NCBI GenBank assembly: GCA_002269645.1
Contig: NIVC01000312.1
Coordinates: 434,001 to 498,000 of the forward strand
DNA length: 64,000 bases
From: Macrostomum lignano
Taxonomy: Eukaryota
Reading direction: 5' to 3'
How positions within the stretch are numbered: position 1 is the stretch's first letter; each line of letters begins with the position of its first letter. Below are positions 1-64,000 of the stretch, piece by piece. A program made the translations under genes and the position numbers. The notes beneath the pieces are model-generated. The model did not search any database. It was not told the origin of the DNA and worked only from the letters and a program-made list of their open reading frames with translations.

Positions 1-1064
1 ATGTGACGCCTTTTATGGCATTTGATCGATTAGGTTGGGTAGGTTGTGTTATGAAATGTATCCAGTACACCCTGTGTGAGCGTGTTATATAAGTGCATGC
101 CTGCCTACAGCAGAATTTTAACTTTTATTATGCTTCCACTTCATATTTCCATACTGACGACTATATAATTTTAGCAAAGTGGGTTACTGCAGTACTCAAA
201 TCTCATTATCAATGCTCAAGGAGCATTAGAAGTAGACTTCTAAATGATGTCCAGCAGTTTTATAATTTGTCTCAGTTTTCCTGAATGAATCATAGGCTAA
301 CACGAGCGTAATAGTAACATTAAAGGTTAAATCAAAATTTAGATCGCAATTTCACGCATATAGTGAGGAACATTTTTGCAGCAAGTTAGCTACGTAGGAA
401 CAAAAAATTAAGATCCCATGAGTTCGACTTTTACTCACCGGATTTGTTAAAGTCTGAACAGTTTCAGCGTTATGAGACATTTTCTAAGTTCATAAGAGTA
501 TAACCTGATTTATTATTGGAGCTGAGTTGTATTGCAAATCCAGATTAGAATCTTTTCTCCGATTTAGCCAGAAACCTTTCCTTTTCTTGGTCCTTAACTC
601 GTCAAATTACTTCAGGCCGCGTTACAGGCATTGGTCGAGAGCGAGTTTTGAGCCAATAAAAGCAAATTTGCACACTCACGCATTAGCGCATATAACATTA
701 ATTATGTATTGTTTGCGCAAGCGAGCTGCACAAGTACATGCATTGGCCCGAAATGACGCATTACATGTGTATAGACTTTGGGCACTGAAAAGACGAATTA
801 TTGTAGACAAACTTGTGTAAGCGGCAGAATGTTGGCTAACTTTACTCACAGAGCCAGGAGAGGAAGTTAGCTAGCTAAAAGCTCGCTTCCCTGAGAATAT
901 CTCTGTGTGCTTAGAAACCATGCAGAACCCTGTGAATGTGATGTGTGCGCTTTTGGCGAATGTTTAATTAGATATAGTGATTCGTATTTTGGCTAACTAT
1001 ATAACTACAGCCGTCCAAGTGACTGAAGAACCCTTCTTTGTGCAGTGGTTATTTCGCATATTGA

Positions 1065-1560
1065 AAGCTGATTTCGGGTCTTTCGGTTGACTCTCCTGAG
1101 TATCTTTTAAGCTCTCTCTGAGTGTCTTTTAGGTGTGACTCTTTTAAGTGTTTTCGGTTGACGTTCTTGAGCGCCTTTTAAGGGATTCTTAAGCGTATTT
1201 TAGGGTGACTTTCTAAAGTGTCTCTCTAGAGTGTGGGATTTTGAGCGTCTTTTAAGTGCCTCTCGAGTGTCTTTCGGGTGACTCTCTTAAACGTCTTTTA
1301 AGTGCCTCTCGAGTGTCTTTTGGGTGACTCTCTTGAGTGTATTTTAAGTGCCTCTCGAGTGTCTTTCGGGTGACTCTCTTGAGTGTCTTTTAAGTGCCTC
1401 TCGAGTGTCTATCGGGTGACTCTCTTTTAAGTGACCCTCGAGTGTCTTTCGGGTGACTCTCGAGTGTCTTTCGGGTGACTCTCTTGAGTGTCTTTCGGGC
1501 GACTATCTTGAGTGTCTTTAGGGTGACTCTCTTGAGTGTCTTTTAAGTGACTTTTTTAGG
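1065..1560. repeat. Degenerate tandem repeat built from GAGTGTCTTT / GGGTGACTCTCTT subunits (about 46-bp higher unit)
   Basis: Recurring gggtgactctcttgagtgtcttttaagtgcctctcgagtgtctttc with deletions; edges approximate. Confidence 0.8.
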
Positions 1561-2647
1561 ACTGAGTGCCTTTTAGGTAACTATTTGACAGTTTAAATTA
1601 CGACTATTAAATATAGGGGTTTTGGAGATCGTATTAAGGATACATGTAGCTCCGTAAGCTTCTAAAGTGACAGTTCAAGTGTGTTGCAAAAGATTCTCAT
1701 AGCACTTAAGTGCTCAGATTTTTCGGCTGTTCACACAATCGCGCAAATGAAATATGAAAGTATTTTATTTAAGTGAGGTACAAAATGACAAATAAAACGC
1801 ATTTTCTACATTACACAACAAATTTTATAAGAAAAAGTGATTTCGACTTGCTGTCCTGATTAAGTCAGTGCAAAACGCATTGGATATACGCTGTATAACG
1901 ACTTTATTCAATTACCAAAATGTCAATGATATACATGTTAAAATTGTCTCTGTTAACTGTTAACGAGAAAAAGCTTTAAAAAGTTTTGATAAAGCTGTGC
2001 CTTTGATAAAAAAGTATCACTGCTGTACGAGAGCGTATTGCCGGTTTAAGTGGGACGGGGCCAGGCCTTCAAAGACCGAAAAAGTTTTTCTTCCAAATGA
2101 GAAACTTCCGTTTTGAATTTCCGCGGCTCCCACTAAACACGACAAAACGAGATAATATATTATCACCACAGAAAATAAAACAAAAGTGCGTCAAATAGAA
2201 AAACAGTCGAACTAAAGACACTGCCTACTGTATAGAAGAAATGTAAGAGCATTTGGTTTTCTTAAGCTGCTTAACTTTAAAAGACTAAAAAGGGCAAGAG
2301 AATTTTAAAAAACTTCCATTGTTGTTCAAAACAAAACAAACCCGATTGCCGAAAAAAAATTGCACGAAAAGGAAATGTAATAGCTTAATTAGAAATGTAG
2401 TGAGTATATCTGACAGTATAGGTATAAAAAAGAAATATAGACATCAAGTTTGACATCCGCATAAAAAGCAGTTCAATGCTAATAAATCCTACATATACGA
2501 GTATATATATCGAAAGGCACTGCTTACAAAAAACGCGGGGATCATGGTATCGCCAGCGTGCAAAATTTTCTCAGTATAAAAAAATAAATTGAAACATTCG
2601 AATAACATGGCATACATTTTTCTCTAATTGGTCATAAAAATAGCATG

Positions 2648-4022
2648 CCAATCTGCAAATGTATCTGAAGGTGACATTCTACCATAGACTCAACTTGATG
2701 CTCAACAGCCAATCTGCAAATGTATCTGAAGGTGACATTCCACCATGGACTCAAATTGATGCTCAACAGCCAATCTGCAAATGTATCTGAAGGTGACATT
2801 CCACCATGGACTCAAATTGATGCTCAACAGCCAATCTGCAAATGTATCTGAAGGTGACATTCCACCATGGACTCAAATTGATGCTCAACAGCCAATCTGC
2901 AAATGTATCTGAAGGTGACATTCCACCATGGACTCAAATTGATGCTCAACAGCCAATCTGCAAATGTATCTGAAGGTGACATTCCACCATGGACTCAAAT
3001 TGATGCTCAACAGCCAATCTGCAAATGTATCTGAAGGTGACATTCCACCATGGACTCAAATTGATGCTCAACAGCCAATCTGCAAATGTATCTGAAGGTG
3101 ACATTCCACCATGGACTCAAATTGATGCTCAACAGCCAATCTGGAAATGTATCTGAAGGTGACATTCCACCATGGACTCAAATTGATGCTCAACAGCCAA
3201 TCTGCAAATGTATCTGAAGGTGACATTCCACCATGGACTCAAATTGATGCTCAACAGCCAATCTGCAAATGTATCTAAAGGTGACATTCCACCATGGACT
3301 CAAATTGATGCTCAACAGCCAATCTGCAAATGTATCTGAAGGTGACATTCCACCATGGACTCAAATTGATGCTCAACAGCCAATCTGCAAATGTATCTGA
3401 AGGTGACATTCCACCATGGACTCAAATTGATGCTCAACAGCCAATCTGCAAATGTATCTGAAGGTGACATTCCACCATGGACTCAAATTGATGCTCAACA
3501 GCCAATCTGCAAATGTATCTGAAGGTGACATTCCACCATGGACTCAAATTGATGCTCAACAGCCAATCTGCAAATGTATCTGAAGGTGACATTCCACCAT
3601 GGACTCAAATTGATGCTCAACAGCCAATCTGCAAATGTATCTGAAGGTGACATTCCACCATGGACTCAAATTGATGCTCAACAGCCAATCTGCAAATGTA
3701 TCTGAAGGTGACATTCCACCATGGACTCAAATTGATGCTCAACAGCCAATCTGCAAATGTATCTAAAGGTGACATTCCACCATGGACTCAAATTGATGCT
3801 CAACAGCCAATCTGCAAATGTATTTGAAGGTGACATTCCACCATGGACTCAAATTGATGCTCAACAGCCAATCTGCAAATGTATCTGAAGGTGACATTCC
3901 ACCATGGACTCAAATTGATGCTCAACAGCCAATCTGCAAATGTATCTGAAGGTGACATTCCACCATGGACTCAAATTGATGCTCAACAGCCAATCTGGAA
4001 AGGTATCTGAAGGTGAAATTCT
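2648..4022. repeat. 61-bp tandem satellite, about 22 copies
   Basis: Unit ccaatctgcaaatgtatctgaaggtgacattccaccatggactcaaattgatgctcaacag; pattern shifts 1 nt per 60-nt line; few substitutions. Confidence 0.97.
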
Positions 4023-4236
4023 ACAGAAACAACAAAAAGTTGAATAAGTGTGTGTAAAATTTGATCTTTTACCACAAACAATTTTTTCTACAAAATCCGT
4101 GAGTGAAAAAATGTGTTTATGTTCACCAAACTGACATAGCAAATTTATGTAGTTAGGGTAAGCTCAAACAAAGGCGTATTTGTCCACAAAGCAATGAACG
4201 CGCATCTTCAACAAGATCATCATTGAGTCATCAATC

Positions 4237-6378
<2,142 letters not shown>

Positions 6379-7919
6379 TTTGCTAGCTGGTTAATATTTC
6401 CTTCTGAAAGCAAGTAAAATGAATAAAGAAATAATTTTTTAACTAGACTCCTGACCTCATATGTGTAGATAGTAGTATGTACTCAAAAGTATGTACTCAA
6501 AAACACAGAGTGCATACAATGGCTCTTAGCATAACACACCAATCAACATAGAAATATATGCTAATGGCAATGAAAATGATAATTTATATATTATTAGCTA
6601 AGGTTAAATTTATCTTATTCTGCAATTTTTACTGCCAAAAAATCTGTTTAAATTATTACCAAAAATGTTTAAAAAATCATTAGACTCCATATAAAATTAT
6701 GTTTAACATCCCAAGTAAAATGCTATAAGAGTAAACAAATACTTTCTACATTAAATAGATTATATTTTATATTATATTTTAAGGTATTATAAGTTTTAGT
6801 ATAAACTTATGCCAATAAATAATATCACTAGCTACTCAGCTATGTTTTGAGTTCTTGGTCCTGCAAAATAGTATTTATATTTTTTCACAAACTCAATCTG
6901 ATCCCTAAATTAAATGAAAATAACAAATGGTAGAAAAATGATGTTTTAGTTAAAAGTAGGCCTAGTATACTTAACATCACCAAAAAACTAGTTCTAAAGT
7001 TTACAAATATAATAGACATAAAAAATCTAGTAGCTACTAAATTTTTTTAAAATTTGTGTTTTGCAGAAAAAAGTGTGTTTTGTTTAAAGAAATTCAGTTT
7101 TTAAATAATCTGATTAATAGTATATAATTATCTTTATAGTTACAAGCTTTGCTCATACATAAGTTACACAAATGCTTGGAATAAAATAAAAAGTTTCAAC
7201 CTGGCAAGCAGTAGAAAAATGTTAAAGTTTCTTACACTATTTTGGGAAATTTGGGGTAATTGATTAAAAATAAAAAAACTATGCTATAACTAAACCTGAA
7301 TGAAAGGGCAACCCATAAATATAACTAGGCACATAGCCAGGATTTACATCAGGGCGTCGATATATTAAACAGTTAGGGAAGGAAGCAAAATACAAAAGTA
7401 GTAAAAATTGTCTGCCCTACAGAGGGGGGAGTCAGTCAGTCAGTCAGTCAGTCAGGCATGCCCCTGGTGTCCTCCCTCTTGGCTATGGCTATGCTATGCC
7501 CCTGCACATAACTATTTATTAATAATAAATTGTATATTTTGCCTGTATATTTAAATTTTATAATACATAATATAATAGTAGTAAGATATATTTTACATTT
7601 AAGAAAACGAAGAAAAGGAGGTTAGGCTTTCATTATCGAGTTTGCTTCTCTGATATATCACGTATAACAGCCCAGCCCAGCGAATACAATCAATTCGTAG
7701 AAAGCTTATATTATAGCGATAAGTACTCATTGTTTAAATTTTTATTTTCACAAACAACGGTAAGCATTTTATCAAAATTCCCTTTCTAAATCATATATAC
7801 TGAATAACTGTGAAACGAAAAAGGAAACTATGCTATATTGATTTAAAAATGTTAAAGGTGAAATAAGCGTGTACAGTGAAAATATGAGGTGATGCACAAA
7901 TGTATGGTCGTATTAACTT

Positions 7920-9939
7920 TTAATCACTTCACTACTACTGACCTACGAGTATTATAACTAGCATTAAACAAATGCAAAATTTAACTGCAAGGTTCCAAAC
8001 AAAACAAGGACATGAAAATAAATGTGTAACAAAGCTATATAGGTTCAAGTTAGGAGACGCCAATGCAGGATCGCTCGTGGGACTTCAATGTGTCTCGTGC
8101 CAGATCCTGAAGCATGGATCTGGACAGAGACCAGGATTTCCGGGACATTGGCTGCAGCAAAATACTGTCTTTTTAGCTGTCTTCTTAGCTGGAACGTCAT
8201 GCAGGTTTCAAAGAGCACATTCGGCATCGTTTGCTTGGGCGAGCCGGGCTTCCGTTGCTGGGAGTCTCATTGGTGAATGAATTGGACGGATAGCCTGCAT
8301 CAGGCCTGGAACCTGAGTCGGTGGCCGAGCGCGTCCGGGTCCTGAGTCGCGGATCAGCGTCTTGATACTATTTTCTAGGAAAGTCAAAAAAAAATTTCTG
8401 TCCCATCACATTTCTTGTACAGCGTCCAAGAGTTTCGTACAAGCGTGAGAATCAGGTGAAACGCGACTTTCTGGAACCATTTGTAGGACTTACAATTTGG
8501 ATGGTAGAGATGCACGGACGCATCAAGTCGATCAACACCGCCCATGTTGCGATTGTACTGGATGACAGCTGTTGGCTTCGGAATTTGTTCAACTTGACCA
8601 CCGCGACGAACTCTGCGAAAATCAGTGCAAGCGGCAGGCATGCTTGTGTCCAGAAGGTAGACAACCTTTGTTCCCGAGGTTCCTTTTATGTCTGCTAGCT
8701 TGATAGCGAGTGTCTGATTGCACCTCATGAAGCCTTGACCCGGAGCAACCACTAGTTTTTCTTCCAATTCTCTCGGGATTCCACGATCCTTTCGAACAGT
8801 TCCGGTGAGCACGGTCTTTTTGTCAAACAAGTAGATAGCCAATCTGTGTGACGTAAACCAACTGTCCGTGTATGGTATCCTTCATCCAGTAGTTCGCGGC
8901 TAAGCTCAACAACGACTCGTTCGCTTCGGAGACCGGTACCGAAGGTTGCGTGTTCGGCCTCAACAGAATGCAGCAGGAAATTCCACAGGTATCCCGTCAT
9001 GGACTCAGTCAGACAATACAGTTTGATGTCGTACTTTGCCTTCTTGCTTGGAATATACTGCTTCAGCAGAGGTCTCCCCTTGTATAGACTCAGGGTCTCA
9101 TCGATGGCGACATCCTGCTCTGGTCGATAGGTTTCGCGACAAATTCGGCTAATCAAGTCCAGAAAAGGCCTTACTTTGCACAGTGGGTCGTTGATATTGA
9201 ACTCTCGACAGTCGTAGCACCGGAAGTAGGCCAGTAGCTGAAGAAATCGCCAACGGGGAAGGCTCTCGGCTTGCTGAAAGTATGGATTCGGATACATGAC
9301 GTCTGTGGACCAGTAGTGGCGTAGGGTCGGCTTGCTGTTGATGCCCATGAAGAGCACCATGCCCAGAAACTTTTTCATCTCGGCCACACAGCATGGTTTA
9401 AGAGCAGACAATCCAGCAGGCAACTCTTCCTCGTCAGTTTCTGCATTCTCCTGCTGGAACTCCCTGACTGCCAACCTCATTCGCTCATTGGTCCATGTGA
9501 CAAGACTAGTCGAAAACCCTCGGAATTCCGGCACCCCGTAGTGGTCAAACGAGTTGTCATTTCCAGGGGCTACTTCAACCTATTCCGCGGTCGCCTCATT
9601 TTGGCTCTGATCAGTTTCTGGATCCATGCTTTCCGACTCCGTTTCTGACTCAAAAACCGTCGAGTCATCGCTTGATAAAGCGTCTTCCGAATCGGAATCG
9701 AGTCCCAGTCTGCGCAAGGCGTCACTTTTAGCTGTCCTTTTCGGGCGCGTAGAAGCCATTTGTGGGTAGAAAGGTTTGAACAGGAGCTAGCAGAAAAACT
9801 CTGTGGTATACTTTACTTCTGGGGTTTTAGGGTGTGCACTCAATTCAGCAAAAAAGACAAATTTGTCTATGGACTGCTCTGCAGGCCTTTGGACATTTAA
9901 GCGATCTTACAGAACCAAGCTTGGGTGCGAAGTGGTTAA
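7920..9939 (-). mobile_element. piggyBac-family DNA transposon, decayed, about 2.0 kb; boundaries tentative
   Basis: Contains a piggyBac transposase pseudogene; candidate ends TTAA(7920-7923)-TCACTTCAC and GCGAAGTGG-TTAA(9936-9939), an imperfect TIR (7/9 match) with TTAA target sites. Confidence 0.75.
8085..9759 (-). pseudogene. piggyBac (PGBD4-like) transposase pseudogene
   Basis: ATG 9759, acidic N-terminus, in-frame TAG at 9582-9580; DVAIDETLSLYKGR..KQYIPSKKAKY, YNRNMGGVDRLD and KWFQKVAFH motifs; frameshifts near 8870, 8395 and about 8200; C-terminal Cys-rich domain KRCRMC...KKTVFCCSQCPGNPGLCPDPCFRIWH ending TGA at 8087-8085. Confidence 0.92.
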
Positions 9940-10936
9940 GCACATAATTCACATGTGGGGTAATGCACGACATCTTATCTTTTGGACTTCCAATTCAAAT
10001 TGCAGAATCTAAAACAGGTCGCCGAAATGTGTTCTGTAGGATGCTCACACAACCCTCTCGTGAGCATCAATCATATTTATTACACGGATCTAGCAAAAAT
10101 GCATGCATACATTTGATCCATTATCTATGAGCTATACATACATAATCGTTAGACTAGCGTATAGAGTAGTTTTGCGTGCACATGTAAGTTTTTATTCGTT
10201 ATTTTAGCAGCCAAATAAATCGCGGTATCTGATGCCTACAGCTATTTCACATCTGGCCGCGATCTTTTCTTAATGCACTTCTGCCAGTCTTCGCTGCATG
10301 GGTTCTCCGAGTTCCAGACCCGCCGTCGCATCGGTAAAAAGTAGCAAAAGACACAATCCGCGTCTCACGCTAAATAAGCAGGCCACGTAGCTATCAGATT
10401 GGTAGCAAAGACTGACGCAGTTGAAAACTCCAGATTTACTACTTCTTCCAGTCTGCAAGTAGTAGTAGTCTCTGTGGCAGTAATAGCTCTTTTCGTATGT
10501 TACAATTCGGGGAGTTTTTGCCCTTTGACGGTGCCGAATCGAGTCGGCTGGAATGTAAACAAGCGAGAAAAACATTATAGGTCATGCGGTTTGTCATCGC
10601 GATTGGCTCATTAACTCTAGAGAATGATAGCTCGTATATGCAGTGGATGCGAATGTTTTACTGAGTAAGGCTACCATGTATTAGTTGTATTGTTAACACG
10701 ACGCCGATAGAAAAAACATCAAAACGAATTCCGTTAGAAATTTGTATTTATATAGGGTCTCGTTCCTAAAACTTATTCTAAATGCATTTTTTGCCTAAAA
10801 ATTGTTGAAAAATCTGAGCCAAATGGGAGATTATAGCTATAGAGCCCAACATTTTTGAAGTCCCAAAAACAGATCTTTAATTTACATACATGTACATTCT
10901 TGCGAAGTTTTTGATAACAGCGATCCCCAGCAGATT

Positions 10937-11518
10937 CTACAACACCCCAATTTTAACACCCTTATAACAATCAAAGTTTTTTAGAAAGTTGCCTACGACA
11001 CTAACCATTCCACTATCCGCTTTGCGTCGCAGGTGACACAGAAGCCTTCGCCTTTCGCGACACTCGCCGTCTATCAGCCGCCAAAGTCGTTTCGGTCGAG
11101 GCGGCGTCTTTGCAAACTCTTCAATGGCAAAGCATCGGATCACACTGGCATTGCTGCTAGAGCTGAGTTCTGGAGCACCGGCTGTCGCGTTGGGAAGTAG
11201 AAGGGGTTGGTCAGTTGCGACAGTCCAATAGTTTCCACCATACAGAAGATTGCTGGCGCCTAGCCAGAAAGCTTTGCTGGCGACTTCCGTACCTAGGCCG
11301 GCAGATCGTCTGGAAAGCAGCATCTCGCGGATGACGGTTGAATCGGATAGAAGTGTAGCTCCGGGAGCAATTTTTACGCACGATGAATGGGTCGAACAGA
11401 AATCCAACAGCTGATCCACTGCTGGAGAAGTGCAGACAGACAGGATCAGCGGCAGTGGCGTCTCCGCTGCGCGATTCGACGAGCATTTTAAGTGTCTCGT
11501 AAGTACCATAAGCACCAA
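10937..11518 (-). CDS. C-type lectin-like domain exon (gene boundaries unresolved)
   Basis: C...GATL...FWLGASNL...YW...C.A.....W.LIDGEC.ERRRLLC pattern typical of CTLDs; possible donor ATG|GTTAGT at 11006; start not defined. Confidence 0.55.
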   Translation of the reverse strand: MVLMVLTRHLKCSSNRAAETPLPLILSVCTSPAVDQLLDFCSTHSSCVKIAPGATLLSDSTVIREMLLSRRSAGLGTEVASKAFWLGASNLLYGGNYWTVATDQPLLLPNATAGAPELSSSSNASVIRCFAIEEFAKTPPRPKRLWRLIDGECRERRRLLCHLRRKADSGMVSVVGNFLKNFDCYKGVKIGVL

Positions 11519-12361
11519 GTATTCATGTTAAACGGATGCATGGTCTTACAAAGACTATAAAATCACGAACCAAAGTTATACCAGTTATACCGCTCACAAT
11601 CTGTTGGGGGGCTGGTTGCTTCCTGGAGAGTCAACAATCATTTTGCAATAGTCGCTAATGCTATTAGTTTTCGTGGAATCTGTGCTTAATCTGTCGGAGA
11701 CCATCAAAGTGAGTCAAATCAGACAAAGACTTACCAAAATACTTTTAGTATTCCAGATACTATACACAGATAAAAAGTATAGTGTAGGATTTAATAAAAT
11801 CTTTGCTAGATTAAAATCCCACCGGTTAAGCAGTTTTTATAAGTTTTATATTGCAAGAAATTCAATAACATTATTCGGCTTCTCCAACGTAAAACTGAAC
11901 TATTTGGTCTCATCATCAGGCGTGACGCTGCATCCGAACCAATACCAGCCTATTTAGTTTCCCAAAAATACAGCTGCAGCGGGATTCTTTTTTGTCTGTC
12001 CGAATGCGTCTGCAAAACAATGGTGAAATTAAATCCGATGTTTATATTCTCATTTAACGAAAATTAATGGCACGTGATGTTTGGTTGATTTTTTCGGCTT
12101 TACGAAAATTTGCTTTAAGGTGATGCGTAAAGACACCTTATTTTGCCTGTTTTACATTTACTTTCAACTCTATTACCTCGTACATTTACAAAAGGCGTTT
12201 GTGTATTTTTTGATTAACTTAAAGCACCTGTCTTAAAACACTTTGAGTTTAAAAACTACTACTTTTACGGAACCATTCGAAAAAAAGTTAATTACATTAC
12301 ACTGATACGACTATAAACTACAGTATAAGATTATAATCAATCGATGAATGTGATTTCAGCT

Positions 12362-12955
12362 TTAGAAGAAATCATTCTCCAGGGCTTCATCGGCCTCGTC
12401 GACCTCCGATGCAGCTGGTCGACGCCGTCGTTCGTGCCTGCCTGGGCGTCCCAGCTCGGAGCGCTCACGTCCTCTCTTGGCGTCATTTTTCTTTTTGTCC
12501 TTCTGCTTCCTCTCTGGCCACAACTTGCGCCGGGCCTCCTTAGCGTAGGCGTAAAGCGTTTTGCCACGAGTGGGCGAACCGCAGCCTTTGAAATGGACCT
12601 CCAGCTGGTCCTTGTACTTCACTTTGGAAGCGTCGAAATCAGTGGCAATCAGTTGCTTGTCGTTGCGCACGATCATTGAGATGTTGTCAGTTGACTGGTT
12701 AAAGAAAGTGGCCAGGCTGTTGCTAAGGTTGGCAAAGCTGATGTTAAGGGTGTTCAGCTGCAGTGTGCGAAAGTACGGATGTGGCTCGTCCACCTTGCGC
12801 ACAAGCAGATAAAAAGTCCCGTTCGAGCCGCTAGACCAATTGCCCCGTCCGCCGCGGTTGCCGCTTCGCCATCTTTTTCTGCCCCAGGCGTCCGAGCTGC
12901 CGACAAGGCAGACTGCTGCCAGCAGCACAATTAAAAGTGCCAACGAGAATTTCAT
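12362..12955 (-). CDS. Secreted 197-aa protein: signal peptide, cationic N-terminus, ANKRD40/CP2-type C-terminal-like domain, basic then acidic tail
   Basis: Single ORF with clear signal peptide MKFSLALLIVLLAAVCLVGSSDA; GC-rich coding island within AT-rich flanks; domain assignment by eye. Confidence 0.8.
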   Translation of the reverse strand: MKFSLALLIVLLAAVCLVGSSDAWGRKRWRSGNRGGRGNWSSGSNGTFYLLVRKVDEPHPYFRTLQLNTLNISFANLSNSLATFFNQSTDNISMIVRNDKQLIATDFDASKVKYKDQLEVHFKGCGSPTRGKTLYAYAKEARRKLWPERKQKDKKKNDAKRGRERSELGRPGRHERRRRPAASEVDEADEALENDFF

Positions 12956-14028
12956 CTCTGTGTCTTACAGAAAGTCTGCAAATTCGAAGAGTTCCAGAAT
13001 CGCAGTCTTATGATCTCGTCTGACACTCGACCTGCACTCCCTTTTATGCTGATTTTGAGCAACCTAATCTTGGCCGGCTAAGGTTTTCCGCTGGGTTGAA
13101 ACTGGTGATAATTTTTGCACCGGAAAATGAAGAAACTTGTTCTGATTAAACTGGCTATTCTTGTCAGAACCAGTCCAATACCAGCCTAAGTCACTTGTTT
13201 AATGCTTCTTATCACTGAATCTCAGCTCTCTGAAAGCTTTGACAAAGATCCTCGAGTGCTTTGGTCAAAAGAGCACCAATTCCTTTCTTTGCTACAATCA
13301 GTAAGCCTAAAGCAAGAAGCCAAACTGATTAGATAAATTCAGACCCTTTTCTATTTGTAGGAAAAGGTGGGAAGAAATCTCAGTAGAGCCATTTTAGGTC
13401 TAAGTATACGAGTGTGTACAATCCAGGCTGTCTACAATGAGTCATACATGTAATGAACTAAAACTCATCACAAATCAGTGTAGAATTTCTGTTTCCTGTC
13501 TTTACATTCTACCCTATGCAAGGAACATGAATAGACTTCATTAATTCAGTGGTAGGGTCATCAAACTTTGGGCAGGCACACGTGCAAATGCGCATTCATA
13601 AACTCCGGGAATGAATAAATTAGGTGCTGTTGTGTACTAAAGATCATCCAGTTAGAGACAACCTGGCCTCTGGTAGATCTCAATAATGCGTCCTTTGTTT
13701 GCCCACTTCTCTGTTTGTGCTATTAGCTCTGAGTAAATTAGTTATGATCACACTCAGATAGGCTTTTGTCAGCAGAGTTAATGAGCTGCGAGCATCCGAA
13801 GTGGACTGCACTTGCTATGTCTGCTATGTTTGATTTGTAACCGTCCTATTTGTGCAGTTGCTCCGTAATTAATTATCTACAATGAACCATTGTGTTTCAT
13901 TTCGCTGTTGACCATGTCATTCAATTAATTAAGTCACATTTTTAGCAAATAAATGGCGCTGCATCGCTTCGTTGGCCAGAAAAAATCCTGCTCATTGTTT
14001 GCCACAAAATCAGCCAACGTAAGTCGCC

Positions 14029-15897
14029 ATGTTTGATCAAATTTCGTTACATTCAGTTTCAGATGACGACAGAGAGAAAGAACTCTGCCCTATGCAGAGC
14101 TGTGGCAAGCTCCATAATAACCGATTCGATGCTTTGTACTCTGGCCGATTGGGCGAGTTCGAAAGCTACCTGGAAAGTCTGGCTCCGAAGGAGGTGTGCG
14201 AACTTCTATTGCCAACAACCGATGCTGTCGAAAATGCGGCTTTGCGATACGGAAGCCTTCAGCCTCTGAGCTCCATCACAGTGGCCGAGAAAAGAGTCGA
14301 GAATTTATTAATTACTCCACTGATTGAGTTAATGATCAATCAAAGAACCGAGTTAGTTATTAAAGCATTGGCGCTCATGACCGAAGATACCGAATCACAA
14401 CATGCTTTAGCTCACAGTGCAAGATTTTCCTTATTCCAACTCGTCGACTTTTGTCGCTGCTTTCCAAACAGAGAGCTGCAGATGGCTGAACTTTTCACTC
14501 AGCTGGCGAATGCACAGCCGGCCCTTTGTGTGAGCTGGCTGTTAGTGGAGGCCGCTCAAGAAGCTGTGAGACCATTGGAGTACGCTTCCATTTGGAATTG
14601 TTTTCAGCTGGCCAAAGTCTTCATTGACGTGCCCGGCTATCTCAAAACGACAATTGTCTCAGAGAAAGACAGCAGACTTGAGATTGACCGCTTCGACTTC
14701 TCCAACTATCGCTGGTTCACGGGCTCCCGGTTTACTAGGTCGCCATTTGTTCAACTGAGCTGCGCCACCACGCGATTGATTAGCGACTTTATCCCGGCGG
14801 GATACGCAGATTTCTACGACTGTCCCGCGGTTCAGGGCTACCTGCCAAAAATTCTAGCAACCGGCCCGACTTCACGCAGATCCACTTACATACTCATCGT
14901 ATTTTATGTATTATATTACACAATTTACACAGTAACCCTAACGGCGCGGCTGTTCACAGGAGGTCAGTTCAGTTCGAGCTCTATACTCAAAGTGGCTGGC
15001 GAAGCTAATAATACAGTCTCGTATCTGACGAAGCTGCCGCAGCAGGTATTAACTGCTCTACTCTACCTGTTCTATTTTAGGGTAGTTATCCAGCTGCTCT
15101 TTATATTCATGGCCTCAGCGCTATTGATTTCCTCGCATCTGACCAACATTAGCCTTCCACGGCCGTCTAGAAGGCGGTGGCTGCCGCTGCATTGGTTACG
15201 CAGTGCTATATCGCTCTCTAGCGACATACGCGAAGGCTCGTCCGTTGTCTATCTCTTGCATCAGTTCCTGTCGCTAATGCTGGAGTTTGGCTGGACAAAA
15301 ATGAACTACGTCACCGTCAATGATGAGCTATTTGTAAATCCTGAAAATTTGAAGATCTTCTTTGCGTTGCACATTCTATTCCTAATATTATTGATGATAT
15401 TCTTCTTCGATGAACTGGCCTCGCACTTCAAGGTGTTTTTCTACTTGATTCACAGTTTGCAAGAATCAATGAAGGTTTTGTACATCATCATCATGCCTGT
15501 CTTTGTACTATGCACCACGATATTCATCTGTCATCCATTCACGGAAGCAAATGACAAGGACCTATTGGAAGTACTGGCTGACATGATGGTGGGCGCTAGC
15601 CGCTACGCGCTGAGCCTCGGTGACTTTTCCGGTCCCAGTAAAGACTTGGTCCTGTGGGGCCAGCCTATGTTCTTCATCATGGTATCCCTGTTCCTCGTGA
15701 ACTTCTGCATCGCTCTACTGACGCAACGCATCGCACTAATGGAAGAGCGAACCGAGCTAAGGCAGATAATGCGAATTGTAGATTTGCTCCATCAGATATC
15801 GCTGATTGCAAGGCTTATTATGAAACGATTTAAAAGCATAGATGAAAAACCGTTGATTATTGAGAACGTGCGGCTACGGTGTGACTTCGCTGACTAG
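14029..15897 (+). CDS. Divergent TRP-family (TRPV-like) cation channel, intronless, 622 aa
   Basis: Ankyrin-like N-terminal segments (TPLIELMINQRTELV, RPLEYASIWNCFQLAK), several hydrophobic helices, pore-like SRYALSLGDF, S6-like FIMVSLFLVNFCIALL followed by a TRP-helix-like segment. Confidence 0.7.
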   Translation: MFDQISLHSVSDDDREKELCPMQSCGKLHNNRFDALYSGRLGEFESYLESLAPKEVCELLLPTTDAVENAALRYGSLQPLSSITVAEKRVENLLITPLIELMINQRTELVIKALALMTEDTESQHALAHSARFSLFQLVDFCRCFPNRELQMAELFTQLANAQPALCVSWLLVEAAQEAVRPLEYASIWNCFQLAKVFIDVPGYLKTTIVSEKDSRLEIDRFDFSNYRWFTGSRFTRSPFVQLSCATTRLISDFIPAGYADFYDCPAVQGYLPKILATGPTSRRSTYILIVFYVLYYTIYTVTLTARLFTGGQFSSSSILKVAGEANNTVSYLTKLPQQVLTALLYLFYFRVVIQLLFIFMASALLISSHLTNISLPRPSRRRWLPLHWLRSAISLSSDIREGSSVVYLLHQFLSLMLEFGWTKMNYVTVNDELFVNPENLKIFFALHILFLILLMIFFFDELASHFKVFFYLIHSLQESMKVLYIIIMPVFVLCTTIFICHPFTEANDKDLLEVLADMMVGASRYALSLGDFSGPSKDLVLWGQPMFFIMVSLFLVNFCIALLTQRIALMEERTELRQIMRIVDLLHQISLIARLIMKRFKSIDEKPLIIENVRLRCDFAD

Positions 15898-16541
15898 TGC
15901 CATCAATCCTGTTAATTAAACTCTCAGATACTTTTGGTTTCAGCGAACACTAAGACGCAATCCTTCAGTGAAATTTAAGATGTACAAGTAGAATATTCAA
16001 TATTTACGTGACAATTTTTGCATAGTCACACCAAAAGCTACGCACACTCGAGGTCTAGCAAGCAAGCCGTAGCTATCTCTCCATTGGTGAAGAGTTGTAA
16101 TATAGTTCAGATAAGAGTTACTAGTTTCGATAGCAAGAAAATCATATTTGATCCCTACATAATGTTAGATTTCATAGGGTCTAACCGTATTGATACTTTT
16201 GCACGTCGAAGATCTGATCAATAGAAGAATCACTATTTGATATTTTACAATGGATAATATCTATTGCCGAATCGTTAATATTTCGTACATTAGAATCTTT
16301 TTGTTCCCAACTATTCTCAATCTTTTCTTCTAAATATAAAAAAATCAAATAAAAAGAGTCTGAAACTTTATTAATCATAAATATACATCAACGAAAATAG
16401 TGGCCTCCCTAGTCAGCCGCTTGGTTTTATTTTTCTTGCTCGTTTTCACGTCATGCAAAATTGAAACAAGAAAACTGAAAATAAGTTTTTCTTGATAGTA
16501 TTTTCATGGACCGATGGACTTTTAACACGTCACGATTTCTC

Positions 16542-17479
16542 TCAACTGAAGATACCCGTAGGTAGCCAGCGCTTCACGTTGAGTGCATTCTCGGCGAGAC
16601 CTTTGATGCTTACCTTGAAGTCCGAATTGATCTTGTCGATTAAAAACTTCTTCTCAGATTCGATCAAGTGTGTGACGACCGGTTTCACTAGGAAACGATA
16701 AAATATCGACATGTTTGTTATTCCCACCGTGATTGCCCCGATCTCCTCTACCTTCAGCTTTTGCATGTCCATTTTTCCTTCCTTGATGTTGAAAATGAGG
16801 CTCACTATGCCGTCGATATACTCTGTGGTGGCAGTGAACGTGGGGTGATACACATGGTTCCGAAGCGTCACGTCACTGTCGTACGAGACTACAACTGGGC
16901 CGATGCGAATGGAGAACGTAATCTACAATTAGTAAAGGTTAAGGAATACAGTAAGCAAGTGATTTGACTGTGATTGCAATTGTTACGAACAGAAGGCCTA
17001 AAAGTGAAATGACCCACCTCGGCTTTTCCTTCTTGCATATCTAAGCCGACTTCGCCGTGTCTTCTAGCCGTTGACAAGCCTTTGCAGACGCCGTTTTTGA
17101 GCTCGGCCACGCCGGGATAGGTTTTGCAGCAGACTTGCTTTTCGAATTCAACGCTGCGCTCAGGCAGTTTCAGCGGGTCCAAGTTAGCCAGCTTCAGCTT
17201 GGGCCCCACCGACTTCAGTAGGTCGTCGGCTAGATCGTTGACCATGCCACGAATCTTGTTGGTTGGTATTAGTGACAAAATCGAGTTGAAGTTTCGCAAC
17301 TGTTGTTCGATGCTCTGATTCTGCTGATTCTGCTGCTCAGTAGTGCTGCTGCTGCTGCTGCTTTTTCGCAGTTTTTTCTTTCGACTCATCTCTTTCGGAA
17401 TGCTCTTCAGTTTAGTATCGCCTTCGATCGCATTCTCCTCCTTAGGATTGTCGTCCAGCTGAAATCCCACTGTTTCCAT
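16542..17479 (-). CDS. Group-7-allergen / TULIP (JHBP-like) lipid-binding fold protein, 2 exons, about 280 aa
   Basis: Exons 17479-17018 and 16922-16542 join in phase 0 (GKAE|ITFSIRIGP); LDPLKLPE...G.AELKNG.CKGLST.RRHG motif recalls Der p 7-type proteins. Confidence 0.7.
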
Positions 17480-18164
17480 GTCTGCTCGAGGCGTTTAGAA
17501 CCGCTGCTTGATCTCGAACAACTTTCTTTGCTTGTTGGCAGAGCAGCTCCCTCTGTCTACACTCGCGTCCCACCTCCCACTCACTTTATTCCAGCGCGGA
17601 CGCCAGGCCATAGACATTACTCGACGTTTTGATACCGAAAAGTTTGGCTACAAAAGTTCGAGTAATTAGCGGCTTGGGGCGATGAGCATGTTGAGACGTG
17701 TGCAATAAAATCAAACTGGGGTCAAGATTTAGACGGGCCTGTAAGCTCAAGATCTCACCACTTTGCTATCCCCTTTGTAAAATCTCTTGTGGAATGGCAT
17801 CTTCCATTTGTGAATCGAATATTGTCAGATCAGCGGTAGAAGCCTGAAGACAATTCCTATCTCGCTAATGCATTTCGCAGCAAAACCGGTCTTTCACTTT
17901 CACATTCAGTGTCCTTCAACTTCAGTTGCTCATGACTCGCATGAGCAAGAGACTGCATTCAATAGCATTTCCAACTCTACTTCCAACAATTGCTTCTTCA
18001 TCAGCATATTTTGAAACGAAAATTAGGTTTCGGTGCACACAGCTCAGTGACGAACAAGTGAATGACAAACCATTCGACATACCTGATTCACGTCGAAATT
18101 CAACTGTTCGTTGACGTTGAAAGTTGATTTTTAAAGATTAACCTTAAAGAAGCATTCCAAATAG

Positions 18165-18326
18165 GTAAGCTATGAAGTGACAAATAGGTAGCTATGGAGT
18201 GACAAATAGGTAGCTATGGAGTGACAAATAGGTAGCTATGGAGTGAAAAATAGGTAGCTATGGAGTGAACAATAGGTAGCTATGGAGTGAAAAATAGGTA
18301 GCTATGGAGTGAACAATAGGTAGCTC
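18165..18326. repeat. 22-bp minisatellite, about 7 copies
   Basis: Unit caaataggtagctatggagtga. Confidence 0.9.
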
Positions 18327-18439
18327 AACTGGATAACTGGCCATCAATCAATCTGCCGCTCACTCTCGTGCAGCCGTTACCTCAACTCGCTGTAGGTAAA
18401 TCGACGGCTACGATAATTTTCACTAGCTCCTCTGCCGAA

Positions 18440-19085
18440 CACAAGGCATCTTCACCAGTTCTGAATAAAGGTTCACCTCCGATTTAACGCCAACATCCTA
18501 AAATCAAAAAGAGTCGTCTTCGAACCTAACTGCGCTTTGACTTGAGCATCAAAACAATCAGCACCAAAATCCTGTTCCCACTGGGGTTAAAGGCAAAAAG
18601 AGATCCTCCTCGCCACCTTCAAAGCCATCTGCTGAACGCATCTCGACTTCTGTGTTCCCATCTGGTCGCTGCTCACCAATGACTCCAGCTGGTCAATCTT
18701 ACAACGCTTGCAGAATGCCGCTCTGCGCATTGTCACCGAATGCCACAGCTGCTCCCCAGTCGAGCACCTGCATGCGGAATGCCACTATCTGTGACGATCT
18801 CTGCAACTTTCAACGAGTTATTGGTCTTTGTTTCGTGCTTTTCACACTAAAATTCATTCTGCCATCATTTATAAACACAATGAGCTCTTCTTTAACCCTG
18901 TCCTGGGCTGGGAATTATCCCTCCCGATATCGACATCCACCGAGCAACTTTGCCGACGTCAAAGAATCACCCAGGCTCAGCTACGCTCGCGGGTCACTGC
19001 AAGCCTCTGGCGACCTTATGCGGCCAAGCTCGACCCTACAATCTCTTCTCTGTCTGGTTACACACACACATACGCACACACACAA
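18440..19085 (+). mobile_element. Decayed non-LTR retrotransposon (LINE) 3' relic
   Basis: Stop-riddled frame reads HWG*RQKEILLATFKAIC*THLDFCVPIW...ILQRLQNAALRIVTECHSCSPVEHLHAE, the post-RT region of I/Jockey-type LINEs; ends in a (CA)n-like tail at about 19060-19085; 5' edge approximate. Confidence 0.7.
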
Positions 19086-20230
19086 AGGAAATTTCAAAAA
19101 TGGTTGTTTTTGCTTTCCTAAGCTTAATCGTTTTTTTCAAAAGTTACCTTTATCTAAATCAGAAGCACTCTGCCATATTAAGCTGTTAAGGTAATCCACT
19201 ATACCATTTTTTCTATAAAAAAGACAGGTACGCTCGTACAAAGATCAAATAATAAACACTGAAAGTAACTCCTAATGGGCTACTCGCGCATGCGACTCTT
19301 CGTATAAGTATATTTTGTTAATTCATTGCCTTCTAAGCTCTTGAAAAAATATTTTCATACAACATCGCGAACTTGCTTAAGAAAATAAAACAATACAGCT
19401 TTGGCAGTTCTTTGTACAGCAAACGATTCCTTACAAGTTCTCTTAGGTCTAAGGATACTGAAGCAAAAAAAACTGGATAACGTGAGATTCTACTGCAGAT
19501 TTTCCTACCTATAAATTGAATAGAAGAAGCGGAATATACAGTCTACGGGCAAGCACAAAATCCTTAGTTGAAGAAAGCAAGATTATAAGGAAACTGTTAA
19601 AGGCATAAGTATAAAAAACTGCGAAATCTACTAATCAAATTAATTGCTAGAAGGCAGTAAATGAAGAGGACGCTAACAAAAACGGCATTGAAAAAGACGA
19701 CTATATGCGATGTGATGGATAAGAAGAATCCCTTAAAATCTTTCAAAGTGCAATATGTGAGTTGCGCATCACAAAAGGCATGCAGTAGCGTCCTAAACGG
19801 CTGTGATACATGCGACAAATATCGTTTCTTAAAATGCGAGCTGAGCAAATCGGGCAACCGGCATGAAAACCCAGGAATCAATGCAATAATACTCATTCGG
19901 CTAACTGTAGACTCCTTATCTTGTTTGCTTAGAAACTGTCTTCTAATTCTATATTTATGTTCAATACGTGAATTCATCAATGCAAGCATGAAATTGAAAT
20001 GAAGCTACTTAAAGTAGCCTGTCACAAACACCTGCCACGATTTCATTTAAGGCTGAAAGTTCACGATTTGAGTTCAAGATTTTGCGACTAAACTGGTCCT
20101 TACCCTGGCACTATTTTATATGCATCGGAATTCCTGACCTTTCAAGGCTTCGTACAGACTTTTTTATTGTTGATTGAACCAACGACTGATCGACGCATAA
20201 CAAAATCACCAATCGCTCAGTAGTTCCCTC

Positions 20231-21380
20231 TCACCTGACCCCGCAGCTGCGCATTTGAAACTTGAGCTCCCACTCGGGAAAGAGGCTCTGAAGTCTGTCA
20301 ACGCACCAGCTCAGCCGCCGCCAGTCTGGCCCGCTGATGCTGACGATCGCCCCGCGACACCGCCGAGGCAGCTTCAGCGTCTCCAGAACTTCGGCCTGGC
20401 AACTGAAGTGGCTGAGGACTTTCAACAGCCGGCGATCCTCCCTGGTCACCAGAGAGCTGAAAACGTCAGACGCGTCTGTCACGCGGAACACCTGGCAGAC
20501 TGGAGTCTGCTGCTCGACCGGCTGCCGGCTGTTCGAGTTGGACCGGCCGCGATGGCTCGGCCCGTCGGCTGCGTGGTTTCGCGACCTCGGCTTCGGCACC
20601 GGCGGCGCTGTGAGGTTGTCTCTGAGCTGCGGCTGGCGCTGCTGCTCCCTCCACGGCGAGCTCGGCATCGAGCGGATCTCCAGAGAGGAGCTGCGAATCC
20701 GCGCGGTGTGACGAGACCGGCGCAGCGACGGCTGCTGCTGGCGGTGCTGCCGAGGCGACGGCGACGGGTCAGGAGGCGGAGCTGGCGTTGGCCGGGTTGC
20801 GGTCGGCTCGTCGAGCGTGGTCACGGCGTCGAACGAGGAGCTCACAAGGCTGCTCGAGTTGGCCTCGGCATCCGTTGCCACGTCGGCTGAGGCGGCCTGG
20901 TCAGCTGGGGGCGCCGCCGCCTCCGTGTTGGTGGTCGGAGGGAAAGCCAGGAGGGATGCCCGCGACAGGGAGACGAGCTTTGTTGCGAGATGGCGTTGCG
21001 ACCAGGGCGCCGGCGAGCGCGACCGTCTGAGCGGCGGCGGCGGCGTCGACGGGAGACTGGCGAGAAACCGCTGCAACATCTCTGAACTCTGGGGCTGCTG
21101 CGGCTCTTTCTGAGTCTGAGGCTGCTGAGCTGCCTTTTGAGGCTGCTGAGCTTCTCTCTCAGGCTGCTGAGCTTCATTCTGAGGCTGCTGCGGCTCCTTC
21201 TGCTGCAGATGTGCGCCTTGGAACTGGTGCTGCTGCCTTTGCAAGCGACGCAAAGAATGATCAACGTCCTGAGAAGCCAGTAGAGGATTGCGGATCGGTG
21301 GCGGGGGCAGAAGGTACCGGCGATCGCGACTGCGACTGAGTTGCTGGTGTTGCTGATGTTGTTGTTGCTGTTGTTGTTGT

Positions 21381-21411
<31 letters not shown>

Positions 21412-21544
21412 TTTGCTGCTTCTGCTGCTGAGCGTGCGTTTGATGCTCCTCGACGTGCTGGCGCTGGTGCTGAAGCCTGGAGTAGCGAGCCCGCACGTGT
21501 TCGAGCTTCTGATAGTTGCTAGCCATGTTCGAATCCTCGTGCAT
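20231..21544 (-). CDS. Gln/Pro-rich low-complexity protein with C-terminal KH-like domain, intronless, 437 aa
   Basis: Long ATG-initiated ORF in a GC-rich island; polyQ tract, QQPQ repeats, about 80-aa globular C-terminus with beta-alpha-alpha-beta-beta-alpha pattern. Confidence 0.75.
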
Positions 21545-22675
21545 AGGACGCTTGTTTTTAGAGCCGTTCTTCCTACTTTTTTATTTATAACAATGTGAGG
21601 AAAATAAAGGTGCCTAGGCTCTTTACAGAGCTGGAATCGGTGCACTTTTAGGCCTAACGAGAGCAAGTTTCTCGCTCTGTTTAAGGCTTTGAGCCATTCT
21701 TCAAAAATGGTATAAGACTACTTTTGATAATACCAAAGCGCAGTGTCTGTGGGCTAAAGCTCTATTATTAAAGACACTCGGCCTTACTTGTGGCTATTCG
21801 GAGTTTTAAAAATAGTTTTCCTGGTCGAAGCAATTTTGCAGGGATTCTATCATTTAGCGTTCGTGAGGCTGCAAGATACAACTAAAAACCACACTGCACA
21901 TTTCACCAAGACCCTCGGATCCTGATTGCGCTCTTGGATTCCAACATGAGGGTCATACGACATTTTTCTAGCTTACAAAAACCCACTACTGGAATACATT
22001 GTCCGGGTACTGTTGCACAAGATAGCAATGCAAAACTGTTCAACATAAATTGTTTATCTCTTTGAAGTTGATGTGTATCGACATACAGCGCGAACACAAA
22101 AAGCATTTTATATTTTTCCGAAGCAAAGCTATAAAAAAGGCAAATAATTTCAAACTAAGTCCATAGTACTTTCAGACGCACCAGGTCTAAAAATGTGATT
22201 ATAATTTTTATAGCTTTGTAATGACGAAGCATGACAGGAAGTGCCACACGGTCTGCTTGTTTTGCTAAACCGGAAAGTATTACAGAGCAGATCATATTTT
22301 AGCTAGGGTTACAACAGAGATGCAGAAGGTAGTCGACAAAATCCGCACGATTCGCACAGCGACGAAATGCTTTCACTTTTCTGTCCTACCTTTCTCTGCA
22401 TTTCGTGATCCGTTCGCCCCCCTCCCCCCTCCTATACTTAGCGACTGTACGTTAGCGAAATCTAATGCAGCCTGCTATACAGTGTTTGGGCCTAACGAAG
22501 GAAATGCTGTCAGTACGTCACTTCAGGTGTACGAAGGCTTTCAACCCCTGCAACCCTCACCCACCGGCATGCTGATAAGCCCCAGCAGTTTTGCCTGTGT
22601 GGTTCAAAATTTAAAAACTGGTCAACTGACATTCACTGTTGTTGAACTTCAGTTAAGCGTCAATGTAATTTCTAG

Positions 22676-31761
<9,086 letters not shown>

Positions 31762-32666
31762 CAGCAGGTAGCTGTTAAACTAGCTGTCAATTCTATTTGC
31801 ATCACTGTAGCAGACTTAATTTAACCGGCATAGCATAATTTACTATGTCGGAAGTCTAATCTGTCAATACATAACAAATAAATGGAACCTCATATTTATA
31901 AGACTTTTACACCTGACTAGCACTTTCACGATGTTTCAGTTTGAAATTAAAAAAAAACAGGAACTGATAGTTATGCAGAACTCTTTAAACTATAGATTTA
32001 TCAATATTTGAATTTTAAATACATCCTACTCAGTTGTTTTTCTACAATAACTATATTGAAGATAATTGATATGTTTTCTTCAATATTGTGTAAGCTGCTA
32101 CTTATCAATATTTCCCACTGAAGTCACTGTTTCAGCTTGTAAATAGATTATACAGTATCTACTTCTGTTTAATCAAATGGCAGAAAAACAATTCCCTATA
32201 CTGTTTTATCAATTTTTTCTCTATTGTTAACTCACTGTATTCCTGGTTGTGAGATATTTAATAAATCACAAGATCATCTGTTTAGCGGCAGTCTATTATT
32301 CTTTCAGAAGCAGTTTTTTAAAACAAAATCAACTATAACTTGACTGCGGTCAATGTGTACTTTAATTTTTTTCCGCTGGACAAACAAAAATTGAGACAAT
32401 ATCAACAAAAAATGTTCAGAGATGCATTCGATAATAGGTCGTATTATTTGTTTATTTAAACTGTTGATGGTATAGAATTGTGAAGCAATTTTAGTGTATG
32501 GCTGCTGATTACAAATACTCAGAAAAAATGTATAGTGCTAAATACCCGTAGTTCGTACCCTCAAGCATAAGAATTTCTATTGCAAATACAACTGCAGAAA
32601 TATTTATTATATAGTTTTTTGTGTCAGAAGTACCAACTGTTCATCCAAATCTGTTGCACCTGTCAA

Positions 32667-35600
32667 TCAGGTGCGCAGTCTTTCTCGCGAGAACAGGTGC
32701 GGCGACTCCTCCGTGAAGTAGACCCTTTTGAACAGGTCCGACTCAGCTGCCGGACTGTCACCCAGAACCAGCTTGCCACCGAAGCGCTGCTCAATCGAGC
32801 GCAGCCGGTCGGGCAGGCAGCGGGCCACCCAGGTCTGACCGGGGAAGAATGCCGGCAGGTGGCTCTCTTGCGCCAGAAGCTGGTCAAAGCTCGGCTGGCC
32901 AGTGGTCAAACTGGGATCGATCGGATAGTTGAAGAAGGCGAATATTGGCTGCAGATTGTAGCCCGTGATGTTGGAGAACACTGCACAGGCAGCCCTGGTG
33001 CGGTGCTGAGCCTGCAGTGGCTCCCTGGCATAGTAGTAGAAGTACATGCGTTGAGCGTCCGCCAGAACGTCAAGGCCAAAGAAGTTTATGACAATTAGCG
33101 CCGGGAAAAGGTCAACCAAATCAGTGCCAGTAGTTGGTACTCGAGTCCAATCGAACGATGTAGCCGATTGGCACAGAGATCTGTCGTCCACTGGTATCTG
33201 ATGGTTGTAGTACCGGTCCAACAGGAACGGAGAATTGGTCAGGTCCAGGTTGTGCAGGTAGCGTCGGAGTACGACCAACAGGAAATCAGCGGCGACCTCG
33301 CGATTTTCGATGCCAAACATTAGCGACACCGGGGAGTAGTTGTGTCCAAGTTCGTGATAGAAAACGTCATGTGAGTTCTGAAGATTACGTCGATAAGGGT
33401 GGTTATTAGTGTTTGTTACTATACCCAAGCTAATGCTACTGGTAATTGTCTTGATCAAGACTTATCAGTGTTGTGCGCTCATCCACGGGAGCGGAACAAA
33501 GCTAACACACTAGAGCCGATTGCCGTGTCGGGTACTTGTTACCGTAGAGTTTAGAAACGAGCCAACTACCAAACACAGGACATCGATTGCATTTCAGCTA
33601 TCAGTTCAACTACATGTATGGTTCAACTGTACGAACGTAAATTTACAGCAGGGCAAGGTGCGAGGTGGATTGATCGGGGTACGTACGTTAGAATAAACTC
33701 GAGGCTGGGGCAGGCACAAGAGAAAAAGGGCACGAGGGCATAATATCAGTAAAACAAACAATGATAATGACATAATTCACTTTTGAGGAGTAGTTCGTCC
33801 AATGCATTAGCTGAACCTAAGAATTATTAGCTAAAATTTGGCTAGAAACCGTTAAATTCAGGGCATGCGTCAAACCAATCATCAAACACTTACTGGCACC
33901 CTGTCTGCTTCAAGAGCAGCTCCGTCAAGTAAACTGCCGAAAGGTGAGTCAGTGTTATGACGATCGGTTGGCATGTCGACGTAGATGTAGAGCGGATTGC
34001 CGCTGTATCCACGGCACCTGACGTTCAAACACTGCAGATCCGTGTCGGAGTGCACCCGCTGCTGGCCCTGCAGCCGCCAGTGCCCGTAGTTCGGCCCACC
34101 GATCAGCACAGACAGACGAGCCGTCCGTTCAATAAATCGCATAGCAATCAGCGTATTGCCGTCAACGCGAGAAAAGCCGCTGCGTGGGGCGCCCAAAATG
34201 GCGAAACCGCTGCGAAATTCGCCCCATGGCGCAGGGCTGACCTCCGGGGACGATGCGTCAGCCAAATGCTGGCGTGGTGAAGCCGCTGCCAGTTTAAAGT
34301 CAACATAAGGCGCTTGAACTACATTGCGAAATTCGAGCTCAATACTGATGCCCTCGGTGTCGTAGTTCGTCACTCGGCTCGGCAGGCCATACAGCACATG
34401 AATTAGGCCTCCAAAAGGGGAAAAGAGCTCCAATTCATGGGTTGATTCCTCAGACAATGGGTAAGTCTGTGCCATATCTAGCCAGGGTCGGGCTTGGCAA
34501 CTGCGCTCACCATACCAGCCAAGTCCAGCCATGACATCAAGGTTGTGACCTACAGTTAGTTGAAGGCTGCTGCCAGATGGTCGAGCGGAAACAACTTTAA
34601 CTCGAGCCTTAGTCAGGGCAGGCAAGTAAACTCCGGTGCTGAGAAGATCTCGTCGAGCGCCTCTCGCCGCGTCGCCGTAAGCCAAACCGGCCTCTGCCAG
34701 ACGCGAATTCCATGAAAGAGATTGCTCAGGTGGTGCGGCCGATTTGCCAACACGAACACGGTAGTTGCCTATTCGGGCAGCCAGATTTCTCACGGGTCCT
34801 GGGTGCACGCCAGCCGTATCGTACTGAGTCAGGCACGCAGGCGATTTCGTCAGAAAATTAAGCAGCTGATTAATGAAGCCAAAGTGGTTGAGCTTGTTAA
34901 AGCATGGCCTTCCACTAGCCAAAGCTGCTCCGCACGTGTTGTCCTGACAGGCTTGATGAAAGGTGCACGGTGCGAACGATACAATATCTTTGTTGTTGCA
35001 CAAAGCCCGGCCCAGCAGAGCCTGAAAGTTCTCCGCGTCGACTCCGGTTTTCAGTCGGACGTCGTCTCTACAGTTGCGCGTAAGAATTTTCTTGTCTCGA
35101 ATAAAAGTTGGGTTACGATCCCAGTGAAGCTCATTTTTAGCCATGTCAGTGAGAATGACGCGCAGCGACTTATAAACTCGGAGTAAACGATTGGCAATGC
35201 GGTTGCTTAACGTCAGTTGTCGATCAGTTACGGCCACTTCAGCCTTGGTAAAGTGCATACCGTGAGAATCCAGAAAACGCTCCACAACTGGCCAGCGGGT
35301 TCCTTCGCCAAAGAAAATCAAAACGCCGCGTCCTTGCAACAGCTTTTGAGTCAAATGAGTGACGATAGATTCAATGTCGTCGGCTTCGGATGATGATTCG
35401 GGATAATTCGGCACCCGCCACACGAAGACCTGCTTCGAAGCATCGATTGTCGAGCCTGTGACGTGATCAACAGTTACAGTGGATGAGGAATCCGCTCCAG
35501 CGAGCCAGGCAATTGAACCCGACAGCAGGTCCTCGTTGCGGGTGTCATAGTGCTGCGTGGTGGACAAGGCAAGCAGTCGACCGCTTCCGTTTGCGGCTGG

Positions 35601-35778
35601 CAGACGGACGCCAGCCATGAAGACATTCTGGTGACACGGCGGTTCGTCCGTTGGTTTCGGTAGGTTTGCCATTAGCACAGGGAAAGCATCGGGGCCCGAC
35701 AGCTCGAAAAAAGTGCCGGAGTTGCTCAACGAGATGGATGGCAGGTTTTTCAAGATGGTTCCGGCATCTTGCTGCCAC
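32667..35778 (-). CDS. TCAF: TCAF/FAM115-like M60-type zinc metallopeptidase (main exons; further small exons probably up to about 36.8 kb)
   Basis: N-terminal FELSGPDAFPVL...GSGRLLALS as in TCAF proteins; PWGEF; HELGH-x14-E in the last exon (about 33380-32667); main exon about 35778-33894 ends CCA|GTAAGT. Confidence 0.8.
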
Positions 35779-37346
35779 TGTGGGATTGCATCAAAAAGAT
35801 TTTAGCACAAAAACCCATCCGCAAGTCAGTACCCACAATTACTTAGGCTAGTTTGAAATGCGAAAATAAAATGCTCTCGAAAATATCTTACATCGGGTGC
35901 CACCCATGACCTCCGGTACTCCGGAGTACCAACAGTGACCGACTTGACTGGGAAAGGTGACCTGACCAGCAGATAGCTGATAAGCTCTCTGGGACAGCTC
36001 AGCAGCATTCTGTTCCCTTCGGTGTTTGCGTGCTGGCACTGCACCCTGGTGTTGGCGTCCTTGTCGCATTTCTGACTGGCTCGCACGACAAACAGAGTTA
36101 CGAATGACACGGCTAGAAGGTGACGAAATTGTAATGTTGAATACAGGAAAACCAGCTTTTCTAGTTTAAACTATGGAAAATAAGAATCATTTTTTCAACT
36201 TTTGTATGTAGACGCAACGGCTGTGCTTAATTTCATTTTCTATTCAGCCGCCATCTAGATAACGTTTGGTAAAATTTAGCACTTTTGAAGCAACTCCAGC
36301 TTCGTGTCATATTCAAAGCTCACCATCGTCAATTGCATAGGCTGTTCCATCTGCAACGAAGAATAACAGTGCGTACGGCGTGAAAGTAGATTTCTAGGAG
36401 AAAAAATCGGCTAAAAATTTAGACTTACTGGAGCACCGACCGTCGCATTTTGTAGGGCTCAGGTCGAGACAGAGCTCCCGCTCAACGGGATCCTCAAATG
36501 CTGGCGACGTCTGGCACACTGCATTGTTTCAGTTATTTAATCTACTGATGGTAGACAAAGTACCTTAAAGTCAATATTTAAAGCATCCGTCCTCCAGTCT
36601 TACCAAAGCTATCAAACTCAATTGTTACTTGGCTAGCAACCATAGCCAGGGGTAGCTCGACAGCGATTCCGGCTCCATTTTTGAAGCTACTCAGTTGGTT
36701 ACCTTCGTAAGTGACGAAGGTTTCGGCGGCTGTCATCCCAGTCAGAGCGAAGGCAAAAATCACTGCAAGCCTGCAACGTCAGGAGTCAGTCATGACATTA
36801 AAAATTAAAAGTTTTTTAGATTTCATTAATCGCACGAGCTGTGAAAAAAATTCAGTGAAGCATATGAATAGTTTTTAAGCGATATTTCTCAAAACTGTTC
36901 TAAAACGATGCGAAGTCGGAGACGTCAACAAATGCTACAGCGAGTGCCCGAAACATGAATGAAAAATTTGTACTTTTACATTTCGCCAACGTTCAGCCCA
37001 ATTTTTAAAAAAAGTACCTTAGACGGAAAAATAACAAATAATTTGCACTATTCTCAATTTTTTGTACGTCTGCGCAATGTCAAAGTACCCACTTGCCATA
37101 GACATCTATCGGCGTCGGGTACTTCAAAAATGTCCGGCGGTGTGAAATTTTGTACCGAAGCTGGACTGTGGTAATCTGCTCCTGTAGTTTAAGCAATGGA
37201 AGAAGACGAACTCGAAACGGGAAATGACTATCGAAGACGTCAAGAGTTGTCAAGAAAGTTACGTGCCCAGAGGGGCAAGGGGCACCCCATAGCCCTCATG
37301 AAATTGCGCTCCTCTATAACTGGACTGAGGTAGGGTAGGGGTAAGA

Positions 37347-37458
37347 AGCGCCCACCGAGAGACAGGGGCGCCCACCGAGAGACAGAGGCGCCCACCGAGA
37401 GACAGAGGCGCCCACCGAGAGATAGGGGCGCCTGTCGAGAGACGGAGGCGCCCACCAG
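37347..37458. repeat. 20-bp GC-rich minisatellite, about 5 copies
   Basis: Unit gagacagrggcgcccaccga; same family as 58120-58875. Confidence 0.85.
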
Positions 37459-38899
37459 AATATTGGCGCTTCTTGGGGTTGCATTCCCTCTGATTAAAGT
37501 TCCTACGTGCCGAACTGCGTCAAGAGGTTGCTTAGTGTACCTTAATGAATTAGGAAAAATATACTTACAGCATAACGGCACCAGCGCTAAGCAAAAGCAA
37601 ACTTTTATGATTTACTTTTATTTTTATGAACCCTGGCTGAAGGCAGTGAAAGTTATACCGCAAACGACGGCCTAGCCACTGCACAGAGGCCACTGCAGGC
37701 TGAAATAATGCATTTTTATACTACAGGCTACATTCGAGAGAAGGCCAGTTTCATGATGGTCCATCATCCATGCCGAGACCCAGTGGCGCTAGGGACGTCA
37801 GTCGGTTAGCTTTTTTTGACAGAAATTGTTATTAATGTTTGCTGTAAACAGAGTTGGAAATGCTGGACAGTCACAGTTGATTTTTATCGGGCAGCCATTT
37901 AACGAAGAAAAATTCACTTCAGTCTCTTTTGATGAGGCTAAAGCCTCGAGACATGACTTATCTAATGCAACGGTTCAAGCATTTATTCCAAAGAGCAATT
38001 ATGAGAATTAGACAGGGAACTTAATTGCAAGCTAAATGGCAGGCCTTGCTAGTCTGCTAATGTTATAAATTATATGCAGAGTCGACCACAATTAAAGTAA
38101 ATTAAGATAGATAGAAATTTAGCAAGTTTTGATGCATTTAATTACGCCGGTTTCAATCGATCTCTATGCCAATTTTGCATTTGATGCTTAGTGCACATTT
38201 TGCAAACGAATAATTCAAATTTTTAAACTGCACTCCTTTACTCGTAGAATAAATCATTAAATAGCTTTTTCCACAGTCTAAGAATTGGAGGATCATAAAT
38301 AAGTAAACAGTTTTCTCTCTCTTACAAAACCGTTGTGACTGTTACCACATCACTGTGACGGTTACCTCATCATGACTCATCATGACATTACAGTCATAAA
38401 AACAGTCAAACGCATCTAGCATTGATCTGCTCTGCTAAGCTGCGATTGTAGTGATAGGAAGCCCCGCTGGTGACATGCTTAACGCCGATGTCTGTAGGTT
38501 CGAAGAGTCGAAAATCCCGACGATGGTACTTAGCCAACTCATTTCCTAAACCAAAAGATGCTCGTTGTTGCACTTCTTTTCAATTTCAATTAGTCGTCGT
38601 CTGCATCTTGAGTTCACCTGCACGGCACAATGATTCGCTGCAACAAATGCCCAGTGAGAAGATGATCCAAGCTAATTAGTCCAAGGTTTTCGACTCTCCA
38701 AGACAGGTAAGATTGGTAATCAGAGTAGAACCCAGGGCCGGAGTCTGCAACAGATGGGTTTGTTATTCGAAGCCGGTTCTTGCAAAGGTGGCTAAGACCT
38801 TGATTGCTTTTTGGAGGGATAAATACCCGTTTTTTTGCGCTCCAGTCTTTCAGTCGAGTCTTTTCGCGATTTTAGTAGCAGCTACTAAAGAAGATAGAA

Positions 38900-39612
38900 A
38901 TGTCCGACATTGGCGAGCGCTCGCAAGGCGCGAATCTGAGCTTGAACTTCTCCGTAGACAGGCTGCTGAAGAAGAGCGAGCCGCCGGCCAGGATCGACTC
39001 TCCGGTGCAGCCTCTGCCGAGGGGCTGGCTTGACTGGGCTACTGGACTATCTGCGGTCAATGCCGGAGGCTCTAGCGGGGTCGCAGTTAAAAACCGCAGC
39101 CCTAGAGTGCCGTTCAGTCGCATGCAGGTGCAGATATTGGAAGCCAAGTTTCAGGACACGCTCTACCTGAGCGGACTAGAGGTTCGACAGCTGGCTCTGC
39201 TGCTCAACATTAGCGAGTCCAGGGTGAGCAAATTTCAATGAATGTATTTGCAAACACGATCTTGGGAGGCTCATTTTGTTGAAGCATTGCAAGCAAGGAT
39301 CAGTGTTAGACAAAGTTAGTCACGAGATCTGTCCACCTATTTCCATTTGACTTTATTTACTTAGCATGCATAAGCCGCAACTTTCCTTTTCAGGTGAAAA
39401 TTTGGTTCCAAAATCGGAGAGCTCGGAAGCGACGCGAAGAGGCCAGAATTTGGCGCGACAGCTTCAGAGAGGCCGCCGCTGCCGCCGCCGCTGCAGCCGC
39501 CGCCGTCACCGCCGCCTCTGCCAGCGCCCCAAGCGCTGCCGTCAATGCTAAAGACGGAACCTGCGCCAACGAATACTGCGACTGCATTGCCGCTGAGGCC
39601 TTGGACAACTAA
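38900..39612 (+). CDS. Msxlx: Msx-like (Msxlx family) ANTP-class homeobox protein, 2 exons, about 180 aa
   Basis: Exons 38900-39223 and 39394-39612 (phase 0); eh1-like FSVDRLL; homeodomain RSPRVPFSRMQVQILEAKF..TLYLS..EV..LA..L...ESR|VKIWFQNRRARKRR; poly-Ala tail. Confidence 0.85.
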
Positions 39613-39920
39613 ACCAGTGGCTTCTGTTCCTGACAAATTTTATGGGGGCGCAGTTCATGAAACATCACTTTGGAAAAGACTGTTTTATTGCTTATACAGC
39701 CGATGAACCTTAGCAATGTGATGTTAACAGAAATGAATAATTTACAAGAATGTCTGTTTACATGATAACCTCGTCTGCTGCATGTGATACTTGTACTTAT
39801 TTTGCTACCAGTCGGTTTTTGTCTGTGGAACAGAAGTTTTCAATCACCGACTTCGAATAATCTATTGAGATAATATATATATATATAAGACTCACTATTT
39901 AAGTTTATCCTTCAAAGCTT

Positions 39921-40632
<712 letters not shown>

Positions 40633-41158
40633 GGCAGTTAGTCTGACTGCCTTTTTAATGGTTCATGTCTTTTCAACTAATATGCAGCGCTCTCATTAGG
40701 CATAAAGCACAAACACTAAAAGGTTGAGACACATTCCTTTGCTGCTGCTACAGCTTTACTATGCCCTATTTCTCATACCTAAAAATAGATAAACAATAAA
40801 AAACTTACTACACAAAAAACGCGCTGCAGCCTGTATGACCCGTTCATAAACTTCATTCTAAACTTCCCTTTCTTACCTGCTGGGCGCATTTTCGCATTTT
40901 CATATTGTGGCAGCCATTTCACGGCAATCGCGGTGTTTTCAAATACAAAAGCACAGTTTTTTTCTGATATCTCGCGTCCCACCGCCAGCGGTCTCGTGCG
41001 CGCACCCTACTTTAACTTGGCGCATTCCAAAGTTGAGCTTGAAGACTGGCTGTCTACAGCTTGCCAACACACTGCGGGTTCCAGTTTAAGCCTGACTTGA
41101 CTTGACAGCTCCAGCTGCTTAGCCATTTCATTTGCACCGGTCTCACAGGCAAAAAATA

Positions 41159-41453
41159 ATGCCGAGGCTCTACAGGAAACTTTTCCACCGTCGGCGAAGT
41201 CAAGCTGACGAGGTTGCTAAGAAGAGGCATGGTTGCAAGGCTGATCCCGGATCGGATAGCAGCGACTCCTCTGTGGCTGACGGACTGGATGAGGAGTCGG
41301 CCACCCCCTGTGACACTGACCGCATGCCAGAGCAGCTAAGTGATCAACTGCAGAATGGGTCAGGTGCGAAGCCAGGGCGAAAAAAGAAGAAAAGTGAGTT
41401 GCAAACGGATAGATAGATCAATAAATAGATAGATAGATAGATAGGTAGGTAGG

Positions 41454-41535
<82 letters not shown>

Positions 41536-41540
41536 GATAA

Positions 41541-41635
<95 letters not shown>

Positions 41636-42014
41636 GATAAATAGATAGATAGATAAATAGATAGATAGATAGACAAACAGACAGATGGTTCGCCCTGTTC
41701 CCGAAGATCCCACAGAGCCGTACGTGCCGTCATGCGTCAAAGTTACTCAGCAGGCGCGGTTGAGCTGTCGCTGCTCCTGCGGCTGCAACTGCAGCTCAGA
41801 CCGCAGTTCAGAGTGGCGTCCCCCCCAGCTCAAGCTGTCCAAGTGTGCCGGCGTGTTTCCCAGCATTCTGGCCGCCGGGATGGATGGCGGCGACACGGAC
41901 GAGGACGAGAAGGCGGAGGCCGAGGAGGTGCAACACAGGCGTGACAAGCAGTGGTTCAACTTCCAGCTGGCCAACGGAACTGAGGGCAAGGGCTACCGGC
42001 TGGATCCGCGATGA
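41159..42014 (+). CDS. Putative small uncharacterised 2-exon gene; splicing and frame unresolved
   Basis: Two GC-rich coding-like blocks (41159-41393 ending AAA A|GTGAGT; 41685-42014 after CAG) separated by a GATA-filled intron; phases do not join cleanly. Confidence 0.35.
41408..41684. repeat. (GATA)n microsatellite
   Basis: Tetranucleotide run with occasional AATA/GGTA variants. Confidence 0.98.
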
Positions 42015-42119
42015 ACTGAGAATTGGCTTTAATAAGTTTGACTGATTTGCGTGGCAGCGCCATTGAAACTTCATCGAATTTATATAACATTGTAACATAC
42101 ATGTAGGATAACATTAGCC

Positions 42120-42560
42120 TATTCACCTTATTCCACTGCTCATTCACCTACTCCATTGCTCATTCACCTACTCCACTGCTCATTCACCTACTCCACTGCT
42201 TATTCACCTACTCCACTGCTCATTCACCTACTCCACTGCTCATTCACCTACTCCACTGCTCATTCACCTACTTCAATGCTCATTCACATACTCCACTGCT
42301 CATTCACCTACACCATTGCTCATTCACCTACTCCACTGCTCATTCACCTACTCCACTGCTCATTTATCTACTCCACTGCTCATTCACCTACTCCACTGCT
42401 CATTTATCTACTCCACTGCTCATTCACCTACTCCACTGCTCATTCACCTACTCCACTGCTCATTCACCTACTCCACTGCTCATTCACCTACTCCACTGCT
42501 CATTCGCCTACTCCACTGCTCATTCACCTACTTCAATGCTCATTCACCCACTTCACTACC
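42120..42560. repeat. 20-bp minisatellite, about 22 copies
   Basis: Unit ctcattcacctactccactg. Confidence 0.95.
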
Positions 42561-43945
42561 CCACCTACTAGTAGTTTCCTATTCTTCATTTCATGGCAAG
42601 AGAACCCGCTGTAATAAGCTTTCCTTAACACTTAAAGCGATATTCTACACCGGGACACTTAAACAACTACACTTCTCGTGACCTGCTCAAACAGAAACGA
42701 ACAGTTAGTTTGCGAAGCTTTTAGCCCCAAGTCTTGATCGTGTTTTCATTAACTTACTTTTTTGATATTTTGGTCACGTTCTTTAGGCATCGATCAACTG
42801 TGTCAACTTAGTTTATTCTCTTGCAAATTATCAATATAAACTTGCTACTGATGCTGGACATCATCTTATGATCCTACTTATAAAATTGAAGCGTTTGTTC
42901 GGTACTGCTTGTACTTTTTTGCATTAGCCACCACGCTTGCGAGACTGGCTCCCTTAGCCTGCAAAGGAAATGAACCGAATGAGACAGTAATTCGGGAAGC
43001 TAATGGAAATTTAGCAAGTATATCGAGTGCTGCATAGATGGAGGTGCCACCAGATAAAATGTCATGAGAGGCTCCCAGTTGGCTTGTATTTTCGCTTTCA
43101 AGCAACTGTCGATGCTTTTTCTGCTTTGAGTAAATGTATGCCCGCGAACTTATCTGATGTTGGAAGAAAAAAATGAAAAAAAGTCCTGACTTTGAAACTT
43201 TGTTTTTCTTAATAGATTTTACAGAATGATTTGCTAAATCGTACAGTGCAACCTGGAGTTTCCACCGCTTTCTAATATCCAGAACTTGGCTTAAAAGTGC
43301 AAAACTTTCTGGTTAGAGCGACTGGAAGGGGAGATTTTTTGGTCCAGAGAGCAACTTCCTCGCCATCCCGAAAAAAATGTCTGTGTTTATTCGGTAAAAC
43401 ATGAAAATATACTCGGCAAGGGCTGAGTCTCCCTGACGGCGAGGTGAATTAATTATATGATTTTTCCCGCAGCTTTGCTCCGCAGGCTGACATTAAAAAA
43501 TTGTTGAGCAAATGGAAAGCCTCTATAGTGCAGCAAGTGAGCACTTCAGCGTCTCGCCTAGCGAAAGGAAATGCTAAGCCATTAAAGGCTCAGAGACACA
43601 GAAAACAGGCGGTTGCCATAATCGGGGCCATCTATCGATTTCGAGTCCGGATAATGCCGCCGTACAGGCAGACAGGCAACGTCCTGGCGCTGCTGGCTTT
43701 TGTAGAGGCAGCGACTGTCTTATAGAGAGCTTATTTAGCGAGAGGTCGACGGACTGTTAGGCGTCTTCAGGGTCTCGCGCGCGATCCAATAGGCTTGGGG
43801 CTGAGTTTCTTTCTCTACCAGCTATTGGTAGAAGCTCGACTTTCGGTGTTCCCCTATTTCTGAATGAAATACTCCGACAGCGGGACATTGTGCGGCCAAG
43901 AAACAAGTAAGAGAATGACTAAATTGATCAGACGGATAGATCAGA

Positions 43946-46900
43946 ATGGCCCGTCGTGGAACTCGAAAACTGTCGAAAAAAGCCAGCATGCCTAACGCAA
44001 GCGGCGCAGCAAGCAATGGAGGCAGCCTGGTGCGCGAGTGTCGCGAAGCGCTACACGATTTTGTTGCCAACTCGAGCATTCGCGGACTTAAACGGACGCT
44101 GTTCTCACCAACTAGGCTATTGCGAGTCTTCTGGACTGTGTTTCTGCTCAGTAGCTTTGTGCTGGCAATGTCTCAGGTTGGTATTGGGGAGGGTTAAACC
44201 TGGCTGCAAGATCATAACTTCTTATCATAAATGCTGTAAAACTTCGAGATGGCATGGTTGACAAGACTTTGCGGGGGTATGGAGTTATGAAAAACTTTAT
44301 GAAAATTAACTAGCAAGACAATGAGCAAACTTTACTTACAACCAACCATTCTTGAAGGTTGCCTTCCTATTGGAGAAGTATTTGAAACGCGAGACCACCG
44401 TTCAGCAGCAGAAGATCTACGGCCACCTGGAAGCCTTTCCCGCGGTGTCCTTCTGCGTGTCTGATCCGTTCTCTGACGGTGCAACGGAACTTTGGTCTAG
44501 CGGCGCCGTCGAGTCACCAAACGAATACAGTCGGAAAGTTCGCCAAGCCGCTCTGCAGCTGATGCGGGCACCAACTCGGGAAAATCAGCAGCTGCTATCG
44601 GCGCTGCTCAGACTGGATCAGAGAGAGGCCTACTTCCAGAATGTGGACAACCTGACCAACCTGATGCAGCTGGGCCACACTCAGCCGTTCTACTTCTGCG
44701 CCATCAACCCGTTTGACCATGGCCAGAAGGTGTTCAAGTACTACGACAGAAACAGTTGCAATCTGACGATGACGCGATGGCTGCATCCCATCTACCTAAA
44801 CTGCTATACGCTAAGCTTCGCCAATCGTGCATTCTCCCAGGCGCTAAAGTCCATCTTTCTGGTGTTGCCGGCTGGTCGTTCCGAGCCGCGCGACGGCTTC
44901 GGGCCGTACGAGAATGCCAGCTTCTTGCGCGACACGCTGAAAAAGTACACCACTATGCAGGTAGTGCTGCACGAGGCGAAGAAGAAGCCAAACTTTGACG
45001 AGACTGTTATGCTCACCGCTCATCAGTCGGATGTGAGTACTATCCTCATCTAATTCTGCTTAACCTAATGGCTACGTATCACTTGAAAAACGACTTATAT
45101 ATGAAACATCGAGATCATTCCGGGTCAAGCGATCAATATGTGTACTCTTAAACTTTATCAGGATTAATGCCACAAGCCTGCACGTACTGAGGTGACTAAT
45201 TTCATGTGATTCCCTCGTCGTAGCGATTTTCTCGACTTATCCCCCGGATTAGCGCCAAGTCACGATTGAGGTGAATTCAGGAAGAGTTCAGTGCGAAAGA
45301 AGGATTAAATGCATCTGAATTAAAGAAAGGGCTTCTCCGACAGAATACAGCTTTGTTTGATTGTCTTTTAAATAAGGAACGGACTGGAGAGCAAATACTC
45401 CAAATACTCCACTTGAACTGGAACAAGGATGTCGGGGACTTCCTATCGAACTGCGTGCCTTCAGCCTGCCGATTCTCGATAAGGCATGCAACGATCACGG
45501 ATGAAACAAAATTTGCGAGGTCAAGTGCAGAGAAATTTTATAGCGTGTCTAATCCGGACGAACCATCGGAATAAACATGAGCGATGCAGGATAGCAAAAA
45601 TTTGCATTTAGAGATTTCAAGTGAGCGACTATCGGCTAGACACAGCGCATGCGCAGTGGCTAAGCTCAGAGGATTATCAGTAAGAAAAAGTCACTCGCAC
45701 TTTACTAGAATGGAAGTCGGACGTCGGCCAAACGTCGATGTACGGGCGTAAAAGTACGAATTTGACAGCGACTTCCACAGAGAAGCAAGCTAACTAAAAC
45801 AAATATTATGTAAATTTTATAAGACCTCAATGCTCTCAGTCTGCAGTAATGCAACAGTAGATATGCTAAAAAGCATGCACACCTTATGTCATTAATATAA
45901 TCCTCGCTTGCACTTCCAAGACAAGCCATGTAAATTTCAGTAATAAAGACGCTGGGAAATGTAAAGAAGCAGAAAAATTGTTTGCATTTTACTGGTGTAG
46001 AGGCTAATTTTTTTTACATATTTTCCTGGCTGTAAATAAAGTGCAGTAGTGTAGTTTGCGTCTGATACACCAACTACCAGATGTAGTTATACGGAAATTT
46101 TAATAATTTTAATCCCAGAGCGAAAACAAAAACAGTAGATGCACAACTTTGGTGTTCTTTTTTAAAGCGGCACATCTATTCTTTCCAATGAATTCAGTCG
46201 TGTGTACGAGCGTATTTTGGGTCATTTCATTCAAAAGTTGTGCGTGATGCACAATAGCAATGCCACTGATTGTCTTACAGTAAAAGGTGAAGTACATACG
46301 CTCGTACACAAAACGGCTCCAATGTACAGTACATCCCTCTCTTACCGTCCACCCCTACTGTGTTGAGTATTTTTTACACTCTGTCACTTGTAAGCAAATC
46401 TCACTGTTTTGCACCTCGCGAAATTTTGCTTAGTCAAGTGTTTTGATTTTTGTGATTATTGACACCATCATGAGTGTGCAATCGAAAAGAAGTCACGGAA
46501 TGCTCAAGCGATGGTAAAAGTGTGTTGCTACAGGTGGAGACTATTTTGAGAAGTCTGCCTTGAAGTTTGATGATGATGATGAATGACTACAGATTGGTTT
46601 CTTTGAGATATTTTTAAACTTCTACTGTAAGACTATCAGTGGCATTGCGATGGTTTTTCAGGCATAACTTTTGAATGAAATGATAATAATACATGCAACT
46701 GAATTCATTGGAAAGAAGAGATGTACCGAGGTCCCGAAAGAGGTCCCCAATGGGGTAAAACCACTATTTCATGTCACTAATACAGGCACTATTAAATCGA
46801 TAAGGAGGCTTAGTAAAACAAGCAGAAGTCTTTCATCCTTTGCATTTAGATTAACGTAATCAGCTTCACGACAAGCAAGTACGTCAACAACGACTGCAGC

Positions 46901-49900
46901 ATCGGCGAGGACGAGCAAAGCGAAGTCGGCGACGCGGAGGTTGGCAACAATCCAAACGACTTCGACGCTTGTCTGGAGCACCGAATCGAGCAGGACGTGA
47001 TTGACAGGTGCGCCTGCACCCAGCGCTTTGGCGCCTTCTCTCTGTTGAGCTGAAGAACAAACCTCTCAGCGAGAACCAGCACGCTTTTCGGGCGGGTCGC
47101 TCCACTGAAAGCGCGCTGCACGTCCTGGTCGATAAACTCGAGAAGGCCGTGCTTGGTAGTGGCTTTGCTCTGGGGATCTTCCTGGACATCATTGGCGCCT
47201 TCGATAACGTCCTCTTTGAGGCGTTCCGAAGAGCTCTTTGTGAGAGGCTAACGCACTCACATCTCACCAGATGGATCATGTACATGATCAGCCATCGCAC
47301 GGCCACCGCCAGTCTGCTGGGCTACCAGAGGACGGTCCCCGTCTGCAAAGGTAGCCCGCAAGGTGGGGTGCTGTCTCCAGTTCTCTGGAATATGGTCATT
47401 GATGAGCTCCTCCGGGATGTTCGGCCTGACCCCATTCTGAAAGTTGGATATGCGGACGATGTCACCGCGGTGGCATCTGGTCCGTCCCCTGATACCCTCA
47501 GGGACCTTCTTCAGAACTTCATCTACGCTGCTGAGCAATGGGCGGACCGCTGTGGTTTAAGGCTCTCTGAGACTAAGACCGCAGCGATCATGTTCACCAG
47601 CAGGACCAAGTGGCAGATTCGGCCGCTCACGCTTTACGGAAGGGAAATCCCCTTCTGCAAGCAGACTAAATGTCTGGGTATTACCCTGGACCACAGGCTG
47701 AACTGGTCTCCCCACGTTCAAACAAAAGCCAAAAAGGCCTTCGCAGTCCTCGCGCAATTGCGCAGGGCCGTCGGCACCACCTGGGGGCTCACCCCCAAGC
47801 GCCTCTGGTGGATCTACACTGCAATGGTTAGGCCCGCTATCTCGTATGGCGGCCTGATCTGGGCTAGCGCCCTGCAGATAAAGACCTGTCTAGAGGCTCT
47901 CAGGAGAGCGCAAGGGCGCGCTTGTCGCACGATCATGAGCGCCCCTCCGTCTGCTCCTTACGATGGCCTCAACGCCTTCCTCAACATTCCTCCGCTGGAC
48001 ATCTTTGTCCGCAGGGAAGCGGCTAAGACTGCCCGCCGTCTAGCTGACGCTGGCATTCGAATCCAGCCCCATAGGGCCATGGCTAAGCGCAAGCTTCTGC
48101 CCCACGCTGACCTCTGCCTCAAGGACTTGAGAGACAGCGGCGGGCTCCACGTCCTATCTGACGGCGAACCCCGCACTCTCAACCTCTTTCAGCGCTACAA
48201 GGTCACCATCCCCTCTAGGGATGCTGCCAATGACCACTGGAATTTCCAGGAGGTCCATTGCTACACGGACGGATCCATCAAAGACGGTCGCGCCGGCTTT
48301 GGGGTCTGCATCATCATCAACGGCCGCGTAATTGCCACGCATGCCCAGCACACTGGTAGACTCTCCACAGTCTTCCAGAACGAAGTCCTTGCCATCAGCT
48401 CTTGCGCTGCAGAGCTAAACGCCAAGGTTACGAGAGGAAAGACTATTGTCATCCACTCCGACAGCCAAGCGGCCTTACAGGCCCTTTGCCACACCACAAC
48501 GAACTCCCGGACAGTCGCCGACTGCGCCCGGCAGCTCAACCTCCTGGCCAGAAGCAATACTGTCAGGCTGAAGTGGATCCCAGGGCACGCAGGGTTTCCG
48601 GGGAACGAGCTGGCAGACACCCTCGCCAAGAGGGGCGGCTCTGGCTCTTTTTTCGGCCCTGCCCCCTGGTCCCTATGCCCTTGACAGTCATCAATCGTCA
48701 GATCGACGACTGGGCTGACTCCCTCCACAGGGACAGATGGGCGGGCACCCAAAACTGCCGGCAATCTCGTGCCGCGGTTCCTTGCCCGTCTCACAGGCTC
48801 AGAAACATCCTTCTGAACCAGAATCGGAAGGATATTCGAGCCCTTGTCATGACCCTTACCGGCCATGGCTACCTCGCCAGGCACTGCTTCCTCCGAGGCG
48901 ACCTCGAGAGCGAAATTTGCCCCTTTTGCGAGTGCGACAATGAAGATGCTCAGCACTTTGTCTGTCACTGCCCTTTCTTTAACAGAGACCGGCTACGCTA
49001 CCTCGGGCCGAACCCGTCCATTGACGAGGTTTGCCAGCCCGACAGCATCCCACGGCTCATCCAGTTCCTTCGGGCGACTAGACGAGCCAGTTTCTTCCCA
49101 ACGGAAGATCACGCTGCAGGACGGACCGGCGGACCACCCTGACCGGCCCCACGCCTCTGCCTGTCTGCGGGCCTTCAGGGGCTAGCGGAATGGGCGACCC
49201 TCGCCTCCCCGCTGTGTCTACGGACCACCCTGCAGCTAAGTCAAGTAAGTCAAGTCAAGACACCATCATGAGTGTGCAATCGAAAAGAAGTCACGGAATG
49301 CTCAAGCGATGGTAAAAGTGTGTTGCTACAGGTGGAGACTATTTTGAGAAGTCTGCCTTGAAGTTTGATGATGATGATGAATGACTACAGATTGGTTTCT
49401 TTGAGATATTTTTAAACTTCTACTGTAAGACTATCAGTGGCATTGCGATGGTTTTTCAGGCATAACTTTTGAATGAAATGATAATAATACATGCAACTGA
49501 ATTCATTGGAAAGAAGAGATGTACCGAGGTCCCGAAAGAGGTCCCCAATGGGGTAAAACCACTATTTCATGTCACTAATACAGGCACTATTAAATCGATA
49601 AGGAGGCTTAGTAAAACAAGCAGAAGTCTTTCATCCTTTGCATTTAGATTAACGTAATCAGCTTCACGACAAGCAAGTACGTCAACAACGACTGCAGCAT
49701 CGGCGAGGACGAGCAAAGCGAAGTCGGCGACGCGGAGGTTGGCAACAATCCAAACGACTTCGACGCTTGTCTGGAGCACCGAATCGAGCAGGACGTGATT
49801 GACAGGTGCGCCTGCACCCAGCGACTAATGCGTACAGACCCGACAGTGCCGTTCTGCTTTGCAATCAACTGGACTAATCTCAACTCGACCGTGTCTAGAA

Positions 49901-50718
49901 TGGACTGCAGTCTGTCTGGCGGCACCTACCTCACCAGTTTCTCGACCGCATCCAAGGCCTGCCCGCGGCCCTGTCAGAGCATCGTGTACGATCTGAACGT
50001 GCTGCGCAGTGCCAATAGAGTGTCGGCGTGGCAGGACTGCTGGTACATGTGGATGCTGATGGATTCCACGGTGACCGCGCAACAAAGAGAGAGCTACTTG
50101 ATGCAGCATCTCAACGCCAGCGGCGACAGCTTCAACGAATCAGTCTGCCGACGCCCCTGGTACCACCAGCTGCCCTACGTGAAGCTGAAGATTGTCCGGC
50201 AAGACTTTACCACCAGGACATTCAATGAGACTCTCGTACTCACCTCAGCGGCTCTCTTTGCTCAGGTGGGAGCGGCGCTGGCCTTCTATCTGGGATTGAC
50301 GCTCACATTTTTAGCCGAGCTGGCCGATCTGGCCATCCGGTTGGGATGGCGGTGTCTCATTAGTAAACGAAAATCCCGGCGTCAGAGAAGAAGACAACGT
50401 CAGAATCAGAACCAGAAACAACAGCAACAGCTGCGGAATCAGCAGAACCAGGCGGAAATAAAGACTGAGTCAACAATAAATTCAGTAGCCTGCAGCAGCG
50501 GCCGCAATGGCGGTGGTCTCTGCATCGCCAACAACTCTGGTCAGGCTGTCGATGTCAGTCTCTCGGGCAGGGAGAACGCCTGGCAGGGCTTCGGACTTCA
50601 TTGCGACTACATCTACGCGGACCAGGACGACTTTTCAGACGATGATGTCGAAGGAGACGCAACCGCGGCGGTGTCCGACGACTTGCGATTGGATTCAGCT
50701 GACTATCGATACATCTAG
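43946..50718 (+). CDS. DEG/ENaC (amiloride-sensitive/ASIC superfamily) channel, about 658 aa if spliced to the downstream acceptor
   Basis: Exons 43946-44176, 44358-45032 and 49648-50718 all join in phase 0; TM1 RVFWTVFLLSS, FPAVSFC, Cys-rich C..Q.VIDRCAC, CPRPC...Y, TM2 LFAQVGAALAFYLGLTLTFLAEL; a duplicate exon start at 46850-47025 runs into the LINE. Confidence 0.9.
46160..46730. repeat. Degenerate inverted-repeat pair (arms about 46160-46285 and 46622-46730) in the DEG/ENaC intron
   Basis: The reverse complement of the left arm (actgtaagacaatcagtggcattgc...acttttgaatgaaatga...ctgaattcattggaaagaa) matches the right arm. Confidence 0.8.
46461..47025. repeat. 565-bp direct duplication, copy 1 (host intron end plus exon start)
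   Basis: Identical by reading to 49259-49823 (offset 2798; ORF track gives identical peptides at 46671/49469 and 46769/49567). Confidence 0.97.
47026..49258 (+). mobile_element. 5'-truncated non-LTR retrotransposon, LOA/R1 group (RT + RNase H + Cys/His knuckle), 2233 bp
   Basis: QHAFRAGRSTE, FLDIIGAFD, GSPQGGVLSPVLWN, GYADD; RNase H YTDGS...NEVLAI...SDSQAAL...WIPGHAGFPGNELAD; after a 1-nt frameshift near 48665, CPFCECDNEDAQHFVCHC; 3' UTR ending in AAGTC-type short repeats. Confidence 0.95.
49259..49823. repeat. 565-bp direct duplication, copy 2
   Basis: Begins right after the LINE tail; contains acceptor TTTAG| at 49647 and continues into the intact remainder of the exon. Confidence 0.97.
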
Positions 50719-50924
50719 ATTCACTCGAATTGCTTCAAATGTCTGCCTAGTCTATTGAGAGTTCCATTGGTCAAACTCGTATAGTCTACAGTTTTAATGT
50801 CGCTACATCTATGAAAATCTAAAAAGCAGGAGAAATGCACGCTTACTGGAACCCAAAGCTATGCTTGCAAGCAGGTGGATCTAGATAAACGTAAATTTTT
50901 TTAGCTAAGCTCACTGATTATTAG

Positions 50925-51483
50925 CTAGACTGGTAGATAAGCCTACAGACTGGTAGATAAGCCTACAGACTGGTAGATAAGTCTACAGACTGGTAGCTAA
51001 GCCTACAGACTGGTAGCTAAGCCTACAGACTGGTAGCTAAGCCTACAGACTGGTAGCTAAGCCTACAGACTGGTAGCTAAACTTACAGACTGGTAGCTAA
51101 GCCTACAAACTGGTAGCTAAGCCTACAGACTGGTAGCTAAGCCTACAGACTGGTAGCTAAGCCTACAGACTGGTAGCTAAGCCTACAGACTGGTAGCTAA
51201 GCCTACAGACTGGTAGCTAAGCCTACAGACTGGTAGCTAAGCCTACAGACTGGTAGCTAAGCCTACAGACTGGTAGCTAAACTTACAGACTGGTAGCTAA
51301 GCCTACAAACTGGTAGATAATTCTACAGACTGGAAGCTAAGCCTACAGACTGGTAGCTAAGCCTACAGGCTGGTAGATAAGCCTACAGGCTGGTAGATAA
51401 GCCTACAGGCTGGTAGATAAGCCTACAGGCTGGTAGATAAGCCTACAGGCTGGTAGATAAGCCTACAGGCTGGTAGCTAAGCC
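50925..51483. repeat. 20-bp minisatellite, about 27 copies
   Basis: Unit agactggtagctaagcctac. Confidence 0.96.
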
Positions 51484-52334
51484 CCATTCCATCACTAACA
51501 CAGCCCGCAATTAAAGAACGGATGCAAAATGTGTTGAATACCAATAGTTTTGGTGAATTCTTCTAAAAATTCATACCTAACTTTGTTGCCAGTAGTTATG
51601 AAGACTGGCTAGCAGTACAGAATGTAATTATATTGTCCCATAGAAATTACAAATAGAGTAAATTGTTTATTTAGTAACATATTTTGAACATCTTTTATCA
51701 ATAGTTTTTGTTTTAGTAGTTTAGTAGGTCGATACAAATTTGAAAACATTCACTATAAAGCGAAACAAATATTTTACGGAATCAACTACCTGTGCATTAT
51801 AATTAGATCAATTCCTGTTTGCCTAAAAGTACATGAAATCATTTTGAGAAAGGAATCTGTTTTCCTAATATCTGCAGGCGCAAATTTTAAATAAAAATCT
51901 ACGTAATAAGCTCGGAAGGCTACTTATTACATCAGTAGTAGAATGGGGATGATAAGCATGATAAATACTCGAAAATTCATCGAATTAGCCATTGGCTTTT
52001 TAAGGGCGCCGAATTGCATGATAATTACATTTAGCTTCAGGTTTCCGAGACATAGGGTCTCAAAGCTGAGATTAGGTGTTGAATAGTGTCAATTAGAAAG
52101 ATATTACAGGTGGCAAGCATATAGTTAGTTAGCAAAAGCGGGGAAGCCGGCCAAGAAGTCAGTGTCCGAAAATTCGAACAAATAAAGCTCATTTTACCGA
52201 ATAGCAATGCAAAAGCTCTGATAATGTGTTTGTAAATAAATTTACTCCCTATATAGATAGTGAATACAATTGTAAAACACGAGAAAATCACAAATACTAG
52301 CATTCACACAGTCTGTTCAGATATCACGAAAACT

Positions 52335-52830
52335 TTCTAAGGTTTGGAGATAGAGGTTGGCTTTGACTGGGCGTTGGTTGGCTATGATTGGGTGTTGGCT
52401 CTGATTGGGGGGTTGGCTCTCATTGGGGGTTGGCTCTGGTTGGGGGTTGGCTCTGATTGGGGGTTGGCTATGATTGAGTGTTGGCTCTGATTGGGGGGTT
52501 GGCTCTCATTGGGGGTTGGCTCTGATTAGGGGTTAGCCCTCATTCGGGGTTGGCTCTGATTGGGGGTTGGCTCCGATTGGGGGTTGGCTCTGATTGGGAG
52601 TTGGCCCTGATTAGGGGTTAGCCCTCATTCGGGGTTGGCTCTGATTGGGGGTTGGCTCCGATTGGGGGTTGGCTCTGATTGGAGGGTTGGCTCTGATTGG
52701 GGGTTGGCTCTGATTGGGGGTTGGCTCTGATTGGGGGTTGGCTTTGATTGGGGGGTTGGCTCTGATTGGGGGTTGGCCCTCATTGGGGGTTGGCTCTGAT
52801 TGGGGGTTGGCTCTCATTGGGGGTTGGGCT
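52335..52830. repeat. 17-18-bp G-rich minisatellite
   Basis: Unit ggggttggctctgattgg with variable G-run length. Confidence 0.93.
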
Positions 52831-53683
52831 CGTTATTGGCTTGTTGTATTTCTGTACTGTTTAGTTTCAGTTAGTTTAATCCAAGAAAATACTTTTAGAC
52901 TACTTCAAGTAGGCGGTCCTCCAGATAGACGCCAGGCTCAGCAGACTGTGCAGCCGGTACAGGCTGCTTAGTGGTCGGCACAAAGCCGCAGATCCTGCCG
53001 CAGTTATACTAGAACTATCTGAGCCTCGCAGAGGTTGCGCCACGGCAAAAGCCAACAGTCCGGCGTTGCAAACGGCTAAGAAGGTCACGAGTTCGCGGCC
53101 CGGTCGGTCCCGAAAATGCAACGCCTTATAGGAGCGCATTCGAGCGGCAGTGCAGATTAGCGTTGTCTGGCAGGCAGCCTGGGTTGAAACAGATTCAATA
53201 GTTTCATTACATTCTGAGAAAACTCATCGTCAGGGGTGATCGTCGTCGGCTCTCTCTCACCTGAACAATTTGCACAACCGCCGTAGCCGCTGTTTCCCAA
53301 TTGGCGTCCTGCTGCTGTGGCTGTAGCAGCTGCACGATGCTGTGAGCGAACAGTCCGAACAGCCCCACCGCCTGTACCCATCTGTCGGCAAAGCGAGCCT
53401 CGTCTCTCCCAGTCGACTCGTCCGCCTCCAGGAACATGAGGTCGGCCAGGCGGGGAAAGGCGCACAGGCAGGCGGCCAGGCCGCAGCCCAGCAGGCCCAG
53501 CTCGGCGCTGTGACTCAGCAGGCTGCCAGCTCGGGAGTGGCTCTCTGTCTGGCCGAGGACGCAGGCGGCCAGCAGGCAGGCGCAGGCGGTCACCAGCGCG
53601 GCCAGGCCGAGGAACAGACCGCGTCTGGAGCCGGAGCAGTCCAACCAGAGCCGCCAGCTGCCGCGACGGCCGCCATGGACGTC

Positions 53684-54835
53684 TTCTTCTTCAGTCCTTT
53701 TCTCGCCTCGCGGCGTGGACGCTCTGCCGCCGACTCACTGGCAGGTCTTTCGATGTCTGGCCATGTTCGTGCGGGCCAGCATCCTCCCGCAGTCCGGGCA
53801 CGGAGCTCTGGCGCTCTTGTAGATCCGCGCCGTAATCCCCGTCGTCTGCTGGCCTCTCCCCGTTGGTACTGCTGCTTCTTCTGCCCTCTCGTCCGGTGTC
53901 GCGCCCGCCTCTGGTTTCCTTCCGTTCTCCTTGCACCGTTTCCTATGCCGCGCGTGGTTGGACTTGCTTATCCACTTGTTGCACTCTCCGCAGTGGACTT
54001 CTTTCGCCGATCGCTCCTCTCCTCCGCACCTCTTCTGGTGGTTTTTTCTTGTCGCCTCCGTGAAGAAGGTAGCGTTGCACTTTAGGCACGGCAGCGGTGT
54101 CTTCGTAAATTGATGGTGTATCCTCCGTTGGTGTACGGCTAACCCGGCTCTCGACGCGCACACCTTCCCGCAGTTCTCGTAATTGCACCTGTACCCGGTC
54201 AGCTCCGATTCCACTTCTCCGGCTTCTCTTTCCTGTGCTGTTTCTTCCTCAGTCGTCTCTGCTTTCTTTCCTTTCTTCCTCTCGCTCTCCTCCAGCGCTC
54301 TTTCCCTGATGCGTAACTTCTTTCTCCAAGCCTCTCTCTCGGTCACCAGCCTTTCGACCTCCAGCTCATCGATTTCTGCCGTGCGCAGTAGCTTTCTCCA
54401 TACCGAGATGATGGTCTGCCTTCTCTTCCGCGCTTTCTTGATGGTAGTCAGCTTCTTGCTCCAGCCGAGGACACATCTTTTGACGGTGCTGGTATCCGGG
54501 AGTCTGAGTACGTGGCCTAGCCTGCGCCAGTGGGCCGATTCGACTTTGGCGCCGATGCTTCGGACCCGCAGTTCGTTCCGCACGTCCCACATGTTCACTT
54601 TTTTTCTCTCCATTTCTTTTAGCGGTGGTTCGGTCTTGCTGCTCCACACGTACCGATAACGACGGTCCATTGCCTGCTGCATCCGCTTAATTTCCGACTT
54701 GTGGAAGGGCCGGGCGCCTGCATTGAAGAGCATCGTGCTCTCAACACAGGTCTCTATGATCCTAGCTTGGGTGCGTTTGCTTAGTCGTGTTTTGCGTAGC
54801 ATGCATTTGACTCCCGCCCACGCTTTGGCAGCTCT
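53684..54835 (-). mobile_element. 5'-truncated RTE-like non-LTR retrotransposon with C-terminal zinc fingers, 1152 bp
   Basis: Exact 11-bp TSD CCATGGACGTC (53673-53683 and 54836-54846); GAAGAAGAA tail; intact 355-aa ORF 54802-53735 with post-RT motifs (STMLF, WRRLGHVLRL) and four Cys/His fingers. Confidence 0.93.
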
Positions 54836-55619
54836 CCATGGACGTCATCGACATCGACATCAACATCGTCCTCATCGTTGTCGCGGACTTCGACCCCGGC
54901 GCCGATGGACTGGCGAAGTCGTTGACGACGTTGCAGCAGCATCAGCAGACGGCTGCCAGGGGCAACCACGGAGACGGTGGGGAACGTGCCGCTTTGAACT
55001 GCGAGCAAAATTGCTGCGGGGTTGAGGTGTTAAAAGACAGGAAATGTCGAAATAACAGCGAGTTAAGGCTTGAGACATGGCCCGAGGATCTTGAGATACA
55101 TAAAAGCGCGCCAATACACAGCACGCACTCACAGGGTTTACAGCGGCCCTTTGACTTTCTAATCGTCAGGCATGTACACACTCTGTGCCTTGGGGGTTCC
55201 TTTGGGGTTCTCTGCTCCTTAATAACGTGAGCTGATTCTTCATGAACGAATTGATTATTGATCTGTATACCTGAGAAAAACTTACAAACAGTTAATAGGC
55301 AGTGAACAACAGCAGTGGGCATCAGATATGGCTCAGCAATCATCGCGGATCCGCCAGAGTTTAACAAAGTCAGCTTCAAGCAGTTAGCCGATAAACTACT
55401 ATGAGTAGCGACTCCGCTTGCGTTGGCACTCGCAGAAGCGGCTGCTCCAAAAAGCCAGTTGTCGATGGTTGAGAATCGCAGCCACGAGCAGAGATTTGCC
55501 GAGATGAGGTGCGCCAGGCCCAGGTGCACTGTCAGGGCGCTGCGCTGTGCAAGGCCTCGTATGTGGAACTGCGTGAGTGGGAGAGGATGGGAGTGATTGA
55601 AAGGAACTGAGAGTAAATA

Positions 55620-56580
55620 GAGAGGTTTAGTGTAAATGGCAGGCCATGAGAGTGAATGAGAGACAGTGAGAGTGATTGGGATACAGTGAGAGTGAATGGA
55701 AGACAGTGGGGGCAAATGGAAGGCAGTGGGAGTGAATGGAAGACAGTGGGGGCAAATGGAAGGCAGTGAGAGTGAATGGCAGGCCATGAGAGTGAATAGG
55801 AGATTGTGAGAGTGAATGGAAGGCAGTGAGAGTGAATATGAGATAGTGAGAGTGAATGGAAGGCAGTGAGAGTGAATGGGAGGTAGTGAGAGGGAATGGG
55901 AGGTAGTGAGAGTGAATGGAAGACAGTGGGGGCAAATGGAAGGCAGTGGGAGTGAATGGAAGACAGTGGGGGCAAATGGAAGGCCATGAGAGTGAATGGG
56001 AGGAAGTGAGAGTAAATGGCAGGCAGTGAGAGTGAAAGGGAAGAAGTGAGAGTAAATGGCAGGCCATGAGAGTGAATGGGAGGAAGTGAGAGTAAATGGC
56101 AGGCCATGAGAGTGAATAGGAGATTGTGAGAGTGAATGGAAGGCAGTGAGAGTGAATATGAGATAGTGAGAGTGAATGGAAGGCAGTGAGAGTGAATGGG
56201 GGGTAGTGAGAGTGAATGGGAGGTAGTGAGAGTGAATGGGAGGTAGTGAGAGTGAATGGGAGGTAGTGAGAGTGAATGGGAGGTAGTGAGAGTGAATGGG
56301 AGGTAGTGAGAGTGAATGGGAGGTAGTGAGAGTGAATGGGAGGTAGTGAGAGTGAATGGGAGGTAGTGAGAGTGAATGGGAGGTAGTGAGAGTGAATGGG
56401 AGGTAGTGAGAGTGAATAGGAGATTGTGAGAGTGAATGGAAGGTAGTGAGAGTGAATATGAGATAGTGAGAGTGAATGGAAGGCAGTGAGAGTGAATGGG
56501 AGGTAGTGAGAGTGAATGGGAGGTAGTGAGAGTGAATGGGAGGTAGTGAGAGTGAATGGAACGTAATGAGAGTGGATGGG
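55620..56580. repeat. GA-rich about 20-bp minisatellite in an otopetrin intron
   Basis: Core unit gtagtgagagtgaatgggag with variants and a duplicated higher-order block (about 55780-55900 vs 56100-56220). Confidence 0.95.
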
Positions 56581-57114
56581 AGCGGCTGTGAAAAGAAAAT
56601 AAGAAAAACTAGAAAGAGGATGTATTTGAGAATTTCAATGAGGGATTCTTGAACTCATCGAACAATAAACCAATGTTTGCGATAAGCACTAGCTCCACAA
56701 TGATGCTTCAAAGCTTACGAGATAGCTTACAATGGTTTTTCCTGAAATAACCTGGCAGTATTTAGTGCCATTTTCAAACCTCCAAATCTCTCACCTGAGC
56801 ATTTAGGACCGCAAACACCGTCTGTAAAGCGATGAAAATTGACCCAGTGATCAACTGAGTAATCGACAGGCGCCTCCAGCCCAGACAGGGGGCTCCCATT
56901 CCGTCTGCTGACAGCGAAGTCAAATGCAGCAGCTGACGAACTACCGAGAGAGCGCACAGACCTTGATAAAAATGCACAGAATTAGTTGATTTTAGTCATT
57001 TATCGACGTTAACTAATATACTCGTAAATTAACAATGCACTCGAATCCTTCATCCATTTTGATTATTAATTTGCAGTCCAAAGGTCATCAATGTCAAAGT
57101 CACCTTGACATCAA

Positions 57115-57457
57115 TTCAAGATGTCAAGGCTTACTGGGGGAATTGCAGAGATGACAAGGCTTACTGGGGGAATTGCTGAGATGTCAAGGCTTACTGGGGT
57201 AATTGCTGAGATGTCAAGGCTTACTGGGGGAATTGCTGAGATGTCAAGGCTTACTGGGGGAATTGCTGAGATGTCAAGGCTTACTGGGGGAATTGCTGAG
57301 ATGTCAAGGCTTACTGGGGGAATTGCTGAGATGTAAAGGCTTACTGGGGGAATTTCTGAGAAGTCAAGGCTTACTGGGGTAATTGCTGAGAAGTCAAGGC
57401 TTACTGGGGTAATTGCTGAGATGTCAAGGCTTACTGGGGGAATTGCTAAGATGTCAG
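57115..57457. repeat. 30-bp tandem repeat, about 11 copies
   Basis: Unit atgtcaaggcttactgggggaattgctgag. Confidence 0.96.
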
Positions 57458-58119
57458 GGCAAAAAGAATACAATAATTTTCGCCCCCGGCTTAGTGGCCG
57501 CCCCAAGGCGGGCACAGGATTGCTGGTTCGTTTTCTAATCGTTAAGTTTTTACACTCTACGCCTTGGGGGTTGGCCATATTTCCACAAATTAAGCTACAA
57601 ATTAATGTAGAACCAGGTGTCGCGGTGCAACAGTCAGACGCGTTTATCTCTGAGCTGCTTTGCCCACTCTTAACCATTTATTAACACTATAGATTAGAAG
57701 AACAATAAACATTTCTAATCTATATTCTGTACCAATTACTTTACTTGCAGTTTGGCTCTAATTACCTGGCTCAGCTGGCTTCATCAGACCGCCATAATGC
57801 GCACATATTCATTTTCAGCGCATGAACCTTCTGTAGGTGTTGACTCACAGCGTGTTGCCCCAGTCCCCCAAGCCTGCTCCCCCCTGATATTTTCCAAACC
57901 ATTAGGATAGATAAAAGCTTGATTTTTTTCCTCTACATTTTGCCATTTCGTCCAACTCGCAGTGTGTGTGCCTCTCTGTCCCCTCACGTTCCCACACAGT
58001 CAGTCATCCCCCCGACCGTCCCTTCCCTAGGCGGCGAAGTTGAAAGCACAAGCAATTTATCCCGAAAGTGTGTCGGTCTTCGCCATGGAGACCCAAAGCC
58101 TACCAGGGGATAGGAGCGC

Positions 58120-58875
58120 CCATCAAGAGACAGGGGCGGCCACCAAGAGACAGGGGTGCCCAACAAGAGACAGGGACGCCCACTAAGGGACAGGGGCTCC
58201 TACCAAGGGACAGAGCTAAGTGCCCACCGAGAGACAGGGGCGCCCACCAAGAGACAGGGGCTCCCACCAAGAGACAGGGGCGCCCACTAAGAGACAGGGG
58301 CGCCCACTAAGAGACAGGGGCGCCCACTAAGAGACAGGGCGCCCACCAAGAGACAGGGGCTCCCACCAAGAGACAGGGGCGCCCACCAAGAGACAGGGGC
58401 GCCAACCAAGAGACAGGGGCTCCCACCAAGAGACAAGGGCGCCCACCAAGAGACAGGGGCGCCCACTAAGAGACAGGGGCGCCCACTAAGAGACAGGGGC
58501 TCCCACCAAGAGACAGGGGCGCCCACCAAGAGACAGGGGCGCCCACCAAGAGACAGGGGCACCCACCAAGAGACAGGGGCGCCCACCAAGAGACAAGGGC
58601 GCCCACTAAGAGACAGGGGCGCCCACTAAGAGACAGGGGCACCCACCAAGAGACAGGGGCTCCCACCAAGAGACAGGGCGCCCACCAAGAGACAGGGGCT
58701 CCCACCAAGAGACAAGGGCGCCCACCAAGAGACAGGGGCGCCCAACAAGAGACAGGGGCGCCCATCAAGAGACAGGGGCGACCCACCAAGAGACAGGGAC
58801 GGCCACCAACAAACAGGGGCGCCCACCGAGAAACAGGGGCGTCCACCGAGAAACAGGGGCGCCCACCAAGGGACA
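58120..58875. repeat. 20-bp GC-rich minisatellite
   Basis: Unit gagacaggggcgcccaccaa. Confidence 0.96.
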
Positions 58876-59805
58876 GGCGGGTGACAGCTAAAAAAAACTG
58901 AATTCGGGGTGTGCTTGAAACTCCAGGTTTGGGTTGGAGATGTCCATGGCATCTATTTTGGAAGCGTGTCTACACGGAGCTTGACACGGGTGTCTGCATG
59001 GGCCAGCCAGAGCTCCACGCGCAGGTCCTGCATTTTTTCCTGCTTCAGTTCATCCTGCCACCAAAGAAGCGTGACTTGCCAGGCGCTTAGGCGCTCGGCA
59101 TATAAAATAAACAGTTAGAATTTTCGAAGTCAAGGCAAACTGACCGCCGAATTGATTTTTTTCTTTCTCTCTCCCCCCTCTCTCTCTCTCAAATCGAAAT
59201 CTAAGCAAAACATTTTCTGCGAAACCTAAAAACCAAGCGCGGTGAATCATAAAAATGGAAAGAAGCGAAATTGCGCTTCAGGTTTTTTTAAATATAAAAA
59301 GCAACATTTTTAACATCGGAAAGTTTAAAAAACTCGTCCTACAATTCTGGCCATTCTGCGGACTCCTGATACTGTACGCGGGCACTCACTTATACACACG
59401 CTCACACAGGGTGTACATCGGTCCTGACTTTCTAATCGTCAGGCATGTACACTCTCTGTGTCTTTGGAGTTGACCCAAATGAATGTACGAGCGCCCGCGG
59501 ATAACTTTTTTAATATAAAACAGTCCCCTGCAAAAGCACCTGGAATATTTAACCATATTTATAATTGATACACAAAGAGGCCACTACAGCCGGAGGCTAA
59601 AAATGCTTATTCATGTAAACAAAGCCGGAAAATTAGTGGGAGTTCGATGCAGTTTTATCTCGATGTGTGGTCATTTGGTTATGCCTGTGCAGCCTGAATG
59701 TTTACAAATTAAGTTTAGGATCTACAGATTACAAATGGCTTACTGTCTATTACACTGTTTTATTTCATTGCTGTATTGCGGTGTCCTTATTTCAGACTTT
59801 GGCGC

Positions 59806-59982
59806 CTCTATAATACTGACTTTGGCGCCTCTATAATACTGACTTTGGCGTCTATATAATACTGACTTTGGCGCCTCTATAATACTGACTTTGGCGTCTA
59901 TATAATACTGACTTTGGCGCCTCTATAATACTGACTTTGGCGCCTATATAATGCTGACTTTGGCGCCTCTATAATACTGACT
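59806..59982. repeat. 23-bp tandem repeat, about 7 copies
   Basis: Unit taatactgactttggcgcctcta. Confidence 0.93.
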
Positions 59983-59999
59983 CTTGTTCCCCTGTTACT

Positions 60000-60260
60000 T
60001 TCTCTAGATGAGCTGGTAAGGGTCTCTAGATGAGGCTGTCAATTGTCTCTATATGGGCTGTCTAGGATCTCTAGATGGACTGACAAGGGTCATTAGATAA
60101 GTTGTCAAAGATCTCTTTTGATGGGCTGTCAATTTAATTGTCGCTAGATGGACTGTCAAGGATGTCTAGACGGGCTATCAAGGATCTCTAGATGGGCCGT
60201 CAAGTGTCTCTAGATGGGCTGTTAAGGGTCTCTAGACGGGCTGTCAAGAATCTCTAGATC
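60000..60260. repeat. Degenerate copies of the 22-bp CTCTAGATGGGCTGTCAA repeat
   Basis: Diverged units such as ctctagatggactgacaagggt. Confidence 0.75.
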
Positions 60261-61440
60261 GCGAAATAAATCTATTCATTACAATTTTTGCGTTGAATAA
60301 AGTTAGAAAATCATCCTACACGGAAAAAAAGTCATGAAGCCACTAAGTCTCTTCAAGTAAAAGCAACAGTCATCAAGAAATTTCTATTATTTTTCCTCTG
60401 TGGCAGACGCAGAGGTCGCTTGGTTGCTTTGACAAAGGACGCCGCCTATGCAGCAAACACATTCTCCCATCCTGTTCCCATCTGCGTCCTGTCATCCCTC
60501 CAATGCCCCTCTCCCTCTCTCCCCTCTCCATCTCGTCTCTTTCCAAGACAAAAAAGCCAAGCAGCAACAAAAAACATGGCGTGGCAGATTTTTCAGAACG
60601 TCTGGCGCTGGGGAAGCACGGAATCGGGGCTGCAGGCGATGAGTCACATGAGGGGGATTTCAAAAAAAAATATTCCACAATCCTCGACATTAAAAAGCGA
60701 TATAGCTTGCTTGTGTTGGAGAGTGAGAAAATGCTGGGAACATTTTCCCTCTAGCGGACAAATTAGCTGGCAAAGCCAACTGAATGTTGTATTTATGGGT
60801 CTTGATTTACATCTAAGCACGGTGGGCTGCTGGTTGCTGCTTTGGACAAGATGCTCGCCAATGATAGCGGAATGCGCAGAACGGCCTCAGCTAACTGAAT
60901 TAAATTGAAAACTTTAGAAAAGTTGGTATACAAAAAGTGCAATCATAGCCCACTGTGGGAGAGATTCAGTGTGTATTTTCAATTCTTCACGGTCCACTAC
61001 CCTGGGCTGATCCCACCGTCTCCATGGGAATCTCTCCTGGGGATTGCCGGGCGTTGCAAAGCAGCTTTAGCTTAGGGATCAAAGTTGCTTTCAAATCGAT
61101 ATAAGTTCATTTATTTGCCATTTTCACTGTTGAGGATCAGAGTCTACTTGCGAGTGGAGCTGGAAAAATGCATTTAATATTTCCACTTTTGATTGAATTA
61201 AACTTTGCAATTTGATTTTTCTCAATGAAGGATCTTGACTCGTATTTATCGATTTTGCTTGTAACCAAGGCAAATATTGATTGTATTTTGTTGTCAAAGG
61301 CTCAAGGCTTTTTTTGATTGTAAGATGAGTGCTCTGGATTTAATATACGGTGTCAGGATCGCTAGGATACTGATGATAGTCTTTAGATTAATGGTCAGGA
61401 TCCTATAGATCTTTTATCGGGGTCTTAAGATGGATTTTCA

Positions 61441-61980
61441 GGGTCTCTAGATGGGCTGTCAATTGTCTCTAGATGGGCTGTCAATTGTCTCTAGATGGGC
61501 TGTCAATTGTCTCTAGATGGGCTGTCCATTGTCTCTAGATGGGCTGTCAATTGTCTCTAGATGGGCTGTCAATTGTCTCTAGATGGGCTGTCCATTGTCT
61601 CTAGATGGGCTGTCAATTGTCTCTAGATGGGCTGTCAATTGTCTCTAGATGGGCTGTCAATTGTCTCTAGATGGGCTGTCAATTGTCTCTAGATGGGCTG
61701 TCCATTGTCTCTAGATGGGCTGTCAATTGTCTCTAGATGGGCTGTCAATTGTCTCTAGATGGGCTGTCCATTGTCTCTAGATGGGCTGTCAATTCTCTAG
61801 ATGGGCTGTCAATTGTCTCTAGATGCGCTGTCCATTGTCTCTAGATGGGCTGTCAATTGTCTCTAGATGGGCTGTCAATTGTCTCTAGATGGGCTGTCAA
61901 TTGTCTCTAGATGGGCTGTCAATTGTCTCTAGATGGGCTGTCAATTGTCTCTAGATGGGCTATCAAGGATCTCTAGATGG
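61441..61980. repeat. 22-bp minisatellite, about 24 copies
   Basis: Unit ctctagatgggctgtcaattgt. Confidence 0.96.
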
Positions 61981-62384
61981 TCAAGGCTTCTATAAGTTGT
62001 CAGATGCGTATTGATATGTTGAAATTACTGAATAATTCAGTATTGTATTATTATTTATGATGCAAATAAACTCAGCTTGAGATTGCATTTGCTAGGCAAA
62101 ATCTGCCTGATTTGGAACACTTTGATGCTAAAGTATTTCTGACTTGGCATGGAAACTGATCTATAATACATATATCACTGTCAGCATGTGACTCCTGTTT
62201 CTGACCCAGCTGTCGCAACTCATCAACTCATCGTTGATCTCATATCCATGACGCAGTCTGCATCGCTTTTTCATCAGAGCTGAAATTCAGACACTGGGAT
62301 AAGATCTGAGACAGTCGTTTTTACTTTAACCTCTTCAAGACGGTGAAGATATTCTCAAGTAAGCCAATTTCGTATACTTAGGTA

Positions 62385-63062
62385 AGACAGGGTCGCTTAT
62401 TCGAGCAAAGACATGGTTGCTCAAATAAAGACAGGGTCGCTTACTCTAGTAAAGACAGGGTCGCTTACTCAAGTAAAGACAGGGTCGCTTACTCAAGTAA
62501 AGACAGGGGCGCTTACTCAAGTAAAGACAGGGTCGCTTACTCTAGTAAAGACAGGGTCGCTTACTCTAGTAAAGACAGGGTCGCTTACTCTAGTAAAGAC
62601 AGGGTCGCTTACTCAAGTAAAGACAGGGTCGCTTACTCTAGTAAAGACAGGGTCGCTTACTCAAGTAAAGACAGGGTCGCTTACTCTAGTAAAGACAGGG
62701 TCGCTTACTCTAGTAAAGACAGGGTCGCTTACTCAAGTAAAGACAGGGTCGCTTACTCAAGTAAAGACAGGGGCGCTTACTCAAGTAAAGACAGGGGCGC
62801 CTACTCAAGTAAAGACAGGGTCGCTTACTCTAGTAAAGACAGGGTCGCTTACTCTAGTAAAGACAGGGTCGCTTACTCAAGTAAAAACAGGGTCGCTTAC
62901 TCTAGTAAAGACAGGGTCGCTTACTCAAGTAAAGACAGGGTCGCTTACTCTAGTAAAGACAGGGTCGCTTACTCTAGTAAAGACAGGGTCGCTTACTCAA
63001 GTAAAGACAGGGTCGCTTACTCAAGTAAAGACAGGATCGCGTACTTAGGTAAGACAAGGTCG
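62385..63062. repeat. 24-bp minisatellite, about 28 copies
   Basis: Unit gtaaagacagggtcgcttactcaa/cta. Confidence 0.96.
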
Positions 63063-64000
63063 CATACTCAAGTTAGTCAATTCCGCTTACCCATTCATTG
63101 ATCATCAAAAAAGGAAAGTGAACTCAGCTACACTACTCATAACTCATACAGAAATAACAATCAACTGATCTGACCTGATCTAAACGCACTGAACCAAAAA
63201 AATAGCATTAAGAACCAACGTTGCTTTATCTAGTCTATCGATTTTACAGACGATATCCTTTTTATTACCCCATCTGCGCGCCAGTTGTCTTCTAGCGAGT
63301 GCAATACACGGCAACTCGGCTCCTTTATGCGAGGAGTTAATTTCCTTATTCTCTGAATCTCCAAACTAGCAACTCCAGCCACACACACACACAGGCCAGA
63401 GGATGTCATAATTGTTAGGCGGCCTGAGGGGAGAAGGCATAAAGTGTCACCTCCACCCTGGCGTTCAGGAATCATATATCCGCTCTGAGCAGCTCCTTGC
63501 TTTCCCACCGCGCACACCGCAAGTCAATGCAGGCGGCGAGAACGGATGAGTCAGTCAGTCACTAAACCGACCCTGTCATCCTCCGCTGCTATCTCTTTGC
63601 CGTTTGCCCCTGAGCTCAGGGCGAAAGCAGTAACTAGAGATAGAGGTTACCCTGGAGGTAGCTTTTTATTGCCCTCCTAAATTATGAAGGGGTTTACCCA
63701 CCCCCGGCCTATCTCAGCATTTTCCTATCATTTCAGATCCTGAGGTCCCCTGAGAAGAAAGCGATATACTGTACAGACTATACGATTATTTTCTTAATGA
63801 TCGATGATTTATGAGCAAACAGAATCAAACAGGTTCAAACAGCTTAACTGCATGACTCATTGACAATAACGAGCCAATAATGAATTAATTAGTGCATCTA
63901 ACGCAGCTTAAAGTGCTGCTAACCCTATTGAATCCTGAAAAAATGAGTTGACCACAACCCCAGTGCTTCTCAGTGCTTCCTATGCGATCCGAAAAAATCA

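What the first reader, a model, noticed from the sequence alone, without database searches (positions are those of the whole stretch)
46461..49823. LINE inserted in a coding exon with a 565-bp flanking duplication that rebuilds the splice acceptor and exon start
Seen: host sequence 46461-47025 is repeated, apparently without mismatch, at 49259-49823, bracketing a 2233-bp 5'-truncated LINE. The duplicate includes the intron end, the TTTAG acceptor and the first 176 nt of the DEG/ENaC exon. Splicing 45032 to 46850 gives a stop 10 codons after the junction (TGA at 47051-47053); splicing 45032 to 49648 gives a full-length channel. Established: LINE TSDs are usually under about 20 bp. Inference: an extremely staggered target-primed insertion or repair-coupled duplication that makes an exonic insertion potentially self-rescuing, leaving two identical competing acceptors that may tune channel dosage via NMD or truncation. 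If a family trait, it is an undescribed harm-avoidance and exon-duplication mechanism.
Basis: partly seen in the sequence, partly recalled or inferred. Interest (0 to 1): 0.85.

Follow-up and report, generated by a model that had tools for sequence, protein, structure and literature searches.

The report
LINE insertion with 565-bp target duplication
A young, 5'-truncated LINE retrotransposon sits in the last coding exon of a flatworm (Macrostomum lignano-like) sodium-channel gene and is flanked by a perfect 565-bp duplication that recreates the splice acceptor and exon start; this is a rare natural example of the "large target-site duplication" already known from human L1 experiments, not a new mechanism.

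Summary
Window 46461-47025 and 49259-49823 are identical (565/565) and directly abut a 2233-bp LINE fragment (47026-49258, + strand: partial RT, RNase H, CCHC region, TAAGTCAAG-repeat tail). Homology to an independent relative confirms both element boundaries. The duplicate holds 389 nt of intron end, the TTTAG acceptor and 176 nt of the terminal exon of a three-exon, 658-aa DEG/ENaC gene. The best explanation is target-primed reverse transcription. The bottom strand was nicked at 46460/46461 and the top-strand break fell 565 bp downstream, which gives a very large TSD. This is not undescribed. L1 TSDs over 100 bp, up to several kb, are documented in cultured cells, and those authors noted that exons can be duplicated. 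The "self-rescue" reading is structurally possible, because splicing 45032 to 49648 restores the full ORF, but it is untested. The upstream acceptor gives a truncated product. A strong donor in the LINE tail (49245 GTAAGT) could make that isoform an NMD target. The host is a neopolyploid with about three paralogous gene copies, so tolerance needs no rescue. I could not test whether long TSDs are a family trait or obtain read-level support for the assembly. The finding is a new member of a known kind, of moderate interest.

The parts
43946..44176 (+). DEG/ENaC gene, exon 1 (ATG to donor CAG|GTTGGT)
   Evidence: part of the PF00858 match
44358..45032 (+). DEG/ENaC gene, exon 2 (acceptor TTGAAG|, donor GAT|GTGAGT at 45032/45033)
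46168..46728 (.). Imperfect inverted repeat in intron 2. The arms are 46168-46286 and 46619-46728 (~119 nt, 79% identity) with a ~330-nt spacer. The priming site at 46460/61 lies near the middle of the spacer. The right arm is copied again at 49417-49526.
   Evidence: (DNA fold z = -12.5)
46428..46440 (+). Host motif GCTTAGTCAAGTG that resembles the LINE 3' tail (11/13 match), 21-33 nt upstream of the priming site
   Evidence: post-hoc observation
46461..47025 (+). Target-site duplication, copy 1: 389 nt of intron end, the TTTAG acceptor, and the first 176 nt of exon 3 (46850-47025)
47026..49258 (+). 5'-truncated non-LTR retrotransposon, 2233 bp. Components: partial RT (~47044-47682), RNase H (~48250-48636), a 1-nt frameshift in a C5 run (~48663-48667), a C-terminal CCHC-type region (~48690-49142) and a 3'UTR (49143-49258).
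47051..47053 (+). TGA stop met in the host reading frame if acceptor 1 (46850) is used. The product would be 369 aa and lack the C-terminal half of the channel, including TM2.
49235..49258 (+). LINE 3' tail GCTAAGTCAAGTAAGTCAAGTCAAG (TAAGTCAAG repeats). It contains a consensus 5' splice donor, CAA|GTAAGT, at 49245-49250.
49259..49823 (+). Target-site duplication, copy 2, identical to copy 1 and continuous with the rest of exon 3
49648..50718 (+). DEG/ENaC gene, intact exon 3 (the terminal exon, ending in a stop at 50716-50718)

Best explanation
This is a recent germline insertion of an APE-type, RNase H-bearing LINE by target-primed reverse transcription, and it generated an unusually large target-site duplication. 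The inferred steps are as follows. (1) The bottom strand of intron 2 was nicked between window positions 46460 and 46461. The exposed 3'-OH primed reverse transcription from the LINE RNA's TAAGTCAAG-repeat tail, with at most 1 nt of overlap. (2) cDNA synthesis stopped or was cut off inside the RT-coding region, which accounts for the 5' truncation. (3) The top strand was broken 565 bp downstream, at 47025/47026 inside exon 3, rather than the usual 7-20 bp away. This break could have come from the element's endonuclease, a pre-existing nick or replication intermediate, or break-induced replication. (4) The cDNA end was joined to that distant end, and both 565-nt single-stranded stretches were filled in, giving two identical copies of the intron end, acceptor and exon start on either side of the LINE. 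The consequence, read from the sequence and not measured, is that the gene now has two identical 3' splice sites. Splicing 45032 to 49648 treats copy 1 plus the LINE as extra intron and yields the normal 658-aa channel. Splicing 45032 to 46850 yields a 369-aa truncated product. If the GTAAGT donor in the LINE tail (49245) is then spliced to 49648, the stop is followed by an exon junction about 2.2 kb downstream, and the mRNA becomes NMD-eligible. The structure is shown. The mechanism is inferred from TPRT logic and from the published large-TSD L1 events. Splice usage is unknown.
For: The 565-bp direct repeat is perfect and abuts both ends of a single insert. The insert is a LINE, with RT and RNase H domains. 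Its closest relatives are Macrostomum LINE proteins at 61-63% identity. A more distant relative, L002, shows the full ORF1-APE-RT-RNH architecture. The 3' junction falls exactly at the family's native terminus: relative L001 shares the 3'UTR motif and TAAGTCA-type repeats and then diverges into unrelated flank. The 5' junction falls inside the RT, and homology to L001 begins exactly at 47026. The orientation fits TPRT geometry, since the LINE tail adjoins the upstream boundary of the duplicated segment. The element is young: its ORF is intact apart from one homopolymer frameshift, and the copies differ at 0 of 565 sites. Precedent exists for L1 TSDs from over 100 bp to several kb, and for L1-bridged tandem duplications.
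Against: I could retrieve no empty allele, raw reads or second assembly, so the structure rests on one assembled sequence from a repeat-rich neopolyploid in which 36% of the reference assembly length lies in chimeric scaffolds. The endonuclease's target preference is unknown, so the first-nick site cannot be checked against a consensus. The 5'-junction microhomology cannot be scored without a full-length copy of the same family. There are no expression data.
Confidence: 0.75

Rival explanations
1. Assembly artefact. In the assembly graph the two junctions form a loop (A to LINE to A). The assembler may have traversed this loop wrongly, or stitched reads from different paralogous or haplotypic loci that carry independent insertions of the same LINE family. 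Under this reading no single chromosome carries A-LINE-A.
For: The host is M. lignano-like. Its reference assembly was built from noisy PacBio reads and polished with multi-mapping short reads. It has about 3 paralogous subgenomes, 36% of its length in chimeric scaffolds, and 93% of read pairs multi-mapping. Polishing could erase differences between the copies. I could obtain no independent sequence of the locus.
Against: Both junctions (47025|LINE 5' end and LINE tail|46461) must exist in real molecules. Explaining them without a duplication requires two independent insertions of the same low-copy LINE within 565 bp on different paralogues. Paralogues differ by about 2.2%, so about 12 mismatches are expected in 565 bp (Poisson P(0) about 4e-6, ignoring polishing), yet none is seen. 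The window has no N gaps and no other such duplication. A 2.8-kb loop is shorter than typical long reads.
Confidence: 0.13
2. A DNA-level event, not retrotransposition. A 565-bp tandem duplication formed by replication template switching (MMBIR/FoSTeS) or by double-strand-break repair, with a piece of a genomic LINE copy captured at the duplication junction.
For: The end product, a tandem duplication with an insertion at the junction, is also the signature of replicative template switching. Microhomology at the junctions is at most 1 nt or cannot be determined. An inverted repeat that could stall replication flanks the upstream breakpoint.
Against: A DNA-templated capture would have arbitrary breakpoints in the LINE. 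Here one breakpoint coincides exactly with the element's native 3' terminus and tail repeats, and the other is a 5' truncation. This is the asymmetric pattern specific to TPRT. The sense-strand geometry also fits priming at 46460/61.
Confidence: 0.06
3. A two-step history. An ordinary short-TSD LINE insertion into exon 3 was followed by a separate duplication or gene-conversion event that copied 565 bp of upstream sequence to the LINE's 3' side.
For: None specific. It would also give A-LINE-A.
Against: It requires the second event to end exactly at the LINE's insertion point and to start exactly at the LINE's 3' terminus. No residual short TSD is visible: host sequence resumes at 49824 precisely where copy 1 stops at 47025. 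The perfect identity of the copies and the youth of the LINE fit a single event.
Confidence: 0.03

Closest known systems
Large target-site duplications of human LINE-1 in cultured cells (Gilbert et al. 2002/2005; Symer et al. 2002; Servant et al. 2017, PMC5223499)
   Same: A single 5'-truncated LINE insert with its native 3' end, flanked by a direct duplication of hundreds of bp to several kb. The cause is attributed to a second-strand break far from the first nick. The authors note that exons can be duplicated and that the long repeats could later recombine.
   Different: Those are engineered L1 events in human cell lines, most frequent when NER is defective. This case is an apparently germline-resident insertion of an RNase H-bearing, repeat-tailed LINE in a flatworm, and the duplication happens to include a splice acceptor and exon start.
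L1-mediated tandem duplications in cancer genomes (Rodriguez-Martin et al. 2020, PMC7058536; Mendez-Dorantes et al., bioRxiv 2024.12.14.628481)
   Same: A LINE insert lies at the junction of a direct tandem duplication. The 1-10-kb cases are explicitly regarded as 'large TSDs'.
   Different: Those events are somatic, often far larger (up to 22.6 Mb), and explained by sister-chromatid bridging or break-induced replication. This duplication is only 565 bp and sits in a normal genome.
Canonical TPRT insertions of LINEs (TSD 7-18 bp for L1, 7-15 bp for RTE; Ichiyanagi & Okada 2008 as cited in PMC6007223)
   Same: The 5' truncation, native 3' tail at the junction, direct flanking repeat, and sense geometry of nick and priming are all shared.
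   Different: The TSD is about 30-80 times longer than the clade-typical ranges.
C. elegans RTE-1 (Youngman et al. 1996), which I recall as flanked by a long (~200 bp) duplication
   Same: If my recollection is right, it is a naturally occurring non-L1 LINE with a TSD of hundreds of bp, inserted in a gene.
   Different: This comes from my memory only. I could not verify it in the held library. RTE lacks RNase H and belongs to a different clade.

Membership tests
Non-LTR (LINE) retrotransposon copy made by target-primed reverse transcription | Encodes a LINE-type reverse transcriptase | tested here: met
   RVT_1 at 4.9e-24 and RNase_H at 1.3e-14. The best relatives are LINE ORF2-like proteins.
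Non-LTR (LINE) retrotransposon copy made by target-primed reverse transcription | Insert ends at the element's native 3' terminus (tail) while the 5' end is variably truncated | tested here: met
   The 3'UTR and TAAGTCA repeats are shared with L001 and are followed by unrelated flank. Homology to the L001 RT starts at 47026, inside the RT.
Non-LTR (LINE) retrotransposon copy made by target-primed reverse transcription | Direct duplication of target DNA immediately flanking the insert | tested here: met
   565/565 identical, abutting both ends.
Non-LTR (LINE) retrotransposon copy made by target-primed reverse transcription | Endonuclease (APE or RLE) encoded by the family, and a nick site matching its preference | tested here: inconclusive
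   This copy lacks the 5' part. The distant relative L002 has Exo_endo_phos_2 upstream of the RT. The family's cleavage preference is unknown. A tail-like motif lies 21-33 nt upstream of the nick.
Non-LTR (LINE) retrotransposon copy made by target-primed reverse transcription | An empty (pre-insertion) site with one copy of the duplicated segment exists | not testable with these tools
   No same-species sequence was retrievable.
Large-TSD LINE insertion (TSD >100 bp) | TSD over 100 bp around a single, otherwise canonical, insertion | tested here: met
   564-565 bp. The definition and precedent come from PMC5223499.
RNase H-bearing LINE clades (I / Nimb / Ingi / Tad-like group) | RNase H domain downstream of the RT, followed by a C-terminal Cys/His motif | tested here: met
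   RNase_H at residues 415-543 of the ORF. The motif CPFCECDNEDAQHFVCHC lies in the downstream frame and is conserved in P0001 and P0003.
RNase H-bearing LINE clades (I / Nimb / Ingi / Tad-like group) | Phylogenetic placement of the RT within a named clade | not tested
   No reference clade set was available in the tools, so the clade is left unassigned.
DEG/ENaC (amiloride-sensitive sodium channel) gene | Full-length match to the ASC family profile across the spliced ORF | tested here: met
   PF00858 at 1e-28, profile positions 1-454 of 455, using acceptor 2. No close orthologue was found by the word-index search.
False duplication from assembly error | Duplication adjacent to gaps, or copies diverged as alleles or paralogues are | tested here: not met
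   There are no Ns in the window, and 0 of 565 mismatches against about 2.2% paralogue divergence. Polishing could mask divergence.
False duplication from assembly error | No single read spans the structure | not testable with these tools
   Raw reads are not available.

The most novel reading that the evidence does not exclude
Long TSDs could be a regular property of this flatworm LINE family, for example because its second-strand cleavage is weak or delayed. Combined with the consensus 5' splice donor in every copy's TAAGTCAAGTAAGT tail, sense insertions into exons would then routinely be converted into skippable or NMD-targeted cassettes. That would be a built-in way of blunting insertional damage and of generating exon and splice-site duplications.
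Probability: 0.06. Interest if true: 0.7.

Novelty: new member of a known kind. Interest (0 to 1): 0.35.

Why it matters
If read-level data confirm it, this is a clean natural example, outside mammals and outside the L1 clade, that TPRT can duplicate hundreds of bp of target. It also shows that such a duplication can regenerate a splice acceptor and exon start, so an exonic insertion need not destroy the gene. This links a phenomenon known mainly from cell-culture and cancer L1 events to ordinary genome evolution, including exon and splice-site duplication and the creation of alternative 3' splice sites. It gives a directly testable locus for how identical, competing acceptors are chosen. It does not reveal a new mechanism. 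The host's roughly three-fold gene redundancy means the allele could persist even if the insertion is simply a knockout.

Tried and rejected
(1) I looked for the same locus, an empty allele, or other copies of the LINE. Self-BLAST found no second copy in the window. Exact-protein look-ups of window ORFs found nothing. An exact 44-mer across the uninterrupted exon gave 0 hits in metagenome contigs. The search for related loci with the LINE protein returned only one weak 47% fragment. Look-ups of the M. lignano UniRef relatives P0002 and P0004 were not on record. As a result I could not survey TSD lengths across the family.
(2) An orthologue search with the channel protein gave no hits at E<=1e-5.
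(3) I considered whether the intronic inverted repeat explains the nick position. The nick lies mid-loop of an inverted repeat with ~119-nt arms and a ~330-nt spacer. With so long a spacer and only one case, I treat this as incidental.
(4) I considered 3' transduction, with copy 2 carried along in a read-through LINE transcript. I rejected it because it would need a source LINE immediately upstream of 46461, where there is none. It would also need the insertion to land exactly where the transduced segment ends.
(5) I considered a tandem duplication of the whole 2798-bp unit. I rejected it because no second LINE follows copy 2.
(6) Literature searches for natural long TSDs in non-L1 clades did not confirm my recollection about C. 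elegans RTE-1.
Full report
OBSERVATION. The claimed repeat is real. Window 46461-47025 and 49259-49823 are identical at all 565 positions, and the match extends on neither side. A whole-window self-comparison shows it is the only long, exact, dispersed repeat in the 64 kb. Every other repeat is a tandem minisatellite array. The window contains no Ns. The first base of the repeat (G) could equally be the last base of the LINE tail (...TCAAG), so the duplication is 564-565 bp.

THE INSERT. The 2233 bp between the copies (47026-49258) carry, on the + strand, an ORF with RVT_1 (4.9e-24) and RNase_H (1.3e-14) domains. A Cys/His region (CPFCECDNEDAQHFVCHC) follows in a second frame. Comparison with the closest protein relatives shows the two frames are separated by a single 1-nt frameshift in a C5 run near 48663-48667. 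Otherwise the reading frame is open, which indicates a young copy.

The closest relatives are LINE-like proteins of Macrostomum lignano and of a JGI environmental contig, at 61-63% identity. A more distant relative, L002, shows the complete architecture: ORF1, APE endonuclease, RT, RNase H and a microsatellite tail.

The independent relative L001 fixes both ends of the element. At the 3' end it shares the motif GCGGAATGGGCG...CCCTGCAGCTAAGTCAAGTAAGTCA and then runs into unrelated flank, so 49258 is the native terminus. At the 5' end the window follows host sequence through ...CACCCAGCG (47025) and tracks the L001 RT-coding sequence from 47026 onward. The truncation point is just upstream of the QHAFRxGRS motif. 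The window holds no other copy of this LINE.

THE HOST GENE. The surrounding gene is a three-exon DEG/ENaC channel gene. The exons are 43946-44176, 44358-45032 and 49648-50718, and the product is 658 aa. The spliced product matches PF00858 over the whole profile at 1e-28. Exon 3 is the terminal exon.

Splicing 45032 to 46850 gives TGA at 47051-47053. That is the 10th codon from the host/LINE junction and 67 codons after the splice junction. The product would be 369 aa and would lack the second transmembrane segment. Splicing 45032 to 49648 gives the full protein.

ORGANISM. A neighbouring GOLPH3 exon is 99% identical to the M. lignano protein, and the next-best hit is 74%. The window is therefore from M. 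lignano or a very close relative. According to the genome papers, this genome is more than half repetitive. It consists of three paralogous subgenomes about 2.2% diverged. It was assembled from noisy PacBio reads with short-read polishing, and 36% of the assembly length lies in chimeric scaffolds.

MECHANISM. The geometry is that of target-primed reverse transcription. The LINE's native 3' tail adjoins the upstream boundary of the duplicated segment, so the bottom strand was nicked at 46460/46461 and primed cDNA synthesis there. The truncated 5' end adjoins the downstream boundary, so the top strand was broken at 47025/47026, 565 bp away. Filling in the two single-stranded stretches yields the duplication.

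A DNA-level template switch or capture event would not be expected to break exactly at the element's 3' terminus. A two-step history needs two exact coincidences. 3' transduction would require a source element that is not present. I therefore favour a single TPRT event with a distant second-strand break (confidence about 0.75). What caused the distant break cannot be decided from one locus. Candidates are the element's endonuclease, a pre-existing nick or replication intermediate, or break-induced replication.

ASSEMBLY ARTEFACT. This is the main rival, at about 0.13, because of the nature of this genome. Three points count against it. Both junctions must exist physically. A join between paralogues should show about 12 mismatches in 565 bp (Poisson P(0) about 4e-6), yet none is seen, although polishing could homogenise the copies. 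And the 2.8-kb loop is shorter than long reads. With zero differences, the 95% upper bound on divergence between the copies is about 0.5%. That is well below the roughly 2% between subgenomes, so a real event would postdate subgenome divergence.

COMPARISON WITH WHAT IS KNOWN. Typical LINE TSDs are 7-18 bp for L1 and 7-15 bp for RTE, so 565 bp is far outside the norm. It is not unprecedented, however. TSDs over 100 bp occur in up to about 10% of recovered L1 events in HeLa cells. In NER-deficient cells they have a median of about 1.5 kb and reach 5-6 kb. Those authors attribute them to a distant second nick and explicitly remark that exons may be duplicated and that the long repeats may later recombine.

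In cancer genomes and L1-expressing clones, L1 inserts sit at the junctions of tandem duplications from 1-10 kb ('large TSDs') up to 22.6 Mb. What is new is the setting: a resident insertion in a flatworm, from an RNase H-bearing, repeat-tailed LINE. The specific outcome is also new, namely regeneration of a splice acceptor and exon start.

FUNCTIONAL READING (inference). The two acceptors and their 389 upstream nucleotides are identical, so the choice between them depends on position and kinetics. I cannot determine it here. The stop at 47051 would lie in the last exon, so classical EJC-dependent NMD needs a further downstream splice. The best donor-like site anywhere between the two acceptors is CAA|GTAAGT at 49245, inside the LINE tail. 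By a rough consensus matrix of my own it scores above both genuine donors of the gene. Splicing 49244 to 49648 would place an exon junction about 2.2 kb downstream of the stop. That would make the isoform a conventional NMD target.

'Self-rescue' via 45032-49648 is thus possible but unproven. It is also unnecessary to explain persistence of the allele in a genome with about three copies of most loci. Because 38.8% of M. lignano genes are SL trans-spliced, the second acceptor might also accept a spliced leader. This is speculation.

WHAT COULD NOT BE DONE. I could retrieve no same-species sequence, no empty allele and no further genomic copies of the family. The 'family trait' question and read-level validation therefore remain open.

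VERDICT. The finding is a new member of a known kind (a large-TSD LINE insertion) and is of moderate interest.

Noticed in passing
window 46428-46440 (host) versus 49235-49247 (LINE tail): The host intron reads GCTTAGTCAAGTG 21-33 nt upstream of the priming site, an 11/13 match to the LINE's own tail GCTAAGTCAAGTA. Such matches are rare in the window: about 1.8 are expected by chance over both strands, and apart from one minisatellite locus only one other occurs. This could reflect target preference or an older tail remnant. It is a post-hoc observation, with p roughly 0.01.
   Followed up: partly
window 46168-46286 and 46619-46728 (copied again at 49417-49526): An imperfect inverted repeat lies in intron 2, with ~119-nt arms at 79% identity and a ~330-nt spacer. 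It folds strongly as single-stranded DNA (z = -12.5). The LINE priming site lies close to the centre of the spacer. No other copies of the arms occur in the window.
   Followed up: partly
window 49245-49250: The LINE's TAAGTCAAG-repeat tail contains a consensus 5' splice donor (CAA|GTAAGT), and relative L001's tail has GTAAGT too. Every sense-oriented copy of this family would therefore bring a strong donor into its host transcript.
   Followed up: partly
window 48663-48667: The only defect in the LINE ORF is a 1-nt frameshift in a C5 homopolymer. It could be a real mutation or a long-read homopolymer error in the assembly.
   Followed up: no
window 8384-9534 (- strand): A piggyBac-type transposase (PF13843 DDE_Tnp_1_7, 5e-34 and 9e-13) is split over two overlapping ORFs. 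It is likely a frameshifted or domesticated copy.
   Followed up: partly
window 53735-54802 (- strand): A 355-aa ORF has a retroelement-like N-terminal part and several C2H2-like zinc-finger motifs. Its only Pfam hit is a weak zf-C2H2 match. It may be the C-terminal fragment of a different retroelement, unrelated to the LINE at 47 kb.
   Followed up: no
window 2647-4024, 23438-23629, 39926-40652, 41408-41686, 42121-42569, 50927-51483, 52355-52839, 55573-56582, 57119-57460, 58098-58877, 59992-61980, 62354-63073: The window has an unusually high density of minisatellite arrays. One is a 20-bp x 28 array (50927-51483) about 200 bp downstream of the channel gene's stop codon. This fits the reported 15% simple and tandem repeats in M. 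lignano.
   Followed up: no
window 26384-31761 (+ strand): Exons of a PLC-gamma-like gene are present, with PI-PLC-X, SH2, PI-PLC-Y and C2 domains. A GOLPH3 exon at 4237-4737 (-) is 99% identical to M. lignano and identifies the organism.
   Followed up: partly
window 43946-50718 (channel protein): The 658-aa DEG/ENaC protein found no relative at E<=1e-5 in the word-indexed search of 5.8 billion proteins, even though M. lignano UniRef proteins are in that database. The gene may be unannotated in the older proteome, or it may be very divergent.
   Followed up: no
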